Virus record (IMG/VR): IMGVR_UViG_3300049050_000058
Span: 1 to 55,854 of that record
From: a virus
Lineage: Duplodnaviria > Caudoviricetes
DNA: 55,854 nt
Reading direction: 5' to 3' (one strand)
This document shows, in pieces, positions 1 through 55,854 of the stretch. Under the pieces are notes generated by a model. It saw only the letters and a program-made list of their open reading frames with translations, was not told the origin of the DNA and did no database searches. The number at the start of each line of letters is the position of its first letter. Positions within the stretch are counted from its first letter, which is position 1. Both the position numbers and the translations under genes were made by a program.

Positions 1-195
1 ATGTTTGAGCCTGGTGATTATTTGAGTTATGATTTTCACGGAGTTTCACAACCTCTTTCCAAACTGAGCCGAGAAGAGCTAGAATATCGTCTAGCTGAGG
101 CCATGAATCTTATTGAAGATTTGACTACAAATATTAATAATATGAAATATTTTGTTAAAGAGTGGCAAGATAATAAATACCAATACGAGGAATAA
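1..195 (+). CDS. hypothetical protein
   Basis: ORF in tightly packed + strand run. Confidence 0.6.
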   Translation: MFEPGDYLSYDFHGVSQPLSKLSREELEYRLAEAMNLIEDLTTNINNMKYFVKEWQDNKYQYEE

Positions 196-197
196 TC

Positions 198-467
198 ATG
201 TGGAACTGGCCTAAGAATTCAGAACATTTCAAGAAAGAATTGCTTTCTATTCTCGAAGAAATGAAAGAACAAGAAAATGATATTGACGCCATCGAGGATT
301 TGCAGTATGCTATTTCCCTAAGTGTTATTGCTGTTGAGCAACATTGTCAAAATTGGGTTGAATCTGTAGTAGTCTTGGTTGAAGATTCCAGTTATCAATC
401 TACAACTGAAGTTTTTGTAAAGAAAGTGAATCAAATTCTTTCAGAAGAACGATGGAGTTTTGAATAA
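198..467 (+). CDS. hypothetical protein
   Basis: GAGG SD upstream; abuts neighbours. Confidence 0.7.
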   Translation: MWNWPKNSEHFKKELLSILEEMKEQENDIDAIEDLQYAISLSVIAVEQHCQNWVESVVVLVEDSSYQSTTEVFVKKVNQILSEERWSFE

Positions 468-700
468 TGATTATTAGCTTTTTACTTACATTTTTTGTAA
501 TTTTTGCTGTAATTTTATTTGCCATGACTTCAGCTGTTTTTTCATCCTTTATTCTAGATGCAAATATTAATGATATTGTAAAAATTATTCTTTTAATTTT
601 GTGGCTCTCTTTTAGTATTTCTGCTAATACTGTTTTCGTTATGAAGACATTTGATTATGTGTTTAAATCGGAAAAACAGCTTGACAACAAAGAAAAATAG
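467..700 (+). CDS. small two-TM membrane protein
   Basis: TAATG overlap; two hydrophobic stretches. Confidence 0.7.
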   Translation: MIISFLLTFFVIFAVILFAMTSAVFSSFILDANINDIVKIILLILWLSFSISANTVFVMKTFDYVFKSEKQLDNKEK

Positions 701-708
701 TGTAAAAT
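681..708 (+). promoter_or_regulatory. sigma70-type promoter for tRNA pair
   Basis: TTGACA-16 nt-TAAAAT. Confidence 0.65.
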
Positions 709-726
709 AGGTGGTATAAAGAATTT

Positions 727-814
727 TGCCTGTGTCCCCCTAGAGGTCTTCTAAGCCTTTGACGTTAAATAAGGGGTTGGTAGTCAAGGAGTTCAAATCT
801 TCCACAGGCAACCA
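727..814 (+). tRNA. non-canonical tRNA-Arg(TCT)-like RNA lacking a normal D-arm
   Basis: Acceptor TGCCTGT/ACAGGCA + A + CCA; anticodon arm AGGT-CTTCTAA-GCCT; T-loop TTCAAAT; CCCC before the anticodon arm can pair with GGGG in a long variable region. Confidence 0.6.
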
Positions 815-819
815 AATTA

Positions 820-894
820 GGGCCTATAGCTTAAAGTAAAGCAGCCTGGCTCATAACCGGGATGATTTAGGAGCGTTACCTATTGGGCCCACCA
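820..894 (+). tRNA. tRNA-Met/Ile2 (CAT)
   Basis: Acceptor GGGCCTA/TGGGCCC, anticodon arm CCTGG-CTCATAA-CCGGG, encoded CCA; atypical T-loop AGCGTTA. Confidence 0.85.
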
Positions 895-914
895 AATCAA
901 AATAGGAGAATAAA

Positions 915-1142
915 ATGAAAATTAAATTTGAAAATTCCAGCTTTAAACCTATCACTATTACCATTGAAACACAAAAAGAACTTGACCAGCTTGTTGCCAT
1001 GTGCAACCATTGTAATTTCGCTGATGAATATGAGAATGACGTTTCAGCCGATATTTTCAACGAACTAGAAGGTTTTGTAAAAACTAAATATCATGCTGAT
1101 AATGGTATTGCTCTTTATGAGGTAACTGAAGATGAAAATTGA
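915..1142 (+). CDS. hypothetical protein (paralog family with 1132 and 51744 ORFs)
   Basis: AGGAG SD; motif FxPxTITxETQxExD. Confidence 0.8.
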   Translation: MKIKFENSSFKPITITIETQKELDQLVAMCNHCNFADEYENDVSADIFNELEGFVKTKYHADNGIALYEVTEDEN

Positions 1143-1359
1143 ACAAAAAGAAGAGGTGTTTAGTCCTGTCACTATCACTCTTGAAACTCAAGAGGAAGTG
1201 GATCAAATGTATTCAATCATGTATTGGACTTGCATTGTAACTGACGATGACAATTCAATTGATATCGAAATTGAACAATATCTGTTTGATAAAATTTCAA
1301 AAGATTCTCCGGCTTATAATCCAGAGAACCGCAAAGGAAATTTTCTTAATAAGGATTAA
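1132..1359 (+). CDS. hypothetical protein (paralog of 915 ORF)
   Basis: GAGG SD; shared N-terminal motif. Confidence 0.8.
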   Translation: MKIEQKEEVFSPVTITLETQEEVDQMYSIMYWTCIVTDDDNSIDIEIEQYLFDKISKDSPAYNPENRKGNFLNKD

Positions 1360-1363
1360 TTAA

Positions 1364-1609
1364 GTGTCTTATATCAATATTGTAATGGATCAAGAAGAAT
1401 TTCTTAATTCTGTTGATTTTAGTACTCTGACGCACGATCAGAGTTATCAGATTATCAAGTCAATTGATGAAACTATGGAAGAATATGAGTTTACGGAGAA
1501 TCTTGCAAAATATGCTTTAGAAATTTGCATTAAATGTGTGAAATATGAAAAAGAAGATTTCGAGCTTCTTAAAAATGAAATCATGAGTCTTTTCGAGAAA
1601 GAATTTTAA
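1364..1609 (+). CDS. hypothetical protein
   Basis: AAGGA SD, GTG start. Confidence 0.7.
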   Translation: MSYINIVMDQEEFLNSVDFSTLTHDQSYQIIKSIDETMEEYEFTENLAKYALEICIKCVKYEKEDFELLKNEIMSLFEKEF

Positions 1610-1617
1610 AAATAAGC

Positions 1618-1673
1618 TTGACAATCAAATACCGCTTATGTACTCTTTGTATGTAGGCGGTATTTTTTTTTTT
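1618..1673 (+). terminator. intrinsic terminator overlapping a sigma70-like promoter
   Basis: AATACCGC...GCGGTATT stem then T run; TTGACA(1618)-17-TACTCT. Confidence 0.65.
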
Positions 1674-1688
1674 AAGTGGAGAAAATAA

Positions 1689-1970
1689 ATGAAACCAACT
1701 AAGCTTTACCATTGCACAACACCAAAGAAAGCAAAGCTTTACTCAGGAACTGGGCATATTTGTCTTCCTGTCAGGGGATTTGAAACATTTGAAGGGGCGC
1801 TAGCTTGGTGCGTCAAAACAGGAAGGACAGTGGTTTTAGAGATTAGTGGATGGGAGCAGGAAGACATTCACAAATTGCCAGACCATCATAACAAATTTTC
1901 CAATGCTTTTTGGGTTGACAGGAACGTAAACACATGGCACTGTGTGTTCAGTGCAGATAAAGACGCTTAA
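1689..1970 (+). CDS. hypothetical protein with N-terminal LYHCT motif
   Basis: GGAG SD; 93 aa. Confidence 0.75.
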   Translation: MKPTKLYHCTTPKKAKLYSGTGHICLPVRGFETFEGALAWCVKTGRTVVLEISGWEQEDIHKLPDHHNKFSNAFWVDRNVNTWHCVFSADKDA

Positions 1971-1985
1971 CCCTGAAGGTGATTT

Positions 1986-2573
1986 ATGTCTGGTTCAATT
2001 GGTCGTTCGTATCTTATTCAAAGCTGGAGTGATGCTAGTTCCTATTCTGGTGAAATGATCGGCAACAGGCTAAGTAAATCCAACGAGCTTTTTCTCCCGA
2101 GTGGGAAAGCAAATCTTGCTTTGTTTGATGAAGCTCCGAAAAAGAAACCTAAAGCTAAAAAACGTTCTATTGGGGATAGAATCGACTTGGCTAATGCTCA
2201 CTATGAGCGTATGGAAGCAATGAGCAATGAGCTAGACAATGCTTATTTTGCTGGTGAAATGGATAATGAGCGTTATGCATTGCTTCGTATCAAAATGAAT
2301 GAAAGGCTCCATAAGGCCTGGAAACGTCTTTCCAAGGAAAATGGGTGGGAAGAAAAACAATCCATTAATTCTATTGAAAATAAAAAACAAATAGAAAATA
2401 ACAATGAAAATAAATCCTTGACAAGCATTCTAGTGCAAGCTATTCTGTTCGTAACAAAACAGCTAATTAATAGGGTTACAGTAGACAAAAACGGGTTTAT
2501 TCTCTCAACCATAGCTACCCTACGTCCTGACAACAGCGTGCGTAAAATGTGTGAGAAACTACAGTTAATTTAG
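1986..2573 (+). CDS. hypothetical protein
   Basis: AAGGTG SD; 195 aa; internal TTGACA near 2418. Confidence 0.65.
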   Translation: MSGSIGRSYLIQSWSDASSYSGEMIGNRLSKSNELFLPSGKANLALFDEAPKKKPKAKKRSIGDRIDLANAHYERMEAMSNELDNAYFAGEMDNERYALLRIKMNERLHKAWKRLSKENGWEEKQSINSIENKKQIENNNENKSLTSILVQAILFVTKQLINRVTVDKNGFILSTIATLRPDNSVRKMCEKLQLI

Positions 2574-2583
2574 GAGATTTAAA

Positions 2584-2802
2584 ATGAAAAACTACTTCCC
2601 TATGATATTCGGCATGTCGCTTGGAGGATTTATATTCTCTATTTTAAATATTTTTGCGACACTTGAGCAGCCGAAAAAAGAACAAGTAGGATATGCATAT
2701 TCAGAGCTACAAGAAATGAAAAGAAAATGTGAGGAAGACTTGCCAAGAAAACAACAATGCACTATCCTTGTTCAATATCTGCCTCAACAGGAAGGAAAAT
2801 AA
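2584..2802 (+). CDS. membrane-anchored hypothetical protein
   Basis: AGGAG SD; N-terminal TM; two Cys. Confidence 0.75.
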   Translation: MKNYFPMIFGMSLGGFIFSILNIFATLEQPKKEQVGYAYSELQEMKRKCEEDLPRKQQCTILVQYLPQQEGK

Positions 2803-2804
2803 AG

Positions 2805-2933
2805 ATGAAAAAGCAATCTCAAAAAGAATCTAATTCTTGGATGTTTGAAGAAGAAAAGAAAATCTCTAAAAAACGGCATAAAGCTTTTCGTGATAATCGC
2901 AAAGCAAAACGTAATGTGTGGGAGAGTAATTAA
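2805..2933 (+). CDS. small basic protein (42 aa, not in ORF track)
   Basis: AAGGA SD; MKKQSQKESNSW... Confidence 0.55.
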   Translation: MKKQSQKESNSWMFEEEKKISKKRHKAFRDNRKAKRNVWESN

Positions 2934-3089
2934 ATGGGGATTATTAATTTTCTTGCATGTGTTTTCATGTGGTATACATTGTCTCCTATTTGGAAACACA
3001 TTCGAAAGAAAGAAAAAGCAGTAATTGCAGTAATTTTCCTTGTCAATGCCGGATATGTAGTGTATGATCTTTTCAAATTCCTAAGCTGA
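2934..3089 (+). CDS. small membrane protein (51 aa, not in ORF track)
   Basis: GGAG SD; MGIINFLACVFMWY... Confidence 0.55.
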   Translation: MGIINFLACVFMWYTLSPIWKHIRKKEKAVIAVIFLVNAGYVVYDLFKFLS

Positions 3090-3100
3090 AGGTGAATAAA

Positions 3101-3226
3101 ATGCGTTCTCTTGAACAATTTTACATTGGCAAAGCAATGGAATGCAAAGACAATAACGATATGTTTGGATATGCATATTGGATGCAATGTGCTTTTGATG
3201 TTTCTTCTATTGGAGAGGATATGTAA
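3101..3226 (+). CDS. small hypothetical protein (41 aa, not in ORF track)
   Basis: AAGGTG SD; fills gap exactly. Confidence 0.5.
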   Translation: MRSLEQFYIGKAMECKDNNDMFGYAYWMQCAFDVSSIGEDM

Positions 3227-3433
3227 ATGAACAATGAAATGTATGTTGTGATTGGTGAAGACAAAGAAACCAAAGTAACTTGGGTTTGTTCTAGAGAATC
3301 TTTTGATGACGCAGAGAATCAAATTACCCAAATCTTGAATAAAGAACAAGCAGAAAAACTTCTAAAAGAATTCAAAAACTCTTGGGGAAAGACTTGTTGT
3401 TATCGCATTGCAAAGCTTTCTTGGCTTGATTAA
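3227..3433 (+). CDS. hypothetical protein
   Basis: GAGG SD. Confidence 0.7.
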   Translation: MNNEMYVVIGEDKETKVTWVCSRESFDDAENQITQILNKEQAEKLLKEFKNSWGKTCCYRIAKLSWLD

Positions 3434-3455
3434 CAATTAACAGGAGAAAATTAAA

Positions 3456-3848
3456 ATGAATGCTGATGACGTTAAATACAAAATTGAAGTGATGCAAGCT
3501 TATGCTGAAGGGAAAGAGATTCAGTGGATTTGTAAACTTACTGACGAAGAGTGGGAGGACTGCCCGAATCCTGGGTTTAATTGGGCGAGGAACGACTATC
3601 GTGTTAAACCTGCTGAAAAGCCAAGTATTAATTGGGATCATGTTTCAGATAGATTTAATTATTTGACTCTAGATAACAAGGGTGAAATTGAATCAGCATG
3701 GCTTTATGCAAAAAAGCCTTTTTGGGATTATGGGTGGAATAGTGGAGAATCCGGAGATACTGTAGCTTCAGCTACCTTTTTTAAATCCCTCAATCCTGGC
3801 AATTGTGAACCAGAGGAAAGCCTTATCTGTCGTCCTGGGTTTGAATAG
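3456..3848 (+). CDS. phage hypothetical protein (IEVMQAYAEGKEIQ...FNW..YRVKP type)
   Basis: AGGAG SD; common phage early-protein motif. Confidence 0.8.
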   Translation: MNADDVKYKIEVMQAYAEGKEIQWICKLTDEEWEDCPNPGFNWARNDYRVKPAEKPSINWDHVSDRFNYLTLDNKGEIESAWLYAKKPFWDYGWNSGESGDTVASATFFKSLNPGNCEPEESLICRPGFE

Positions 3849-3898
3849 AAATCCTATGGATTTTCTCTGTTCAATTAAAACAATCAATGAATAATTTT

Positions 3899-3939
3899 TA
3901 GCCTCCTTGCTTGACAGCTTGGGGGCTTTTTGTTTTAAT
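3899..3939 (+). terminator. terminator hairpin with promoter -35 in its loop
   Basis: AGCCTCC...GGGGGCT + T run; TTGACA(3911)-17-TTTAAT. Confidence 0.55.
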
Positions 3940-3978
3940 TACTTCAACAACAAACGAAACCCCCTGGAGGGTAAGACA

Positions 3979-4260
3979 ATGAGTAGTTATTCTTTTTTCG
4001 TGGTAAGTGTCCGCAATCCTAGTATCCGTCCTGGAAGAATGACCCGCATAACGCAAGAAGAACGCGACAAGCTGAAACACGACCAACTTTTGTTTGCAAA
4101 TGCCGCAAACTGCCTCAAAGACAAGGCGCTATATTTCCATTTTCGTGATGGAGACGATAAAGGGAAAGCCTCCGCTAAGAAACAAGCGGAGGCAGCGGCT
4201 ACTAAATTTTCTAAACAGCTTTCCATCGAGTTGCAAGTCTGCGAGGGTTTCTTTCTGTAA
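3979..4260 (+). CDS. hypothetical protein
   Basis: GGAGG SD places start at 3979. Confidence 0.75.
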   Translation: MSSYSFFVVSVRNPSIRPGRMTRITQEERDKLKHDQLLFANAANCLKDKALYFHFRDGDDKGKASAKKQAEAAATKFSKQLSIELQVCEGFFL

Positions 4261-4284
4261 TCGCAGAAAATTCTACAAAAACGC

Positions 4285-4313
4285 TTGACACGTTCCACAA
4301 CAAACACTAATAT
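4285..4313 (+). promoter_or_regulatory. early sigma70 promoter
   Basis: TTGACA-17-TAATAT, A-rich upstream. Confidence 0.7.
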
Positions 4314-4353
4314 GAAGCTGTAAACAAAACACACGTCCTAGGAGGACAACAAA

Positions 4354-4491
4354 ATGACTATCGGAACTGGAATCGCTGTTGCAGGTGTATGGGTGATGGT
4401 TGGAATGGCTTTTATCAGCAAATCTACAACTAGTGCAGGTCTCTATCTTGCACTCGCAGTCGCAGCTATCGTAACCTCTGTAATTGTGTAA
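4354..4491 (+). CDS. small two-TM membrane peptide (45 aa, not in ORF track)
   Basis: AGGAGG SD; MTIGTGIAVAGVWVMVG...LYLALAVAAIVTSVIV. Confidence 0.7.
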   Translation: MTIGTGIAVAGVWVMVGMAFISKSTTSAGLYLALAVAAIVTSVIV

Positions 4492-4506
4492 AGAAGGAAA
4501 ATATAG

Positions 4507-4878
4507 ATGAACGCTAACGTAATTGCTCTGATTGCTTCTTTCGCTAAAACCAACAAAATCGGTAAGGCTAAAGTGGAGGTATTCGTCTCTGAGTTGGTGG
4601 AGATGCTTCCCCAAGCTTGGGGAAGCAAAGTGGGTCGTAAAGCTTCGCCTGAAACTGTAGAGCTTCGTAATAGTGTGATGGTGGCTCTTGATGAAATCAA
4701 AGACAAAACCTTCACTGTCAAGGAGGTGGCTGAAAAGCTGAAAGCTGAGCCTATCCATGTCCACAATGCTTTGAAATTCTTGAAAGAAAATAACAAAATT
4801 TCTCTTGACGTTGTAGGGAAAGCTCAGGTAGAATCTGGAAAACGTGGTAAGAAACCTGTTCTGTACAAAATAGCCTAA
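4507..4878 (+). CDS. winged-helix DNA-binding protein
   Basis: FTVKEVAEKL..HVHNALKFLKENNKI..GKRGKKPVLYKI pattern. Confidence 0.65.
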   Translation: MNANVIALIASFAKTNKIGKAKVEVFVSELVEMLPQAWGSKVGRKASPETVELRNSVMVALDEIKDKTFTVKEVAEKLKAEPIHVHNALKFLKENNKISLDVVGKAQVESGKRGKKPVLYKIA

Positions 4879-4916
4879 CCAACGGTTAGGCTTCATGAAC
4901 AAAGGAGTTTTGAAGA

Positions 4917-5126
4917 ATGCAACCCATGTACATTCTCCGTAATAGCTATTCAAACGAAGTCGAATATCTGAAAAGCGTTAAGATGAAAGAAACAAAATTT
5001 ACGGAAAAAGCAATTGAAGCTATGCATTTTTGCGATGAATCTTCGGCCCGTGAATTTGCAGAAGACTTGGCATCTGTAGGAATTTATTGCAGAGTTATTC
5101 TTGCTGGTCGGGATTGGGTGGTGTGA
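4917..5126 (+). CDS. hypothetical protein
   Basis: AAGGAG SD. Confidence 0.7.
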   Translation: MQPMYILRNSYSNEVEYLKSVKMKETKFTEKAIEAMHFCDESSAREFAEDLASVGIYCRVILAGRDWVV

Positions 5127-5127
5127 T

Positions 5128-5313
5128 ATGAAATATCAATTGGAAATTATCCCGCTGAGTGGCTTTCAGGATGAACATTTGGAAGTTTTCCGTAGTGAGT
5201 TGGAATTGAAAAACTGGCTCATTGACAACGATTTCAAATCTCACGTAAAATTCACTGACTACCAAGGGTTTATTTCACCTGCTGGTGATATCGCAATCTG
5301 GAGAACTCAGTAA
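5128..5313 (+). CDS. hypothetical protein
   Basis: ATG just after previous stop. Confidence 0.65.
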   Translation: MKYQLEIIPLSGFQDEHLEVFRSELELKNWLIDNDFKSHVKFTDYQGFISPAGDIAIWRTQ

Positions 5314-5456
5314 TGAATATTCACTTGCAAGCCATGATTGAGCGTGCTAGCATCTCTGAAATTGAAAAGGCAATGAAAGTAGCTTTTCTGTTTTCCCCTA
5401 GCTTCTACAAGGCGCTTGAGAAAGAAAAACAAAAGAAAATGCAAAATAATGGTTGA
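5313..5456 (+). CDS. small hypothetical protein (47 aa, not in ORF track)
   Basis: TAATG overlap, GGAG SD. Confidence 0.55.
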   Translation: MNIHLQAMIERASISEIEKAMKVAFLFSPSFYKALEKEKQKKMQNNG

Positions 5457-5481
5457 CAGGCTGTAAACTCCATGTGATGAT
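5453..5481 (+). promoter_or_regulatory. early sigma70 promoter
   Basis: TTGACA-17-GATGAT. Confidence 0.55.
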
Positions 5482-5530
5482 ACACACATCAAAGACAGGT
5501 AGTAGCTAGAAGCTACAGAGGAAAGAGAAA

Positions 5531-5788
5531 ATGAATATTCATGGCGTTATGGAATATGGCTATATTGTTGCTTCCCATGAGGACCTCGACATTTTGATTA
5601 CTGTCAATGGTGCATATTATAATATTTGGTGTGGTGACTTTAACGGTAACTACAGCAACACGGATTGCCGTGCAACAGGATTCGATAATGGCTTGTATGG
5701 CCAGGATATAGTTAAAGTGACAGAAAAGGCTGAAACAATCCTTGAAGAAATCATCAACGGGATTGATGAAGAACAGGAAGACGAGTAA
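5531..5788 (+). CDS. acidic hypothetical protein
   Basis: GAGG SD. Confidence 0.75.
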   Translation: MNIHGVMEYGYIVASHEDLDILITVNGAYYNIWCGDFNGNYSNTDCRATGFDNGLYGQDIVKVTEKAETILEEIINGIDEEQEDE

Positions 5789-5847
5789 GTGGTGATGAAA
5801 AGGGGCTTTTTAATGTCTAAAATTTATAAAAATTCTTCAAAAATAGC

Positions 5848-5876
5848 TTGCATCACTCCCAAAGCTTCGCTAGAAT
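5848..5876 (+). promoter_or_regulatory. early sigma70 promoter
   Basis: TTGCAT-17-TAGAAT, UP-like AT tract. Confidence 0.7.
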
Positions 5877-5929
5877 GAGCACAACAAAGCAAGAAAGTTT
5901 CTCCAAACAATCAGCATAGGATACCAATC

Positions 5930-6166
5930 ATGAAAGCTTCCAAAGGTTATAACGGATTCAAAAATTACAACCAATGGAATATCTCGCTTTGGATCAACAA
6001 TGATGAGGTTTTGTATCGGATGGCTAAGGAATACATAGGCACCTACAAGCGTAATGAAGCAGCACAAGCAATGCTTGATGATCTGCGGGAGTATGGTATC
6101 ACTCACACACAAGATGGTGTAAAGTGGTCTAAAGCTGGCATCCTGGCTGCAATGGTAGGAATGTAA
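5930..6166 (+). CDS. phage early protein (YNGFKNYNQWNISLWINNDE motif)
   Basis: widespread phage motif; AGGA SD. Confidence 0.8.
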   Translation: MKASKGYNGFKNYNQWNISLWINNDEVLYRMAKEYIGTYKRNEAAQAMLDDLREYGITHTQDGVKWSKAGILAAMVGM

Positions 6167-6173
6167 AATATAC

Positions 6174-6270
6174 GAGGTTGTAGCTTAATTTAAAAGCAGC
6201 GGGGAACACAGAGGCTTCACGAAAGCTAATGCATCCGTCAATGTGGGTGAAACCCCCACCAACCTCACCT
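6174..6270 (+). ncRNA. tRNA-like RNA with expanded, branched anticodon arm
   Basis: Acceptor GAGGTTG/CAACCTC; D-arm GCT..AGC; T-arm GTGGG-TGAAACC-CCCAC; ~30-nt insert replaces the 7-nt anticodon loop; ends ACCT. Confidence 0.7.
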
Positions 6271-6277
6271 TATTCCT

Positions 6278-6305
6278 AAGCCCTCTCCACCGAGGGCTTT
6301 CTTAT
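6278..6305 (+). terminator. intrinsic terminator
   Basis: AAGCCCTC-loop-GAGGGCTT + T-rich tail. Confidence 0.8.
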
Positions 6306-6339
6306 ATCTAAATTCTTTTAAATTTTCTACAGAAAAGGC

Positions 6340-6367
6340 TTGCATCTGATTCCTCAAGCTGTATAAT
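6340..6367 (+). promoter_or_regulatory. early sigma70 promoter
   Basis: TTGCAT-16-TATAAT with TG; leader GAACCCATAGAAAGCAAACAA. Confidence 0.75.
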
Positions 6368-6410
6368 GAACCCATAGAAAGCAAACAACCCCGACACAAG
6401 GAATACTGAA

Positions 6411-6590
6411 ATGACCACCTACTTGAACCTCAAAACCTCCCAAGGTCGTGAAACTGTAGACCAGATCGACAAGCAAGAGGGACAATCTAACAAGGAACAT
6501 CGTGCGTATGTTCGTGATATGGTGAAAGAATATCACTTGGCTGGAATGAATGTTTACACTAGCTCCCGCTGCTGCTCCAACTGGAAATAA
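6411..6590 (+). CDS. hypothetical protein (59 aa, not in ORF track)
   Basis: AAGGA SD; MTTYLNLKTSQGRETVD...SSRCCSNWK. Confidence 0.75.
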   Translation: MTTYLNLKTSQGRETVDQIDKQEGQSNKEHRAYVRDMVKEYHLAGMNVYTSSRCCSNWK

Positions 6591-6606
6591 ATAGAGGATT
6601 GATAAA

Positions 6607-6864
6607 ATGACCATTAAAATCAATATCTCCAAAGCTTCTGTCATGGTGTGGGAACGTGAACGTAACACCGCTTCCGGCAATCCTGTATACAGCTTCCGTA
6701 TCGAAGACGAAAACGGTAAAGCTTATGAAGGGAAAACCCGCCCTAATGCTGGTTTTGTCTATGGGCTGGCTTCTGTCAAGGAAACTCTGAGCAATGTAGT
6801 GATTGCCATCACTCCGAGCGGTCGTGTGTACATGGATGATGCTGAGCAGGAATATCAAAAATAA
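6607..6864 (+). CDS. hypothetical protein
   Basis: GAGG SD. Confidence 0.8.
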   Translation: MTIKINISKASVMVWERERNTASGNPVYSFRIEDENGKAYEGKTRPNAGFVYGLASVKETLSNVVIAITPSGRVYMDDAEQEYQK

Positions 6865-6877
6865 TTTAAAGAAAAGC

Positions 6878-6906
6878 TTGACAGCTAACGACCAAGCCAT
6901 CATACT
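6878..6906 (+). promoter_or_regulatory. early sigma70 promoter
   Basis: TTGACA-17-CATACT; leader CATAGAAAGCAAACAA. Confidence 0.7.
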
Positions 6907-6940
6907 ACGCACATAGAAAGCAAACAAAGAGGCTTTAAAG

Positions 6941-7147
6941 ATGAAAAAATTATTTGTTAGCATAGTTGGGTCGAAAGATTGGCAGTGCAAACACTTGATT
7001 TTTGATAATATCTTTGATTTCGAAGAATATTGCAAACTCTATAACCCTAGCAAAAGCGAGCAAATAGACGATTATATAAACCTTAAAGACCTTTGCAATA
7101 TTATGTCCGACTGTTTTGTCACTTTTCACTATGAATGGCAAAAATAA
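6941..7147 (+). CDS. hypothetical protein
   Basis: GAGG SD. Confidence 0.7.
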   Translation: MKKLFVSIVGSKDWQCKHLIFDNIFDFEEYCKLYNPSKSEQIDDYINLKDLCNIMSDCFVTFHYEWQK

Positions 7148-7150
7148 AGC

Positions 7151-7179
7151 TAGACACACTAGGGTCTAGTCTGTAAGAT
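7151..7179 (+). promoter_or_regulatory. early sigma70 promoter
   Basis: TAGACA-17-TAAGAT with TG. Confidence 0.6.
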
Positions 7180-7219
7180 AGACCCATCTTAAACAGAAAG
7201 CCTTACAAGGAAACACAAA

Positions 7220-7390
7220 ATGCGTACAGAATGGCAAGCTGCAATCTCTCTCATCAAAGATGCTATGACTTCTTCTCGTTCTGTAAGCCAGCACGTTGTA
7301 AAAACTTCTTTGCAAGACAAAGCTTCGATGGTAGAATACGCTAAAGCTCAAGGGAGCTACGGCAAAAAAGCAATGTTCACTATTCAATGA
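7220..7390 (+). CDS. hypothetical protein (56 aa, not in ORF track)
   Basis: AAGGA SD; MRTEWQAAISLIKDAM... Confidence 0.7.
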   Translation: MRTEWQAAISLIKDAMTSSRSVSQHVVKTSLQDKASMVEYAKAQGSYGKKAMFTIQ

Positions 7391-7404
7391 CAGGGTGAAA
7401 TTTA

Positions 7405-7611
7405 ATGTTCAAGCAAACTTTCAAGATTAGCTTTATGGGTGTAACTGGTAATATCAATTACATTGAACTCAACGATTCTGACGAGGCTTTCAGAACCTTT
7501 GATGATATGATTAAATGTGGTTTACAAGATGTAAGAATGTTTCAAACCTGCTACACTGAAACAGACATCACTCAATTGGCAATGTTCCCTCATACAGAGA
7601 AGAATGTGTAA
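7405..7611 (+). CDS. hypothetical protein
   Basis: GGGTG SD. Confidence 0.65.
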   Translation: MFKQTFKISFMGVTGNINYIELNDSDEAFRTFDDMIKCGLQDVRMFQTCYTETDITQLAMFPHTEKNV

Positions 7612-7629
7612 GCGGAGGAGTAGTATATC

Positions 7630-7815
7630 ATGCTAGCTTGGGCTTTGGTAATTGGATTGAACATTAATGGGGATGTTTACGAATCTATCCCCTACAGCTT
7701 CACCACTGAACAAGAATGCTGGAAAGCAGCAGAGAAATACACTGCGATGATGGATGAACAAGGAGACTTTGCCATCTGCTCCCACATGTATCTGAGAGAA
7801 AATATAGGTGAATAA
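7630..7815 (+). CDS. hypothetical protein (FxTxQxC..A motif, also in 16273 ORF)
   Basis: GGAGG SD. Confidence 0.7.
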   Translation: MLAWALVIGLNINGDVYESIPYSFTTEQECWKAAEKYTAMMDEQGDFAICSHMYLRENIGE

Positions 7816-7834
7816 TAAATTTTCAGGTGCTAGC

Positions 7835-8071
7835 ATGTCGAAAATAAATATAGGGGATACTGTAGTTTTTAAGGTTGACGTGATAAAAAGATGCTCTGAT
7901 AAAGCAAGTCTTGCCCAATTCAGAGGTTTAGTAAAAGAGGTATCTAAAGGGCTTTGTCTTGTTGACTATTCAGCAGGTACAAAATGGATACCGGAAGCTA
8001 ACCTAACCCCTGTCAAATCTGTATATGATTCTCGTCTAGGAAAAAGCGTAAAGATAGTGATTGACCTTTAA
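7835..8071 (+). CDS. SH3/KOW-like small protein
   Basis: INIGDTVVF...GLVKEV...VDY pattern; start could be 7808. Confidence 0.6.
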   Translation: MSKINIGDTVVFKVDVIKRCSDKASLAQFRGLVKEVSKGLCLVDYSAGTKWIPEANLTPVKSVYDSRLGKSVKIVIDL

Positions 8072-8117
8072 TAGAATCAGGCTATCATTTACTAAATTTT
8101 GAATAGAAAAAATAAAT

Positions 8118-8145
8118 TAGACACCAGTGTGAGATTGTTTATAAT
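8118..8145 (+). promoter_or_regulatory. early sigma70 promoter
   Basis: TAGACA-16-TATAAT; leader GAACCCACACAAAGCAAACAT. Confidence 0.7.
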
Positions 8146-8183
8146 GAACCCACACAAAGCAAACATCCTTGGGAGTATTTAAA

Positions 8184-8429
8184 ATGACTTACACTCTTGT
8201 ACTGGTAAAAGACGATGGCTCTTTTGATAAGTGGGGGGTTTCCAATATCAAAACCATCAAAAAACAAAACTTCGATGAAAGCTATGGCTACCTTGAAAAT
8301 GGATGCGAGTCCACTGTAAAATTGTGGAATATTGCCAAAGAATGGTTGGCAAAAGAAGATATCCGGTTAGGTGAAGGCTGGGTGTCTATTTACGAAAACG
8401 GTAGTCTTATCAGTAGAGTTGAGGGCTGA
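8184..8429 (+). CDS. hypothetical protein
   Basis: GGGAG SD places start at 8184. Confidence 0.75.
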   Translation: MTYTLVLVKDDGSFDKWGVSNIKTIKKQNFDESYGYLENGCESTVKLWNIAKEWLAKEDIRLGEGWVSIYENGSLISRVEG

Positions 8430-8493
8430 TCTAATGGAAAAGAACAATTGAAAAACGGCATATGGTGACCTAGAATCAATAGAAACATTCAAT

Positions 8494-8522
8494 TAGACGC
8501 CAGCTACTGCTGGCGTTATTAT
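8494..8522 (+). promoter_or_regulatory. early promoter with palindromic spacer
   Basis: TAGACG-17-TATTAT; ACGCCAGC-TACT-GCTGGCGT; leader ACCCATACAAAGCAAACAT. Confidence 0.6.
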
Positions 8523-8559
8523 TTACCCATACAAAGCAAACATCAACGGAGTAACACAA

Positions 8560-8706
8560 ATGTCCTACGTAGCCAAAAACCCTAAAAACCAACCTTTGGT
8601 AGACGAATTTGTTATCCGTCTTGAACGTGAGAAACACGTCATCTCTAAGCGTCTTGTGTGGGAATCTCTTATCAAGCAAGCTGTAAACAGCGAGAAGGTA
8701 ATCTAA
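8560..8706 (+). CDS. hypothetical protein (48 aa, not in ORF track)
   Basis: GGAG SD; MSYVAKNPKNQPLVDEF... Confidence 0.7.
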   Translation: MSYVAKNPKNQPLVDEFVIRLEREKHVISKRLVWESLIKQAVNSEKVI

Positions 8707-8946
8707 ATGGATACTCTACACCTACAATGCCTCATCAACCATCTTTGTAATGAAAAAGAAAGATTGAAGAATGCAAAGACAATCCAAGAAAAAGAATTTC
8801 GTTCTGTATGGGTGAGACAGCTTGAAAAGGAGATAGAACAAGAAGAAGCCTTCTTGGCCAGTAAAGGCATCCAGACGTACAAGACAGACCCAAACACATC
8901 GGCTGAAATGACCGATGATGAAATATTCAATCAATTGTTTAATTAA
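8707..8946 (+). CDS. hypothetical coiled-coil protein
   Basis: AAGG SD; abuts previous stop. Confidence 0.75.
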   Translation: MDTLHLQCLINHLCNEKERLKNAKTIQEKEFRSVWVRQLEKEIEQEEAFLASKGIQTYKTDPNTSAEMTDDEIFNQLFN

Positions 8947-8959
8947 ACAACATCAAACC

Positions 8960-8994
8960 AAAGCCCTGTAAGAGCATTACAGGGCTTTTTCTTT
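8960..8994 (+). terminator. intrinsic terminator ending the early region
   Basis: AAAGCCCTGTAA-loop-TTACAGGGCTTTTT. Confidence 0.85.
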
Positions 8995-8999
8995 GTCTT

Positions 9000-9854
9000 G
9001 AATAATGTATATATTGTCATGCATTGCATGACGCATTATCTCAGCACAATGCGTAACATTGAATATGTTCTCAACACAAAGCAAAGCTTTGTAGTGTCTA
9101 TTCTTCAATGCTACGCATTGAATGTCTAATACGAAGAATAATTGAATAAAATATCTTCTTTTTATTTGTATTGTTCTTCTTTATCTATCAGTGATTTATC
9201 ACTAATTTTAACGTAAAATAATTAAGCCTACTCTTTCTTTTCTGTCAAGAAAAAGAATTATTCTTTAATATTGTTTACAATAAATCCTAATTCCTTCTAT
9301 ATTATTTATAATATATCTTTATTCCTTTCTATAATTTATTTATAGAATGTTTTACTCATAGCGTAGCTATTAGTGTCATTATCATGAAGTGTCATTCCTT
9401 CATGTGTGTACACACATATTATATACACCATTCTATTATATATTAATGCGACGTTAATTAAACACATTCAATTATGTAGTTCTATTAAGTTCTAATTAGT
9501 GTATTTAACATATAACCAGTTAAAGTGAGATATGAATATCTCTATCAATGCTGTATGTATAATCTCAGATAGCAGTAATCAATTAGTGTTCTATATGTTA
9601 ATGACATACCCATTGGCAAGCCAATGATTAGTGTACAAGATGATATTTTAAAATTTTAGTTGACAATGGTGAGGTGGTGGGGTAGAGTGTTAAGCTCTTC
9701 GGAAATCAATCTTATAATCTAATCAACTATACCTCAGATATCGCGATCTTGATATTTCCTATCCTTGATATTTCAATAGATATAAAAATACCCCTGTATT
9801 TTCTACAGGGGGTTGGGTAATTTCTTAGGTATATAATAATGCGACGTTAATTAA
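9000..9854. repeat. non-coding palindrome/repeat-rich region (candidate origin, terminus or ncRNA)
   Basis: serial hairpins 9016-9121; ATTAGTGT x4; 18-bp direct repeat 9444-9461 and 9837-9854. Confidence 0.55.
9783..9812 (-). terminator. intrinsic terminator for leftward genes
   Basis: CCCCTGTA-TTTTC-TACAGGGG with A run on the left. Confidence 0.7.
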
Positions 9855-10258
9855 TTTCTATCATACCCTGATGCAACACCATGCTCATACGAGACAATCG
9901 TAACTTGAGGGTATGTTGTTTTCTTTATTCTCTCAGACTCAAGTGATCTTTTAAGAAATGGATAACAAATACGGCAAGCTTTGTTATACCTCTCTGCCTG
10001 TCTTTTCCCCATATCAAACAAGTCTTGGATATTTTGCGTAGATATTTTATCTAAATGAAGAAAGCATTGGATAATCTTGGAAGAGGAGAGAGGGATTTGT
10101 TGTTCCCTTTCTCCATACCAATCCAACCTCGCCACACCAGAAACAATATCATCAATCCACAAAGGCCAGATCGTAGGTTCATCTCTCCCATACCACTCAT
10201 CACTAAAATCATCTCTAATATCATTAATCAATATTAGAGGTTTTCTTCCTCTTGTCAT
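9851..10258 (-). CDS. hypothetical protein, possible HTH (IQDLFDMGKRQAERY)
   Basis: GGAG SD; 135 aa. Confidence 0.7.
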   Translation of the reverse strand: MTRGRKPLILINDIRDDFSDEWYGRDEPTIWPLWIDDIVSGVARLDWYGEREQQIPLSSSKIIQCFLHLDKISTQNIQDLFDMGKRQAERYNKACRICYPFLKRSLESERIKKTTYPQVTIVSYEHGVASGYDRN

Positions 10259-10421
10259 GTATCACTCCGTCGTCTATTAGTTTATCTTCAATCTCCCTCA
10301 CTCTGTCTTGCTGGGACTTATTGTTTCTACGCTTACGCATTCTCATCCACTCTTCTTTACCCAAAGCTATTAATGCGTCAGCATTGTTTTTAATGTTTGT
10401 CTCAAACTGCTCAATAGTCAT
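10224..10421 (-). CDS. hypothetical protein
   Basis: AAGGA SD. Confidence 0.65.
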   Translation of the reverse strand: MTIEQFETNIKNNADALIALGKEEWMRMRKRRNNKSQQDRVREIEDKLIDDGVIHDKRKKTSNID

Positions 10422-10549
10422 TTAATTTCCTTTCCGTCTTTGTCCTACTCATCAAGTAAATCCAAATTTTCTTCAATTGCCGAAACACGTCCTTCCCAAT
10501 ACCCCAAATTCCACCCCCCCCATGAAATGTATGACTGTCTTCTTTATCT

Positions 10550-10720
10550 TTATATTTCCTCTTCTTCAAATTCAAAATGAACTAATTCCCAAACAGCTTT
10601 AGATATTGCCTTGTATTGTTTCGTATTAGCAAAAACATCCCAATCAACTCCCATGGAATTAGACAAACTCCAATCTAAGGAATTCATAACGCTATCGTGT
10701 TCTTTGTATTTATCGTTCAT
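10550..10720 (-). CDS. hypothetical protein
   Basis: ATGA overlap with upstream gene, GGAG SD. Confidence 0.65.
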   Translation of the reverse strand: MNDKYKEHDSVMNSLDWSLSNSMGVDWDVFANTKQYKAISKAVWELVHFEFEEEEI

Positions 10721-11007
10721 AGTCTCACACTCCCAGGACCATCCCAATTATCTATCACTTTAATTAATTTGTTATTACAAAACAACACAGCTTCTTTTCC
10801 ATGCACCCAAGCTTCAATTGTGAATGTGCAAAATGCTTGTCCTGAAATTCTCCCAGGATAGTTGAATGGGCCTGCTGTATTACTGAATGTTTGAGGATAT
10901 GCCCAATATTCCATGTTGTGATAGCTTACATTCTCTTTACCAAACACTTCTACTAATTGTTCATAGGCTTGTTGCTGACTGTATTCTACATTCTTTTGTT
11001 TATTCAC
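10717..11007 (-). CDS. hypothetical protein
   Basis: GAGG SD before GTG. Confidence 0.7.
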   Translation of the reverse strand: MNKQKNVEYSQQQAYEQLVEVFGKENVSYHNMEYWAYPQTFSNTAGPFNYPGRISGQAFCTFTIEAWVHGKEAVLFCNNKLIKVIDNWDGPGSVRL

Positions 11008-11326
11008 TACGTTTCCTCTCAATTTCTAGACGTAACATTTGTTGTCGTACTTTCTTTTCAACACTATCGTACTGACTGCTTATCATACCAGATTTGTCAA
11101 GTTTGTTGTAAAGCTCCGTGTTTAAATCTGCATGTAAACGTTTACCACAATCCAGGCATGTAGCACTAATCCAATAAGAATCATCATCTGAACACCAATT
11201 TCCTGTATTGGCTTTGTACTCTCCCTCAACAATTTCATGTGAGCAAATCTCTTGTAAATTCTGTAGCTGTTTTTGTAGTTCACTGATTTGTTTTGTAAGA
11301 TTTTCTTTTTCTGAACGAATATTCAT
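11000..11326 (-). CDS. coiled-coil plus Cys (CSH...CLDCGK) protein
   Basis: GGAGG SD. Confidence 0.75.
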   Translation of the reverse strand: MNIRSEKENLTKQISELQKQLQNLQEICSHEIVEGEYKANTGNWCSDDDSYWISATCLDCGKRLHADLNTELYNKLDKSGMISSQYDSVEKKVRQQMLRLEIERKRSE

Positions 11327-11512
11327 TTACACCTCCATATCATAATAATCAACAGCCTGAACGTAATAATTTACATCACACTTCGGGGTTTTTCCTTGCA
11401 TTAGAATTGCTGTACGATGTGCCACTTCTTCGTCTTTAAAAATTTCTATAAATTCTTTATCATAAGATGTGCCAGTCCAACATTCACAAATCAAGAGATA
11501 TAACTTACTCAT
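11327..11512 (-). CDS. hypothetical protein
   Basis: AGGAG SD. Confidence 0.7.
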   Translation of the reverse strand: MSKLYLLICECWTGTSYDKEFIEIFKDEEVAHRTAILMQGKTPKCDVNYYVQAVDYYDMEV

Positions 11513-11681
11513 TCATATTCTCCTTTAACCACTCAACAAAAAGATTGGTTTTAGACTGAATCCATTGTGCATACTCTTCCTGACTAACACCCAAATATTC
11601 ATACAACTCCATTCCTTCGCCATCACCATTGTGCCAAGCTTCTATTTTAATGTCAATTTGTTCTTCTGTTAAATTATTCAT
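11505..11681 (-). CDS. hypothetical protein (58 aa, not in ORF track)
   Basis: MNNLTEEQIDIKIEAWHNGDG..LYEYLGVSQEEYAQW. Confidence 0.7.
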   Translation of the reverse strand: MNNLTEEQIDIKIEAWHNGDGEGMELYEYLGVSQEEYAQWIQSKTNLFVEWLKENMNE

Positions 11682-11928
11682 TTACAATCTCCACTCCGAC
11701 ATAATCTGTTGGAAAATTAATAGTCTTAATCTTCATCCCCATGAACATATCCGGATGCTCTGATACTCCAGTGCAAACCATTGGAGTTAAACTATTATTA
11801 ATTTCTTTGTAAAGAGTTTGTTTACTTTCTACACCAAGCACAAGGACAAATTCTACACTATCCCAGCAATGAAGCTTAGACTTACATTCATAGAACTTGT
11901 GGTGAATAGTTTCAATAATGTTAGTCAT
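11674..11928 (-). CDS. hypothetical protein
   Basis: overlapping chain. Confidence 0.65.
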   Translation of the reverse strand: MTNIIETIHHKFYECKSKLHCWDSVEFVLVLGVESKQTLYKEINNSLTPMVCTGVSEHPDMFMGMKIKTINFPTDYVGVEIVNE

Positions 11929-12139
11929 ATTTGTAATACCATAGATCAGATTTCCAAATAGTAATAATCAGACGATTACGATGATCTTGATAAGTTCTGA
12001 ACGTATTGGATTCAGCTTCATAGTAACATTCTCCTACATAAGCTTCTTCACCAGATCGACTACAAACACAAATACTTCCATCTTTAGGTAGTTCTTTGTA
12101 AATGCTTTTCCACGACTTGTGTTCAATCGTCATTATCAT
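11921..12139 (-). CDS. hypothetical protein (W..I...LP.DG..C motif)
   Basis: AAGGAG SD. Confidence 0.65.
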   Translation of the reverse strand: MIMTIEHKSWKSIYKELPKDGSICVCSRSGEEAYVGECYYEAESNTFRTYQDHRNRLIITIWKSDLWYYKYD

Positions 12140-12398
12140 AATACTCCTTCAGTTGCTCATCCATGCATTTCGTACACATATAAAATTTACCCCAAAAATC
12201 TCGATCAATCAAAGCTTTCTCAAAATAAGCCCTTTCTCCTTTTTGAATCTTATGCGGTGTCTTACCGTAGGATTGCGAAAGATAACAATCATGTTCCTTA
12301 CGGACAGTCACCATTTTCTTAGTCTGACAAGAAATTTCAGCCTCATCACCAAAAAACCAATCTTCGTTCAAATAATCTTGTTCTGTGTATTTAGTCAT
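12123..12398 (-). CDS. putative Zn-binding protein (RKEHDC...YMCTKC)
   Basis: Cys/His pattern. Confidence 0.7.
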   Translation of the reverse strand: MTKYTEQDYLNEDWFFGDEAEISCQTKKMVTVRKEHDCYLSQSYGKTPHKIQKGERAYFEKALIDRDFWGKFYMCTKCMDEQLKEYYDNDD

Positions 12399-12527
12399 TT
12401 CCCCATCCCATCTTATTCCAATGATTGAATTTATCAGCTACAGCATTAGCGTGTTTCTTGTCAAAACATTTAGATAGTATAAAGCCATCTCTGATACGAA
12501 CAACAATCCACTTCTTGTTCTTACATT

Positions 12528-12776
12528 CTACTTTACAATACATAAAATTTTCTTACTGTGTGGAATTTCTTCGATTTCTATTTGATAAATATCTGAACAT
12601 TTTTCGTACACCGGAGGAATATTTTCTTCTGGTGCAGTCTTTGTTCGCATAACTGAGCTTGGGAGATCAAGGCATTGGTGCCAAAAATTCTCACCTGCCA
12701 TTCTAACCCAAAAAAGAAATACAATTTCATCCGTATTTTTCACCTTTGCTTCGCAGGTCCACAATCTATATTTCAT
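12528..12776 (-). CDS. hypothetical protein
   Basis: GGAGG SD. Confidence 0.7.
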   Translation of the reverse strand: MKYRLWTCEAKVKNTDEIVFLFWVRMAGENFWHQCLDLPSSVMRTKTAPEENIPPVYEKCSDIYQIEIEEIPHSKKILCIVK

Positions 12777-12809
12777 AAATTTTATTATCCTCCATAAACA
12801 ATTAAAGCC

Positions 12810-13214
12810 TCAATCAAGAGGCTTAATATATTTCCGTGCCCAAGCTACAACTTCGCCCCATTCTTCGGGAGAAATATCACCAAAGTCAAAAAGATTTTTA
12901 ACTCTATCAACTATTTCATCATCGGTCATTTCTGTATTCTCCAGATTCGCTTCCACAATCTTATCTCTGCCGCGTTTAGCTATTGCTTTTGACTTCTCTT
13001 CTGAAACTCTCATAACAGAGTAACACACTTTTACGTATTCACCAAGAAGAGCATCGTCATTCTTTATTTCATCAGGAATCTCAATTTCTTTCCTAGCTGT
13101 AGCACAAATATACCACCTCATTTCCTCTGGTGTCAAGGAAGATGGAATTAGAATAGATTCTCCTGAGATAGCTTTCTCCATTCTCTTTATGTCGAAATTT
13201 ATTTCATTAGTCAT
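12810..13214 (-). CDS. hypothetical protein
   Basis: TAATG overlap; 134 aa. Confidence 0.7.
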   Translation of the reverse strand: MTNEINFDIKRMEKAISGESILIPSSLTPEEMRWYICATARKEIEIPDEIKNDDALLGEYVKVCYSVMRVSEEKSKAIAKRGRDKIVEANLENTEMTDDEIVDRVKNLFDFGDISPEEWGEVVAWARKYIKPLD

Positions 13215-13441
13215 TACTTAGGCTCATCCAAGAAAAGATAGTCCTGATCTAATTCATTTAATGTCCAACAATAATCACCAGCACAAGTAGCTTCAACAGT
13301 CCAGACGCCATCAGCTATTTCTGGTACTTGATAGACCCTAAGTTTCTCTTTGTCTCCTTTCCACTCAGGCTTCATTATCCAGAAGAATTGATTGTTTTTT
13401 AAATCTTTAATTTTCAACATAATATTCTCTAATCTTTTCAA
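13214..13441 (-). CDS. hypothetical protein
   Basis: ORF; start may be 13420. Confidence 0.6.
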   Translation of the reverse strand: MKRLENIMLKIKDLKNNQFFWIMKPEWKGDKEKLRVYQVPEIADGVWTVEATCAGDYCWTLNELDQDYLFLDEPK

Positions 13442-13475
13442 GAGCTTTAAAATATTCTTCGTTAGTCATTTTATT

Positions 13476-13787
13476 TCAATCCTCCTTGGGAAACAAATAA
13501 GAATACACTTTCCGTGTAGTTTTGTGTTTACGTTCTTTATCTTTATTCTCTACCTCTTGTAGACAATAGTCATGAATATATTGACAAACAGTCTCGGCAT
13601 GAAGCTTTGATGTACTTTTATAAATGCCATACTTGTCATAAATGTAATCAATAGCTAAATTTTCTATATAACTGTTTCCTATGGAAACACATCTCCAGTA
13701 TTTAAAGCCAAACAGCCTTTGCTGTATCTGAGCATAATACTTGGTGGATACTTCACTTTCTTCCACTGTCAAGTGTTCAAGATTCAT
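13476..13787 (-). CDS. hypothetical protein
   Basis: GGAG SD. Confidence 0.7.
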   Translation of the reverse strand: MNLEHLTVEESEVSTKYYAQIQQRLFGFKYWRCVSIGNSYIENLAIDYIYDKYGIYKSTSKLHAETVCQYIHDYCLQEVENKDKERKHKTTRKVYSYLFPKED

Positions 13788-13793
13788 TTTTGT

Positions 13794-14183
13794 TCATTTC
13801 TCCAAATTAATTGATAAAATAATATCACCAAATTCATAAAATTTAATATTTTGACCAGAATTTTCATATTCGTCACTACCTTCAAACCACTTAACCATAT
13901 ATTCTTTCTCAACATTATTCAAATATTTAATAGAAAACCAGCAAATATCTTTGTATTCCATAATTCTTTGAAATACATCAGAACAATTCACTGCGAATGA
14001 ATTGGTAAAATTTACATGCATCTTACCTATTACTTCATACTCTTTGATTGTGCTAACAGGTCTGTTCAAAGAATGAACACATTTAGTTATATCTAGCAAA
14101 CTAAAAGAATTTACGTATTCAATAGGTACAAAACATTCTTCACAATTCTCAAAACCAAAACTCAAACCGATGATCTCTGACAT
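13794..14183 (-). CDS. hypothetical protein (FENCE motif)
   Basis: AAGGAG SD gives start 14183. Confidence 0.75.
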   Translation of the reverse strand: MSEIIGLSFGFENCEECFVPIEYVNSFSLLDITKCVHSLNRPVSTIKEYEVIGKMHVNFTNSFAVNCSDVFQRIMEYKDICWFSIKYLNNVEKEYMVKWFEGSDEYENSGQNIKFYEFGDIILSINLEK

Positions 14184-14293
14184 GTTTATTCTCCTTAAAT
14201 AAAACAATAGGGATATTTCACCCCCATTTTAAACAAAATAGGAAAAGCATACTAGCATATATCTACCACTATTTAAATTGATTTCTTCGTGCT

Positions 14294-14632
14294 CTATATT
14301 GCATCATTTAGCTTTTTAAGCTCATCTATATACTCCAATGCAAACCCACATTCAGCTCTTGCTGTAAATTTAGGGTTTAAAGACACAAGATACTTTACAG
14401 AAGTCACCCCACAATACTCCAAATAATCCTTAATGTCAATGTCGAAGTGATTGAATAGTCTTTTTAAATATTTTGTAGATGTGTTAGGGATATTGTAAAT
14501 AGGGAGACGAAAACCATATAGCTTTGAAAGCTCTTTCCAATGTTCATCATCTTCGTATTCCAACTGAAGATTATCTTTAGCCCATTGTGCTTTAACTTTT
14601 CTTGCTTCTTGTGCTTTTTGAATATCAAACAT
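14294..14632 (-). CDS. hypothetical protein
   Basis: GAGG SD gives start 14632. Confidence 0.75.
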   Translation of the reverse strand: MFDIQKAQEARKVKAQWAKDNLQLEYEDDEHWKELSKLYGFRLPIYNIPNTSTKYLKRLFNHFDIDIKDYLEYCGVTSVKYLVSLNPKFTARAECGFALEYIDELKKLNDAI

Positions 14633-14770
14633 ATTGCTTATACCTCGATTTCTGACATACACAACAACGGCTCCACGTCCAAAACCCTACTTTCAGTCCC
14701 CGACTGTCAACTACACAGCCCTCTTTGATCACGTCATACCCATGAAAACCAATAATACAAAGAAATCTTT

Positions 14771-14938
14771 TCATTTCCAAATAGCCTCAAGAAGTTTTTC
14801 TTTTTGTTCGGTTGTAAGATAGTCTGCCATGTTAATTAGACTAGTGACACGATGAAGAGTTTTTGTGTGAATCAAATCCATTTCTTCTTTCAATTGTCGA
14901 ATCTTATCCTTATATTCTTTCTTTTCTGAATTCAGCAT
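14771..14938 (-). CDS. hypothetical coiled-coil protein
   Basis: TGATG overlap, GGAG SD. Confidence 0.6.
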   Translation of the reverse strand: MLNSEKKEYKDKIRQLKEEMDLIHTKTLHRVTSLINMADYLTTEQKEKLLEAIWK

Positions 14939-15132
14939 CAATCTTCTCTCCAATATTCTACCTGAACAACTGGATTCCCATAAGCATATCCAGATTTGAT
15001 TTGGAAATTTTTGATCCCAAAGCTCAAACAAAAATCACTAGCACTTTGGAGATTACGAAAAAGCTTTACATGACGTTGTTGTTCTTCGTATTCACCTTCA
15101 AGAATCTTATTTTCTTGTTCAATCTGTTCCAT
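14938..15132 (-). CDS. hypothetical protein
   Basis: GGAGG SD. Confidence 0.65.
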   Translation of the reverse strand: MEQIEQENKILEGEYEEQQRHVKLFRNLQSASDFCLSFGIKNFQIKSGYAYGNPVVQVEYWRED

Positions 15133-15664
15133 GAATTTCCTCCAATCCACTATTTACAATATCTTCTGCCATTTTATAAAGATTTCTATCCCCTTCTTTC
15201 AAGACTTCAAGAAGAAGTTTCTTCTCTTTTAGATAAACTTTAGCAAATTCTCTATCGTGATCAAGAATACTTTTTGTATTTGAGATAATATCTGCAAGTT
15301 TGATAGTTTTACAATCAGGAGATTGTTTTGCAATGTGTTGTCTGTCAATTTCTTTACGTTTTGCTCGGTTACCATCAGATGGTTTACTCACATCTGTCAA
15401 GCCGTCAACCAAGTCTGCCACATTTTCACCAAATTCTTCATAAATGAATTCAAGTGTCAGGTGAGTGTCTTCCACTGTATCATGCAGCAGAGCAGCCGCT
15501 AGAATTTCATCATTGATGTTTTCGTAAGCTGCATAACGAGAAATAATATATTCAACTTCGTAGCAGTGAGTGTGGTACGGTACGCCTGTGTATTTTCTGA
15601 ATTGCCCAAAATGAGCAGTTCTGGCTACCAGTCTAGCATCATCCAAAAACAAATTCATCCCCAT
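15119..15664 (-). CDS. HD-domain hydrolase, RelA/SpoT (p)ppGpp hydrolase/Mesh1-like
   Basis: AHFGQFRKYTGVPYHTH, AAALLHDTVEDT, IKLAD motifs. Confidence 0.9.
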   Translation of the reverse strand: MGMNLFLDDARLVARTAHFGQFRKYTGVPYHTHCYEVEYIISRYAAYENINDEILAAALLHDTVEDTHLTLEFIYEEFGENVADLVDGLTDVSKPSDGNRAKRKEIDRQHIAKQSPDCKTIKLADIISNTKSILDHDREFAKVYLKEKKLLLEVLKEGDRNLYKMAEDIVNSGLEEIHGTD

Positions 15665-15676
15665 TTCAATCACTCC

Positions 15677-15856
15677 TTAATCAAACATCTCAGCACAATA
15701 TTCTGATACGAATAGACAAATATCAATATCTGACATATCCGCATCAACTTTGTATTTCAAATAATCTTTGCCAAGATAACCAAATTGCTCTTCGTTGTAT
15801 TCATGTTCTTCAAGCCATTGACCATCTTCCCAAATCATAATAGTTTTCTTAGACAT
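15677..15856 (-). CDS. acidic hypothetical protein (59 aa, not in ORF track)
   Basis: GAGG SD; MSKKTIMIWEDGQW... Confidence 0.65.
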   Translation of the reverse strand: MSKKTIMIWEDGQWLEEHEYNEEQFGYLGKDYLKYKVDADMSDIDICLFVSEYCAEMFD

Positions 15857-16262
15857 AACCCTCTCCTAAAAATTCTTTTACGTATGTTTGACAAATAAAT
15901 TTAACCATATTTGACTGAGTCATAATAAGTCTTTTCTTTTTCGAGTATTGAAGTTTAACTTTATGGATAATTTTAGAATTTAAAGCTACATGAACTTTGT
16001 AACGACCAAACTTATTGAATGGGGCTTTAAATCCAAACCCTGCGGTAGGTGAAAGAGGCATTTTCATCAGTTCTGCATTCCACTCAACAAAATAGCCGTT
16101 ATGTAATTTTACAGCAGTGTTAAAAGAAATATTGGCAATTTCTTTCAGGTTAGGATCATTCGTATAAAAGAATTTCTCTGTAGGGTGCGCTGAATATTCA
16201 TACCCAAGAGCTTTCATAAAATTCATCAAACTTTTTAGTTGAATACGACTTGTATCAATCAT
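15849..16262 (-). CDS. hypothetical protein
   Basis: AAGGAG SD gives start 16262. Confidence 0.7.
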   Translation of the reverse strand: MIDTSRIQLKSLMNFMKALGYEYSAHPTEKFFYTNDPNLKEIANISFNTAVKLHNGYFVEWNAELMKMPLSPTAGFGFKAPFNKFGRYKVHVALNSKIIHKVKLQYSKKKRLIMTQSNMVKFICQTYVKEFLGEGYV

Positions 16263-16272
16263 AATTTTCTCC

Positions 16273-16461
16273 TTAAATGCTATTTGGCAGGCAGATAAAC
16301 GTGTTGTGTTGATCAATCCCTTTAATGTGAGGAATCTTAACACGTTCACCAGCGTTAATGCAAGCCTGTTCAGTGGTGAACCCTGGGACAACAACTGAAG
16401 ATTGCGATGGTGCATTGTAAACATTCAAAGTAATAATCAAAAGAGTGTAACTAATCATCAT
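16273..16461 (-). CDS. small protein with hydrophobic N-terminus (FTTEQAC motif)
   Basis: GGAG SD. Confidence 0.65.
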   Translation of the reverse strand: MMISYTLLIITLNVYNAPSQSSVVVPGFTTEQACINAGERVKIPHIKGIDQHNTFICLPNSI

Positions 16462-16879
16462 GTTTCTCCACTTTCAGGTTTAATTTTTTAAGATTTTCTA
16501 TACCGCAAGCAAGTCTATATTCGTTTTTATAAACCACTTTGTCAATACCTGATGCAGCAATCATTTCGGAACATTTCAGACATGGACTCAGTGTAACATA
16601 AAGTGTACCACCAACAACACTGACACCTTCCTTCGCTGCCTTCAAGATAGCATTAAGTTCTGCATGTAGTACATGTTCCTTGCTTACAAGATTACCATGT
16701 TCATCCAAATATTCAAGCTGATTTTCACTCCCCGGCGCCATGCCGTTGCAACCCCCAATCAAAACACCATGTTTTGTAACAATGCAAGCTCCGACTTTAG
16801 CTCTGATGCCTTTGCTTAGCTTTGAAAATGATTCTGCTACTTCCATGTATACTCTATCAAGCTCTTTTTGACTGGCCAT
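16451..16879 (-). CDS. dCMP deaminase
   Basis: HAE and SPCxxC motifs, KVGACIV. Confidence 0.92.
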   Translation of the reverse strand: MASQKELDRVYMEVAESFSKLSKGIRAKVGACIVTKHGVLIGGCNGMAPGSENQLEYLDEHGNLVSKEHVLHAELNAILKAAKEGVSVVGGTLYVTLSPCLKCSEMIAASGIDKVVYKNEYRLACGIENLKKLNLKVEKHDD

Positions 16880-16896
16880 TTAAAATAAAATCCTTT

Positions 16897-17178
16897 TCAT
16901 TCAAAATCCTCCTTCTGGATAACATCATTCTTAAGAATATTCATCAAGTCTTTAAAACTCACATTACTACTTGTGTGAATCTTTTTCAGATCGCTCTCTT
17001 TAATCCAAAATTCTCCTTCATGAGAAATAGCTTTATTTTCTGTAAGCGAAGACACTTGATAACTCTTTACAACAGCTCCACTAGGAAACGAAGATGTTTT
17101 TGAACGAATGATTTTCACTGGTGAATCTGATAGAAGAGCAATTTCATTGTAAGAAAAATAATGTTCAGACATTTTCAT
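16897..17178 (-). CDS. hypothetical protein
   Basis: AGGAG SD. Confidence 0.65.
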   Translation of the reverse strand: MKMSEHYFSYNEIALLSDSPVKIIRSKTSSFPSGAVVKSYQVSSLTENKAISHEGEFWIKESDLKKIHTSSNVSFKDLMNILKNDVIQKEDFE

Positions 17179-17241
17179 CTCCTTTGTTTGGAATATCTTT
17201 TTCTAAATAAACTCTGACAGTATAAGTTATTTACCTACTTA

Positions 17242-17520
17242 TTAATATTTACGCTGACCCTTGCGAGTACCAACACCTCGAACGCTAACCCCACCACTTT
17301 CCAATTTAGATTTAGTTTTCTGAATTTTACTAGCTTTCACTGTATATTTACCCTTCCCGTACAACTCATCGCATTTTTGCTGTGCTTTGTCTCGTTTACT
17401 TGTTTTAAAATAAACATAGTTTTGCATAGCATCGACTACGAAAAAAGTTGCAGGGTCAATAAAATCATATTCTGTATATTGTTCATAAGTTACTACTACA
17501 ACTTGAACATCTTTATTCAT
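17242..17520 (-). CDS. conserved phage hypothetical protein
   Basis: ORF with basic C-terminus. Confidence 0.7.
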   Translation of the reverse strand: MNKDVQVVVVTYEQYTEYDFIDPATFFVVDAMQNYVYFKTSKRDKAQQKCDELYGKGKYTVKASKIQKTKSKLESGGVSVRGVGTRKGQRKY

Positions 17521-17665
17521 ATTCTAGTTCTTCTTTGATTGCCCAGTAAGTTTCCCCTAGCATAGCTTCTTGTTGTGTATTATTCCAGCTTTTAATTTCA
17601 TCAAAATCATCCATCACTTCAACAATCTCCGCTTCAATATAGCTTTCTAGTCTTTTACCAATCAT
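17513..17665 (-). CDS. small acidic protein (50 aa, not in ORF track)
   Basis: AAGGAG SD; MIGKRLESYIEAEIVEVMDDF... Confidence 0.65.
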   Translation of the reverse strand: MIGKRLESYIEAEIVEVMDDFDEIKSWNNTQQEAMLGETYWAIKEELEYE

Positions 17666-17674
17666 TTTATCTCC

Positions 17675-17962
17675 TTACAGCACAGGAATAGGAAATGGAG
17701 CAAAGCTAACAAAATCTTCTGAATACCCATCTTCAATCTTGTAGCGAATGTAATAAGATTCTAGGCGATTCTCTTTTGGTTTGCAAGAGAATTGTGCATA
17801 GATGAAATCTCCAATCTTCACAGCAGCAAGAGAACGTGATGTTTCCCAGTTACGAGTGATATAGCAAAAACCAGCTTTGTCCAGATTTTGATCTAGAATA
17901 CGATTGAATTTATTTGGTGAAATAACACGTTTGTATTGATGATTTTTATTTTTACGTTTCAT
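17675..17962 (-). CDS. hypothetical protein
   Basis: GGAGG SD, ATGA overlap. Confidence 0.7.
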   Translation of the reverse strand: MKRKNKNHQYKRVISPNKFNRILDQNLDKAGFCYITRNWETSRSLAAVKIGDFIYAQFSCKPKENRLESYYIRYKIEDGYSEDFVSFAPFPIPVL

Positions 17963-18147
17963 TGATTTTCCTCCATTGCTTTCTTTAAAGCTTCTCTTAC
18001 AGTTGTTCCATGATAAAGTTTTTCACTGTATACATCGTTGTCTGAAGATATTGTTACAAGATAACCATCAACAACATAAAGAATTTCAACTTGTTGGTGT
18101 AGTGTACTCATTTTCTCTAACCAGTCAATCATTTTACTATCGCTCAT
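17959..18147 (-). CDS. hypothetical protein (MSDSKMIDWLEK...REALKKAM)
   Basis: AGGAG SD gives start 18147. Confidence 0.75.
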   Translation of the reverse strand: MSDSKMIDWLEKMSTLHQQVEILYVVDGYLVTISSDNDVYSEKLYHGTTVREALKKAMEENQ

Positions 18148-18164
18148 CGGTCGTTCTCCTGGGG

Positions 18165-18374
18165 CTATTCGCAGCGGAAAACTTCCGCGCACACTGATTG
18201 AAAATCTCGCTTGGTTTTTGCCGGATCGCGGCCAAACCACTCTTCTGCATTGCGCGCCAGATCTTCCCTGGCCTCTGACCATCCGCCACCTCGCCGGATA
18301 GCCAGAACTCGCACTTGGTCGCCAAGGGTCTTGCACCTCGACAGGCGTGTTTCTGAGCAGAGGAATACTCCCAT
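18165..18374 (-). CDS. GC-rich hypothetical protein (MGVFLCSETRLSRCK...)
   Basis: GGGGTG SD directly after the upstream stop. Confidence 0.6.
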   Translation of the reverse strand: MGVFLCSETRLSRCKTLGDQVRVLAIRRGGGWSEAREDLARNAEEWFGRDPAKTKRDFQSVCAEVFRCE

Positions 18375-18375
18375 C

Positions 18376-19179
18376 TCACACCCCCTCGCCCTTGGCCAGA
18401 TGCGGCGCAGCCTCAAACAAAGCATCGAGCAGGGCGTCCACGTTGCGTGCGTCACACCAGTCCAGGCCCTGCGGATCGTTTTCGTACAGCCACGCGCTTG
18501 CGGCCTTGGCCATGGCTTCGCGGGCACCTTCCGGCATCACCACCGCCCTCTGCTGTTCGGATGCAGGCGGGGTGGGGGCGGAACGTGAGTTCAGACGCCT
18601 AGCCTCTGAGACACCATCTCGCCAGCCAGCGTCATAAGCAGGGCTGCACGAACTCAGTGCTACCGGATCAATCCACTCATCATCCGGCACCCCAGCAGCA
18701 GCAGGCGGGGCGGAGAGCGCGGCAACCCGTTTCTCCAGCTCGCCGACGACTTCGAACCAATTGGCGTTGTCGACCTCAAGCCCCGCTAGGGTTGCGAGCC
18801 GCTTAAACAGATCGCCCAGGTTGTAGTTGGCATCGTCATGTCTGGCCATGATGCGCTGATGTTGGGCAACGGTCATCAGGGGCACACGACCCTCGTATTG
18901 CTCTGAGCTAACGCCGAACGAATGCGAGAATCCGTCCTGTACCAGATCGTCAGGGTTGGCCCAAGCAACCACTTCCACCTCTTCCCCATCCTGGATATGG
19001 GCAGGGGATTTAAAAAGCGGATCGGCATCAATAAAAACTTCATCAGGAACATCTTCATATCCTTCACGAATAGCTTCAAAATCACCTTCACTCCACAGCC
19101 TTAGAAACCACATCGAATCAGAAGGTCCATCACATTTTTCAAGTGCATACTTAATTGCTGCTACTGCTGAATCATTCAT
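18376..19179 (-). CDS. mosaic hypothetical protein, AT-rich 5' part and GC-rich remainder
   Basis: AGGAG SD gives start 19179; composition switches near 19020. Confidence 0.75.
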   Translation of the reverse strand: MNDSAVAAIKYALEKCDGPSDSMWFLRLWSEGDFEAIREGYEDVPDEVFIDADPLFKSPAHIQDGEEVEVVAWANPDDLVQDGFSHSFGVSSEQYEGRVPLMTVAQHQRIMARHDDANYNLGDLFKRLATLAGLEVDNANWFEVVGELEKRVAALSAPPAAAGVPDDEWIDPVALSSCSPAYDAGWRDGVSEARRLNSRSAPTPPASEQQRAVVMPEGAREAMAKAASAWLYENDPQGLDWCDARNVDALLDALFEAAPHLAKGEGV

Positions 19180-19894
19180 TTGTATTCTCCTTTTTAGATT
19201 GTTTCGGGACAAGATCGTATTTCTTTTTAATTTCAGCTACGCCTTGCTTGATTCCATTTTGCACAGCTTGTTTGATTTCGTCAAGTAGGTTGAATTGCTC
19301 TTCTGGCTCTTCATCCTCTTCTTGAACACTTTCAACTAAAGTTTGCCGATAATCATACATTTTCTCAAGACGTTCTGCAAGCTGGTCAGCATCAAAATAA
19401 AACGGAGTACCTTTGATAACATCTTCTAAATCATCAGGGCTCAGAAAACCACTATACACATCTTCATACAACTTACGAAGCTGTTTTCGTGAGAAATTGG
19501 CATGTTCATAAATATCTGTATCTTTTGCCATTAACCCATATGTGCTCGTGTGGATCATCAGATTTGACGTATCATCAAGGACATGTTCCCTACACGACAA
19601 AGCAAGAATACTACCCGCAGAGCTACAAGCAGGACCAATAATTGCTACAGTGTGTGCTGGAGTATTGAACAATGCTCGTTTAAAAAGCATTGCTGTGTCT
19701 AGTATACCACCATCTGTGCAAATATCTAACACAATTGTGTCCATTTCTGTAGCAGTGTTAATTAGATTCAATTCGTCAAGATAATCCCCAGGATTTCCAA
19801 TATCTTCATAAATTTGAATAACGTGAGTATTTGCTACTGTTTGATTAGTTGAAATACGTGATGGTTTTTGCATCAGGTTATCATCATTTCGCAT
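19172..19894 (-). CDS. ClpP-like serine protease
   Basis: TDGG, ACSAGS, LMIH motifs. Confidence 0.85.
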   Translation of the reverse strand: MRNDDNLMQKPSRISTNQTVANTHVIQIYEDIGNPGDYLDELNLINTATEMDTIVLDICTDGGILDTAMLFKRALFNTPAHTVAIIGPACSSAGSILALSCREHVLDDTSNLMIHTSTYGLMAKDTDIYEHANFSRKQLRKLYEDVYSGFLSPDDLEDVIKGTPFYFDADQLAERLEKMYDYRQTLVESVQEEDEEPEEQFNLLDEIKQAVQNGIKQGVAEIKKKYDLVPKQSKKENTNE

Positions 19895-20686
19895 TTAAAT
19901 CTCCTTAATATTTTCAGCAGAACCTTCTTTTTCAAAGATTTCAACAAAAGCTCGGGTCAAACCTGATCTTACAATGTCTGCTGGGGTAAATTCAACCACA
20001 GAGCAGTTTGGAAGATTGTGTTTTTTAATCAGATTTGCAAGGTATACAATACCAGAAACACCTTTCACGTCTCGTTGTTTATCATCTCCACAAAATGCTA
20101 CCTGACTTCCTTCTTCCAGTCGAGTGACAATTGAACGAACCTCTTCAACTGACAAATTCTGAGATTCATCGAGAATCAAAAATGTCCCTGAAGGGAAAGA
20201 CATGCCACGAATAGCCTCTAGTGGTTGGATTTTAATTGTTTTACTAAATTCTGCTTGATATCGATGATCCCCAATTCGTTCTCTGATGACGTTAAGGATT
20301 GGTGCAACATACGGAGCAAGTTTTTCCTCCACACTCCCAGGCCAGAAGCCTGTGCTTTTCCCCATCGGAACATAAGCCCTGGCAACAATAATTTGTTTAA
20401 TCTCACCTTTCAAATATTTATTTGCAGCTACAGCCGCTGCACACCACGTTTTACCGCTTCCGGCACTTCCTTTCCCAACACTAACAGTATCGAATTGAAG
20501 ACTGTGTAGATATTTTTTCTGATTTTCATTCTTCGCAATAATTGGTTTTGCTTTATGTTCTTCTGCAAATTTCTCTTTAACTTCAGGTTTCACTCCACCA
20601 TTACGAGTTTTACGAGTGCGTTTACGTGGTACTTCAACTTCAATGCCATCTATTTCAAGCTTAATCATTCGATCCCGGGCACCCAT
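19895..20686 (-). CDS. phoH: PhoH-family ATPase
   Basis: GSAGSGKT, RGMSF, ILDESQN, GDDKQRD, DIVRSGL. Confidence 0.92.
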   Translation of the reverse strand: MGARDRMIKLEIDGIEVEVPRKRTRKTRNGGVKPEVKEKFAEEHKAKPIIAKNENQKKYLHSLQFDTVSVGKGSAGSGKTWCAAAVAANKYLKGEIKQIIVARAYVPMGKSTGFWPGSVEEKLAPYVAPILNVIRERIGDHRYQAEFSKTIKIQPLEAIRGMSFPSGTFLILDESQNLSVEEVRSIVTRLEEGSQVAFCGDDKQRDVKGVSGIVYLANLIKKHNLPNCSVVEFTPADIVRSGLTRAFVEIFEKEGSAENIKEI

Positions 20687-20687
20687 G

Positions 20688-20882
20688 TTAAATTCCTTCT
20701 GCTTGTTTAATAATTTCAAAAACTTGTTTTACGTAGTCAGGAACATTATCTTCTTCGATTTCAAGAATTTCTGATTCTGTGTCAATAACTTTTTTATCAT
20801 AATACTTAAGTGTAACAAGGTCTTGAACATATCCCGAAGTTACAAAACCAATGGTTACATGAAACTCAATTTTATTTTTCAA
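20688..20882 (-). CDS. hypothetical protein
   Basis: AAGGA SD, TTG start overlapping upstream stop. Confidence 0.6.
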   Translation of the reverse strand: MKNKIEFHVTIGFVTSGYVQDLVTLKYYDKKVIDTESEILEIEEDNVPDYVKQVFEIIKQAEGI

Positions 20883-21196
20883 TTTAGATTTCCTTTTTCT
20901 AGGGAAAACATTTCAATGTAAGGGAGAATCACTTCACTCATATTGAAATACAGATTTTCAACAGCTTTTTGGTATTTGTTATAGTCTTCTGAGTTATAGA
21001 AATCATCCACAGCTTTCATGCTTTCTTCTGTAGCTTCTTTCTTAAAATTCTTAAGAAGTTTTTCAGCTTCTTTTTCAAAGCTTTTACTATCCACCAAAGC
21101 TACAGCTTGATTATATTCTTCATCATCTTGCACTACAACCGCTGCTGCATGCTTTAGAGCATTTTTGATGGCCAATTCAACTTGTTCAGAATTCAT
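20879..21196 (-). CDS. hypothetical protein
   Basis: GGAG SD. Confidence 0.7.
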   Translation of the reverse strand: MNSEQVELAIKNALKHAAAVVVQDDEEYNQAVALVDSKSFEKEAEKLLKNFKKEATEESMKAVDDFYNSEDYNKYQKAVENLYFNMSEVILPYIEMFSLEKGNLN

Positions 21197-21666
21197 TAGT
21201 TTTCTCCATTAGTTTTTAAGATAGCTTGAGTCATCACTTCACGAGAACGATTGAAGCAATCAAGGGATTTTCCAACTTCTTTCAACTCTTCATAGCTCAT
21301 GTTCTCTAGCTGTTCACGAGTGTACTTGATATTTGAAGAATGGTCAAGATTGACAAATTCACACGTTTTGAAGTGCATAAAATTATAATTCAAGCTGTCA
21401 TAGTTTGGTGAATAACCCTGGATAACAAGCTGTTGGAATTTCTTTACAAAATCATATTTATCTCGTTCAGAAATAAACACTGTAACTTCTTTGGTGTAAT
21501 CAATTGTATCAAGTTGTTCTACGAAATAAACATCCAATTGCAACATTCCAGTAGACCATTCTGTAATATCTGATTTGTTTTCCAGAAAATGATAACCTTG
21601 TTTGATAGCGTTTTCAAACTCTGAAAACACATTAACAGGGTTGGACCCAATAATCAATTTTTCCAT
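21196..21666 (-). CDS. hypothetical protein with C-terminal Rho-N/HeH-like helical motif
   Basis: YTREQLENMSYEELKEVGKSL pattern. Confidence 0.7.
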   Translation of the reverse strand: MEKLIIGSNPVNVFSEFENAIKQGYHFLENKSDITEWSTGMLQLDVYFVEQLDTIDYTKEVTVFISERDKYDFVKKFQQLVIQGYSPNYDSLNYNFMHFKTCEFVNLDHSSNIKYTREQLENMSYEELKEVGKSLDCFNRSREVMTQAILKTNGEN

Positions 21667-21667
21667 T

Positions 21668-21874
21668 TCACTTCTCCTTATCACTCAGTAGAAAATCTGC
21701 AATCCCAACCAATAGCCAAACAGGCCAAAATAGTGAAAGAGTCCAGACAATTACCGATAGAAAAACACCCTCTTTAATCTCTCTATGCTTAACCATATCT
21801 GCAACTACAGCTCTACTAAATTTATGTGTAATCAGTAGATATAAAGCCGTTAAAACAATGTATATGATAGTCAT
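21668..21874 (-). CDS. membrane protein
   Basis: two TM segments, LFWPV motif. Confidence 0.7.
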   Translation of the reverse strand: MTIIYIVLTALYLLITHKFSRAVVADMVKHREIKEGVFLSVIVWTLSLFWPVWLLVGIADFLLSDKEK

Positions 21875-22164
21875 TATTTATTCTCCTGCACGGCTGTATC
21901 AATTTCGTTAAGAGCGCGACACATTTCAGCGTCAAAATATTCTGGTGTGTGACCGAAATCCCTTACAGATCCTTCACGCAGTCTCCGGTAGATCAATGCA
22001 TCTTTCCGAAGTGATTCACATTCTTCCTCAAGGTCTTCTAAGAAAATATTTAAGCTTGCACATTTATCCCTAAGGCGAGAAATTTCGTCTCTTGCTGCCG
22101 AATTCAGAGTCCCAAGACGCATAATTTCATCTTTGAGGTAGTCACAATCAGTTTTATCATTCAT
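21874..22164 (-). CDS. coiled-coil hypothetical protein (LRKDAxxYRxLR)
   Basis: AGGAG SD. Confidence 0.7.
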   Translation of the reverse strand: MNDKTDCDYLKDEIMRLGTLNSAARDEISRLRDKCASLNIFLEDLEEECESLRKDALIYRRLREGSVRDFGHTPEYFDAEMCRALNEIDTAVQENK

Positions 22165-22325
22165 TTAAAATCTCCTTTCAATTTATCAATCGCTTCCTCA
22201 ACAATCACACCAGCAATGTACAGCTTCATAATATGCTTTGCTTGTTCATCAGTCAAGGTGTGAACAGAAAAATGTGTCTTCACTTCATCACAATATTTTT
22301 GGAAAGAAATCATTTTTGTAGCCAT
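22161..22325 (-). CDS. small hypothetical protein (54 aa, not in ORF track)
   Basis: AAGGAGG SD; first gene after leftward promoter. Confidence 0.7.
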   Translation of the reverse strand: MATKMISFQKYCDEVKTHFSVHTLTDEQAKHIMKLYIAGVIVEEAIDKLKGDFK

Positions 22326-22355
22326 TATGGATTCCTCCTTTGTTTACGTTCTCTC

Positions 22356-22383
22356 ATTGTACCACAAATTTTTGTAAGGTCAA
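22356..22383 (-). promoter_or_regulatory. leftward sigma70 promoter
   Basis: TTGACC-16-TACAAT with TG. Confidence 0.7.
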
Positions 22384-22416
22384 CACACCACATCAAAAAT
22401 ATTTTTAACAGAGAGC

Positions 22417-22444
22417 TTGCAAAATCCTGAATACATGATATAAT
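22417..22444 (+). promoter_or_regulatory. rightward sigma70 promoter
   Basis: TTGCAA-16-TATAAT with TG. Confidence 0.7.
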
Positions 22445-22448
22445 ATGA

Positions 22449-22825
22449 CCCGTATGTAGAGAGAAATCTCTACTCGGAATGAGAGAGATATGTGGTGCCA
22501 CAAGGCCATGCTCACCGACTCACTCTTAAAGAGAAGAAGATAGCACATGCTCAAACTGTGGGATTGTGAGGCTATAACAGTGTGCAGACCTCGTGCAAGA
22601 GGGAAATAGCCAAGTGAAGAGATTTGCATAAGAGACTTCACCGATGCACTTGACAGGATCAGGTGTCCAGCTTAGGCTGGCTACGTTATGACGACTCAGA
22701 GAGATGTTGTTGAGGTAGATTGCAGAATCATAATGTTTCCTCTAAGGCAGGCATTGGTCTGTATGGGGAGATAAGGGATTCTTCAATCTACTTATTCTGA
22801 TCTAGAGAGATGTGTATACTACATA
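22449..22825 (+). ncRNA. candidate long structured non-coding RNA/leader
   Basis: no credible ORF; many consecutive and nested stems including a GAAA tetraloop. Confidence 0.55.
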
Positions 22826-22837
22826 GGAGAAAAATAG

Positions 22838-23365
22838 TTGAACTTAAAAGAATATCTAAATATAAGAAATGCTAAGATGAAAAGTAAGAAAGCTCTTTCT
22901 AACAAAGAAGCAAAAGCTCTTGGCATCAGGATTAACACTAAAGGGTGGTATGAAGCGAATAAAGAATTGAAAATAGACGACGAACGTCTCTATAAAATGA
23001 TTAAAGACGTTCTAAAATCTAATACGATAGATACAAGATGTAAATCTCAGTTGGAACCCTTACTTCACTTTTCTGAAGATTTTGATGAACAACTGTTGTA
23101 TTTAATGGAAAACTCTTTCGGTTACAGAAAGATAGGTATAAGTAAAAACCCAAGAAAACGTGCAATGTCTTTGAGTAATTCGTCTGGTATTTCTGTTTGG
23201 ATGATTGCATACTGGAAAGTCAAATCCAAAGCGTTTGATGTAGAGCAATATTTACACAGACAGTTTATGGATTTCAGAGTAAAGGGAGAGTGGTTTTTAA
23301 AAGAAAACATTACAGTTGATAGCATTGAGAAAAATATCAAATGTGAGTATCAAAGGCTACTGTAA
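22838..23365 (+). CDS. GIY-YIG superfamily nuclease (T5orf172/MUG113-like)
   Basis: LYLM..KIGISKNPRKR..VEQYLHRQF..RVKGEWF; AGGAG SD. Confidence 0.85.
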   Translation: MNLKEYLNIRNAKMKSKKALSNKEAKALGIRINTKGWYEANKELKIDDERLYKMIKDVLKSNTIDTRCKSQLEPLLHFSEDFDEQLLYLMENSFGYRKIGISKNPRKRAMSLSNSSGISVWMIAYWKVKSKAFDVEQYLHRQFMDFRVKGEWFLKENITVDSIEKNIKCEYQRLL

Positions 23366-23573
23366 GCAGTATAGGGTTTCTTTTACCTGCTACTTTTCAA
23401 ACCAAGAGAATGATTAAATACTACTAAGCAGGTAAGAGGTAAGGAGAAACGTGGAAGGATAAGTTAGTAAATACAATAGAAATAATTTCAACATATATTG
23501 ACTTTCGCTAGTATGAATATGTAATAATACACTTAATGACCAGAACAACAATAACAAACAGGAATTTAAGTGT

Positions 23574-23783
23574 ATGAAATGTTTAGCTTGTGACTGCTTC
23601 CTTAGAGAATCAGAATTGAATATGAAAAAAGAAGATGGTAGTTTTGAAGATATGTGTACAGATTGTCGTAGAGTTTCATACGGACATGAATACATGGAAA
23701 TCAGAGAATATCAATTCCAACATCTAACAGAGATGATCCAAAACTACTTTTATATGAAAAATATTCAATCAGAATACGATTAA
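23574..23783 (+). CDS. small Zn-finger protein (CxxC...CxxC)
   Basis: MKCLACD...DMCTDCR; AGGA SD. Confidence 0.75.
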   Translation: MKCLACDCFLRESELNMKKEDGSFEDMCTDCRRVSYGHEYMEIREYQFQHLTEMIQNYFYMKNIQSEYD

Positions 23784-23785
23784 AC

Positions 23786-23815
23786 TTGACAAATACTAAT
23801 AATATAGTATATACT
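23786..23815 (+). promoter_or_regulatory. sigma70 promoter
   Basis: TTGACA-18-TATACT. Confidence 0.6.
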
Positions 23816-23821
23816 ATAGCT

Positions 23822-23926
23822 TATATAGTGAATAAAAATATTTCTCCTAAATCACATGTCTTCTCCTTCATGTGATCCTCCAATAACCCTTGGTGATTTC
23901 TCCTAGCCAGGGGTTATTTCTTTTTC
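23822..23926 (+). ncRNA. candidate sRNA with four anti-SD (CUCC/CUCCU) motifs
   Basis: two hairpins with TTCTCCT loops; second hairpin followed by U-rich tail. Confidence 0.55.
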
Positions 23927-23943
23927 TAAGAAGGATTGTCAAT

Positions 23944-24324
23944 ATGGCATTCGATCATAGTAGTCATGCTAAGAAGATTGGCATGAAAAAAGGTGAAACC
24001 AGAAATCCAAACGGTTCTCCTACAAAAGTACGTATCACTAAGAGCCCTCTTCGTAAAACTGCTGAATCACTTCGTGAAGTGGAAGAGGATGCTCTTAAAG
24101 CTATCAAGCTTGCTGTGAAAGGTCAAGAGGTTGATAAGACACAACTTGAAACAGCTAAGTGGTTGATTGGTATGATTCAAACAATAGATAAATCTGCTTC
24201 TCAAGAAGAAGTAGCAGCAGCTAAGATTCGACTAGAAGCTAAAAAAGCACAAGAGAGTGGTGCTGGTGTTGAAGATGTACACCAAGCGGATATAGTTGAA
24301 TTTACTTTAGATATTGTTCAATAA
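23944..24324 (+). CDS. probable terminase small subunit
   Basis: KKGETRNPNG motif; upstream of terL; AAGGA SD. Confidence 0.65.
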   Translation: MAFDHSSHAKKIGMKKGETRNPNGSPTKVRITKSPLRKTAESLREVEEDALKAIKLAVKGQEVDKTQLETAKWLIGMIQTIDKSASQEEVAAAKIRLEAKKAQESGAGVEDVHQADIVEFTLDIVQ

Positions 24325-24473
24325 TTCAGGGCGACCTGATATCTTCGACTATTGCCTAGTCCCGAAGAAACTAATACATAAAACCAACTTATGTATTTTT
24401 ATTGTGGAGAGGGAAGACATTTTGGTCTTTCAGTGTCAGAAGACAGGAAGCGTGGTCTCTGACAAATATTTAT

Positions 24474-24549
24474 GTTTGGGTAGCTCAATTGGCAGAGCAA
24501 CGGTCTCCAAAACCGTAGGTTGTTGGTTCAACTCCAACCCCATTCGCCA
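24474..24549 (+). tRNA. tRNA-Trp (CCA)
   Basis: ACGGT-CTCCAAA-ACCGT; TTCAACT loop; encoded CCA; two U-U mismatches in acceptor stem. Confidence 0.85.
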
Positions 24550-24555
24550 TTTCTT

Positions 24556-24627
24556 GCATCCGTACCCAAGTGGAATGGGACCAATTTTGTAAGTTGGAAG
24601 CCGTCAGTTCAAATCTGACCGGATGCT
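24556..24627 (+). tRNA. tRNA-Thr (TGT)
   Basis: GCATCCG/CGGATGC; CCAAT-TTTGTAA-GTTGG; TTCAAAT; no full CCA. Confidence 0.85.
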
Positions 24628-24629
24628 CC

Positions 24630-24704
24630 GCGTTCATAGTTTAATTGGCAAAACCCTAGACTTCCAATCTAGTGTTCCCAGATCGTTACTGGGTGGACGC
24701 TCCA
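24630..24704 (+). tRNA. tRNA-Gly (TCC)
   Basis: GCGTTCA/TGGACGC, U discriminator, CTAGA-CTTCCAA-TCTAG, CCA; T-loop ATCGTTA. Confidence 0.88.
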
Positions 24705-24741
24705 ATCACCCCTTATATGAAAATTATAAAAGGAAGGGGAT

Positions 24742-25578
24742 ATGCAGCAAATAATCACAATTCCAAGTTCTACCGTTTATAGTGATCTTTATGTTCTAGC
24801 TGGTATTGCAAACACTAGAAGTTTAACGATCACCAACAATACTTCTGATCCTATTTTTGTAAATCAATCAACTTCAAGTCCTCCTGACGAATCTCAAGCA
24901 TTTGTTATATACGAAAACCAAACAGTGTTGATTCAAGCAACTGGAAAGGCATTGTGGGTTAGGGGTAATACAGGTCCAGTAATTGTTCAAACTTTCACAG
25001 ATACTATTATTCCCGTATCTGGAATTGACCCTAGAGTTTATTCAGGGGACCAAGCTTTCACTGTTCAAAGCTTCACAGAAGCCAACTGCAAAAATGGAAC
25101 TCAATACGAACTCACTACATATGATGCAGCTTTTGCTGCTGGTGTAAATAGAGATTTCATTGTAATAACTGGGAATAAACCTGTCCTCATTAAGAATAGA
25201 TTTTTTCAGTTTACAGGTTCACAAATAACAACCAATATTTATAAAAATCCAACTTACACTGGTGGAACACCTGTTACATATTATAATCTTTCAGATAGAA
25301 ATCCTGTTTTGGGTACTGTGCAGATTTTATCTACCCCTACTGTAACCAATACAGGGACTCAGATTTCTCCAACAACAGTTATATTAGGAAACATTCCTCA
25401 AACAGGTCAAGCAATTGTAGCATCTAATGCCGAAAATTCTGTGTCAGGTTTAGAGAGGGTTTTAAATTCAAATAGTGTTTATCTTTTTAGAGTTACAAAC
25501 TCTTCTGCAAATTCCATGTTTTATTCCACAAGAACTACATGGTATGAAGGCGGGTTGAGTGTGAATCAACAGATTTAA
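24742..25578 (+). CDS. beta-rich hypothetical protein, possibly virion-associated
   Basis: 278 aa, T/S/N rich; between tRNAs and terL. Confidence 0.75.
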   Translation: MQQIITIPSSTVYSDLYVLAGIANTRSLTITNNTSDPIFVNQSTSSPPDESQAFVIYENQTVLIQATGKALWVRGNTGPVIVQTFTDTIIPVSGIDPRVYSGDQAFTVQSFTEANCKNGTQYELTTYDAAFAAGVNRDFIVITGNKPVLIKNRFFQFTGSQITTNIYKNPTYTGGTPVTYYNLSDRNPVLGTVQILSTPTVTNTGTQISPTTVILGNIPQTGQAIVASNAENSVSGLERVLNSNSVYLFRVTNSSANSMFYSTRTTWYEGGLSVNQQI

Positions 25579-25718
25579 TACCAAAACACTTAAGTAGTTT
25601 TATAGATGATCTTTTTTTTGAGGATCATCACTTAAAATTATTTAATAATATATTGACTTACAATCAGTTAATTATGATACAATTCATTTATAAATAAAAA
25701 TTCTAACGGAACTAACTA

Positions 25719-27203
25719 ATGCAAAAGAAAAAAAAGTTAGGTCCTGCCAGTAAAAAACAAGAGATGTTTTTGAAAAGCAATGCTAACATCATTGTCTATG
25801 GTGGGGCAATGGGTGGTGGTAAATCTTTTTGTGGACTACTCCGTCACCTAAGATGGGTGAATGATCCTAATTATCGTGGTTATATTGTTCGTAAAAACCA
25901 AACCACGATTATGAAAAGTGGTGGTCTTTTTGATGAAGCTACTACTCTTTATAGAACTTTTGATCCGAGAGTAAAAGTTAATAAAAAAGCAATGACTTTT
26001 ACTTTTCCAAGCGGAGCAATTATTGCTGCTGGACACTTGGAAACAGATAATGATGCTGAAAAGTGGCGTGGTCTTCAAGTCTCTGCTGCGATGCTCGACG
26101 AAGCCACTCAAATTTCAGAAGACCATACTCTGGTTATTCTTTCTCGTTTGCGTTCTAAGGCAAACATGATTCCAAACCTTTTCCTCACATGTAACCCATC
26201 ACCAGATTCATTTCTAAGGCGCTGGATTGATTGGTGGATTATCCCCAAAGGTGAGGAAAATGCTGGACGTCCTAATCCAGAAAGAGATGGTAAAATTCGA
26301 TGGTTCATTCGTCTAAACAATGAAATGATTTGGGCAGATACCAAAGAAGAGTTGATGGAAATTTATGGAAGTAGAGACGAAAACGGAATTCTTTATCCAG
26401 ATGATAGCGAAGATCAACATTGTCGTCCACTTTCCTTACAATTCATCAGCGCCACAATCTATGATAACCCTCCACTGATTAAATCTCAACCCGGCTATCT
26501 TGCAAACCTTCAAGGTTTGAAGCGTGTTAAAAAAGAACGTGATTTATATGGTAACTGGGATATCAGGGAAGACGCTGCTGGTTTCTGGAAATCAGAATGG
26601 CTAGGCGAACCAGTAAATGAACATGAATTAGAAATTGTTCAGTATTGTAGAGCTTGGGATATTGCAGGAACACTTCCTTGTGAAGCTCTTCCTAATCCTG
26701 ACTGGACTGCTGGTGTTCTTATTGGTAAAACCAAACAAGGAATTTATGTAGTTTTGGATGTTATTAGATTCCGAGCAAGATTTGGTGAAGTTATTCAAAG
26801 AATTGTTCAAACTGGTTTAGAAGACCCTGATGGAACGACAATCATTCTTCCACAAGAACCCGGACAAGCAGGTAAAGCTGCTGGGCAGATGATGATTAGA
26901 GAATTAGTTAGTGAAGGATTGTACGCTCGTATGCGTCCTTCTAATAAATCTAAAATTGTCCGTTTTCAACCATTCGTTGCAGCCTCTGAAGCTGGGTTAG
27001 TTCGATATGTTCGTGGTGAATGGAATGACATGTATTTTTCAGAACTAGAAAGTTTCGATGGTAGTAGGTCAAACAAGGATGACATGGTGGATTCAACAAG
27101 CGACGCTTTTATAACTCTTGCTCAGAAAATTCAACTTCCCAATTTCTTGAGTGGATTGCAATCTGCATCCGCATCCCTTGTTTCACATAATCCTTTCAAT
27201 TAA
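25719..27203 (+). CDS. terL: terminase large subunit
   Basis: YGGAMGGGKS, LDEATQ, TCNP, RAWDIA, KDDMVDSTSDA. Confidence 0.95.
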   Translation: MQKKKKLGPASKKQEMFLKSNANIIVYGGAMGGGKSFCGLLRHLRWVNDPNYRGYIVRKNQTTIMKSGGLFDEATTLYRTFDPRVKVNKKAMTFTFPSGAIIAAGHLETDNDAEKWRGLQVSAAMLDEATQISEDHTLVILSRLRSKANMIPNLFLTCNPSPDSFLRRWIDWWIIPKGEENAGRPNPERDGKIRWFIRLNNEMIWADTKEELMEIYGSRDENGILYPDDSEDQHCRPLSLQFISATIYDNPPLIKSQPGYLANLQGLKRVKKERDLYGNWDIREDAAGFWKSEWLGEPVNEHELEIVQYCRAWDIAGTLPCEALPNPDWTAGVLIGKTKQGIYVVLDVIRFRARFGEVIQRIVQTGLEDPDGTTIILPQEPGQAGKAAGQMMIRELVSEGLYARMRPSNKSKIVRFQPFVAASEAGLVRYVRGEWNDMYFSELESFDGSRSNKDDMVDSTSDAFITLAQKIQLPNFLSGLQSASASLVSHNPFN

Positions 27204-27224
27204 TTTTTATAAAAAGGAACAAAA

Positions 27225-28709
27225 ATGGCAGAAGAACAGATTGTTCCTCTTACTCAAGGGGAAGATTCACCTATTCCCTCTATTCGTTTAAGTCAAGTTT
27301 CATTCAACGGTCTTAATGTTTTTGCTGGTAATGTTTATGAAGATTGTAATCATGAGCTACGCTGGCCTAATGCGATTTTTACTTATAAGAAAATGGCTAA
27401 AGATGCCACAATTGCTCCAGCACTGTCCCTTGTCGAAATGGCAATTGCAAGAGTTCCATGGAGTGTAAAAATTCCAGAAGGTTACGAAGACAAGTTAAAA
27501 GATAAAGCTGAATTCTTACGTCAAGTAATGAATGACATGGAACACAGTTGGGGACATTTTATCCGTCAATGCGTCACTTTCAACCGCTACGGTTTTTCTG
27601 TACATGAGAAAGTATACAGAAAGCGCTATAGGGAGAAAGGAAGTAAGTATAATGATGGATTGATTGGATTACACTCTCTCCCACTTATTACTCAAGACTC
27701 GATTGAATCTTGGGATTGGGATAGTTCGGGAAGAAAACTAATCGGTCTTTATCAATATAAAAATAAGCCCACAGGTAAAAACAAAGCACAATATATTCTT
27801 GTAGATGAAGATCAATGGATTCCTCGTAAAAAGTTTCTACATTTCCGTAACAATGCTTTGAAAGATGACCCTGTTGGGATTAGTCCGTTGGCTAGTTGCT
27901 ATGTTGCTTGGAAGTACAAAACAGAGCTTGAGAAGTTTGAAGGCACAGGTGTCGCCAATGATGCTAGAGGTCTTAAACATCTGAAACTTAATCCAAGATA
28001 TATGGACCCTAACGCTTCTCCTGAAGATAAAGCTGTTTATGCTTACTATCAAAATATGATGCGTAATCTTCACATGGGGGAACAAAGTGGCATTATCACC
28101 CCATCTTTAAAGGATGATAATGGTGCTGAAATGATTGCTGAATTTGAACTTCTTGGCGTCAGTGGGAGTAAGGCTTACGATGTTAGTAAAATTATTTCTC
28201 GTTATCAGAAAGAAATTATTACTTCACTAATGGCTTCTCAATTGATTCTTGGACAAGACGGTGGAGGTAGCTTTTCACTTGCTGAATCTCTCCAAGGTAT
28301 TTCTGATATGGCTATTGAATCTAAGTTGATTGAAATTCAAGAACAACTTAATCACGATTTAATTCCTCAACTGTTTTCGTTAAATGGTTGGAGTACAGAA
28401 GTTACCCCATATTTTTCATTTGGTGATCTTAAGTCTCCCGATCTTGATGTTCTGTCTAAATTTATTCAACGAGTTGCTGCTGTTGGTATGATGAGTCAAG
28501 ACCCGAGCACTATCAATTGGCTCGCTGAACAAGCCAACATGCCAACTCCTTTTAAAGACCCAACTGTTGATATAAACATTGCCCGTGAACAACTTACAGG
28601 GGCTTCTAGTAGATCAGGTGATGGAATGCAAGATGGACTTCCTTCTGGGACAGGAGCTGCTGACGGATCATCTGGAGATGGTTCAACTTCTAATACGGAG
28701 AATGTGTAA
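27225..28709 (+). CDS. portal protein
   Basis: 494 aa after terL; GGSFSLAES and LNHDLIPQLFSLNG motifs. Confidence 0.9.
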   Translation: MAEEQIVPLTQGEDSPIPSIRLSQVSFNGLNVFAGNVYEDCNHELRWPNAIFTYKKMAKDATIAPALSLVEMAIARVPWSVKIPEGYEDKLKDKAEFLRQVMNDMEHSWGHFIRQCVTFNRYGFSVHEKVYRKRYREKGSKYNDGLIGLHSLPLITQDSIESWDWDSSGRKLIGLYQYKNKPTGKNKAQYILVDEDQWIPRKKFLHFRNNALKDDPVGISPLASCYVAWKYKTELEKFEGTGVANDARGLKHLKLNPRYMDPNASPEDKAVYAYYQNMMRNLHMGEQSGIITPSLKDDNGAEMIAEFELLGVSGSKAYDVSKIISRYQKEIITSLMASQLILGQDGGGSFSLAESLQGISDMAIESKLIEIQEQLNHDLIPQLFSLNGWSTEVTPYFSFGDLKSPDLDVLSKFIQRVAAVGMMSQDPSTINWLAEQANMPTPFKDPTVDINIAREQLTGASSRSGDGMQDGLPSGTGAADGSSGDGSTSNTENV

Positions 28710-29719
28710 TGCCGTGGAAAGCTAGTGATAAACTGCCCCCTGCAGCAGAAAAACTTAAAGGACATGCCAGAGATGTATTTGTAGCGGCTGCTAATGCAGC
28801 CCTCAAAGAATATGATGGGGATGAAGGTAGAGCAATCGCTACAGGATTAGCCGCCGCCAAAAATGCAAAAGATAACCTAAAAAAAGCTGAATACACAAGA
28901 AACTCAGACGGCACAATTGAATATCGCGGGGAGAAGTTTCCAGGCTTTGGAAAACCTAAAAAAGATTCTGGTGATAAACAAGGGGCTGTTTTAGTCAAAC
29001 GTGGAGATGAAGTCAAGATTGTTAGATTTGGTGACCCTTCTCTTTCAGACAATACGAGTGTAGAAGCGAATAATGCTTTTTATGCAAGATTCGGAGGACA
29101 AGAGGGAATTAATGACCCTTTTTCTCCTTTGTACTGGTCAGCTAGATGGTTGTGGCCCAGGGGTAAAATGAAAGGTAAAGGACCAAAGGAATTTTTTAGT
29201 GTGAACAAATCTGTGAAAATTGACATGGATGTTGAAGATTTAATTGAAGATGGACACAGTGGTTTTCTTCATGATCTTGTTTCTCTTTTTGAGAGATGGT
29301 TTGGCTCTCCGTCAGACCAGGGAGGCGACAACTACGAAATTGAGATGATGAAATCTGTTGATAGTGAACAACGTAGAGCCCTTTTCGTAGTCCTTGAACC
29401 TAATATTATTGACCTGCATGGTGATACATATTCCGAAGAAGAAGTTGAGAAAGCTTGCATTTCCTTCAATACACATTCGATGAAGGCAAATTTGTTTCAT
29501 AAAGTTGAAACAGAAAAGGCTAAAATTGAACAATCTTTTATCACTCCCGCCTCTTTTACATTAGACGATGGAAGAGAGATTGTCAAAGGCACTTGGCTTC
29601 AGTGGTGGTCATTTCCAGAAAATGATCCCATAAGCGAACAACTTTGGTCTTTGGTGAAATCTGGTGAAATCAACGGTGTTTCCATTGGAGCCCGTGCAAG
29701 AGTGGAGAATATAGAATGA
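28709..29719 (+). CDS. prohead protease (XkdF-like) fused to a ChaB-like N-terminus and an extra domain
   Basis: VLEPN..DLHGD..KGTWL..GEINGVSIGA; N-terminus MPW..LPPA..ARDVFVAAANAA..EGRAIA. Confidence 0.85.
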   Translation: MPWKASDKLPPAAEKLKGHARDVFVAAANAALKEYDGDEGRAIATGLAAAKNAKDNLKKAEYTRNSDGTIEYRGEKFPGFGKPKKDSGDKQGAVLVKRGDEVKIVRFGDPSLSDNTSVEANNAFYARFGGQEGINDPFSPLYWSARWLWPRGKMKGKGPKEFFSVNKSVKIDMDVEDLIEDGHSGFLHDLVSLFERWFGSPSDQGGDNYEIEMMKSVDSEQRRALFVVLEPNIIDLHGDTYSEEEVEKACISFNTHSMKANLFHKVETEKAKIEQSFITPASFTLDDGREIVKGTWLQWWSFPENDPISEQLWSLVKSGEINGVSIGARARVENIE

Positions 29720-30336
29720 CTCAAAAAGCTAAACGTCGTCTCACTGATATTAGTTTTGACCACGAGGGCGCCCATGTTGCCCTTGTTGGTAAATTTCAGG
29801 GGGGTCCTGCCAATGGTATGACAACCCTAATCACTAAAGCAACTGATGATATTTCTGAAGAAGCTTTAGATAAAGCAATGTCCTCGATTCACGAGGGCGA
29901 ATCTACTGTAGAAACACCCTCCATAGAAACAGAGGAAATTATGCAAGAAGAAATTCAAAAAGCAGTTGCCGCTGCTGAAGAAACTCTGAAAGCTCAGTTC
30001 AAGGTTGAACTAGAGAGTAAAGAGATGGAACTTCAAAAGGCACTGGAGTTGGTTGCTCAATTCCAACAAAAAGAAAAAGACGTTGTTGTAAAACAGCGTA
30101 AAGAAGCAATCGCTTCCGTTGAACCTGATGCTGGAAAAGCTGAAGTTCTTTTCAAATCTCTTGAAACTCTAGATTCAGAATCTTTTGAAGCTGTAATCAA
30201 AGCTCTTAAAGATAAAAACAAGCTTGTAGAAGAAACTGACCTTTTTGTGCAAAAAAGTAAACAAATGGAAGTTGAAGAGCCTGTTGGTGAAAACGCCACT
30301 GCTGTACTTCTAAAACAAAAATACGCAAAACAATAA
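29716..30336 (+). CDS. scaffold-like protein
   Basis: coiled coil; position between protease and decoration genes. Confidence 0.7.
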   Translation: MTQKAKRRLTDISFDHEGAHVALVGKFQGGPANGMTTLITKATDDISEEALDKAMSSIHEGESTVETPSIETEEIMQEEIQKAVAAAEETLKAQFKVELESKEMELQKALELVAQFQQKEKDVVVKQRKEAIASVEPDAGKAEVLFKSLETLDSESFEAVIKALKDKNKLVEETDLFVQKSKQMEVEEPVGENATAVLLKQKYAKQ

Positions 30337-30355
30337 TCTCCGGAGATAATTTATT

Positions 30356-30754
30356 ATGGCAATCGTACAAACCGATACCGCTCGCCTTTCTAATCTAGTA
30401 AAACACGAACTGTGGCCTGAAACTGGTTTCTGCCGCAAAGAAGTGGTTGCCAACGAAGCTGCTGCTAAAACCTATGCAGTCGGCACCGTTCTTGGCAAAG
30501 TTACAGCTACTGGTAAATACAAAATCGCTGTAGAAACTGCTGTTGACGGCTCTAAAGTACCAGCAGCCCTTGTTATTGCTGATCGTAGCATCGCCGCTAC
30601 CACTGACACCAAAATTGTTGTTCTTGTTAAAGGACCGGCTGAAGTTAGCAAGGACGCCCTCGTTCTGGATGCCACTTACAACGACAACACTAAAAAACAA
30701 GCTGCATATGATGCTCTTGAAGCCCTGAACATTAACGTTCTAACCACTAACTAA
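30356..30754 (+). CDS. head decoration protein
   Basis: GTVLGKVTATGKY..DGS motif; just upstream of capsid gene. Confidence 0.85.
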   Translation: MAIVQTDTARLSNLVKHELWPETGFCRKEVVANEAAAKTYAVGTVLGKVTATGKYKIAVETAVDGSKVPAALVIADRSIAATTDTKIVVLVKGPAEVSKDALVLDATYNDNTKKQAAYDALEALNINVLTTN

Positions 30755-30772
30755 TAACAAGGAATAACTGGT

Positions 30773-31810
30773 ATGCCAATCATTCGTGATTTTACTAATC
30801 CTTTTAATATTGCTGACTGGACTCAGGAGCTTCTAATTGTTCCTAACCAGTATGGTAAAATTCAGCAAATGGGTCTGTTCCAATCAGAATCCGTTGCCAC
30901 TAACACTGTAACTTTTGAGCAGATCAATCAGTCTATTGGTCTGATCGGTGATCGTCCTCGCGGTGAACGTAACAACGTTTCCAAAGACTACACCCGTCTG
31001 ATTCGCAGCTATGCTCTCCCTCACTTCCCTCTCGATGATGCAATCAAACCTGAAGATATTCAAGGCAAGAGCGCATACGGCGGTTCTGGTGCAGGTATTC
31101 CTGAAGTTCTGGATCAAGTTCGTGCTCGTAAACTAGAACGTATTCGTCGTTCCCATGCACAAACTCTAGAGACTGCTCGTGTTAAACTGATCACCACTGG
31201 CGATGTTTATGCGCCTAACGGCACTATTGCTGGCAACTTCTACACTGATTTTGGTGTAACTCGTAAAGAAGTTGACTTTGATCTGGATACCAGCACTACT
31301 GAAGTTCTTCTGAAAGTTGAAGAAGTTGTTGCTCATATCCAAGACAACATCAAATCTGGTGAAATGGTAAATGAAGTTGTAGCTTTCTGCTCTCCTGAAT
31401 TCTTCAGCAAACTGATCACCCATCCTTCCGTTAAAGCTGCTTATCAATACTATATGAGCACACAAGAGCCTCTGCGTCGTGGTGGTCGTGAACTTGGTAG
31501 TGCTGGTGGTCTTGATCGTGAGTTTGTTTGCGGTGCAATCCGTTTCATGGAATATCGTGGTTTTGCTCCAGATGGCACCCGCTTTATTCCTGCAAACGAT
31601 GCTTATTTTGTTCCGATGGGTACTACTGAAATCTTCAAAACTTACTTTGGTCCTGCCAACCGTTTTGAATTCACCAACACTCTCGGTATGGAAGCTTACG
31701 TATTTGAGTATCGTAATCAAACCGATACTGAAATTCTGCTTCAGTCTGAATCTAACTTCCTGAACATTGTACGTCGGCCTGATGTGCTGGTTCGAGGTTA
31801 TACTGGTTAA
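30773..31810 (+). CDS. major capsid protein (lambda gpE-like)
   Basis: 345 aa, biased codon usage, ESN...RPDVLV C-terminus. Confidence 0.92.
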   Translation: MPIIRDFTNPFNIADWTQELLIVPNQYGKIQQMGLFQSESVATNTVTFEQINQSIGLIGDRPRGERNNVSKDYTRLIRSYALPHFPLDDAIKPEDIQGKSAYGGSGAGIPEVLDQVRARKLERIRRSHAQTLETARVKLITTGDVYAPNGTIAGNFYTDFGVTRKEVDFDLDTSTTEVLLKVEEVVAHIQDNIKSGEMVNEVVAFCSPEFFSKLITHPSVKAAYQYYMSTQEPLRRGGRELGSAGGLDREFVCGAIRFMEYRGFAPDGTRFIPANDAYFVPMGTTEIFKTYFGPANRFEFTNTLGMEAYVFEYRNQTDTEILLQSESNFLNIVRRPDVLVRGYTG

Positions 31811-31820
31811 TTAAATCCAC

Positions 31821-31861
31821 AGGGAAAGGGGTAGAGAAATCTACCCCAACCCTTTAAATTT
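31821..31861 (+). terminator. terminator after capsid gene
   Basis: GGGGTAGA-GAAA-TCTACCCC. Confidence 0.7.
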
Positions 31862-31910
31862 AAGGTAGTTTCATGTAGAATAGATACTCCAATAATTTAA
31901 AGGAGGTTTT

Positions 31911-32384
31911 ATGAACAAACGACAAAAACATGGAAAATACCTTACAAAAACTTATGCCTCTTATAGAGCTATGATACAGAGAGTTACAGACGAGAATCAT
32001 AAGTCGTTTGCCCACCATGGCGGCAGGGGTATAAAAATTTGTGAAAGATGGCTAGACCCTGTAATGGGTGTACTTAACTTCTTTGAGGATATGGGTGAAC
32101 GTCCCGAAGGTCTGACATTAGACAGATTTGATGTGAATGGGGATTATTGCCCTGAAAACTGTCGGTGGACAAATTCATCAGAACAAAATTTTAATCAGAC
32201 AATAAAAGTACATAATACATCTGGTAAAACTGGAGTTAGCTGGAATAAAGAAAAATCTAAATGGGAAGCATATATCTCTAAAGATAAGAAATTATTCAAA
32301 TTAGGATACTTCATTAATCTTGAAGATGCTATTCGTGTCAGAGAAGAGGCAGAGTTAAAGTATTATGGAAGAGTGAAGGAGTAA
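31911..32384 (+). CDS. free-standing HNH homing endonuclease with AP2-like domain
   Basis: GGRGIKICERW, TLDRFDVNGDYCPENCRW, NTSGKTGVSW..W.AYI..LGYF. Confidence 0.9.
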   Translation: MNKRQKHGKYLTKTYASYRAMIQRVTDENHKSFAHHGGRGIKICERWLDPVMGVLNFFEDMGERPEGLTLDRFDVNGDYCPENCRWTNSSEQNFNQTIKVHNTSGKTGVSWNKEKSKWEAYISKDKKLFKLGYFINLEDAIRVREEAELKYYGRVKE

Positions 32385-32387
32385 TAT

Positions 32388-32834
32388 ATGGCATTAACTC
32401 AAATAGAATTGATCAGGTTAATTGTCGGAGATACCCCATCAAATCCATTCTACCCTGTGTTTACAGATGACCAGTATCAGGCACTAATAGATGCATATGG
32501 TCCTAGTCAGCAAAACATTATTAGATGGGTCGCTGGTGCTATATCAATGACTATCGCTGGGTATAATACCCACGAAACTACGGGCGATATATCCGTACGG
32601 AATGAGTATGCTAAGAACTATTTAGCTGCTCTTAAAAGTCTAATCAGTGATTCTGGAACAGCAAGCATTCCCAACGGGGCAATGCCTTATGCTGCTGGTA
32701 TTAGTTGGGCTGATGTGAAGGCAAATAACAATAATCCAGATAATGTTCGTTCTCCGTTGAGTTTAGTGAAAGTGTGTGATGAAGAAGGATTGTTTTTTGC
32801 TGATCCTTTCAATTGTGAGTGCTCAAATGCTTAG
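32388..32834 (+). CDS. head-tail adaptor
   Basis: IRLIVGDT..FTDDQY motif; position. Confidence 0.7.
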   Translation: MALTQIELIRLIVGDTPSNPFYPVFTDDQYQALIDAYGPSQQNIIRWVAGAISMTIAGYNTHETTGDISVRNEYAKNYLAALKSLISDSGTASIPNGAMPYAAGISWADVKANNNNPDNVRSPLSLVKVCDEEGLFFADPFNCECSNA

Positions 32835-33198
32835 TCCTCAATTTATACTCACTAAAAAATTACCTTTTATTGTTATTAGAAAAACCCAAGGAACACGAAA
32901 CGAATGGGGTGAAGCTGTCCCAGGTGTTGAAACAGAGGTGGTTGTAGAGGGTAATTTGCAACCTATGGGTAGTAAGGAAATCTTACAGCTTCCTGAATCT
33001 GAACGTACAAAAGAGTGGTATAAGTTTTATACATCTCAAGAAATTAGAACCTTAAAAGAAGGGTTTGGTGGTTGGCAAGCTGATGAAATTATCATCGAAG
33101 GTGAACGTTACCGCTTCATGAAAGTTAAAAAATATTCCATGGGGATTCTTGATCATTATCGTGGAGATTGTGCAAGAGTTCCAAGTACTCCAAATTGA
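32827..33198 (+). CDS. head closure protein
   Basis: NLQP..LPESER..ADEIIIEGERY; position. Confidence 0.7.
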   Translation: MLSPQFILTKKLPFIVIRKTQGTRNEWGEAVPGVETEVVVEGNLQPMGSKEILQLPESERTKEWYKFYTSQEIRTLKEGFGGWQADEIIIEGERYRFMKVKKYSMGILDHYRGDCARVPSTPN

Positions 33199-33206
33199 GG
33201 TGGGTA

Positions 33207-33671
33207 ATGTTTGAAATAAAGCTCACCAAAGAAAGAGACCTGTGGTCTCAACTTTCTAAGATCGAAAATAACAATCTTGTTTCTAAAACTGGATTCTTCC
33301 CTGAGTCTGTTTACGGCTCAGAAAACGAAAATTTACCTGTTGCTCAAGTTGCTCAGTGGAACGAGGAAGGTTCTGAAACAAACCCTGTACGTCCTTTCAT
33401 GCGAGTTGGATTTGGTTTAAGAATCGAAAGAGGGGAATACGACAAGATTTTCAATGAAAGTATTGGTCGTATTTTAGATGGAAGAAGCTCTTTCATTCAG
33501 GAGTATAGGTTTATTGGGAATATTTTTGAAAGGGATATGAAGAAGGTGATCGCAGATTGGAGCACTCCACCTAACAGTCCCAGAACGATTGAAGAAAAAG
33601 GATTCAATGATCCTCTGGTGGATAGTGGAACAATGCTTTCTGAAGTTAAATCTAAAGTGGAGAGAGAATAA
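33207..33671 (+). CDS. neck/tail completion protein
   Basis: PVRPFMR..PPNSPRTIEEKGFNDPLVDSG. Confidence 0.75.
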   Translation: MFEIKLTKERDLWSQLSKIENNNLVSKTGFFPESVYGSENENLPVAQVAQWNEEGSETNPVRPFMRVGFGLRIERGEYDKIFNESIGRILDGRSSFIQEYRFIGNIFERDMKKVIADWSTPPNSPRTIEEKGFNDPLVDSGTMLSEVKSKVERE

Positions 33672-34213
33672 TGAATTATATTCCTATTCGCAGAGCATTA
33701 GTTTCTGCTGGTAAAAAAGCTCTCTTTCCGGAATTTCCCACATCTGAAATTATCGTATCTCATTCAAATCCAGACCAACTTTCAGAACTCCCGGAAAGCT
33801 ATGGTGTCATTAACATTCTTTCCATTAGCTCTACAGGTAAGACGGCTATTTCAACCGCTGCTAATGAAGATAGTCAAGTTTCATTACAAGCTCATTACGA
33901 AATTCAAGCTCAATTCAGTTTTATAGGTAGTCAATCTGCCGATATGGCTTTTTGTTTCTATCATAACATTGGTGCAAATCCTGTTGTTTTTGAGGAATTG
34001 TATAAAAGTAAAATAGCCTATCTTCGTAAATCAGATGTTAGACGCGCCCCGCAACGAAGGGAAACACAATGGGTTGAAGCTTTTAATGTTGATGCAACAT
34101 TCAACTTCATCGTGAACTACCAGCAAGTTGTTGATACTGTTGATGCAGTAATTCTACAAGATACAATTAGTGGAGAGATTTATACAGTTCCTCCAAATAT
34201 TGTTATTCCATAA
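33671..34213 (+). CDS. tail terminator/neck protein
   Basis: position before sheath. Confidence 0.65.
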   Translation: MNYIPIRRALVSAGKKALFPEFPTSEIIVSHSNPDQLSELPESYGVINILSISSTGKTAISTAANEDSQVSLQAHYEIQAQFSFIGSQSADMAFCFYHNIGANPVVFEELYKSKIAYLRKSDVRRAPQRRETQWVEAFNVDATFNFIVNYQQVVDTVDAVILQDTISGEIYTVPPNIVIP

Positions 34214-34237
34214 ATCAAGATAATAGGACAATTAAAA

Positions 34238-35303
34238 TTGGCTGAAATCGATAACATTGTACAAATTAATATTAGTCGAGAGTCTACACCAGTAGCAACG
34301 GCTAGTTTTCAAATCCCTTTGATCCTATCAACATTCACTAATTTTGCTGAACGTACTCGTGAATACACTGACTTTGATGCTGTAGCTTCTGATTTTGATT
34401 CTACTGATAAAGTCTATCAGATTGCTCAGCGAATTTTTGGTCAAACAGCAGGTATTCGTTTCCGTATTCCGAAAGTTGTTGTAGGTCGTCGTCAGGTAGA
34501 CGAAGTTACTATTGTTCCTGTTGTTTCCGATAATACTCTTTATCGTGTAACTATTAACGAAGTGGATTACACTTTTACTTCTGGAACTGGTGCAACTGCC
34601 ACAACTATTACTGCTGGTCTTGACACAGCTATTGGCACTCCAGCAGGAATTAATGTTAGCGCAGCGGGTGGTGTTCTGACTGTTGGTAGTGCCACGCCCG
34701 GTGCTAACTGGTCGGTCCGTACATCAAGCAATCTAACTGTCACTTACACTGCTCCAACCGAAACTTGGGTTGAAGCACTTGATGCTGTAAGCGAAGACAA
34801 CAATGATTGGTACGCTCTTGTAGCAGAAAGTCATGCAGACGCTGATATTAAATCTTTGGCAGAAACAATTCAAACTCGTCGTAAGATTTTTGGTACTTCC
34901 ACTCAAGATACCGCTGTTCCTACATCCGCTACTACTGACGTTGGTTCTTATCTAAACAATACCGGACTAGAACGTACTTTTATCACTTATCTTCCAACTG
35001 CGGATACTCAGTATCCCGAAGCTGCTTGGATTGGTAGTCAGCTTGCTGCAACTCCCGGCTCTAATGATTGGGATATGAAACAAGGTAGCCTGATTACTGT
35101 TAGTAAACTAACCGACACTCAACGTGCTAATCTGCGTGAGAAAAATGTCAACATGTTCACTAAAGTTGGTGGTGTAAATATTTTCCAAGACGGTAATACA
35201 GCTAAAGGTTCCCCTATCGATGAAGTAATTTTCATTGATTGGCTTTATGCTCGTCTGCAAGAAGGTATCTACTTCCGTCTGATTAATAGCCCCAAAGTTC
35301 CGT
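34238..35303 (+). CDS. tail sheath protein, exon 1 (spliced product 429 aa)
   Basis: DUF3383-type sheath; joins exon 2 in frame as KVP-FTNPG. Confidence 0.9.
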
Positions 35304-36434
35304 TAATGTTAGCGGCCTAAATTAGTAATAATTTGGTGAAAACCTCTCTAATTGCTGGAAACTCCTTAGAGTCTGTTGAACTACAACGCAAAACCTGATA
35401 TAATGGTTTATACGTGAATGTTTGAAAATCAACAGAATTGGACAATCAGCAGCAAAGCCCGAAAGGGAATGTTCAACGATCAGACATGAATGTCGTAGGA
35501 TCAAGTGATCCGAAATGGGAGGCAACCTACTAAGGTTGAAGATATGATCTAGTCTTACATGAAAGTGTAAGGTATTTGTGAGGGAATATTTATGAAACAC
35601 AAGCAATTCGATAAAGTATATCCGTACTCATATTTTCTAGTAAGAAAATCTGATGGAATGAAATATGTTGGTATAAGATATGCTAATGTGAAGAAAAATC
35701 TCACACCTTCCGAAGATTTCGGAAAGGTTTACTTCACATCTGGAAGATTAAGAAAAGAATTTAAAAATAACCCTGAAAATTTTGAGTACAGGCTTTGTTA
35801 TACATTTGACAACATAGAAGAAATGTTTGAATGGGAGAAGAATGTTGTACTCAAAGTTTACAAAAGACAGGATTGGGCTAATCAAGGATGGGGACCTAAT
35901 TTTGGTGAAAATCCTCTAATAGGTAACCTGATTCGTGAGGGACTTTATAAAAAAGATTCTTGCGGTAAAACAGCTAAAGAAAAACAAACAGAAAAATTTG
36001 TAGATTGGGTTTGGAATACAGAAGAAGGTGTTAACTGGAGAGTTAATATTTCAAAAAGAATTTCAAACATGCTTGATAATTTTTCTGAAGAGAAAAAGGC
36101 TGAAATACAGCAGAAAAGAAAACAAAGTATGGATTTTAAAGCAGCTTCGGTAAAGGCCCAAAAAACAATGAGAGAGGTTGGTGCTGATGGTTTAACCGGA
36201 CTACAAAGAAAAGCCAGAAAGTCCCATCAAAAATTAAAAGAATCTGGTAAAGCATCCGAACTCGGTAAAGAGAGGGATGCTAAATATACCAAAAAGCTCG
36301 GTGAGATGAGCGAAGAAGAATTTGAATTGTGGTGTGAAGGAAGATCGCCAAGAACTATTAACGGTGCGATTTCCCGAAGAAATAAATATCTAAAACAAAT
36401 CGGAGCAGATTAACGACCTGCTTTTAATAAAACG
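35304..36434 (+). mobile_element. group I intron in tail sheath gene (1131 nt)
   Basis: P1 CCGT/GCGG with U.G at the 5' site; P AATTGCTGGAAA, Q AATCAGCAG, R GTTCAACGATCAG, S AAGATATGATCT; terminal G. Confidence 0.92.
35592..36413 (+). CDS. intron-encoded homing endonuclease, GIY-YIG-like
   Basis: YSYFLV...KYVGIR..YFTS..E pattern; located in P9 region. Confidence 0.75.
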   Translation: MKHKQFDKVYPYSYFLVRKSDGMKYVGIRYANVKKNLTPSEDFGKVYFTSGRLRKEFKNNPENFEYRLCYTFDNIEEMFEWEKNVVLKVYKRQDWANQGWGPNFGENPLIGNLIREGLYKKDSCGKTAKEKQTEKFVDWVWNTEEGVNWRVNISKRISNMLDNFSEEKKAEIQQKRKQSMDFKAASVKAQKTMREVGADGLTGLQRKARKSHQKLKESGKASELGKERDAKYTKKLGEMSEEEFELWCEGRSPRTINGAISRRNKYLKQIGAD

Positions 36435-36658
36435 TCACAAATCCCGGACTTGTAACTATTGAGAATGAAATTCGCAGTGTCCTTGCTCTGGCTCAAGCCA
36501 ATGGTGCAATTGATGCTGGTTGGACTGTTCAAACTCCTGATGTTCTGAGTATTCCTGAAAATCAACGTGCTCAGCGTATTGCAGGCACATTTAAATTCCG
36601 CGCTCGTCTTGCTGGTAGCATCCGTAAGGTGATCGTTGAAGGAACTCTGACAGTATAA
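36435..36658 (+). CDS. tail sheath protein, exon 2
   Basis: FTNPGLVTIENEIRSVL...ARLAGSIRKVIVEGTLTV stop. Confidence 0.9.
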
Positions 36659-36670
36659 GGAGTATAGAAT

Positions 36671-37201
36671 ATGTCCAATCTAATCGGTAACTATGCACCA
36701 GATGATTTCACGATTGTTATCACTGTTGCTGGAAAAACCCATCGAATCACCGGCTTTGCTGCTGGTACTTTCGTAAACATGGAACGTCTTATCCCAACTT
36801 CCGAACCATATCAGGGTGTTGGTGATGACGCATTTGGTCGTGTTAAGCGCCGTGTAACAGCTATGAACGTGGGTATTACTCTTCACCAGTATTCCCCTTC
36901 AAACACTGTTCTTCAGCAAATTCAACTTGCTGATGCTCGTACACCGGGTAACGAATATGTGTTTAGCTGCACAATGAAAGATACCAGCGGTCAAACTGTT
37001 GCTTCTTCAAACAATGCAATTATTGCTGGCCCGCCTACAGTAGATTTTTCAGATACTACTGAAACTCGTACTTGGCAGATTTTCATGTTCGGAAGTGATC
37101 TGTTTATTGGTGGCAACATGCTTCTTGATGAGCCCAATGTTGACATTGTGGAATCTCTCGGCGGTGTCGTTGAGGATCGCTGGAAACTCTCTAGCCGGTA
37201 A
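36671..37201 (+). CDS. tail tube protein
   Basis: follows sheath; YAPDD..ITGFAAGTFV..ITLHQYSPSN. Confidence 0.8.
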   Translation: MSNLIGNYAPDDFTIVITVAGKTHRITGFAAGTFVNMERLIPTSEPYQGVGDDAFGRVKRRVTAMNVGITLHQYSPSNTVLQQIQLADARTPGNEYVFSCTMKDTSGQTVASSNNAIIAGPPTVDFSDTTETRTWQIFMFGSDLFIGGNMLLDEPNVDIVESLGGVVEDRWKLSSR

Positions 37202-37210
37202 AACAATCAG

Positions 37211-37236
37211 AGGGGTCGCAAGGCCCCTTTTATTTT
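37211..37236 (+). terminator. intrinsic terminator
   Basis: AGGGGTC-GCAA-GGCCCCT + T run. Confidence 0.85.
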
Positions 37237-37248
37237 CAGGGGTAACAA

Positions 37249-37755
37249 ATGGCTGATCCTTTTAACTATTGTCCTGATGACGTAAATGTTCTAGTCGCTG
37301 GTCTCATTTCCCTGAAAGGTTTTGTTGATGGAACATTTGTAAATATCTCAAAAGATATTGATTCTTTTGTAGCTAAAAGAACACCTGATGGAACAGTGGC
37401 AAGAATTTATAACAACGACAACACGTATACACTTCGTGTGACACTACATAATGGTAGTGAGTCGAATGATCTTCTCACCAAAATGTGGCAATTAGATCAA
37501 ATTACAAAAGGAAGAGGGAAATTTCCCATCTTCGTTAAAGATTTAAGTGGGACAGATTTAATGTTCTCTCTCACCGCCTGGGTTGAATCCCCTCCAGACA
37601 TGGTTAAAAGTGCTAGTGTAGATGGGAGGACTTGGGTAATTCGTTGTACAGAGTGCGTCATTAATTACGGAAGTAATACAGAACCTAGCTCAATTCTTAA
37701 TGATATCGTCAACATTGCAACCTCTGCATTACCTTCACTGGATGGTATTCTATGA
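37249..37755 (+). CDS. tail tube-like protein (paralog)
   Basis: YCPDDV..GFVDGTFV..VTLHNGSESN..KDLSG. Confidence 0.7.
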   Translation: MADPFNYCPDDVNVLVAGLISLKGFVDGTFVNISKDIDSFVAKRTPDGTVARIYNNDNTYTLRVTLHNGSESNDLLTKMWQLDQITKGRGKFPIFVKDLSGTDLMFSLTAWVESPPDMVKSASVDGRTWVIRCTECVINYGSNTEPSSILNDIVNIATSALPSLDGIL

Positions 37756-38213
37756 CAATTTTTACATATAGTCCACAAGATGTTGTTTTAATTGTTGCAG
37801 GTTATCAAGTAAAAGGTTGGGAGAGTATTTCAATTAAAAGAAACAAACAAGGTTTTCTCCCAATTGATGGTATTCGTGGGACAAACACAAGAGTTAGAAA
37901 TAAAAACACATCTTGTACTTTAGTTGTTCCGATTTTACAAACAGAGCAAGCTAATGACGTCTTTTCAAGAATTCATGAACTTGATCTTGAAAATGGTACA
38001 GGAAGACTTCAAATAACACTGAATGATAAGGGCGGTAATAGTGTTTTTTCAAGTAATGAGGCTTTCATTACAGCATACCCCGAAGTAATTTATTCTGGTG
38101 ATTTGGAATATAGAGCCTGGATCATTTACTGCAACACTTCACAATTTTATGTTGGCTCTAATGCCAATCCTTCTTTTAGTCTTTTTAGTAATCTTTTAAG
38201 TAATATTATCTGA
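37752..38213 (+). CDS. tail tube-like protein (paralog)
   Basis: YSPQDV..ILQTEQAND..NDKGG. Confidence 0.7.
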   Translation: MTIFTYSPQDVVLIVAGYQVKGWESISIKRNKQGFLPIDGIRGTNTRVRNKNTSCTLVVPILQTEQANDVFSRIHELDLENGTGRLQITLNDKGGNSVFSSNEAFITAYPEVIYSGDLEYRAWIIYCNTSQFYVGSNANPSFSLFSNLLSNII

Positions 38214-38224
38214 GGAATTTAATA

Positions 38225-38542
38225 ATGTCCAATCTGCTTGATATCCTAGAAACCGAAGAAAAAGAAATCGACAGCAAGCCTTACACTTTCACAGCATGGC
38301 CTGCTACTTTTGCTCTTGACTTTCTAGAAGCACAACAAGAAAACCTTGAAAAAGGTAAATCAGACCTTGCACTAATGAAAGAAATCATTATTAAAAGTGT
38401 TTCTGTTGGTGGTAAGAGTTTTGATTCCAAATCTTTTGATGCCTATTTTTCTCGTAAAACCAAACACATGATTCGTGTTTACGAAGCTGTACTAGAGTAT
38501 AATCTAGGTGATCTTTTTACTCAACCCGATTCCGAAGAGTAA
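38225..38542 (+). CDS. tail assembly chaperone (gpG-like)
   Basis: position before tape measure. Confidence 0.75.
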   Translation: MSNLLDILETEEKEIDSKPYTFTAWPATFALDFLEAQQENLEKGKSDLALMKEIIIKSVSVGGKSFDSKSFDAYFSRKTKHMIRVYEAVLEYNLGDLFTQPDSEE

Positions 38543-38799
38543 GTAAAGAATCGGGTAAAGAGAAATTTAAAACAGCACTACAAAAAGAAATTGAAGACAA
38601 ATACTCTCAACATTGGCAAATATATCGATTAGCTACTCATGAGAAAGGAGGTCTTCACATGGTGTGTGATCTTGAAACAAAGATCAGTTTTAGACAAATG
38701 AATAAAATGCTGGAAATCTTAGACGTTTACGATTCTCTTAAAGAAGAAGCATATGAGAAAGCTAAGAGAGAGGCCGAGAAAAACAATCCAAAGAGCTAA
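38512..38799 (+). CDS. -1 frameshift extension of the chaperone (gpGT-like; not in ORF track)
   Basis: 95 open codons in -1 frame starting at the T-run slippery site; 9-bp hairpin downstream. Confidence 0.75.
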   Translation, partial: SFYSTRFRRVSKESGKEKFKTALQKEIEDKYSQHWQIYRLATHEKGGLHMVCDLETKISFRQMNKMLEILDVYDSLKEEAYEKAKREAEKNNPKS

Positions 38800-38827
38800 A
38801 TTTTTAGCTTTCTTATGAGGAAAATAA

Positions 38828-39657
38828 ATGGCTACAGCTATTACAGTAAGAAAGTATACAGTTGATGTTTCTTATAAAATTAATAGAAATTCTGTAAGAA
38901 ACGTTGACAGGTCCTTTAGAGATTTTGAGAAAAAACTAAGACAGCTTACTAGGCGATTAAACAGAGGTATCACTTTAAATATCGACAGATTCACTGTTGA
39001 TCGAAGAAGACTGAATACTGTTCTTGGTGATGCACTTGACGCCGCCTCTAGTCGGGTTGTTTTTGAAATCAGTCGTTTTGCTGTTAATGATCGAAATCTT
39101 CAAGCTTCTCTACTAAGAGCTTCAAGACGTGTTGGTCGAAATCTCAATCCCCCTAACAACCCACCGCCGAATAACCCTCCAAACCCGCCTCAGCAAAACC
39201 CTCGTCAAAGGGTGGTGGCAGTAAACAATGCTGCTGGAGCAGGAGGTATTGCAGGATTAACAGCAAGAGCTTACACACCTCTTCTTGCTTTAGCTGGTGG
39301 TGGTTATGGACTAGCACAGCTTAATCAACGAAATCAGCAAGTAGTTTCTGCTCAATTACAAACATCTGCCGTTGTACAACAAGCAGGTGGAACAGCCAGA
39401 GAGGGTGGACAATCTTTTGATTATCTGCGTAGTGAAGCTGACAGAATCGGTTTCAACTATTTGGAAGCATCTGGTGACTACAATAAATTGATTGCTGGTT
39501 TGACAGGCGCGGGTGTTGGATTAGGTGAGAGTCAGAAAGTATTCTCTGGTTTTGCTGAACTATCTCGTGTAAATAAACTGGATAGGGTGACACAGAACAG
39601 GCTATTCAGAGCGTTAAGTCAGGTAGCAGGTAAAGGTAAGCTTCAAGCCGAAGAGCT
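38828..39657 (+). CDS. tape measure protein, exon 1 (spliced product 651 aa)
   Basis: ALSQVAGKGKLQAEEL motif continues in exon 2. Confidence 0.9.
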
Positions 39658-40773
39658 AAAATGTTAGGCTCGCTATGTAGAAATACATAGAAAAATTAAC
39701 TTCTTTAATTGCTGGGAAATCCTGTTAGGGGTTGATTACTTCCTCATATAGTGATATAATGAGTGAACACAAAAATAATGTTTTGTGGGATAGTAAAAAC
39801 ATCAACCATAGGGAATATCAGCAGGCGAGAATCTTTTAAAAATTCCCGAATACAGTAAGGAAAGTGACATGCAAGAAAAACTAATAAATGAAGTTGTTGT
39901 TAGAAAATCTAATAAATATCCAAATTATGGATGTTCTTTTGATGGGCAAGTTTTTCAATGGTATTTTGAAAAGCCAATGTCAATTTTAGTTGAAACGAAA
40001 GACTACCCAAGATTTAGAGCTTCACATAATGGTAAGCCTTCTAACGTAATGGTTCATCTGATTGTTGCGGATTGTTGGGTAGAAAATCCCGATCCTGAGT
40101 TTAAAATTAATGTTAATCATAAAGATGGTAATAAAAGGAATTTCTGCGCAAGTAATCTTGAATGGGTTACTCGGTCTGAAAATCAACTTCATGCTATAAG
40201 AAATAATTTGAAATCTAAAGGTGAAAAACTCTATAATTCAGAATTGTCTGAATCTGAGGTGCATCTTATTTGTCAGAAACTTCAGCAAGGTGCTTTGATT
40301 AAAGATCTTTCCTCTGAGTTTGATGTTTCAAAAGACATTATAAAAAAAATAAAAGATGGTAGTACATATTTTCACATTAGATGTATGTACCCAATAGAGC
40401 ACAAATATATAACAGATTTTTCTGAATCTACAATCAGATGGGTTTGTGAAAATATTGTAAAAGGTTTGGGCGACAGGCAGATAAAAGATATTTCAAATAA
40501 CTCTCTATTGAAGATAATAGATATAAAGAGAATTCGTAATAAAATCAGATACCGTCACATATCTGATGAATATTTTTAAAAGATTCGGCTTCAACGACTA
40601 TCGAAAACACGCACATGTGTGCGGAAGTGAGTAGAGTAGGGATAAGTATCCCGAAAAAAGAAGGAAGTGAACAGGTAGTGCTGAACTTTAAGATATAGTC
40701 TCATCTTATAGGAAACTATAAGCAGTTCATAAGAGAACGGGGAGGGGAGTAACGAACCCTCCTGAAGACAATG
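39658..40773 (+). mobile_element. group I intron in tape measure gene (1116 nt)
   Basis: P1 GAGCT/GGCTC with U.G; P AATTGCTGGGAAA, Q ATCAGCAGG, R CTTCAACGACTA, S AAGATATAGTCT; terminal G. Confidence 0.92.
39869..40579 (+). CDS. intron-encoded HNH homing endonuclease (I-HmuI-like)
   Basis: VHLIVA..VNHKDGNKRN..SNLEWVTRSENQLHA; looped out of P6. Confidence 0.9.
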   Translation: MQEKLINEVVVRKSNKYPNYGCSFDGQVFQWYFEKPMSILVETKDYPRFRASHNGKPSNVMVHLIVADCWVENPDPEFKINVNHKDGNKRNFCASNLEWVTRSENQLHAIRNNLKSKGEKLYNSELSESEVHLICQKLQQGALIKDLSSEFDVSKDIIKKIKDGSTYFHIRCMYPIEHKYITDFSESTIRWVCENIVKGLGDRQIKDISNNSLLKIIDIKRIRNKIRYRHISDEYF

Positions 40774-41899
40774 TACAGGTCAAATCGCTGAAGCTCTCCC
40801 TGGTGGTACTGCTTTGTTTGCTGAAGCATATCAACGGCAAATCGGTGGAGATAAAACAGGACAAGAAGCCATTTCAGCTTTGATGGAAGCTATGAAAAAA
40901 GGCGAAGTAAAAGGTAGTGTTCTTACCTATGCTGGTCAACTTGCTTCCGAAAGGGCAAACGCTGGTGGTGCATTAGATGCAGCAGCACGGGCATCTCAAG
41001 CGGAACAGGCTAGATTTCAAAATAGAATTTCTGATCTGGCAATTGTTGCTTCAAATAGCGGGTTGGAATCTGGTTTTGCAAGACTGTTTAGAGCATTGAA
41101 TGGTGGTTTAAAAGAAGCAAATCCAATGGTGGAGTCTCTTGCAAAAGGATTTGACCAAGCAAGTAAGTATGTAAGCTATTTGCTTCTTAGTGTGCAATCA
41201 CTTCAAAGATTTTTCCAAGGAAGAGACAGTTATCTTGGTGAAAAACTATTCCCAACAGAAGAATCTCAGGCAAAAGCATTTGAGGCTTTTTCTAAGCTTA
41301 AATCTTTGATGGAAGAGATGGATAAATTATCTTCCAATATTTACAATGGATGGAATAATTTATTTCAACTGATTGATGGTAGTTCAGTATTAAATAAGCT
41401 TAATGATACACTGTCTTTACTTGGTAACTCTGCAAATGTTTTGAACAAGTTGGCAGAAGGTGATTATTCAGATGCTGTAAGTTCTGCTAAATCTGCTGGT
41501 AAACGTTTTGTAAATACAATTACAACACCAGGGCGTATTGGAGCTAATGCTGTTATTTCAGCAGCAACAAAAGGAATTGCAGCGCTTGACCCTAGAGTTA
41601 CGGTAGATCAAGTTACTCCTTTCCAGTTTGGTAAGCCTTTCGATGATGTTCGTTCTGATTACGATTGGCGTACAGATTACAAAGCTGAACAAGCAAGACT
41701 GGCAGCAGAAAATAGAAATCAGTTTGCTTTACCGGGAATCAACCAAGCACTAGCCCCAGGTCAAAAAGCAATTGATCTTTCAATCAAAATGGATGTTAAA
41801 ATTGATGCTGCAAATCCTGAAGATTTTGGTAACAAGTTCCAAGAACATCTGAGAGATTTAGCAAAAGCAACTTTACTTCAATTTCCAGTAGGAGAGTGA
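40774..41899 (+). CDS. tape measure protein, exon 2
   Basis: spliced read EEL-TGQIAEALPGG matches the tape-measure domain pattern. Confidence 0.9.
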
Positions 41900-41900
41900 T

Positions 41901-42683
41901 ATGTCTTTAGCCCTTCGCTGGGGTGATGATGATAAAGATGAAGGTGGCTTCATTTATTTGAATGCCACCACACTTTACACCCAAAGTTATACAGGTCAAG
42001 TTACAAAACATCCGATTGATAGTGGCGGTGAAATTACAGACCATTTTATCAACAATAATCCTACATTCAACGTATCGGGTGTAATTACTGGGGATGATAT
42101 TAATACAAGCAGTTATTTGATTCAAGATTTAGTGGGCAATGCTCCTTTCAACGTCAATGAGCCTCCGACAGCTGTTAATGTTGGTTCTACTGATCTTGGT
42201 GTTCTTTCTAATTTCATTCCTACAAGTATTGGTCAGTTTTTACCTTCTGTTGATCCTGAAGTTACAATGGACGCTCAAAGAGCAGACCTGTTAGAGCAGA
42301 TAAGAAATGCTCTTACTAACTTGGTTAGTGGTTTTAGAATTAATGAACAAACAGGGCAGTTTGAAAAAGTTATTCAAATCGTAAGACTTTTTGAATATGA
42401 TGGTATCAATCTTAAAAGGATCATCAATAATCTTGTCATAACTTCTATCAACTTTAAAGAAGATGTTAACACAGGTTATGCTTTATATCCTGATTTTACT
42501 TTTGAGCAAGTTTCTTTTGCTGGAATAAAGAAAACAACAATCCCAAAAGATGTTGTTGATTCATTGAAAAAGAAAGCTGCAACCAAAGAATCCAAGGGTA
42601 AACAAGACAGCACAGTGAATTCAGGAAATAATCCTCCTAAAACGGATGACGATGAAATAAGAGAGGTAGCCAAAGAATTATGA
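41901..42683 (+). CDS. tail tube initiator/Dit-like protein
   Basis: VTKHPIDSGGEITDH motif. Confidence 0.75.
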   Translation: MSLALRWGDDDKDEGGFIYLNATTLYTQSYTGQVTKHPIDSGGEITDHFINNNPTFNVSGVITGDDINTSSYLIQDLVGNAPFNVNEPPTAVNVGSTDLGVLSNFIPTSIGQFLPSVDPEVTMDAQRADLLEQIRNALTNLVSGFRINEQTGQFEKVIQIVRLFEYDGINLKRIINNLVITSINFKEDVNTGYALYPDFTFEQVSFAGIKKTTIPKDVVDSLKKKAATKESKGKQDSTVNSGNNPPKTDDDEIREVAKEL

Positions 42684-43012
42684 TTAATTACGTTAATTTA
42701 CCGCTATTCTCAGAGTCTTTTTACGATTATTCTATCTCCCTTGAGGGTAATTCGTATATCCTCCAATTCACCTACAACGAGCGTTCTAAGCTCTATTATT
42801 TGTCTCTTTTAGATGCTGACTACAATGAAATTGTGGTGGGATGTGCTGTAGTTCCTTATCACCCAATAATGCAAAATTACGCTATAGATAATCTGAGTGG
42901 ATTTTTCTGGATGGAACCTAAAAGTGATCTTGTGACTGATAGCTATATTGAATATCCAGACAAGATTCATGAATTTTACAACATGTATTATATTTATATA
43001 ACTGAGGAATAA
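42680..43012 (+). CDS. baseplate protein
   Basis: ISLEGNSYILQFTYNER; position. Confidence 0.65.
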   Translation: MINYVNLPLFSESFYDYSISLEGNSYILQFTYNERSKLYYLSLLDADYNEIVVGCAVVPYHPIMQNYAIDNLSGFFWMEPKSDLVTDSYIEYPDKIHEFYNMYYIYITEE

Positions 43013-43013
43013 A

Positions 43014-43901
43014 ATGCTAATTCAAAAGAACAGGAAGTATGAGCTTATCATTGGTGATTATAAAAATGGAAATGGTTTGCTAATTGACAATCTCCAAGTT
43101 TCTTTTGATATTAGCAAATCCTCTGACAATAAAGCAAAGACAAATTCTTGCGCTATTGAAATTTACAATCTTTCCAATCAAAGTTTGAAAATTCTTGAAA
43201 CAGACTACCCTGCTGCTGTATTCAGTGCTGGTTATGCTGATATTGGAATTAAAAGACTTTTCTCTGGTGAAGTTAATTTAGTTACAACCAGGAAATCAGG
43301 GACAGACAGAGTTACACAAATTCAAATGGGTTCTGGTTATACAGACCTGAATCATAAATTATTAAGTTCTTTAGTTGCCCCGGGAAGAACATTAAAAGAT
43401 GTTTTTGAAGAGATTCGTAAAGCTCTGCCTGGAGTTGCTAGAGGTGTTTACAATGGAACCAATCTGAACAATCCTATTCTTTATGGCTATCCCTTGACAG
43501 GCACTCCTAAAGAAATGCTCAATGAACTTTCTCAAAAATATGGTCTTGAGTGGCAGATAGAAGACGATGTTCTTTATGCTCATGATAAGACGCGGGGGAA
43601 CAGAGAAAGCTTTGAAACAGCCTATGTTATTTCTTCTGAAAGTGGTCTGATTGAATCTGCGTATTATGCAAATGGTGATATTAGGCGTTCTAAAAAGGAT
43701 GAAGTTAAGAAGCAATCTGTTCAATGGAAAATGCTTTTGAATCCAGATATTCAAGCTGGTGATATTGTGAAGCTAGAAGACAGACTTATTCAGGGTTGGT
43801 ATAAAATTGAAGATATCAGGCACAATGGATCATGGCGAGAAAATGCTTGGTACACTGAATGCAGAGCAACAGCTATTGAGAAGGTGACTAGAAATGTCTG
43901 A
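43014..43901 (+). CDS. baseplate hub protein
   Basis: IEIYNLS..AGY..LFSGEV..LLNPDI. Confidence 0.8.
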   Translation: MLIQKNRKYELIIGDYKNGNGLLIDNLQVSFDISKSSDNKAKTNSCAIEIYNLSNQSLKILETDYPAAVFSAGYADIGIKRLFSGEVNLVTTRKSGTDRVTQIQMGSGYTDLNHKLLSSLVAPGRTLKDVFEEIRKALPGVARGVYNGTNLNNPILYGYPLTGTPKEMLNELSQKYGLEWQIEDDVLYAHDKTRGNRESFETAYVISSESGLIESAYYANGDIRRSKKDEVKKQSVQWKMLLNPDIQAGDIVKLEDRLIQGWYKIEDIRHNGSWRENAWYTECRATAIEKVTRNV

Positions 43902-44673
43902 TATTTTCCAACCTCTACTTGAAGCAGTTAAAGAAAGTACAAAATCTGAAATTTATACTGCAATTCCTTGCATTGTAGTTGCATCTGATAGGGATGCTTC
44001 TGATATGATTGTGACTATACAGCCGACAATCAATAAGAGAAAAGAAGACGGGACAGTAGCCGAATACCCAATTATACAAGGTGTTCCTGTTTGTTTTCCT
44101 GTTTCTGATAATGCAGGGATGACTTTCCCAATCAATCCAGGGAAAACCACAGGACTAGCAATTTTCTCCATGCGCAGTATTGAAGCTTGGAAGAGTGGAA
44201 ATGGTAAACCAGCTGCTCCAATGAATCAAGCAAAACTTGATAAATCAGACGCAATTTTTATTCCAGGGATTATGCCGCAAGGTAATTCAGTCAACAATCC
44301 CGCAAAGCATGTTTATGAACATTCAACCAAAGATGTAGCAATTTTCAATAATCTTGGAACTTCTAATGAAGTGGAAATAAGATTGAAACAAGATGGCAGT
44401 GTTATCATTAATGCTGGAAACAAGCTTGTTGAAGTTAATTGTGGTGATGCGACAGTGAATGCTGTTTCATCTGTAAATGTAAATGCTCCAGAAATGACAG
44501 TAGATGTTGCAAATACTCTTTGGATTGGTAATATTCAGGTTCAAGGTAATATTGTTCAAACAGGCAATTACACTCTTACTGGAGCTGCAACATTTAATGG
44601 GATTCCGTTTGATACTCACAAACATATTGGTGTAACCCCGGGTCCCGGTACAACAGGAGGTCCTACAGCATAA
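43894..44673 (+). CDS. baseplate central spike
   Basis: C-terminal HxH iron-binding motif THKH..GTTGGP. Confidence 0.85.
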   Translation: MSDIFQPLLEAVKESTKSEIYTAIPCIVVASDRDASDMIVTIQPTINKRKEDGTVAEYPIIQGVPVCFPVSDNAGMTFPINPGKTTGLAIFSMRSIEAWKSGNGKPAAPMNQAKLDKSDAIFIPGIMPQGNSVNNPAKHVYEHSTKDVAIFNNLGTSNEVEIRLKQDGSVIINAGNKLVEVNCGDATVNAVSSVNVNAPEMTVDVANTLWIGNIQVQGNIVQTGNYTLTGAATFNGIPFDTHKHIGVTPGPGTTGGPTA

Positions 44674-45062
44674 TGGATTTTTTACTAGAAACAAATCCAA
44701 TTTCCCCAAACAATCATGATATTATCTGGAATAATGGGCCATTAACAAAAGAATATGTAACTTCACCTTTTACACAAACTGTGGCACAAAGGCTCAAAAT
44801 TCGACTCCTTACATTTCAAGAAGAGTGGTTTTTAGACACTACTTATGGTGTGCCTTATTTTCAAAGAATTCTTGGTAAAAAGAAAGTAACTAAAAGCTCA
44901 GTTGATCTTATTTTTCAAGAACAAATTTTACTTGAGCCAGGGGTAAAAGAGATTGTGTCTTTTAGCTCCACTTTCTCAGATCGTCAATATTCGATGACTT
45001 TTCAAGTGAGAGTTAACACGGGCGAAGTTACAGCACCTATCAATATTTCACCAATTAGTTAA
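44673..45062 (+). CDS. baseplate wedge/gp25-like sheath initiator
   Basis: AQRLKIRLLTFQEEWFLDTTYGVPY. Confidence 0.8.
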   Translation: MDFLLETNPISPNNHDIIWNNGPLTKEYVTSPFTQTVAQRLKIRLLTFQEEWFLDTTYGVPYFQRILGKKKVTKSSVDLIFQEQILLEPGVKEIVSFSSTFSDRQYSMTFQVRVNTGEVTAPINISPIS

Positions 45063-45073
45063 GGATTTTTAAT

Positions 45074-46519
45074 ATGGCCTATGGTGTAACAGAGCAGGGA
45101 TTCGTTATCAAACGATTACCTGAAATTCTAACTGATGATAGAGCCCAAGCGGTCACTGTCATGCAAGACTTGGTTGAACCTGGGGATGTTGTAGATACCT
45201 CTGACAGCACAGCTTTAGGAAGGCTTATTTCGCTCAAAGCGCCTTCTGTTGCGTCTCTTTGGGAAGCTGCCCAACAAATCTACTCTGCATTTGATCCAAA
45301 TTCTGCAACAGGCATTGCGCTTGATAATCTCGTAGCTTACGCTGGATTAACACGAGTAGAACAAACATACTCTACTGTGCCCATGGCTCTTTATGGCGAT
45401 AATAACACTTTTATCCCAATCGGCAGTGTCATTAGAAGTGATTCTAATAATCGTTTTGCTCTTGTATCTCCTGTTGCCCTTTCAGCTTCATCTGCTTTTG
45501 GAATTACTATTTCAATAAGTAGTGTAACCAACAATACGCTCTACTCTGTAAGCTACAGTAATAACAATACCACATCTACTATCAATTATACATCAGATAG
45601 TTCGGCGACTTCAGATGAAATTTTGAATGGTCTTAAATCTATAATAGACTCAGCCCATCCTACGTTGACAGCAGCTGTTATCGGCAGTACTCTTGAGATT
45701 GAAAAAATAGATAAATTTCAATCCGTTTCTTTTTCTGCAACTTCTAATATTGCTATAACAAAAGCTGGGGCTATCGGTCAAGCTCAAGCAGAACAGCCCG
45801 GTCCTATAGTCCAACAAGCAAACACTATTAATTCAATTGTGACTCCCATTTTAGGTTGGGATTCTGCCTCCAACCCTGTCGCGACGACCGCAGGTAAAAA
45901 CAGAGAAACAGATGTAGAATTGCGGGAAAGATTTAGGATTTCTAAATTCGAGAGAGGTACAAATAGTTTAGATGCTATCTATTCCGCTCTAATTGGTGTG
46001 AACGGTGTAGAAGAAGTGGTTGTTTATGAAAATGATTCAGACTTTACTGACTCTAACGGATTGCCTCCACACAGTTTTGAAGCTATTGTCTTAGGTGGAA
46101 ATGCAATTGATATTGCAAACGCTATTTGGCAAAACAAACCGGCTGGTATAGAGAGTGTTGGTAATACGTCAGGAACAATTACAGATGCTCAGGGTTTTCC
46201 GCAAGTAGTGGAATATCAAACCCCCGCGCCAACAGTGATTTATATTTCTATGGATTTGACAACTGATGGAAATTTTCCAGCAAACGGGCAAGATCAAATT
46301 AAATCTTCACTAACGTCATATTTCAGTAATAATTTTGGAATTGGAGATGATGTTATCTACTCAAGATTGTACACACCAATCAACTCTATTCCGGGGCATC
46401 AAGTTAATTCTTTGACTCTGGGAACTTCACCCTCACCGACTGGCACTTCAAATATTGCAATTGCTTTTGATCATATCGCAAGTCTAAGTGATGTCAATAT
46501 AATTATTACTACGACTTAA
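45074..46519 (+). CDS. baseplate J-like protein
   Basis: ATGIALD, GKNRETDVELRER, LPPHSFEAIVLGG. Confidence 0.88.
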   Translation: MAYGVTEQGFVIKRLPEILTDDRAQAVTVMQDLVEPGDVVDTSDSTALGRLISLKAPSVASLWEAAQQIYSAFDPNSATGIALDNLVAYAGLTRVEQTYSTVPMALYGDNNTFIPIGSVIRSDSNNRFALVSPVALSASSAFGITISISSVTNNTLYSVSYSNNNTTSTINYTSDSSATSDEILNGLKSIIDSAHPTLTAAVIGSTLEIEKIDKFQSVSFSATSNIAITKAGAIGQAQAEQPGPIVQQANTINSIVTPILGWDSASNPVATTAGKNRETDVELRERFRISKFERGTNSLDAIYSALIGVNGVEEVVVYENDSDFTDSNGLPPHSFEAIVLGGNAIDIANAIWQNKPAGIESVGNTSGTITDAQGFPQVVEYQTPAPTVIYISMDLTTDGNFPANGQDQIKSSLTSYFSNNFGIGDDVIYSRLYTPINSIPGHQVNSLTLGTSPSPTGTSNIAIAFDHIASLSDVNIIITTT

Positions 46520-46531
46520 GGGGAGCTGCAC

Positions 46532-47272
46532 ATGACTGTAAATCCTTTCGAGGTTGTAGAATTTCTTGAAGAAGCCCGAGATAGGGTAACTGAGCAATTT
46601 AAAGATAAAGATATATTCGACAGATATCTTCAAATTCTTCTTTATGATTCTCTTGAGCTGCAACAAGTTTTTAAGCAGCTTATGCAGGAGAGGTCGATTG
46701 ATACCGCTATCGGTGCTCAACTCGATATTATCGGAGAAATCGTGGGTCAACCGAGAGATTTGATTGACACCAGTCTCCTACAATATTTTGCTTTTGATGG
46801 TTATCCGGATGCTAAGAGTTTTGGTGATGTTACGGATGCATCTGTTGGTGGGCTCTATTATAGCGTTGGTGACCCATTAGCAGGAAACACTCTTCTCAAT
46901 GATGACCAGTATAGACTTTTCATTAAAGCCAAAATTATAAAAAATACGACAAATGTTACTCCGAATCAACTGCTTGATTTTCTAAAATTTGTGTTCAATT
47001 CCCCTTATAACAGTATTAATGAACTTGGAAATGCCAAGATGATATTGATGGTGGGGAAGCAACTGAATAATTTCGAGAGAGTTTTGCTGACCTATGAATC
47101 TAGTTCTACGGGATATAAATCCAGATTTATCCCTAAACCCATTGGTGTTGGATTACAATTTGGACAGTTCGACTACGAGAATTATTTTGGATTTCAAGGA
47201 GCCCCAAATGCTAAGGGTTTTGCTGATTTAACTATTTCGGGATCAGGCGGTAAATATGCACAACTTTATTAA
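46532..47272 (+). CDS. baseplate wedge protein (DUF2612-like)
   Basis: IDTAIGAQLDIIGEIVGQPR, LNDDQYRLFIKAKI. Confidence 0.82.
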   Translation: MTVNPFEVVEFLEEARDRVTEQFKDKDIFDRYLQILLYDSLELQQVFKQLMQERSIDTAIGAQLDIIGEIVGQPRDLIDTSLLQYFAFDGYPDAKSFGDVTDASVGGLYYSVGDPLAGNTLLNDDQYRLFIKAKIIKNTTNVTPNQLLDFLKFVFNSPYNSINELGNAKMILMVGKQLNNFERVLLTYESSSTGYKSRFIPKPIGVGLQFGQFDYENYFGFQGAPNAKGFADLTISGSGGKYAQLY

Positions 47273-47286
47273 CGAGGAATAAAAAA

Positions 47287-48531
47287 ATGGTAGCTATTGC
47301 TAAACCAGACTACACGTATCTCTGGGCTAGTGGAGGTAACAAAGTCACCCCACCCGATGTCAAAATTCAAACAGGTTGGATTGCTGAGCCCCCACCTTAT
47401 CAGTACGAAAACTGGTCTCAGAACAGGCAAGATCAAGCAATTGCCCATATCTTTCAAAGAGGTATTGCACAATGGGACAGCCTCACGAACTATGAAGCTA
47501 ATATTTGTTATGTGACCGGAACAGATGGACTTGTCTATAAATCAGTTGCTGCTTCAGGCCCAGGCGCTGTGGTTCAAGACCCTGTAACTGATGCTTCGGA
47601 CACTTACTGGACTATCGCCTTCGCCAGCCCAGGTGCTTTTCTCACCCAAGCCGCAGGTGACGCTAGATATCTCCAAAAAGCGAACAACTTGAGTGATGTT
47701 CCTAACATTGTTACTGCTAGGACAAATTTGTCTGTTTATTCTAAGGCAGAAAGTGATGATTTATTTTCACAATCCGGAATTGTTGGAGCATTTTCAAATT
47801 TAAAGCTAAGTGCAACAGGTACAAGTGCTCTTGTTAATATAACTGCTGATGAATTAGTGGTTAAAAATTACACCAATAACAGAACAAGAATTATTCGTTC
47901 AGTAGTTCTTAACCCTAGTACAGCAGTTTCCGGAAATGGCGGTATAGATACAGGATCGAGTACAACCAATACTTGGTATTCCGTGTGGGTTATCTATAAT
48001 GAGACAACTAATACTCAAAGCGCTATTTTGTCTCTTAGTGCCACCTCGCCGACGATGCCTAGCGGTTATACTTACAGGGCGCGGGTGGGCTGGATAAGGA
48101 CTGATAATAACTCATCGAATAAATACCCATTAAGTTTTATTCAAAACGGTAGATTAGTCAAATACAAAGTTGTTACCGGCTCTAACGTTCCAAACTACCC
48201 TGCCGCAGCTAGTGGGGTTTCAGGGTCTCCCACTACTCCAACTTACGTGTCTGTGGCTCTGTCAAATTATGTTCCTCCAAATGTATCATCAGTGATTGTT
48301 ATGTACTCACATTTGCAAGGTGATTTTAACATCAATGCAATTATCTCATCAACTAGTCAAACAGGCCCTATCAACTCTGCAACAAATCCGCCAGAATGGA
48401 TGTTCACCAACACCACTGGTGGTGGTACAAGTACATATCCGGTTAGAATTCAATTGGACACTTTAAATCTGTACTGGGCAAATAATAACGGAAACGGAAA
48501 TCTTAGAATTATTGGTTGGGAGGATAATTGA
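47287..48531 (+). CDS. tail fibre protein
   Basis: KIQTGW..PPYQYENW N-terminus; NNLSDV..ARTNL repeat unit. Confidence 0.85.
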   Translation: MVAIAKPDYTYLWASGGNKVTPPDVKIQTGWIAEPPPYQYENWSQNRQDQAIAHIFQRGIAQWDSLTNYEANICYVTGTDGLVYKSVAASGPGAVVQDPVTDASDTYWTIAFASPGAFLTQAAGDARYLQKANNLSDVPNIVTARTNLSVYSKAESDDLFSQSGIVGAFSNLKLSATGTSALVNITADELVVKNYTNNRTRIIRSVVLNPSTAVSGNGGIDTGSSTTNTWYSVWVIYNETTNTQSAILSLSATSPTMPSGYTYRARVGWIRTDNNSSNKYPLSFIQNGRLVKYKVVTGSNVPNYPAAASGVSGSPTTPTYVSVALSNYVPPNVSSVIVMYSHLQGDFNINAIISSTSQTGPINSATNPPEWMFTNTTGGGTSTYPVRIQLDTLNLYWANNNGNGNLRIIGWEDN

Positions 48532-48848
48532 TGGGTTATGCTATAAGAAATGATCAACAAGGTTGGCGTTCAGTAAATGGTCCAGAAGATGTTGGACCTG
48601 ATGAATTTTACAGTGAAGAGATTCCTGTACTAAATCCAATTAAAACTTTTCAACAAGCTCTTGACGAATTAAATAGAGCATATCAAGCGCAGGTCGAGAT
48701 TCTTAATAAGAATTACGCAATGGCTGCTTTAATGGATGGACCCAGTGAGCCAACTAAACAAACACTTATCCGTCAACAATACTTAGACTTAAAAGCATCA
48801 CATTTAGTTGATGTTCAAAATCTTAAAAACCAGTACGAAATCGTGTGA
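48531..48848 (+). CDS. tail fibre assembly chaperone
   Basis: YAIRNDQQGWRSVNGPEDVGPDE; follows fibre. Confidence 0.7.
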   Translation: MGYAIRNDQQGWRSVNGPEDVGPDEFYSEEIPVLNPIKTFQQALDELNRAYQAQVEILNKNYAMAALMDGPSEPTKQTLIRQQYLDLKASHLVDVQNLKNQYEIV

Positions 48849-48858
48849 GGATTTTACA

Positions 48859-49035
48859 ATGAGTGAAGTAGAAAATAAAGTTGTCTATCGCTTCTGCCCT
48901 TCTTGTGCAGATGTTCTTCAGATTGTCACATATAATGTCTCCGGAGTCCCAACTAAATTTTGGGAATGTCCTGAAGGAGATTGGCTTGAACCTTATGTAG
49001 AACCATCTTCTTTGTCCGAAGAAGCTGAAGTCTGA
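48859..49035 (+). CDS. small Zn-ribbon-like protein
   Basis: GAGG SD; FCPSC...WECPEGD. Confidence 0.65.
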   Translation: MSEVENKVVYRFCPSCADVLQIVTYNVSGVPTKFWECPEGDWLEPYVEPSSLSEEAEV

Positions 49036-49050
49036 TTTAGAGGGACAATT

Positions 49051-49674
49051 ATGCACCTCATTAAAGCACTTTTTATTTGGATTTTCCAACTAACACTGAA
49101 TGTTTTAGGTGTTTTGTTTGGTTTAGTAATTGTCCCTCTCGGTATTGTTCTAGCCGATGATTCAAAAAAGTCCTCAACCACTATACTATCCCCAACAGAT
49201 GTTTGGTGGCTAAGGACTTTTCCAAAATATTTGAGATGGTGGGATAACCCAGTTGACGGAACTTTAGGTGACCCTTCCTTCAGATGGGCATCTAGAGATA
49301 TCCCTTTTGGTTGGAAAAATACATCCTTCTTAGGTCAATACTGGTGGATGGCTATCCGCAACCCTTTTAACTATTTTAAACGATTTATTATTTCTTGTGA
49401 TGTACGTAAAAATGAAATTGTTAAAATTGGTGGTCAAGATAAGGTTAGAGATGATCTTTATAACACTGGTTGGCAATTTCTTAGATGTGGAAGGTTTTAC
49501 GCATTCTACTACGTGAGAGAGTGGGGTAACTCTAAAAGAGCAGTTGTCATTCAGTTAGGTAACAAATTCGATCTTGAAGATAACACGAAAATTTACCCTC
49601 CCGAACAAGAATACAAATACATGAAAGGATTTACCTTTGAAATAAATCCTTTTAAGTATATTGGTGACAACTAA
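49051..49674 (+). CDS. Trp-rich membrane-anchored hypothetical protein
   Basis: N-terminal TM; WWDNP..DG, WWMAIRNP. Confidence 0.75.
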   Translation: MHLIKALFIWIFQLTLNVLGVLFGLVIVPLGIVLADDSKKSSTTILSPTDVWWLRTFPKYLRWWDNPVDGTLGDPSFRWASRDIPFGWKNTSFLGQYWWMAIRNPFNYFKRFIISCDVRKNEIVKIGGQDKVRDDLYNTGWQFLRCGRFYAFYYVREWGNSKRAVVIQLGNKFDLEDNTKIYPPEQEYKYMKGFTFEINPFKYIGDN

Positions 49675-50177
49675 TGAAAATGAACAAAGCTATTGCGAAA
49701 CAGCTTTCTGCTTTGGGGCTTTCCTCTGCTCTTGTGATTGCAGGAGCAGGGACAGTTTCATATTATGAAGGCAAAGAAAATAAAGTTTATGTTGATCCTG
49801 TTGGAATTTTAACAAGCTGTTATGGTCACACAGGTCCGGAACTTAAATTAAATCAAAAATTCACCGATGAAGAATGTATTGATCAATTAGCTGATGATCT
49901 TTTATCCCACGATAAAGGAATGATGAAAGCAATCAAAGTTCCCATCACAGACTATCAACATGCAGCTTTTCTTTCTTTTTGCTATAATGTTGGTGTTAAA
50001 GCTTGTACGTCTTCTACTGCTTTTAAGCTTTTAAATCAAGGTAAATATACAGAAGCCTGTATGCAGCTTCTCAGATGGAATAAAGCTGGAGGTAAAGTTT
50101 TAGATGGGCTAACTAAACGCCGACAATCGGAAGTAAAAGTTTGCTTAGGAGAGATTGATGAAATCAAAAATAATTAA
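49674..50177 (+). CDS. endolysin, GH24 lysozyme with SAR-like N-terminus
   Basis: EG..VYVDPVGILTSCYGHT triad; G/A/S-rich N-terminal helix. Confidence 0.92.
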   Translation: MKMNKAIAKQLSALGLSSALVIAGAGTVSYYEGKENKVYVDPVGILTSCYGHTGPELKLNQKFTDEECIDQLADDLLSHDKGMMKAIKVPITDYQHAAFLSFCYNVGVKACTSSTAFKLLNQGKYTEACMQLLRWNKAGGKVLDGLTKRRQSEVKVCLGEIDEIKNN

Positions 50178-50397
50178 AGATTGGAAAAGGCAACTAAAAT
50201 CTTATTCATTTCTCTCCATGGTTGCAAATATTCTGATTGCTGTATCTTATGGGCTTTCTCTTGCTTTTGGTATGAGTCTTGTCACTCTTTCAACAAAAGC
50301 TGTTGTGATGGTGATGGGAGGGGTTGCTTTAATGGGAGCTATTGGAAGATTTATTAAACAAACACAAGAGGATGAAGAACATGACAAGGATTCTTAG
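50158..50397 (+). CDS. holin (two TM)
   Basis: two TMs, charged C-terminus, overlaps endolysin. Confidence 0.65.
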   Translation: MKSKIIKDWKRQLKSYSFLSMVANILIAVSYGLSLAFGMSLVTLSTKAVVMVMGGVALMGAIGRFIKQTQEDEEHDKDS

Positions 50398-50791
50398 TGG
50401 TGCTCTGATTGTTCTTTTTGTTCTTTGTTTAAGTTTAATCGGTCTTTCTAAGCATCTTTATGAAGACAATTCTAAGTTGGCTACAGAGCTATCAAATGCT
50501 GTAGAAATCAATAAACACATGCAAGAATCCCTAGTAATTAGTGAAAAACGATGTGAAATTGATATCTCTATTAGTAAAGAGTTGATTGAAGAAAAAAAAG
50601 TAATTGAAAGTGAAACAGAAAAGAAAATTGACAAGATTTCCTCTCTGAATATCACAAAGCAAAAGAAAGAGGAAGTAGTTAATGAAAAGAAAGATTATGT
50701 TGATCTTGATGCTATTTTGCCTCCAGAGCTTACAAGCTTGCTCGACGAAAGTTGTAGTGCAGCGAGAGGAAGTTCCTGTGTTTCTCCCTGA
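50381..50791 (+). CDS. i-spanin (Rz-like)
   Basis: N-terminal TM plus coiled coil. Confidence 0.75.
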   Translation: MTRILSGALIVLFVLCLSLIGLSKHLYEDNSKLATELSNAVEINKHMQESLVISEKRCEIDISISKELIEEKKVIESETEKKIDKISSLNITKQKKEEVVNEKKDYVDLDAILPPELTSLLDESCSAARGSSCVSP

Positions 50792-50969
50792 TTCATTACT
50801 CATCCATCCTTGCCGAGCTGAAGTTGCTGGAAATACAGTAAGATCATTAGCTAAAGCTTATGTCAAGAATAACTCTTGCATAGAACAATACAAACTTCTC
50901 GTAGAGAAACAAATCAAACATAAACAAGAAAAGAAGGTGTTATTCGATGGCAGAAAACACAACAAGTAA
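50682..50969 (+). CDS. o-spanin (Rz1-like lipoprotein)
   Basis: lipobox LQAC; overlaps i-spanin. Confidence 0.8.
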   Translation: MKRKIMLILMLFCLQSLQACSTKVVVQREEVPVFLPDSLLIHPCRAEVAGNTVRSLAKAYVKNNSCIEQYKLLVEKQIKHKQEKKVLFDGRKHNK

Positions 50970-51246
50970 GTTATCTTCCCTTTGGGAAAAATTGGCAATT
51001 GGTGTTCTCACTCTTCTTCTTGGTCTTGTTCAGATGCAATATACATCAGACAGAGCAGAAAACAAGAAAGATATTGAGAAACTGAATACGCAAGTGCTTG
51101 AGCTTTATCGTAGTTCTGTTACAAAACAAGAGCTAAAAGAGCTTGAAGATCGTCTCACTAAAAACGTTGAAGGGATTCGATCTGATATCAGAGGAATTCT
51201 AAATCTCTATGTAGATGAAGGTGTACGCAGACAAAGCGGACGTTAA
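50947..51246 (+). CDS. single-TM coiled-coil protein
   Basis: hydrophobic N-terminal helix. Confidence 0.7.
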   Translation: MAENTTSKLSSLWEKLAIGVLTLLLGLVQMQYTSDRAENKKDIEKLNTQVLELYRSSVTKQELKELEDRLTKNVEGIRSDIRGILNLYVDEGVRRQSGR

Positions 51247-51655
51247 TCAAATGCCAGAAAAGGAAGATGGTATGTTTTTTAAAGCCCTGACAACAATTGT
51301 CAATCTAACCTTCCTTCTTCTATCTGTCACAATTCTTGTTATCCTTCTTAGGAATGAGTCTTACAGATCAGATTTAAAGAATTACGAAATAGCTCTTCAA
51401 ACATTTCAAGAACAATTTCGTAAAGTGAATGATGGGAATATTCACTATTTTGAAACAAGAATAAATAGACTGTCAGATAATCAAGACAGCTACCAAAACA
51501 CAACATCTTCTAGACTTGACATTCTGGAAGTTAAAGTGCAGAAGCTAGAGCAACAGAACAAACAAAACAGTAGAATCATTAATAATAACAATTCTTCTGC
51601 TATCGTTGTCAATGGTAAATCAGAACTTTATTCCGAAACAAAAGAACAAAAATAA
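51215..51655 (+). CDS. single-TM coiled-coil protein
   Basis: TM plus coiled coil; start uncertain. Confidence 0.65.
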   Translation: MKVYADKADVNQMPEKEDGMFFKALTTIVNLTFLLLSVTILVILLRNESYRSDLKNYEIALQTFQEQFRKVNDGNIHYFETRINRLSDNQDSYQNTTSSRLDILEVKVQKLEQQNKQNSRIINNNNSSAIVVNGKSELYSETKEQK

Positions 51656-51707
51656 GAAGAGAAGAGGAAATTCATTTCCCATTTCTCCATACATTCCTCA
51701 GAAAAAC

Positions 51708-51745
51708 TAAACCCCGGTCTCTTTTCAGAGCCGGGGCTTTTTATT
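51708..51745. terminator. bidirectional terminator between convergent operons
   Basis: AAACCCCGGT...GCCGGGGCTTTT. Confidence 0.8.
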
Positions 51746-52001
51746 ATTTAAATTTTATAATTCCTTCCTTTGACTCTGCTGTATCAATAACACAATAGTT
51801 GTATTGATCACTGCAAAGCTCTCCCAATTTGTCCGACAATGTATTAGTGAATTCAAAAATTTCATCATATGAGTCACTTTTTGAAAAATGGATATTATTA
51901 TAAAACCAAGTTACAAGATCAGCGAGAACATCCACCTCAAATTGAGATTCTAGTTTAATAATAACAGGTTCAAAAGCTTTATTCTTACGTTCTACTTTCA
52001 T
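51744..52001 (-). CDS. hypothetical protein (paralog of 915/1132 ORFs)
   Basis: MKVERKNKAFEPVIIKLESQFEVD. Confidence 0.75.
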   Translation of the reverse strand: MKVERKNKAFEPVIIKLESQFEVDVLADLVTWFYNNIHFSKSDSYDEIFEFTNTLSDKLGELCSDQYNYCVIDTAESKEGIIKFK

Positions 52002-52222
52002 TTAATTTTCCTCTTAAATTTAATTTTATTTAGTAATGCTACAATTTCCGGTACAACCATAAAACACAACAGAAAAGCAGCTACCCAGCTTGATACTGTG
52101 ATAATAGCAGTCAAAAGTAACACTTCTCCTACTTCAATCACAACTCCTTTGTAGTAATCTAGGATTGTGAGTATCATTACTAGGATAAAAGCTACCAAAC
52201 AACCTGTCAAGTAGATAGTCAT
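51998..52222 (-). CDS. membrane protein
   Basis: two TMs; GAGG SD. Confidence 0.7.
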   Translation of the reverse strand: MTIYLTGCLVAFILVMILTILDYYKGVVIEVGEVLLLTAIITVSSWVAAFLLCFMVVPEIVALLNKIKFKRKIK

Positions 52223-52404
52223 TGATTTACCTCTTGTTCTAGAGTGGATTCATAGTGCAGCACAACATCTTCCATAAGAGCTTCCATAGTATCATCTTCA
52301 ATATCTAACCAAGCAAGATAATGTACAGCCCAAAATTCAAGCCGTTCAATTTTCTCTAGATAATTCATTTCTTCATAAACTTTCCGAATTTGTTTCTTAG
52401 TCAT
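52219..52404 (-). CDS. hypothetical protein
   Basis: GGAGG SD, ATGA overlap. Confidence 0.7.
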   Translation of the reverse strand: MTKKQIRKVYEEMNYLEKIERLEFWAVHYLAWLDIEDDTMEALMEDVVLHYESTLEQEVNQ

Positions 52405-52589
52405 TTTACAACCTCCCATTCTCCAATTGGACGACGAATTTTAACAAAAGCTCCTTTCTTTCCTCCATCTTCTTCCCACTCACGAATCCATTTATCAGCA
52501 ATCCATTCCTCTGCCAAATCTGCTCGGGTTGCTTCAATAGCTTCTTCGGTAATATCTGAAATGTGAGCAACACCATATTCGTATTTCAT
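52401..52589 (-). CDS. hypothetical protein
   Basis: GGAG SD. Confidence 0.7.
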   Translation of the reverse strand: MKYEYGVAHISDITEEAIEATRADLAEEWIADKWIREWEEDGGKKGAFVKIRRPIGEWEVVK

Positions 52590-52610
52590 TTAAAATTCTC
52601 CGTAATTCAT

Positions 52611-52678
52611 AAAAGAAAAACCCCACACCCTATTTCTAGAGCATGGGGTGATGATAACACATCAGTTTTTGTTGTCAA
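52611..52678 (-). promoter_or_regulatory. promoter plus terminator downstream of nrdA
   Basis: TTGACA-16-TATCAT (52678-52651); ACCCCA..TGGGGT + T run. Confidence 0.55.
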
Positions 52679-52681
52679 GGG

Positions 52682-54370
52682 TTACTGACATGCTGCACAC
52701 TCATCCTTACTTGCTTGAACACCCGCTTTAGAATACACGTAGTAGAGACCAAGAATTTTTTCACTTTCGATTGCATATTGATGAATTTTAGAAATATAAG
52801 CTTCATCTTCACCCGCCGCAAAAAATAAATTCAAGCTTTGCCATTGATCAATATAATCACTGCGTGCTTCTGCTTGGCGAAGAATTGCCATTTGATCAAT
52901 CTCAAATGCTGTGCGGAAAACAAGTTTTTCTTCATCAGAGAAACAATCTTCTTTCTGAATACTGCCCATATTGTCACGAATACGTTCTACAAGAGCTTTG
53001 CTGTAAATTCCTTTTTCTTTCATAAGCTTCAGTAAGAAAGGATTAATTCGATCGACTTCTCCACCAGCACTGCGTTGAGTGAATACCATGGCTGTGTCGG
53101 GGTTGATACCTTCACTAACACCGCCCATAATCAGAGCTGTTGATTTTGTTGGTGCTACAGCAAGAAGATGACTGTTTGCACGCCCATATCCTTTACACCA
53201 CTCAGGCTCTCCCCATTGCTCCGCCAGCCATTTAGTGGCTTTCTCTGCTTCTTCTCGCATGTGTTTAAACACAACTCGGTTGAGCATGTGAGCTTCAAGA
53301 CTTTCAAAAGCAATCATCTTGCTTTGATATAGCGAAGAAAGACCACAAACACCTAAACCCAATGCCCTAGATTTTTTAGTGAAAGCAACTGCTTTTTCAA
53401 GACCTGGGATATTTTTAGCGCGCTCGATAAATTCTTGAACAACACAGTCAAGGAAAACAGTTGCTACAAAAACAGCATCAGTATTTTTCCATGCATCAAA
53501 ATGTAGAGCATTCATACTTGCAAGTACACAAGTGTAAATAAAATCTTTACTGCTATGCAGCATAATTTCATTACATAGTTGTGGAGCTTTAATGTCTAAA
53601 TTATGATCAATATACCACTTAGGACGTTTACGATTAGCTTTGTCAGGGAAGAAAAAATAACCTTTACCAGTAACCATTTTTGTTTTTAGAATTTTTTGAT
53701 ACTTGCGAATAGCTTCACTATCCCCGTTGTTCATTTTCTCCGTATCTTTGTCACTCCAATTCCAACCAATATTGTTACCATCAGGATGTTGTTCGAGATA
53801 GTCACAAACTTCATCAAAATCTCCATGAGATACAGGGAGATATCCAGCCCAACTACCTCGCCGTGCAGTACCTTGCACTACATATTCCATGTCATTTTGA
53901 ACACCCTGGATAATTGGGAGTACGCCTGTTGATTTACCTCCAGCACTAATCAACGATCCTCTTGGACGAATATCACCAAGATACCCAGCAGTACCAAAAC
54001 CGTATTTCGTTAGAATTGCTGTTTCTAATTTTGATTGGTAGATACCATAGATACTATCTGAAAAATAACTACCTGCACAAGAAACTGGCAAGCCACGGGT
54101 AGTTCCTGTGTTCGCTAGAACTGGAGTGGATGGACTGAGCCATCCTTTCCACATGATATCAAAAAATTTCTCTTTCCAGACAGAAGGATCAGTTGTATGA
54201 GCTGCTAGTGTAGCAGCAATTCGTTGATATTGCTCTTTTGGGTTAGAGGCTTGATACATGTACTTTTCTTTGAAAAGCTGCCAACCTCCTGTTGACCACC
54301 AATCAGGCATATTACCCTCAGCCTGTAGTTTTTTACGCTCTTCACTCAGTTTGTCATAAATATTACTCAA
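52682..54370 (-). CDS. nrdA: class I ribonucleotide reductase alpha subunit (short, no ATP cone)
   Basis: PSTPVLAN, PVSC, QLCNEI, APTKST, LYY, C-terminal CxxC. Confidence 0.95.
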   Translation of the reverse strand: MSNIYDKLSEERKKLQAEGNMPDWWSTGGWQLFKEKYMYQASNPKEQYQRIAATLAAHTTDPSVWKEKFFDIMWKGWLSPSTPVLANTGTTRGLPVSCAGSYFSDSIYGIYQSKLETAILTKYGFGTAGYLGDIRPRGSLISAGGKSTGVLPIIQGVQNDMEYVVQGTARRGSWAGYLPVSHGDFDEVCDYLEQHPDGNNIGWNWSDKDTEKMNNGDSEAIRKYQKILKTKMVTGKGYFFFPDKANRKRPKWYIDHNLDIKAPQLCNEIMLHSSKDFIYTCVLASMNALHFDAWKNTDAVFVATVFLDCVVQEFIERAKNIPGLEKAVAFTKKSRALGLGVCGLSSLYQSKMIAFESLEAHMLNRVVFKHMREEAEKATKWLAEQWGEPEWCKGYGRANSHLLAVAPTKSTALIMGGVSEGINPDTAMVFTQRSAGGEVDRINPFLLKLMKEKGIYSKALVERIRDNMGSIQKEDCFSDEEKLVFRTAFEIDQMAILRQAEARSDYIDQWQSLNLFFAAGEDEAYISKIHQYAIESEKILGLYYVYSKAGVQASKDECAACQ

Positions 54371-55359
54371 TTACTTTTACTCCATACAAAATCTGTTGCT
54401 GTCCAGTTACGTGCATACTGATTTCCCTGAGAAGAGAAAAAATCAGGGGATTGATATCCGTTGATACCACGATAGAACCACTCTGCAACCGGATTATATT
54501 CAACTTCCCAAAGATTCTTGTAACCTAGTTCACGAAGACATTTATTGATACGACTTTTAGCAAAATGTTCTAGTTGGGTTTCAGTGATACCTTCAATTTT
54601 TCCTTTACTGAAGATTTTTTTAATGATAATTTTTTCATGTTCTAATACTGTCGAGGCGGCTGAATAAATATCTTTTTCAAGTTCTTTTAAGTATTGCTCA
54701 TCAATTTCTCCAGCTTCCATTTTCTCTTTAAGCAACGTTCGAAAAAGCCACGCAGCTGCTTCTGCATGGAGGTTTTCGTCACGGGCTGAGAAATTAATAC
54801 CGCTTACAACATTAAGAAGTTTATTCTTTCCCTGACTTTGGAAATGCTTAAGGAAGGCAAAACTTGTGTAAAGAACAGCTCCTTCTCCGAAAGTAAATCC
54901 ACCTAATGCCCTTAGATCATCTTCTTGATGAAGTACCGTTTCTAGATATTCAATTCTCTGTCGAAGCTCTTCATCCTCTTTATAAGAATCATAGAACTCA
55001 TCAGTTGCGATACCAAGCTCTTCATTTAGTGTTTTGTAGAAATTAAGGTGAACAGCAAGTTCCATTGCACCAAACATCGCCGCCATTGGTTGGATATCTG
55101 CTGCTCTTGGGAATTTCTTCATAACAAAATTGAGCCAAAATTCATCACCAATGATTTGTTCGTATTTAGAAAAGAGACGTAAAGTTTCAATAGTACCGTG
55201 ACGCTCTGACTCAGTCATGTTTACAAGAATATCTTGTTTATCTTTGGCAACTCTCACCTCAAAGTGAGGCCAAAAGATAGCTTGCTGTTTATTCATAAAA
55301 TCAACAGCTTCTGGATAATCTACTGTAAATGTATCTTTAAATGTTTGAATTTTTACCAC
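54367..55359 (-). CDS. nrdB: class I ribonucleotide reductase beta subunit
   Basis: ELAVH..FY, EGAVLYTSF, RDENLH, DFF..Y. Confidence 0.95.
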   Translation of the reverse strand: MVKIQTFKDTFTVDYPEAVDFMNKQQAIFWPHFEVRVAKDKQDILVNMTESERHGTIETLRLFSKYEQIIGDEFWLNFVMKKFPRAADIQPMAAMFGAMELAVHLNFYKTLNEELGIATDEFYDSYKEDEELRQRIEYLETVLHQEDDLRALGGFTFGEGAVLYTSFAFLKHFQSQGKNKLLNVVSGINFSARDENLHAEAAAWLFRTLLKEKMEAGEIDEQYLKELEKDIYSAASTVLEHEKIIIKKIFSKGKIEGITETQLEHFAKSRINKCLRELGYKNLWEVEYNPVAEWFYRGINGYQSPDFFSSQGNQYARNWTATDFVWSKSN

Positions 55360-55361
55360 AA

Positions 55362-55733
55362 TTATTCCTTATTATTTTCAATATGTTTTAGAATGTCTGC
55401 TGTAAAATTACTTTGTTTGCTCATAGCTTCCAAATCATCCTTGAGATATTCATCAATCTCTTCAATCTTGTTTTCCCATGAACAATGTTCTGAGTTCTTC
55501 CATTCAGGGTCTCGGCGTTCGAAGCCTACAATTCGTGTACCATAAATAGGTTCATTGGTTTTAGAAGTGAAAGGACGATGATAACAATCTTCAAATGTAT
55601 ATCCCATCTTAACACAAAAACCAAGAGAGTGAAGAAGAGCATCGACTTCTTCTTTGTTATTTCGTTTCATAATACCAACAGCGCCTGGAACGCTGTTGGC
55701 TAGATCAATAATACTTAGGTGACGTGGTGTCAT
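55362..55733 (-). CDS. hypothetical protein
   Basis: ORF upstream of nrdB. Confidence 0.7.
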   Translation of the reverse strand: MTPRHLSIIDLANSVPGAVGIMKRNNKEEVDALLHSLGFCVKMGYTFEDCYHRPFTSKTNEPIYGTRIVGFERRDPEWKNSEHCSWENKIEEIDEYLKDDLEAMSKQSNFTADILKHIENNKE

Positions 55734-55735
55734 AT

Positions 55736-55854
55736 TTACTCTTCTCCTTCAAATTCTAAATAACTCTCCATAGGAGATAGTCCATCGCAGTAATCTTCAA
55801 TAAACTCTGCACTATTTTCCATAAAAACAAGAAAGCTATCTTCTTTCTTTGCAA
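55736..55854 (-). CDS. 3' end of a gene truncated by the window edge
   Basis: open frame ending ...SYLEFEGEE stop. Confidence 0.5.
   Translation of the reverse strand, partial: AKKEDSFLVFMENSAEFIEDYCDGLSPMESYLEFEGEE

What the first reader, a model, noticed from the sequence alone, without database searches (positions are those of the whole stretch)
6174..6305. tRNA-shaped RNA with no anticodon in the early region
Seen: a perfect 7-bp acceptor, a D-arm and a 5-bp T-arm are present, but the anticodon stem (CGGG/TCCG) closes ~30 nt containing its own hairpin GCTT-CACGA-AAGC. It ends ACCT and is followed directly by a terminator. It is co-transcribed from an early promoter, far from the real tRNAs. 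The insert is too short for a self-splicing intron. Inference: a tRNA mimic, for example a decoy for tRNA-targeting defences (PrrC/RloC-type), an RNase P/Z-processed sRNA, or a Y-RNA-like scaffold.
Basis: partly seen in the sequence, partly recalled or inferred. Interest (0 to 1): 0.7.

Follow-up and report, generated by a model that had tools for sequence, protein, structure and literature searches.

The report
Phage tRNA-shaped RNA without anticodon
An uncultured soil phage carries a small gene that folds like a tRNA but has a 30-base folded insert where the codon-reading loop should be, much like the long-known but still unexplained tRNA-like stable RNAs of phage T5.

Summary
Window 6174-6267 folds into a cloverleaf: a perfect 7-bp acceptor, a 4-bp D-arm and a 5-bp T-arm. 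A 5-bp "anticodon" stem closes 30 nt that contain a 5-bp hairpin. A terminator follows 10 nt later. Rfam's tRNA model scores it 40.9 bits (cut-off 29), but only in a small search window; default ARAGORN and whole-window Rfam miss it.

I found one related contig (G001, terminase 98% identical) with the element in the same gene context. It differs at 12 of 94 bases. Two T-stem pairs changed on both sides, two pairs changed to or from wobble, and one pair broke. That is suggestive, not strong (P 0.006-0.08 under random substitution). Full-model scans of three of the next-closest complete genomes, and filtered scans of 35 related records, found no other copy.

No single excision restores a 7-nt anticodon loop in both copies, so an intron-bearing tRNA is unlikely. 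The architecture matches phage T5 RNA1 and RNA2, annotated "tRNA-like stable RNA with unknown functions", without sequence homology.

Best reading: a non-decoding tRNA-shaped small RNA in which the tRNA frame gives processing and stability and displays the insert. Its target is unknown and expression is untested. This scan had already noted the G001 copy. New member of a known kind; moderate interest.

The parts
5848..5876 (+). Promoter-like site TTGCAT-N17-TAGAAT, preceded by an A/T-rich tract. Presumed start of the transcription unit.
   Evidence: Pattern TTGCAT-N16-18-TANAAT gives 3 matches in the window against 0.27 expected. Sequence read. The same motif recurs at 6340-6367 and is kept in G001. 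Function is inferred.
5930..6166 (+). 78-aa early ORF (P0001) of unknown function, DUF7249 / phrog_871. It lies upstream of the RNA in the same presumed transcript.
   Evidence: Pfam DUF7249 E 2.3e-13. phrog_871 E 5.9e-24. The G001 homologue is 86% identical and in the same position.
6174..6267 (+). tRNA-shaped RNA, 94 nt to the discriminator A. Acceptor 6174-6180/6260-6266. D-arm 6183-6197. Central stem 6199-6203/6234-6238. Variable loop 6239-6242. T-arm 6243-6259.
   Evidence: Sequence. Minimum-free-energy cloverleaf. RF00005 40.9 bits. Homologue in G001 at 41.4 bits.
6204..6233 (+). 30-nt insert replacing the 7-nt anticodon loop. It has a 5x2 internal loop, 2 bp (6209-6210/6230-6231), a 2x2 GA/AA internal loop, and the hairpin GGCTT-CACGA-AAGCT (6213-6227).
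   Evidence: 27 of 30 bases are identical in G001, and the hairpin is kept with G.U changed to G-C. There is no other copy of the insert in 5 genomes.
6268..6277 (+). 3' trailer CCTTATTCCT. CCA is not encoded: ACCT here, ACTC in G001.
6278..6305 (+). Intrinsic terminator: an 8-bp stem with a 6-nt loop, then a T-rich tract.
   Evidence: G001 has a terminator-like hairpin (9-bp stem by reading, then a T run) of different sequence at the same place (segment identity 19 of 28).

Best explanation
It is a tRNA-derived, non-decoding small RNA, a natural 'tRNA scaffold'.

Proposed path:
1. The RNA is transcribed early as the last element of a one-gene cassette: promoter 5848, ORF 5930-6166, RNA 6174-6267, terminator 6278.
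2. The acceptor/T-arm stack and the intact tRNA core let host RNase P cut at 6173/6174.
3. Host 3' nucleases trim the trailer, possibly followed by CCA addition.
4. This releases a compact, nuclease-resistant RNA of about 94-97 nt.
5. The former anticodon arm is now an irregular helix of about 12 bp capped by a 5-nt loop. It cannot reach the decoding centre, so the RNA does not read codons. The arm is instead the displayed, functional part, bound by a host or phage factor that is not yet known.

Shown: the fold, membership of the tRNA model by its body, the absence of an anticodon loop, conservation in one relative, and the same architecture as T5 RNA1 and RNA2.

Inferred: transcription, processing, stability, and that the insert is the working part.
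For: - RF00005 scores above its cut-off in both copies: 40.9 and 41.4 bits against 29. That is as high as the phage's own tRNA-Met at 39.9 bits.
- By inspection against standard tRNA numbering (recalled), the core positions are present in both copies: U8, A14, A21, G10-C25, A26, A15/U48, G53-C61 and U54/A58.
- The minimum-free-energy folds of both copies are the same cloverleaf, z = -2.4 and -3.2.
- Between the copies, 55 of 56 pair cells are standard pairs. Two T-stem pairs changed on both sides, and two pairs changed on one side to or from wobble. A third near-identical variant in a soil run differs at one base in 601. That base, 6257 C>T, turns a T-stem G-C into G.U.
- With 12 random substitutions, one broken pair or fewer has P = 0.006 to 0.08, depending on the transition share assumed.
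- The one change at the base that would be U33 under the intron reading (T to C, element position 54) strengthens the inner hairpin (G.U to G-C). It destroys the only possible anticodon loop.
- T5 RNA1 and RNA2, annotated 'tRNA-like stable RNA with unknown functions', have the same build. RF00005 aligns RNA1 with 47 nt in place of the 7-nt loop. Both fold as cloverleaves, and relaxed ARAGORN calls them 'tRNAs with 40- and 48-nt introns', just as it calls this element.
- Engineered tRNA scaffolds have their anticodon stem-loop replaced by an insert. They are recognised by E. coli factors and sheltered from nucleases (PMC3753655, introduction and results passages read).
Against: - I found only two copies, in phages whose terminases are 98% identical.
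- The shuffle control has no power: 110 of 500 shuffles reach the observed values. With the observed transition share (10 of 12), P is only about 0.08.
- Overall identity, 82 of 94 (87%), is no higher than that of the flanking genes at 86% and 93%.
- One central-stem pair is broken in G001, G-C to A.C.
- The element was not found in the other 34 related records (filtered CM search). It was also not found in full-model scans of three complete relatives. It is therefore young or dispensable.
- The D- and T-loops lack the canonical G18G19/T-Psi-C elbow that RNase P and other tRNA enzymes normally contact.
- No expression, processing or binding data exist.
Confidence: 0.55

Rival explanations
1. 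It is a recently disabled tRNA gene. A short insertion, for example the scar of a mobile element, destroyed the anticodon loop in the common ancestor of two very close phages. The rest has not yet had time to decay.
For: - The element is confined to two close genomes. It was not found in the other 34 related records or in three complete relatives scanned with the full model.
- Its identity (87%) is no higher than that of the flanking genes.
- One stem pair is already broken in G001.
- The T-arm carries 8 of the 12 differences.
- The statistics for pair conservation are only suggestive.
Against: - 6 of the 7 substitutions in stems keep pairing, among them two pairs changed on both sides.
- The acceptor stays fully paired in both copies.
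- Both copies still score above the tRNA cut-off.
- The insert itself is the best-kept part, 27 of 30 bases.
- It has a dedicated position in front of a terminator whose stem has itself changed while still pairing.
- No pre-insertion tRNA and no repeated copy of the insert was found.
Confidence: 0.2
2. It acts in cis. The tRNA shape is an RNase P (and RNase Z/E) entry site that cuts the early mRNA away from its terminator hairpin. This sets the lifetime of the upstream DUF7249 message. The released RNA itself has no function.
For: - It lies 7 nt after the stop codon of the ORF and 10 nt before the terminator, in both copies.
- tRNA-like RNase P sites inside bacterial operon mRNAs are established knowledge (recalled, not read here).
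Against: - This reading needs only the acceptor/T-arm half. It does not explain why the 30-nt insert and its hairpin are the most conserved part.
- In G001 nine extra bases separate the ORF from the RNA, so the spacing is not constrained.
Confidence: 0.12
3. It is a decoy or sponge for a host tRNA-directed defence (an anticodon nuclease or another tRNA-sensing effector) or for a tRNA-binding enzyme. It is recognised by its tRNA body but cannot be cut productively. This is a special case of the best explanation with the partner named.
For: - It sits in an early, promoter-proximal cassette among small accessory genes.
- Phage tRNAs are known to neutralise tRNA-cleaving defences. PARIS: PMC11464382. 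Retron and T5 tRNA-Tyr: bioRxiv 10.1101/2023.03.15.532788. I saw both only as search listings and abstracts.
Against: - Known rescues work by supplying a functional, cleavage-resistant tRNA, not an anticodon-less one.
- There is no 7-nt anticodon-like loop, and the apical loop varies at 2 of 5 bases between close relatives.
- No tRNA repair or ligase genes were found in G000 or G001.
- The host and its defences are unknown.
Confidence: 0.08
4. It is an intron-bearing tRNA. A 21-30-nt intervening sequence is removed by proteins to give a decoding tRNA. ARAGORN's reading is tRNA-Ile(AAU).
For: - Relaxed ARAGORN calls tRNA-Ile(AAT) with a 21-nt intron at 31/32.
- Unexplained short 'introns' have been reported in tRNA genes of Lak megaphages (PMC6784885, passages read).
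Against: - I read every split of a 7-nt loop between the two stem registers. Only two splits give U33 in the window, and both give anticodon AAU.
- In G001 that base is C, and ARAGORN with the same settings does not call the G001 copy.
- An A34 Ile anticodon is not used by bacteria (established knowledge, recalled).
- The internal loops (5x2 and 2x2) are not a bulge-helix-bulge.
- There was no ribozyme match.
- No RtcB or RNA ligase was found in G000 or in G001, which is 91% complete.
Confidence: 0.05

Closest known systems
Phage T5 RNA1 and RNA2 (AY543070, 30501-30644 and 32959-33083; annotated 'tRNA-like stable RNA with unknown functions')
   Same: A tRNA frame (acceptor, D-arm, T-arm) with a long folded insert where the 7-nt anticodon loop should be. 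No encoded CCA. Relaxed ARAGORN miscalls them as intron-bearing tRNAs, as it does this element. RF00005 aligns T5 RNA1 with 47 nt in place of the loop.
   Different: - No sequence homology. My model gives only an 11-bit partial hit on RNA1 and none on RNA2.
- The T5 RNAs are longer, 125-144 nt with 40-48-nt inserts.
- RNA1 has a class II frame with a long variable arm.
- Both have canonical GGTTC-type T-loops.
- They lie inside the tRNA gene cluster.
- This element is 94 nt, has a class I frame and non-canonical D- and T-loops, and sits alone at the end of an early cassette.
Canonical tRNA (Rfam RF00005), including this phage group's own early tRNA-Met (window 820-894)
   Same: Scores above the family cut-off. 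It has a 7/4/5/5-bp cloverleaf and the tRNA core positions. Its D-arm is almost the consensus. Like the phage tRNA-Met, it lacks GG in the D-loop and T-Psi-C in the T-loop.
   Different: No 7-nt anticodon loop and no conserved U33 or anticodon. CCA is not encoded, whereas 3 of the 4 ordinary tRNAs here encode it. Default ARAGORN does not call it.
Phage T4 rnaC and rnaD (species 1 and 2 small stable RNAs)
   Same: Small stable phage RNAs of unknown function encoded beside tRNAs. rnaC ends in a canonical T-arm, and relaxed ARAGORN finds a tRNA-like call in it.
   Different: They are 119-139 nt. They do not fold into a simple cloverleaf with an anticodon insert. They show no match to my model at E up to 1.
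Engineered 'tRNA scaffold' for recombinant RNA expression (PMC3753655)
   Same: The same design: acceptor stem, T- and D-arms kept, and the anticodon stem-loop replaced by a hairpin insert. The stated result is recognition by E. coli factors and shelter from nucleases (passages read).
   Different: It is man-made and uses canonical tRNA bodies with an intact elbow. It is an analogy for mechanism, not a relative.
'Enigmatic introns' in tRNA genes of Lak megaphages (PMC6784885)
   Same: Phage tRNA genes that are too long and are recognised only when an insert in the anticodon region is allowed. How the insert is removed, if at all, is unknown (passages read).
   Different: In Lak phages an anticodon and a tRNA type could be assigned, and intron-free alleles exist. 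Here no conserved anticodon loop can be restored.

Membership tests
tRNA (Rfam RF00005) | Score at or above the family's gathering cut-off (29 bits) | tested here: met
   40.9 bits in the window and 41.4 bits in G001. The filters lost it in the whole-window and 301-nt searches.
tRNA (Rfam RF00005) | A 7-nt anticodon loop with U33 and an anticodon on a 5-bp stem | tested here: not met
   30 nt lie between the stem strands. The only loop with U33 that an excision could give (CTAATGC) reads CCAATGC in G001.
tRNA (Rfam RF00005) | Called by a standard tRNA finder with default settings | tested here: not met
   ARAGORN default finds 4 genes, none of them here. tRNAscan-SE was not available.
tRNA (Rfam RF00005) | D-loop G18G19 and T-loop T-Psi-C elbow | tested here: not met
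   The D-loop is AATTTAA. The T-loop is TGAAACC here and TGCAAAT in G001. U54 and A58 are present.
tRNA (Rfam RF00005) | 3' CCA and aminoacylation | not testable with these tools
   CCA is not encoded: ACCT here, ACTC in G001. CCA addition and charging need experiments.
Phage tRNA-like stable RNAs (T5 RNA1/RNA2 type) | A tRNA frame with a long structured insert in place of the anticodon loop | tested here: met
   This element. T5 RNA1 and RNA2.
Phage tRNA-like stable RNAs (T5 RNA1/RNA2 type) | Sequence or profile homology to T5 RNA1 or RNA2 | tested here: not met
   Model R1 with filters off gives an 11.1-bit partial hit on RNA1 and none on RNA2.
Phage tRNA-like stable RNAs (T5 RNA1/RNA2 type) | Accumulates as a discrete stable RNA in infected cells | not testable with these tools
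   No RNA data could be laid on the stretch. Only DNA contigs were available.
Phage tRNA-like stable RNAs (T5 RNA1/RNA2 type) | Encoded within the phage tRNA gene cluster | tested here: not met
   The cluster is at 24474-24704. This element is at 6174, alone behind an ORF.
Intron-containing tRNA (group I, bulge-helix-bulge, or protein-spliced) | Excision restores a canonical anticodon loop in all homologues | tested here: not met
   Read by position. ARAGORN -i -ps calls the window copy but not the G001 copy.
Intron-containing tRNA (group I, bulge-helix-bulge, or protein-spliced) | A ribozyme core or bulge-helix-bulge motif, or a splicing ligase in the genome | tested here: not met
   The insert is 30 nt with no intron family match. 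The internal loops are 5x2 and 2x2. RtcB and RNA_ligase were found in 0 of 2 records.
tmRNA | A tRNA-like domain together with a tag reading frame; called by ARAGORN or Rfam | tested here: not met
   ARAGORN -m finds 0 genes. There is no Rfam match.
Bacterial Y RNA / YrlA | A Ro60-binding helix with a closed tRNA-like module, together with a Ro60 (TROVE) gene | tested here: not met
   No Rfam match at E up to 10. TROVE was found in 0 of 2 records. The topology is the reverse: here the acceptor ends are the RNA's own ends.

The most novel reading that the evidence does not exclude
The RNA is a minimal natural tRNA scaffold that works as an early anti-defence or host-takeover RNA. A host tRNA-directed immune nuclease or sensor, or a tRNA-binding enzyme, takes up its tRNA body. 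The lengthened, anticodon-less arm makes it uncleavable or locks the partner. If so, phage 'tRNA-like stable RNAs', unexplained since T4 and T5, would be a class of RNA inhibitors.
Probability: 0.1. Interest if true: 0.75.

Novelty: new member of a known kind. Interest (0 to 1): 0.4.

Why it matters
Phages T4 and T5 have carried annotated small, stable, tRNA-like RNAs of unknown function for decades. Notes from this scan suggest that tRNA frames with swapped anticodon arms are common in uncultured phages (unchecked leads).

This 94-nt element is a very small and clean example. It has a class I frame, a 30-nt insert, and its own promoter-ORF-RNA-terminator cassette. That makes it a convenient construct for asking three questions:
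- Is such an RNA processed like a tRNA?
- Does it receive CCA?
- What does the insert bind?

It also shows a practical gap. Default ARAGORN and whole-genome Rfam runs miss it, so such RNAs go unannotated.

On its own, from an uncultured soil phage with only one known relative and no expression data, it does not settle the function of this class.

Tried and rejected
Homologue hunting:
- Exact-pattern scans with four short stretches of the element gave the following counts.
  - Viral contigs: 0, 1, 5 and 45 loci.
  - Metagenome contigs: 0 and 16 loci.
  - Genome contigs: 0 loci.
- My covariance model R1 (built from the two copies) accepted only the window and G001 elements among 22 + 44 sources.
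  - It also gave weak hits on the early tRNA-Met.
  - It gave three identical-scoring 24.5-bit hits. I looked at one of the three, and it is an ordinary tRNA-Tyr.
- R1 over 35 related viral records found G001, plus one hit at E 0.8 in G018 that does not fold like a tRNA. One record (L033) was not held.
- RF00005 over 5 + 31 records gave no other long hit above the cut-off. The 100-nt, 16-bit hit in G018 was rejected on folding.
- R1 with filters off on G002, G004 and G005 found only ordinary tRNAs. I folded five borderline long hits. Four are not tRNA-like, and one is the reverse strand of a tRNA-Ser.
- The flanking proteins P0001 and P0002 are absent from G002-G006.
- blastn of 5900-6500 against 50,697 phage records gave 10 records, all matching only the ORF.

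Ancestry:
- No tRNA of G000, G001, G002, G004 or G005 resembles the body.
- I first took R1's 29-bit hit on the window's tRNA-Met as a sign of paralogy. I dropped that reading because R1 scores unrelated T5 and T4 tRNAs equally high.
- No donor for either T-arm was found.
- The insert is not repeated elsewhere.

Antisense target: no complementarity longer than 10 nt between the insert and the window, which is about the chance level.

Expression: no RNA holder was listed among the 11 sequencing runs. Only DNA contigs could be laid. Runs X3 and X5 covered only the flanks, and X4 laid nothing.

Neighbour context: P0001 homologues in Pseudomonas phage vB_PsaM_M1 and Escherichia phage JohannJBalmer have no tRNA annotated beside them.

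Literature: six searches found no description of this element and no function for T5 RNA1 or RNA2 in the open library. Older subscription papers on T4 and T5 stable RNAs are not held. Supplementary files, such as the Lak intron table of PMC6784885, were closed.

A relaxed ARAGORN call in G002 (13150-13241) is a false positive with a mismatched acceptor.

Full report
**What is there.** Window 6174-6267 (+ strand) reads as a cloverleaf. Its parts are:
- a 7-bp Watson-Crick acceptor, 6174-6180/6260-6266;
- U8 and A9;
- a 4-bp D-stem with loop AATTTAA;
- a 5-bp central stem, GCGGG/TCCGT;
- a 4-nt variable loop;
- a 5-bp T-stem with loop TGAAACC;
- discriminator A, then CCT.

The central stem closes 30 nt instead of a 7-nt anticodon loop. 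Within those 30 nt, ViennaRNA predicts a 5x2 internal loop, 2 bp, a 2x2 GA/AA loop and the hairpin GGCUU-CACGA-AAGCU. The minimum-free-energy structure of the whole is the cloverleaf (-29.7 kcal/mol, z = -2.41). A terminator-like hairpin at 6278-6299 with a T tract follows after 10 nt.

Upstream lie a 78-aa ORF (5930-6166; DUF7249, phrog_871) and a promoter-like TTGCAT-N17-TAGAAT at 5848-5876. That motif occurs 3 times in the window against 0.27 expected, and again at 6340 in front of the next cassette. Transcription itself is inferred.

**Is it more than chance?** Default ARAGORN, Rfam at gathering thresholds on the whole window and Rfam in E-value mode on 301 nt all miss it. On a 111-nt stretch, where the filters are laxer, RF00005 scores 40.9 bits (cut-off 29; E 5.6e-8). 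It aligns the acceptor, D-arm and T-arm fully and places 32 nt where 9 loop positions belong. By my arithmetic, scaling that E-value to the whole window still leaves about 3e-5. The body is a real member of the tRNA family.

**Source and relatives.** The window is a 55.9-kb viral contig, estimated 62% complete. It belongs to a myovirus of about 90 kb, with terminase, portal, sheath, baseplate and ribonucleotide reductase genes. Its terminase is at most 46% identical to cultured Pseudomonas and Pectobacterium phages.

Forty-seven related viral loci were found by terminase. One, G001 (terminase 98% identical, 84 kb), has the element in the same context: the P0001 homologue upstream, then a terminator, the promoter and the P0002 homologue downstream. 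RF00005 gives that copy 41.4 bits.

No other homologue turned up:
- The covariance model built from the two copies found none in the other 34 related records, with filters on.
- The same model with filters off found none in G002, G004 and G005.
- Pattern scans of viral, metagenome and genome collections gave only chance hits.

A soil sequencing run holds a near-identical contig with one difference in 601 bases. That difference, 6257 C>T, turns a T-stem G-C into G.U.

**What the comparison says.**
- The two copies differ at 12 of 94 positions. That is 87% identity, much like the flanks at 86% upstream and 93% downstream.
- Seven differences lie in stems, and six of them keep pairing. Two T-stem pairs changed on both sides (U-A to C-G, G-C to A-U). 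One acceptor pair went U-A to U.G. One hairpin pair went G.U to G-C. One central-stem pair broke, G-C to A.C.
- With two sequences the shuffle control is powerless: 110 of 500 shuffles reach the observed values.
- A null of 12 random substitutions gives one broken pair or fewer with P = 0.006 to 0.08, depending on the transition share assumed. Ten of the 12 observed changes are transitions, and at that share P is 0.08.
- The structure is therefore probably under selection, but this is not proven. The insert is the best-conserved part, 27 of 30 bases. The T-arm carries 8 of the 12 changes.

**Not an intron-bearing tRNA.** Relaxed ARAGORN calls the window copy tRNA-Ile(AAT) with a 21-nt intron at 31/32. 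I read all ways of composing a 7-nt loop from the first and last bases of the insert, in both possible stem registers. Only two splits give U33, and both give anticodon AAU. In G001 that U is C, and the same ARAGORN settings do not call the G001 copy. The T-to-C change is instead explained by the inner hairpin, where it turns G.U into G-C.

Further points against splicing:
- The loops are not a bulge-helix-bulge.
- Thirty nucleotides cannot be a ribozyme, and no intron family matches.
- Neither RtcB nor an RNA ligase was found in G000 or G001.

An arm of about 12 bp with a 5-nt loop cannot place an anticodon in the decoding centre. This rests on established tRNA geometry and is an inference.

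**Closest known.** The T5 record AY543070 annotates rna1 and rna2 as 'tRNA-like stable RNA with unknown functions'.
- RF00005 aligns RNA1 with 47 nt in place of the 7-nt anticodon loop, at 24 bits.
- Both fold as cloverleaves with long central arms. Relaxed ARAGORN calls them 'tRNA-Leu with a 40-nt intron' and 'tRNA-Arg with a 48-nt intron', the same artefact as here.
- Neither encodes CCA.
- There is no sequence homology to this element.

T4 rnaC and rnaD are also annotated as small stable RNAs beside tRNAs, but they do not share the simple architecture. The engineered tRNA scaffold keeps the acceptor, T- and D-arms and replaces the anticodon stem-loop with an insert. It is recognised by E. 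coli factors and protected from nucleases (PMC3753655, passages read). That gives a tested analogy for how such an RNA would be matured and stabilised.

Notes from this scan had already recorded the G001 copy and similar tRNA frames with inserts in other phages. I used them as leads and checked the T5 and Lak leads myself.

**Mechanism proposed.**
1. Early transcription from 5848.
2. RNase P cuts at 6173/6174.
3. The 10-nt trailer and terminator are trimmed from the 3' end, possibly followed by CCA addition by the host. No CCA-adding enzyme gene was found in G000 or G001.
4. The product is a compact L-shaped RNA of about 94-97 nt whose extended arm is the functional surface.

The partner is unknown. 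I found no antisense target, no Ro60 gene and no tRNA-related gene among the proteins scanned against Pfam and PHROGs.

I put 0.55 on 'selected, non-decoding tRNA-shaped RNA'. Of the remainder:
- 0.2 on a young pseudogene;
- 0.12 on a purely cis-acting processing site;
- 0.08 on a named-partner decoy reading;
- 0.05 on an intron.

**Verdict.**
- It is a new, sequence-unrelated and unusually small member of a known but unexplained kind, the phage tRNA-like stable RNAs.
- Interest is moderate. The kind is not new, the family has two members, and nothing is known about expression.
- It is nonetheless a clean test object for an old open question.

Noticed in passing
window 727-814: A second odd tRNA-like stretch lies directly upstream of tRNA-Met. 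It has an 8-bp terminal helix, a canonical-looking T-arm (GGAGTTCAAATCTTCC) and a 3' end of ACCA, but no normal D-arm. ARAGORN calls it only at a very low threshold, as tRNA-Gly(gcc). It is not present at the matching place in G001.
   Followed up: partly
window 820-894: The early-region tRNA-Met(CAT) has non-canonical D- and T-loops: one G in the D-loop, and T-loop AGCGTTA. It scores only 39.9 bits, yet it is kept in G001 and a related one is present in G002. This phage group seems to tolerate tRNAs without the usual elbow.
   Followed up: partly
window 24556-24704: tRNA-Thr ends ...TCC and the next base is the first G of tRNA-Gly, so its CCA is not fully encoded. tRNA-Trp, tRNA-Gly and tRNA-Met do encode CCA.
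   Followed up: no
window 35294-35571: A group I intron (RF00028, 83.7 bits) lies next to the tail-sheath reading frame 34238-35320.
   Followed up: no
window 5848-5876 and 6340-6367: A shared early promoter-like motif, TTGCAT-N16/17-TAnAAT, stands behind A/T-rich tracts. The second copy and its leader are almost identical in G001 (93% over 6306-6410).
   Followed up: partly
window 6243-6259 compared with L002 1823-1839: The T-arm holds 7 of the 12 differences between the two copies of the element, an eighth lies in the adjoining acceptor strand, and the first 70 nt hold only 4. No donor T-arm was found in five genomes. The clustering is unexplained. It could be a local exchange or relaxed or positive selection.
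   Followed up: partly
window 54122-54305 (- strand): Relaxed ARAGORN calls a 'tRNA-Gln with a 91-nt intron' inside the ribonucleotide reductase large-subunit gene. This is most likely a false positive of the low threshold.
   Followed up: no

Follow-up and report, generated by a model that had tools for sequence, protein, structure and literature searches.

What occupies the roughly 380 nucleotides ahead of a small phage nuclease gene, and does it belong to the nuclease? The question arises in the 55,854-nucleotide stretch of DNA analysed here, hereafter the window, which represents a virus of the Caudoviricetes (IMG/VR record IMGVR_UViG_3300049050_000058). A preliminary description, made from the sequence alone, proposed a promoter-driven structured RNA joined to the nuclease as an RNA-associated or RNA-guided module; a large phage RNA invaded by an endonuclease and a single-strand DNA origin signal were offered as other readings. 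Large RNAs with conserved tertiary contacts are, to our knowledge, uncommon; among those known are many ribozymes, riboswitches and scaffolds of ribonucleoproteins.

Promoter and transcription context

The proposed absence of a credible reading frame from this interval of ~380 nt holds up, as no plus-strand ORF of at least 30 aa lies in 22449-22837. A conserved small ORF inside the RNA was considered and rejected: the frames differ between the window and the related locus L091, and locus L016 has no AUG there. Upstream of the leader RNA and the nuclease ORF lies a sigma70-type promoter on the plus strand (22417-22444), TTGCAA-16-TATAAT with a TG extension and 10 of 12 positions matched. Taken by itself, agreement with the consensus is no evidence for a promoter, because 11 promoter-like sites were found in the scan where 10.2 were expected. 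The assignment is supported by recurrence: the TTGCAA/TATAAT hexamers are identical in L002/L012, and strong extended -10 promoters, as read from the sequence, immediately precede the related leaders in L016, L010, L091 and L013. The claim of a promoter-driven RNA is thereby supported.

A divergent promoter-like site on the minus strand (TTGACC-16-TACAAT, 22356-22383) is placed to serve the leftward genes. The ORFs to the left of the leader are on that strand, so the locus is a divergent transcription junction; the minimum of the cumulative GC skew falls in the 20001-22000 bin. The terminator scan returned no terminator-like site between the leader RNA and the nuclease ORF. The carriers of the RNA are uncultured myovirus-like phages, from contigs and runs labelled soil, freshwater and marine. 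No RNA run was among the sequencing runs listed as containing the stretch. Contigs from four DNA runs are short, of low depth and derived from the same phage or a near one, and no joints were seen in the parts that they cover.

Fold of the leader RNA

We observe a large structured RNA on the plus strand that matches no Rfam family. The plus-strand fold of the window leader reaches -125.3 kcal/mol (z -3.65) with none of 100 shuffles as good, whereas the minus strand gives z -1.46 with nine of 100 shuffles as good. Plus-strand z-scores of the relatives are -3.05 (L091), -5.02 (L016), -4.73 (L010) and -2.52 (L002). That the fold contains G-U pairs and is strand-asymmetric speaks for an RNA rather than for the single-strand DNA origin signal suggested earlier. 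Every stem that the preliminary description had named is present in the minimum-free-energy fold or in the consensus fold, and its pairing of UAUGUAG (22453-22459) with CUACAUA (22819-22825) recurs in the former.

All elements of the RNA are encoded on the plus strand. The 5' hairpin, GUAGAGA-GAAA-UCUCUAC (22456-22473), is the last element common to L002 before the variable cassette described below. The conserved body of the leader, which we term type A, spans 22483-22829 and is defined by identity with L091 and L016/L089, by the consensus fold and by covariation. Its helix H1 (22492-22522) joins GUGG at 22492-22495 to UCAC at 22519-22522, with two of the four pairs changed on both sides (AUAG/CUAU in L016). 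Hairpin Pa (22544-22568; CACA..CUCA with UGGG..UGUG) is mostly invariant, with some unpaired cells in L016. Hairpin Pb (22570-22611) consists of GGCUAU/AUAGCC, a conserved internal loop and CCUC/GAGG closing the loop GUGCAA, and L016 carries CAUC/GAUG in place of CCUC/GAGG. Hairpin Pc (22614-22641; GUGAAG/CUUCAC) has UUGCAU in its loop, and three of its seven pairs change on both sides. Comparison of the loops leads us to propose a kissing contact over 22593-22629, between GUGCAA of Pb (22593-22598) and UUGCAU of Pc (22624-22629). Hairpins Pd (GCACUUGA/UCAGGUGU) and Pe (CCAGC/GCUGG) follow at 22646-22680, where G-U pairs become A-U and one pair is substituted on both sides.

The 3' domain (22713-22793) comprises an outer helix, GAAUC/GAUUC, helix B (UGUUUCCUC/GGGGAGAUA), hairpin C (GCAGGC/GUCUGU) and a conserved UGUAUGG, and its topology is the same in all five leaders compared; UCAGA (22696-22700) is able to pair with UCUGA (22796-22800). 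The 3' strand of the terminal helix (22819-22829), with CUACAUA at 22819-22825, abuts the Shine-Dalgarno sequence AGGAG (22825-22829). In an alternative given by the consensus fold, the 22819-22829 strand forms a long-range helix with 22489-22497, four pairs of which are changed on both sides. Sequestration of the Shine-Dalgarno sequence by the fold is absent in L091 and L016.

The earlier suggestion that the RNA is undescribed agrees with the Rfam search, in which the leader region of the window gave only sub-threshold chance rows (GAIT, HOTAIR_2, FTX_2, sR60) and the five related loci gave only tRNAs at E<=1. The papers that we found on T5orf172 and noncoding RNA or on phage structured RNAs with homing endonucleases contain no description of the leader RNA. 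Fremin et al. 2023 describe 10,006 candidate structured RNAs from viral metagenomes, which, as far as the main text of that work goes (PMC10690425), resemble the present one in being covariation-supported RNAs upstream of genes in uncultured IMG/VR-type phage contigs; a nuclease-associated motif is absent from that main text.

Relatives of the RNA and covariation

Two other contigs carry the leader RNA, at 76-84% identity. The L091 RNA is 81.9% identical to that of the window over 22483-22805, and the L016/L089 RNA 77.7% over 22554-22804. Covariation, which the preliminary description had put forward as a check, is found among the three alignable sequences (window, L091, L016), where both partners are substituted in 14 of 91 pairs, compared with 0-2 after sliding of the partners. 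Pairing occurs in 94.9% of 272 cells, against 34-39% with slid partners, and none of 500 shuffles reaches any of the five pairing measures, for a structure that was itself derived from the same three sequences. RNAalifold gives 13 of 90 pairs changed on both sides for the three type A sequences.

Two more divergent leaders (L012 and L010) contain, by manual comparison, the same modules including the covarying kissing contact. The loops are complementary in all five leaders, with 6 bp in the window, L091, L016 and L012 (GUAAGA with UCUUAC) and 5 bp in L010, and three positions change on both sides between types. A variant among the sequencing runs, G to A at 22593, turns a G-U pair of this contact into A-U. 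The homology between RNA types is suggested by a manual, coordinate-based comparison: a covariance model trained on the three type A sequences does not match the L002/L012 or L010 leaders, and MAFFT with RNAalifold on the five 3' domains neither aligned the types nor gave a consensus. In 82 sources (525,038 bases) this model recovered only its three source sequences and reverse-strand echoes.

Pattern scans had real matches solely in the L016 contig (L089/L092) and in L091; the matches L088, L090 and L093 were rejected as chance matches in unrelated coding DNA. The hairpin pattern scan matched the L002 contig and no other, and a scan of genome contigs gave no match. The RNA-plus-nuclease stretches of the window, L010 and L012 had no blastn match among 50,697 phage records.

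A direct repeat around the 3' domain

The 3' domain is flanked by a direct repeat on the plus strand. Copy 2 (22693-22707), just 5' of the domain, reads GACUCA followed by GAGAGAUGU, and copy 3 (22799-22813), just 3' of it, GAUCUA followed by GAGAGAUGU. In L091, L016, L012 and L010 the 3' domain likewise lies between two copies of an equivalent repeat. Each RNA has two or three copies, 105-168 nt apart and never in a tandem array, and these are identical within one RNA and different between RNAs. Copy 2 of L091 occupies the loop closed by ACUCA/UGAGU. Allowing up to one mismatch, AGAGAGATGT has four matches in the window where 5.1 are expected, a count not above chance, and the repeat is notable solely for its clustering and its recurrence in relatives. 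Elsewhere in the window the plus strand contains no complement to the repeat with up to one mismatch, and complementarity in cis amounts to only 3-5 bp (helix 3). A constant segment, UAUUCUGA, has two possible partners, the repeat copies on either side of the 3' domain, and can pair with one or the other. CsrA-type GGA sites were rejected as an explanation, being absent from the repeats of the window and L016.

The nuclease

The nuclease gene (22838-23365, plus strand, TTG start) encodes 175 aa, in which a helical N-terminal domain (aa 1-80) precedes a T5orf172/MUG113 domain of predicted GIY-YIG fold (aa 82-175). The T5orf172-type domain recognised earlier is matched at residues 88-165 by PF13455 (MUG113; E 6e-12, 46.4 bits against a cut-off of 22.3) and PF10544 (T5orf172; E 2.5e-7, 31.6 bits against a cut-off of 20). 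In the structure model (pLDDT 95.3), residues 82-175 appear most similar to HIGLE (Z 7.5, rmsd 2.8 over 86 aa), with further predicted matches to Slx1 (Z 6.6 and 5.9), I-TevI (Z 3.8) and UvrC (Z 3.2). Foldseek alone gave no nuclease match at E<=1e-3. Y88, K98, G100, P105, R108, E136 and G150-E151-W152 are invariant in 49 family members, and we take the conserved Tyr, Arg and Glu positions to be active-site residues of a GIY-YIG nuclease. The protein also matches a PHROG 'homing endonuclease' family (E 6e-5). Profile matches and structure model together identify it as a predicted T5orf172/MUG113 protein of GIY-YIG fold. The N-terminal domain, described earlier as unassigned, remains so at Pfam E<=1, where there are only chance-level matches, and its structural matches are weak and non-specific (Z <=5.2).

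At E<=1e-3 the nuclease has 2,708 relatives, and many of the top-ranked ones match over nearly full length; roughly 60 are full-length homologues. A tblastn search returned 33 records, all of which covered less than 80% of the query and matched the nuclease domain alone; a word-index protein search returned only the query itself.

RNA and nuclease together and apart

If the two formed an obligate module, RNA and nuclease would be expected to travel together and to diverge together. We observe neither. Downstream of the RNA in L091 come small genes unrelated to the nuclease, a 56-aa ORF and one for a cREC_REC protein; the nuclease HMM has no match in the 6,958 of 90,988 nt examined there, and the genome context differs from that of the window. 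L008, L009 and L011 present the reverse case, a full-length nuclease homologue directly behind a replication-initiator-like ORF (DUF6945/phrog_8102) with no such RNA, which contradicts the expectation that homologous nucleases always come with the upstream element. The window and L016 have nucleases that are 33% identical beside RNA cores that are 76% identical. When the window is compared with L089, the strongest blastn segment is the RNA (184 bits), with PhoH 34% and the nuclease 33% identical. These comparisons show RNA and nuclease to be separable and apparently free of co-divergence, and the obligate or RNA-guided module proposed in the preliminary description is not sustained. Its other option, a large phage RNA invaded by an endonuclease, fits best.

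The two are found together all the same: four of eight full-length nuclease loci, the window included, lie behind the leader RNA family and L013 lies behind another long structured leader, in counts that are biased because most RNA loci were found via the nuclease. The association is stronger than random insertion would produce, and could reflect a functional link as well as a homing-site preference.

Cassette exchange

Comparison with the close relative L002 delimits a variable cassette on the plus strand (22482-23479), consisting of the RNA body, the nuclease gene and a 115-nt tail. The flanks are 90.8-97.8% identical and blastn finds no match within 22482-23479, where L002 carries a different cassette of ~930 nt in the same layout. 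Identity runs through the promoter and the 5' hairpin and ends at 22481. The two nucleases are 32% identical, and that of the window borders a tract that close relatives exchange. No empty allele was found, the syntenic relatives L002 and L089 both carrying a nuclease. Such a pattern shows replacement of the cassette.

The preliminary description also let the structure of the RNA continue past the ORF. The stem is there, an inverted repeat of 12 nt (23380-23391 with 23427-23438, plus strand) with 92% complementarity; its membership in the RNA has no comparative support. It is cassette-specific, lying within the 115-nt stretch missing from L002 and having no counterpart in that relative, and lacks the T-run of a terminator.

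Discussion

What could account for an RNA that recurs in distant phages and a nuclease that need not accompany it? We consider it on balance probable that an autonomous structured leader or noncoding RNA is followed by a free-standing homing-type endonuclease, and that such cassettes are swapped by recombination. An RNA of ~340-380 nt, folding on its own, would lead a rightward operon, as its first product, from a divergent promoter junction. A long-range helix joins its 5' and 3' ends, and its body is made of five hairpins, two apparently kissing by their loops, and the conserved 3' domain. The ribosome-binding site of the next gene emerges straight after the fold, and the RNA may act mainly in cis, as a leader stabilising or gating the downstream message. 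A homing-type T5orf172 gene (GIY-YIG fold) would be lodged between the RNA and the next promoter and expressed from the promoter of the RNA, and the RNA-plus-nuclease stretch would pass between phages by recombination. Cassette exchange of this kind would explain both the near-identical phages with different cassettes and the distant phages that share the RNA. The homing activity, the target of the nuclease and the role of the RNA are what we infer here. A role as a cis-acting leader leaves the concerted variation of the repeat copies unexplained, and the unsequestered Shine-Dalgarno sequence of L091 and L016 also speaks against the reading.

T4 Seg proteins are free-standing GIY-YIG homing endonucleases. 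The T5orf172 homing endonuclease genes (HEGs) are characterized, in part of the account given in PMC10448857, as modular and recombining, located at boundaries of exchange between phages, and in most cases carrying Zn-finger (CapR/DUF723/DUF4397) or RepA_N domains. With free-standing T5orf172/GIY-YIG HEGs (ICP1, T4 Seg) the window nuclease shares a T5orf172/MUG113 domain above the Pfam cut-offs and a predicted GIY-YIG fold, the combination of a specificity-type domain with a nuclease domain, and an intergenic location bordering a tract in which near-identical phages differ. Unlike most of those described in that part of PMC10448857, it has an N-terminal domain that is neither a Zn-finger of these kinds nor RepA_N; no empty allele was seen for it, and its homing is putative.

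The promoter-early stem-loop (PeSL) regulatory cassettes of T4-type phages, as part of PMC2839356 presents them, also resemble the locus, with a strong sigma70-type promoter and a stem-loop at the conserved left edge of a swapped cassette and, on the right of the window cassette, another intergenic region that is conserved and precedes the following gene. Unlike PeSL units, the promoter-hairpin unit (22380-22490) is single in the window, which covers 62% of the genome and in which blastn-short found no second copy, only chance matches of up to 17 nt. The swapped content differs as well, being a large structured RNA and a nuclease rather than the small ORFans of that description, and a terminator role of the 5' hairpin is putative.

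Lysine, cobalamin and T-box leaders are riboswitch-class folds with loop-loop contacts. The window RNA is like them in its place between promoter and ribosome-binding site, in a multi-helix junction closed by a long-range helix with a kissing contact, and in possible alternative pairings beside an expression platform. It is unlike them in having no Rfam match, mutually unrelated downstream genes, no suggested ligand and an internal direct repeat that varies in concert.

The strongest competing view, doubtful but deserving attention, is that a stable trans-acting RNA, an RNP scaffold or a ribozyme is cut from the 5' end of the transcript, with the repeats as specificity or processing elements and the nuclease a mere neighbour. 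The covarying kissing contact, the conserved unpaired junctions and the conserved UGUAUGG internal loop would all suit such an RNA, as would its sequence conservation of 76-85% across phages with proteins 34-60% identical, the change of downstream gene between loci, and the exposure of L091 repeat copy 2 in the ACUCA/UGAGU loop. Against it we find no terminator or known processing signal between RNA and ORF, no match to a known ribozyme or other Rfam family, and no plus-strand complement to the repeat elsewhere in the window at up to one mismatch. A unit in which the RNA guides, activates or autoregulates the nuclease through its N-terminal domain is very unlikely. The four of eight full-length nuclease loci directly behind a long structured leader, possibly five with L013, speak for it, together with an N-terminal domain without assigned function whose structural matches are non-specific (Z <=5.2), and a short variable element inside a conserved scaffold. 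It conflicts with the RNA that lacks a nuclease in the 6,958 nt examined of L091, with the nucleases that lack the RNA in L008, L009 and L011, and with RNAs 76% alike beside nucleases 33% alike in the window and L016. Its model is HEARO/omega RNA-IscB, likewise a structured RNA of ~300 nt beside a small nuclease gene on a mobile stretch; the window nuclease is of predicted GIY-YIG fold, not RuvC/HNH, its RNA occurs apart from it without co-divergence, and no HEARO, omega-RNA or other Rfam model matches. GIY-YIG homing enzymes, moreover, recognise DNA through protein domains, according to part of PMC10448857.

Could the locus instead serve replication? ColE1 RNA II and the T4 origin R-loops are transcripts that prime replication, and a promoter-driven, purine-rich transcript that primes or licenses it, with iteron-like repeats and a T5orf172 protein targeting the origins of rival alleles, would make the locus an origin or incompatibility module. 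We regard this as quite improbable. The RNA does start at the divergent junction with the lowest cumulative GC skew, though the skew switches where gene orientation does and is confounded by it. In L008, L009 and L011 the nuclease follows a replication-initiation-like protein (DUF6945 E 8.4e-7; phrog_8102 E 4.7e-9) in the place that the RNA holds in the window, a downstream 144-aa gene is common to L008 and the window, and the repeats are the same within an element and different between elements. Nucleases of the T5orf172 type fused to RepA_N act against satellite origins, as described in part of PMC10448857. The two or three repeat copies, 105-168 nt apart, form no tandem array; G-U pairs in the covariation and the loop-loop contact are signs of a folded RNA rather than of DNA sites; and L091 has the repeats with no nuclease in the 6,958 nt examined. 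The boldest form of the idea, in which a new class of large tertiary-structured RNA is the origin or incompatibility core, with repeats as programmable specificity determinants, interchangeable with a protein-initiator module (L008, L011), and the nuclease destroys rival alleles and so drives swapping, seems to us equally far from probable. Least credible is a degenerate or atypical self-splicing (group I-like) intron or lariat-capping-type ribozyme serving the endonuclease mRNA. GIR1 is a lariat-capping-type ribozyme directly 5' of an endonuclease ORF, an arrangement that the element resembles in size, multi-helix fold and position, and the same genome contains a group I intron (RF00028, 83.7 bits, 35294-35571). 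That the model scores this true intron while RF00028, like every other Rfam model, has no match at E<=10 in 22300-23600, nor any but tRNAs at E<=1 in the five related loci, accords with the earlier report of no group I motifs. The element also interrupts no gene, its left flank being a promoter and divergent gene and its right flank the intergenic sequence before the next gene, and the RNA also precedes genes that are not endonucleases. A retron or DRT was rejected separately, no RVT_1 being present in G000 or G001.

Under the favoured reading of an autonomous RNA with a free-standing homing-type nuclease behind it, the tempting annotation of an RNA-guided GIY-YIG nuclease is removed as unsupported. 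A new folded RNA of ~340 bases, outside every Rfam family, heads a phage operon, and its repeat, which is constant within one RNA and varies from one RNA to the next, could be the mark of a specificity element. The locus is also a clear natural case of a T5orf172 nuclease bordering exchanged DNA, where the conserved neighbour of the nuclease, possibly its homing target, would be an RNA gene and not a protein gene.

Results

The 55,854-base window, an uncultured-virus record with an estimated completeness of 62%, carries structural genes that share 60–80% nucleotide identity with their counterparts in Pseudomonas and Vibrio myoviruses. Its coding strand flips at 22330–22450, with minus-strand ORFs on the left and plus-strand genes next; the minimum of the cumulative GC skew falls at this same place, coinciding with the start of the RNA. 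A plus-strand promoter-like site (TTGCAA-16-TATAAT with a TG extension) occupies 22417–22444, being one of 11 such sites that the promoter scan found against 10.2 from shuffles, that is, no excess. No plus-strand ORF of at least 30 aa occurs between this site and the TTG start of a 175-aa nuclease ORF (22838–23365, +), which matches MUG113 and T5orf172 above the Pfam cut-offs. The preliminary description is thereby confirmed as an observation: the promoter-like site, the stretch lacking a credible ORF and the T5orf172-type nuclease domain are all found, and every stem it named occurs in the sequence or fold. It had noted no group I P/Q/R/S motifs, and Rfam gives no match at the locus; the null at 22449–22837 has a positive control, since the group I model scores an intron elsewhere in the window (35294–35571, +; 83.7 bits for a gathering score of 50, E 6.9e-20). 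The search it proposed with Infernal matched neither the window RNA nor the related leaders to any Rfam family.

The plus strand folds at −125.3 kcal/mol (z −3.65), a value reached by none of 100 shuffles, and the minus strand has a z-score of −1.46. Three variants of a near-identical strain (public DNA run X8; 22593 G>A, 22643 G>A, 22675 G>T) lie in loops or junctions or turn G-U into A-U pairs, and break no helix. Elsewhere, the window contains a GC-rich island (0.47 at 18001–20000 vs about 0.34–0.41 for the genome) and four tRNA genes (24474–24701 and 820–891, +), three of them about 1.1 kb downstream of the nuclease.

Relatives of the RNA were found at several levels of divergence. The 14.4-kb contig L089, which holds locus L016, is syntenic with the window yet distant (PhoH 34% and nuclease 33% identical), and blastn scores the RNA core (77.7% over 256 nt, 184 bits) above every other segment they share. 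One more contig, L091, was recovered by searching metagenome records with a 19-mer of the RNA, and is 81.9% identical to window 22483–22805. For these three sequences, termed type A, RNAalifold gives 90 pairs, 13 of them changed on both sides. When a loop-loop contact is added to the model structure, pairing holds in 94.9% of 272 cells, against 34–39% with partners slid, a measure biased towards this structure by its derivation from the same three sequences; both-side changes affect 14 of 91 pairs, against 0–2 when slid, and none of 500 shuffles reached the observed pairing or covariation values. Covariation among relatives, named beforehand as a check on the RNA, is thus present in these three sequences.

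The leaders of L012 (on contig L002) and L010 are more divergent: the covariance model of the type A sequences does not detect them, and MAFFT fails to align their 3′ domains with the others. Automatic alignment having failed, they were compared with type A by coordinates. On this basis all five leaders share a short hairpin with a 6–7-nt loop, followed 11–15 nt on by a hairpin with a 13–16-nt loop, the two loops being complementary in each (GUGCAA or AUGCAA with UUGCAU in type A, GUAAGA with UCUUAC in L012, GUAAG with CUUAC in L010), with both-side changes between types at three positions. All five also agree in the nested topology of the 3′ domain, which is the same throughout, and in a conserved UGUAUGG. 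Fold z-scores are −3.05 (L091), −5.02 (L016) and −4.73 (L010). A 438-nt ORF-poor leader in L013 (2530–2967, z −1.98), upstream of a 262-aa nuclease homologue, has a helix resembling helix B of L010 and GAAUGAU-like motifs; not assigned to the family, it may be a further divergent member.

Among the exact direct repeats inside each of the five RNAs, the longest brackets the 3′ domain: AGAGAGATGT in the window (22698 and 22804), AACAGAATGATT in L016 (2854 and 2960), AGGAATAT in L091 (1731 and 1836, tied at 8 nt with two other repeats), ATCGGAATG in L012 (2829 and 2960, tied at 9 nt with one other) and ATTGGGATG in L010 (2780 and 2948). The copies are the same inside one RNA and different between RNAs otherwise 76–85% alike. 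In L091 and L016 either copy is a possible pairing partner for a constant UAUUCUG, which suggests a switch; this reading leaves the concerted change of the repeats unexplained.

A profile of the window and L002 nucleases, searched against 1.84 billion representatives, returned 2,708 relatives at E ≤ 1e-3, many top-ranked matches spanning nearly its full length. Y88, K98, G100, P105, R108, E136 and G150-E151-W152 are invariant across 49 relatives. In a confident AlphaFold model (pLDDT 95.3) residues 82–175 align to GIY-YIG enzymes (HIGLE, Z 7.5; Slx1, Z 6.6; I-TevI, Z 3.8), and residues 1–80 form a predicted helical domain with weak structural matches (Z 5.2 or lower); Foldseek alone found no match at E ≤ 1e-3. 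Among PHROGs, a 'homing endonuclease' family matches the nuclease (E 6e-5).

Discussion

What could be the relationship between the RNA and the nuclease? The preliminary description proposed either an RNA-associated or RNA-guided ncRNA-nuclease module or a large phage ncRNA invaded by an endonuclease. Of the eight full-length nuclease loci, the window included, four have the RNA family upstream, one a structured leader not assigned to it, and three neither; as it was mostly through the nuclease that RNA loci came to light, these counts are biased. The comparison covered IMG/VR loci for the best 80 of 105 relatives, seven of which match nearly the full query (residues 1–3 to 168–175: L008, L009, L010, L011, L012, L013 and L016). 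An RNA-guided or obligate module finds no support from either side. In the TARA contig L091 what follows the RNA (1877–6526) is a 56-aa ORF, then a protein of the cREC_REC type (cyclic-phosphate processing receiver), a tRNA (3015–3090) and an ORF that, read from its sequence, resembles an RNA ligase, together an RNA-repair-like neighbourhood; the nuclease-family HMM has no match in the 6,958 nt of this contig that were examined. Conversely, no RNA of this family was found upstream of the nuclease homologue in L008, L009 and L011, where it directly follows a 158–160-aa ORF (2510–2992 in L008, 2511–2987 in L011) matching DUF6945 and phrog_8102, annotated 'replication initiation protein'. In L008 and L011 a conserved ORF of about 41 aa and repeated GTCCTATAC-like sites lie 5′ of it.

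The cassette swap with L002, a contig reached via a flanking protein 93% identical, bears on the same question. Both flanks are 90.8–97.8% identical, whereas 22482–23479 has no blastn counterpart: L002 shares the promoter and first hairpin, then has about 370 ORF-free nucleotides of dissimilar sequence (fold z −2.52) and a 181-aa protein 32% identical to the window nuclease over its full length. With its left boundary directly after promoter and hairpin, the cassette is reminiscent of the PeSL cassettes known from T4-type phages (PMC2839356); unlike in those, the promoter-hairpin unit has no second copy within the window. A second short stretch without a blastn match (21880–22155) holds a 96-aa gene in the window and an unlike 70-aa ORF in L002, and the tRNA block also differs (24470–24623 without a match). 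The title of PMC10448857 puts nuclease genes at the boundaries where phages exchange genetic material, and its text characterises the T5orf172 genes of phages as homing endonuclease genes of modular build; the comparison with L002 shows the nuclease at such a boundary.

Between window and L016 the RNAs are similar and the nucleases are not, and window and L002, near-identical as genomes, differ in both. Across the sequences compared, RNA type and nuclease type thus do not track each other; the two are separable. The RNA is real as judged by its folding and covariation, is undescribed in Rfam and is notably complex in its predicted fold. The best-fitting reading, towards which we lean by a little, is that a homing-type endonuclease has lodged behind a structured RNA of the phage, and the RNA itself may act as a cis leader, as a stable RNA or RNP, or as an origin transcript.

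Follow-up and report, generated by a model that had tools for sequence, protein, structure and literature searches.

In this study, we found that positions 23786-23930 of the window, by which we mean the whole IMG/VR virus record of 55,854 bp, hold a conserved and structured RNA element on the plus strand, which displays repeated pyrimidine motifs resembling anti-Shine-Dalgarno (anti-SD) sequences in its loops and linkers. Support for the RNA, for its strand and for its conservation is strong, and we regard all three as close to certain. The element lies at the head of the late module, which carries the packaging and structural genes. A structured plus-strand RNA with anti-SD-like loops had been proposed in a first-pass annotation of the DNA, and this proposal was borne out by conservation in relatives and by covariation in two helices in unfitted alignments.

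The promoter-like site, the four CU-rich motifs, the hairpins and the U-rich tail noted in that annotation were all found in their places. The promoter-like site is of the sigma-70 type (TTGACA-18-TATACT, 23786-23815, plus strand, with TTGACA at 23786-23791 and TATACT at 23810-23815). The sequence is present as had been claimed, with 11 of 12 matches, and it was the best site in a scan over 20000-28000; its activity as a promoter is a prediction, and promoter-like sites as a class were not enriched (27 found vs 24.7 expected). It is unchanged in both near-relative contigs that cover the stretch. A more distant phage, L004 (the same as L003; 70% identical), was reached through the 126-aa protein of the first late gene of the window and has a different structured sequence at the locus; it carries TTGACA-17-TATAGT at the equivalent relative position, after the upstream stop codon. 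The RNA start is predicted near 23822. Two AT-rich inverted repeats (ATACTA...TAGTAT and TACTATA...TATAGTG) at 23793-23830 overlap the -10 region and the predicted RNA start, and they could be the operator for a regulator of this promoter.

The first anti-SD-like motif, TTTCTCCT (RNA UUUCUCCU), lies unpaired ahead of the hairpins at 23841-23848 (+), and in a longer fold its UCCU pairs weakly (4 bp) with the AGGA in the SD of the next gene. It is followed by a hairpin at 23851-23876 (+) with the perfect 8-bp stem that had been described (ATCACATG at 23851-23858 and CATGTGAT at 23869-23876) and a loop of TCTTCTCCTT (RNA UCUUCUCCUU). This hairpin is unchanged in three of three near-relative contigs, and contig L038 has a similar one in which a C-to-U change faces G. 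Between the two hairpins, the linker contains AUCCUCC (DNA ATCCTCC, 23875-23881, plus strand); its counterpart in the alignment is TCTTTC, the 3' arm of helix H2 in the relatives, of which it may be a remnant. The annotation had likened GATCCTCC to the 3' end of 16S rRNA. This likeness is not family-wide, as the TCCTCC of the window aligns with TCTTTC, CCTTGG or similar sequences in a model-fitted alignment.

The last hairpin, H3, occupies 23882-23918 (+), and its loop, GAUUUCUCCUA, contains the DNA motif TTTCTCCT. The hairpin and its motif-bearing loop were thus present as proposed, but RNAfold gave the stem 13 pairs including one U.G instead of a perfect 12. The U-rich tail UCUUUUUCUAA follows at 23919-23929 (+) and is terminator-like in the window, where a 13-bp stem and an 11-nt loop precede the tail UCUUUUUCU; a terminator scan listed only an inner 5-bp version as terminator-like, and termination at the tail is a prediction from these features. 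The tail aligns with the UUUCUAA box found 3' of H3 in relatives, to which it is homologous. No other part of the element is as variable in the near relatives, where T has changed to C twice and a single nt has been lost twice.

The plus-strand fold of 23822-23930 has an energy of -26.7 kcal/mol (RNAfold; z = -5.25) and was equalled by none of 200 shuffles. The fold of the minus strand is weaker (z = -2.11), with 5 of 200 shuffles as good. The element is the sole cluster of at least three such CU motifs on both strands of the 55.8-kb window. Clusters of at least four motifs arose in 10 of 300 dinucleotide shuffles, so the clustering is modestly unusual and motif density alone is weak evidence. 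The strong support for the element is comparative.

The canonical element of the family heads the late operon, often abuts the 3' end of a tRNA and consists of five parts, H0 to H4. The first, H0, is a hairpin beginning GUUUCACC, in many cases with a CU motif in the adjoining linker. An example of an H1 stem is GCUGUC...GACAGC; its loops are of the kind AUUUCCUCUCCUAA, and ACUUAAAGA comes after it. In H2, AAAGA/UCUUU closes the base, and UCCUCCUCUCCUC is an example of the loop. A stem of 11-16 pairs with the loop (U)CCUCUCCU(U) makes up H3, and UUUCUAA comes next; in H4, an outer helix joins this box to UUAGAAA just ahead of the first late gene. The loop motif is UCUCCU in the window and CCUCUCCU in most relatives. 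Three hairpins (H1-H3) carry it in the relatives, while the window has two such hairpins and two linker motifs. By this comparison, the window element is a trimmed member of the family that lacks H0 and H4 and has its own promoter-like site. The loop sequences are fixed while the loop length ranges from 7 to 20 nt, which would fit pairing through a short seed more readily than recognition of one fixed site by a protein. After H3, UUU(U)CU was found in 18 of 24 aligned members and no U-tract in the other 6, and in some relatives H3 is nested inside a longer stem. By these observations, a free terminated small RNA is not a feature of the whole family.

The helices are supported by covariation. 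RNAalifold returned no pairs on the raw MAFFT alignment of H1-H3, which was out of register, and covariation was then counted on alignments of single modules. In the unfitted MAFFT alignment of H3 (20 sequences), all 14 pairs were altered on both sides, with 63 double-change cells against 31.4 in shuffles (0 of 500 reached 63), and the pairing was 68.6% against 40-54% when the partner was slid. After fitting to the covariance model R1, which describes the H3 module, H3 was 75.4% paired with 87 double-change cells against 38, figures that lean towards the structure since they are fitted. For H2, likewise unfitted and with 20 sequences, both-side changes were found in 9 of 12 pairs, with 45 double-change cells against 19.3 (0 of 500) and 77% pairing against at most 57%. 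The signal in H0/H1 was modest on the raw alignment of 21 sequences (69.3% paired vs 64.6% shuffled; 18 double-change cells vs 8.4), and 10 of 17 pairs were altered on both sides, a count reached by 12 of 500 shuffles.

The H3 helix also indicates the strand, because it contains 38 G.U cells and 11 A.C cells. This bias points to the plus strand as the RNA and argues against both a minus-strand RNA and a site read on DNA. The model R1 was matched at 24 places in 461 kb, never more than once in a locus and always on the late-gene strand. In the window, its sole match in 55.8 kb lies at 23876-23932 (31 bits, E = 0.0043), which is partly by construction as the window is among the 20 seed sequences; L004, which is outside the seed, was matched at E = 0.028. 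Among near relatives of 95-99% identity, 23838-23920 is unchanged in three of three contigs, and one of these relatives has 12 substitutions in 150 nt of coding sequence just upstream of the element. The changes that do fall inside the element are in an A-rich spacer and in the tail.

The window is judged 62% complete and has a G+C content of about 37%, with a local peak at 18001-20000 (0.47 against about 0.35 around it) where a 267-aa gene of unassigned function and a ClpP-like protease gene are found. The large terminase subunit (TerL) of the window has 43-46% identity to those of Otagovirus-like Pseudomonas phages of roughly 95-100 kb. Genes on the minus strand at 9851-22641 include those for dCMP deaminase, HD phosphohydrolase, ClpP-like protease and PhoH. 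On the plus strand, a 175-aa protein with MUG113/T5orf172 domains, which is homing-endonuclease-like in PHROGs, is encoded at 22838-23365, just upstream of the late-operon head; in the relative L034/L065, an insert likewise parts the RNA element from the terS-like gene. A Cys-rich ORF of 69 aa follows at 23574-23783 (+), and then a 160-nt spacer which holds the element. The first late gene, of 126 aa, and its SD, AAGGA, take up 23931-24324 (+), and its ATG lies at 23944. Only its position makes it terS-like: domain and family searches assigned the protein to no family, the PDB gave no match, and a DUF5681 match was found in 1 of 13 homologues. Through this protein, a 99%-identical contig that carries the same element was also found. 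Genes for tRNA-Trp/Thr/Gly at 24474-24704 lie downstream of the element, between the 126-aa gene and a 278-aa gene, and the order then continues with TerL, portal and structural genes. In most relatives the tRNA array is instead upstream of the element. A separate tRNA-Met lies at 820-894 of the window.

The distribution of the family was followed in loci collected by a TerL-based scan (47 loci) and a terS-based scan (36 loci). Alignments of terS were too divergent for locus scans, and the L046 protein alone retrieved only itself. Upstream of the terS-like gene, where the first-pass annotation had recommended a look in related phages, a cluster of at least three motifs on the strand of the gene was present in 22 of 34 loci; on the minus strand such clusters were found in none of the 34. 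Other CU clusters in the loci were few, lay inside coding sequence and had no hairpins. Among the 12 terS-centred loci without a nearby cluster, the element lies 1.4-3.7 kb further upstream in 8, where an 898-aa tail-fibre gene or another insert stands between it and the terS-like gene; the remaining 4 comprise 3 short contigs and 1 locus without a whole-record scan. By hand count, 37 further IMG/VR contigs carry at least two, and up to six, hairpins with (C)CUCUCCU-type loops on the late-gene strand, a figure that omits the doubtful L079 and L014 as well as L008, which has one hairpin only.

All nine whole records of relatives that were examined (G001-G009) contain the element, which occurs exactly once in each of the six that R1 matches significantly. 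R1 under-counts, as it missed the true elements in G003 and G005 and reached only E = 0.83 in G001. The motif-cluster scan found one element in G005, and those of G001 and G003 were located by a pattern scan. This strict DNA pattern scan gave 29 stretches, of which 12 had no supported element and were taken as chance and 17 were true. In 8 of the 17 true matches, the element directly follows the CCA end of a tRNA with a gap of 0-1 nt, and this position suggests release by tRNA processing. L004 has a degenerate tRNA-like stretch at 2831-2903 (Rfam tRNA, 21.5 bits, below threshold), between its element and the terS-like gene. The structured sequence of this phage contains UAUCCUCCUCC and a 13-bp hairpin with the loop UUCCUCUCCUCCU.

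The terS-like gene begins 241-343 nt from the element start in 8 loci, and a tail-fibre or other gene comes first after the element in 6. In L136, for example, an 898-aa tail-fibre-like gene at 3435-6131 (minus strand) is first after the element and precedes the terS-like gene, and several relatives are arranged likewise. The supposed anchor upstream of terS thus fits the many members in which the element is next to a terS-like gene, but the true anchor is the head of the late operon. Within the TerL match of L054, a group I intron was found at 5768-6010 (Rfam RF00028, 81 bits). In L011-L014, L019 and L023, the TerL matches extend over 1.7-2.2 kb rather than 1.5 kb, which suggests insertions in those genes.

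Searches for known families and for cultured carriers set this element apart. Rfam 15 gave no match for the window element at E <=10 and none in 12 relatives at E <=1, including none to CsrB/Rsm; L004 matched Rfam ar14 weakly (20.2 bits, against a gathering score of 58.8). Neither blastn with a full element nor tblastn with the terS-like protein gave a hit in 50,697 deposited phage records. The order PhoH, divergent region, tRNA array and TerL recurs in five cultured Otagovirus-like phages, and no cluster of at least three motifs was found in the 11-15-kb loci around TerL in any of the five. R1 also found nothing in their whole records, and an empty R1 answer alone means little. A search for the host through TerL in genome contigs gave only distant matches, of 35% and 30% identity. 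To our knowledge, few regulatory RNAs of lytic phages have been described, and we know of none with an array of anti-SD loops; our literature search likewise found no description of such a phage RNA. The catalogue of 10,006 viral RNA candidates in PMC10690425 contains neither 'Shine-Dalgarno' nor 'pyrimidine' in its main text, and it may list parts of the element anonymously. By the Rfam, sequence and literature searches together, the RNA family is previously undescribed.

The first-pass annotation had called the element a candidate small RNA. That it is a structured plus-strand RNA was upheld, and a discrete RNA keeps the status of a candidate. The gap between the end of the tail (23929) and the start codon (23944) is only 14 nt. 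This leaves no room for a promoter, so late transcripts made here carry the element, which must double as their 5' leader. The safest description is a late-operon leader that is possibly also freed as a small RNA, by partial termination in the window and by processing in relatives.

The loops were compared with the start regions of phage genes, with early and late genes called crudely for this analysis. The hexamer AGGAGA was found ahead of the starts at 915, 2584, 3456 and 22838, as the annotation had claimed, and in the window 15 of 58 strand-consistent early/middle genes have it upstream, compared with 2 of 38 late ones (p = 0.013). Perfect complements of at least 7 nt to the loops occur in 20 of 58 early/middle against 2 of 38 late start regions (p = 0.0009), and under a stricter gene filter in 15 of 45 against 1 of 37 (p = 0.0005). 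In complete relatives, each compared with its own loops, the corresponding early and late counts were 25/77 and 5/31 (G006), 15/85 and 4/29 (G007), 18/84 and 3/31 (G002), and 23/88 and 1/32 (G009). When the window and these four relatives were pooled, the counts were 96 of 379 early/middle against 14 of 160 late; the direction was the same throughout, and the contrast was individually significant in 2 of the 5 genomes. By perfect-match count, the loops thus complement early/middle SDs more than late ones, in agreement with the first reading of the sequence. Duplex energies showed no difference between early and late start regions (medians -7.5 vs -7.2 kcal/mol, p = 0.39), and the difference between loop and 16S-tail energies was marginal (p = 0.048). 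When the start regions of the five phages were set against the loops of each, the 5 x 5 matrix was not diagonal, and foreign loops fitted equally well. The sole hint of a fit to the own loops came from G009, whose loops are rich in CCUCC and where 33 of the 92 SDs of GGAG type read GGAGG, compared with 39 of 272 for the four remaining genomes. As any strong SD matches the loops, the early/late contrast may only reflect stronger SDs of the early genes.

Several known systems share single traits with the element. In the late leader of phage lambda, PR'-6S RNA-tR', a host-type promoter, a short structured leader and a terminator-like hairpin stand immediately upstream of the late genes, and the window element, with its promoter-like site and terminator-like tail, resembles this arrangement. 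On the other hand, no Q-like antiterminator was recognised among the 25 window proteins scanned, the anti-SD loops are conserved here, and the terminator-like tail is not kept in the relatives. The species 1 and 2 RNAs of T4 and the 3'ETS-leuZ sponge of E. coli are stable RNAs made with tRNA operons. Their likeness to the element, compared by position alone, lies in the place at the 3' end of a tRNA array; we know of no anti-SD loop arrays in them. Staphylococcus RNAIII and the Rsa RNAs carry a UCCC motif. PMC4615179 describes such C-rich-loop RNAs of Staphylococcus as having hairpin loops with one short pyrimidine motif that pairs with the ribosome-binding sites (RBSs) of targets. The repeated pyrimidine loop motif is common to both, but the motif, the host group and the architecture differ, and there is no Rfam match.

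The closest likeness is to the cuckoo/alpha-r14 RNAs of Alphaproteobacteria (CcsR1-4 = RSs0680a-d, NfeR1; Rfam ar14, RF02344). According to PMC4615179, these RNAs have two to four adjacent hairpins with one shared anti-SD-like loop motif on freely varying stems, a design that the phage family has in common with them. According to PMC10746234, NfeR1 blocks the translation of ntrB through three redundant anti-SD seeds. The loop motif of the cuckoo/alpha-r14 RNAs is CCUCCUCCC, whereas that of the phage family is CCUCUCCU or UUCUCCU: UUCUCCU stands in the loops of the window and (C)CUCUCCU in those of most relatives, and only L004 has loops like CCUCCUCC. L004 also stays below the gathering score of RF02344, and the window does not match it. 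In addition, the phage RNA belongs to a virulent-type phage, is single per genome, is fused to a tRNA array and a late operon, and has the extra parts H0 and H4. The likeness is most likely convergent. By analogy, the phage RNA may work like a cuckoo/NfeR1 RNA without being a member of that family, a reading to which we give slightly less than an even chance.

An anti-SD riboregulator of the cuckoo/NfeR1 type that pairs with mRNAs is the mechanism that fits best, and we put it forward tentatively, with nearly as much reason for it as against it. Under this mechanism, 23786-23930 would encode a plus-strand RNA of about 105 nt transcribed from the host-type promoter, and this RNA would at the same time serve as 5' leader for the late operon of packaging and structural genes. 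The last hairpin and the U-rich tail would stop a part of the transcripts and so yield a free small RNA, which in relatives would be released by processing at the tRNA junction and at H4. Three or four pyrimidine-only anti-SD-like motifs, shown in hairpin loops and linkers, would act redundantly by base-pairing with GGAGA-type SDs and keep 30S subunits off those messages. By complementarity, the best candidate targets are early/middle mRNAs of the phage itself, and possibly mRNAs of the host, and the putative result is a shift of translation towards late genes with weak SDs. Transcription, termination or processing, and all of these targets are what we infer from the element and its surroundings, and RBS occlusion with an early-to-late switch, as the first-pass annotation had suggested, would be its presumed outcome. 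A search for RNA runs that contain the stretch returned none. A consensus host-type promoter implies early transcription, which is a poor fit to a late switch unless the RNA builds up slowly. According to bioRxiv 10.1101/2025.11.27.690947, anti-SD-like pyrimidine-rich 8-mers in B. subtilis repress an RBS in vivo, even from hundreds of nt away, and are depleted from genes. This suggests that a conserved, exposed array is unlikely to be neutral. The sites in that study are single synthetic or incidental ones acting in cis in B. subtilis, whereas the phage element is a conserved structured array.

Those observations in B. subtilis (bioRxiv 10.1101/2025.11.27.690947) also speak for a purely cis-acting leader, since the 8-mers there act in cis over hundreds of nt. 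In such a leader, the amount of transcription or translation that enters the late genes would depend on the hairpins together with the last stem and its U-tail, with no targets in trans, possibly by attenuation or antitermination, by long-range masking of late SDs on the same transcript, or by 5' stabilisation or processing. We consider it rather unlikely. It agrees with the short distance from tail to start codon, by which every late transcript from here carries the element, and with the constant position at the late-operon head, regardless of which gene comes first; the conserved H4 ties the box 3' of H3 to the stretch immediately ahead of that gene, and the longer fold pairs the first motif with the SD of the terS-like gene. 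Good loop complements are, however, rare in late start regions (the 14 of 160 given above), the cis pairing predicted in the window is only 4 bp, and H3 is not terminator-like in many relatives. No antiterminator gene was recognised among the 25 different window proteins scanned, which are a minority of the window genes, and loops that stay constant while the stems vary freely argue for some partner that recognises the loops. In another reading, a protein would dock on the loops in place of mRNA. In CsrB/RsmZ and similar protein-sponge RNAs, one loop motif is repeated on variable stems, and the three or four repeats here, in loops that are almost purely pyrimidine, resemble this design. A docking site for a host protein that binds single-stranded pyrimidines, such as ribosomal protein S1 or a cold-shock protein, or for a phage protein, with the RNA as a sponge or assembly platform, is nevertheless improbable in our view, as the loop length and the place of the motif in the loop vary widely, which would be unusual for a protein site. 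In addition, no RNA-binding protein was recognised among the same 25 proteins, and the small upstream ORF differs between the window and L004.

Terminase recognition sites typically consist of repeated short boxes, and the CTCTCC boxes with their inverted repeats adjoin the terS-like gene in many members, as might be expected if the small terminase (at a pac-type site) or another protein bound them as DNA. We regard a signal read on DNA as very improbable. The asymmetry between G.U and A.C cells would be meaningless for duplex DNA, compensatory changes keep the pairing, an insert of 1.4-3.3 kb parts the element from terS in at least 6 relatives, and the element often abuts the 3' end of a tRNA. 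The minus strand has the least to recommend it, and we give it hardly any weight. Its loops contain GGA, in keeping with the AGGAGA-loop sponge for CsrA/RsmA that the annotation had offered as a second model, and the window holds a 16-codon mini-ORF there, MKEKTCDLGEIFLFTI, with GGAGG 5 nt ahead of its ATG. The sponge is disfavoured by the G.U bias, by the orientation of the elements and by the weaker fold; G.U pairs turn into A.C mismatches on that strand, which also has no T-tail and, despite its GGA loops, which are found only there, no CsrB/Rsm match in Rfam. In 13 of 23 elements there is no SD-led ORF of at least 12 codons, and the ORFs found encode unrelated peptides.

The RNA described here is a covariation-supported family that occurs once per related genome examined, at a fixed junction where the tRNA array ends and the late operon starts, and we know of no studies of late regulation in the phage clade that carries it. 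The same design has been proven in rhizobia to silence mRNAs at their RBSs. In its boldest form, which we hold to be doubtful, an uncultured myovirus-like clade with genomes of about 90 kb would make a ribosome-mimic RNA, cut from a precursor of tRNAs and late operon, that masks strong GGAGA-type SDs of early/middle and host messages through three or four exposed anti-SD loops. Translation would thereby pass to the late genes with weak SDs, and the RNA would be an RNA-only temporal switch and host shut-off device of a lytic phage. If the anti-SD mechanism is true, it would be a protein-free route by which a phage re-allocates ribosomes between gene classes, and the element would be a compact natural part for SD-specific translational control. 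If the element acts in cis only, it would still define the late-operon leader of this phage clade.
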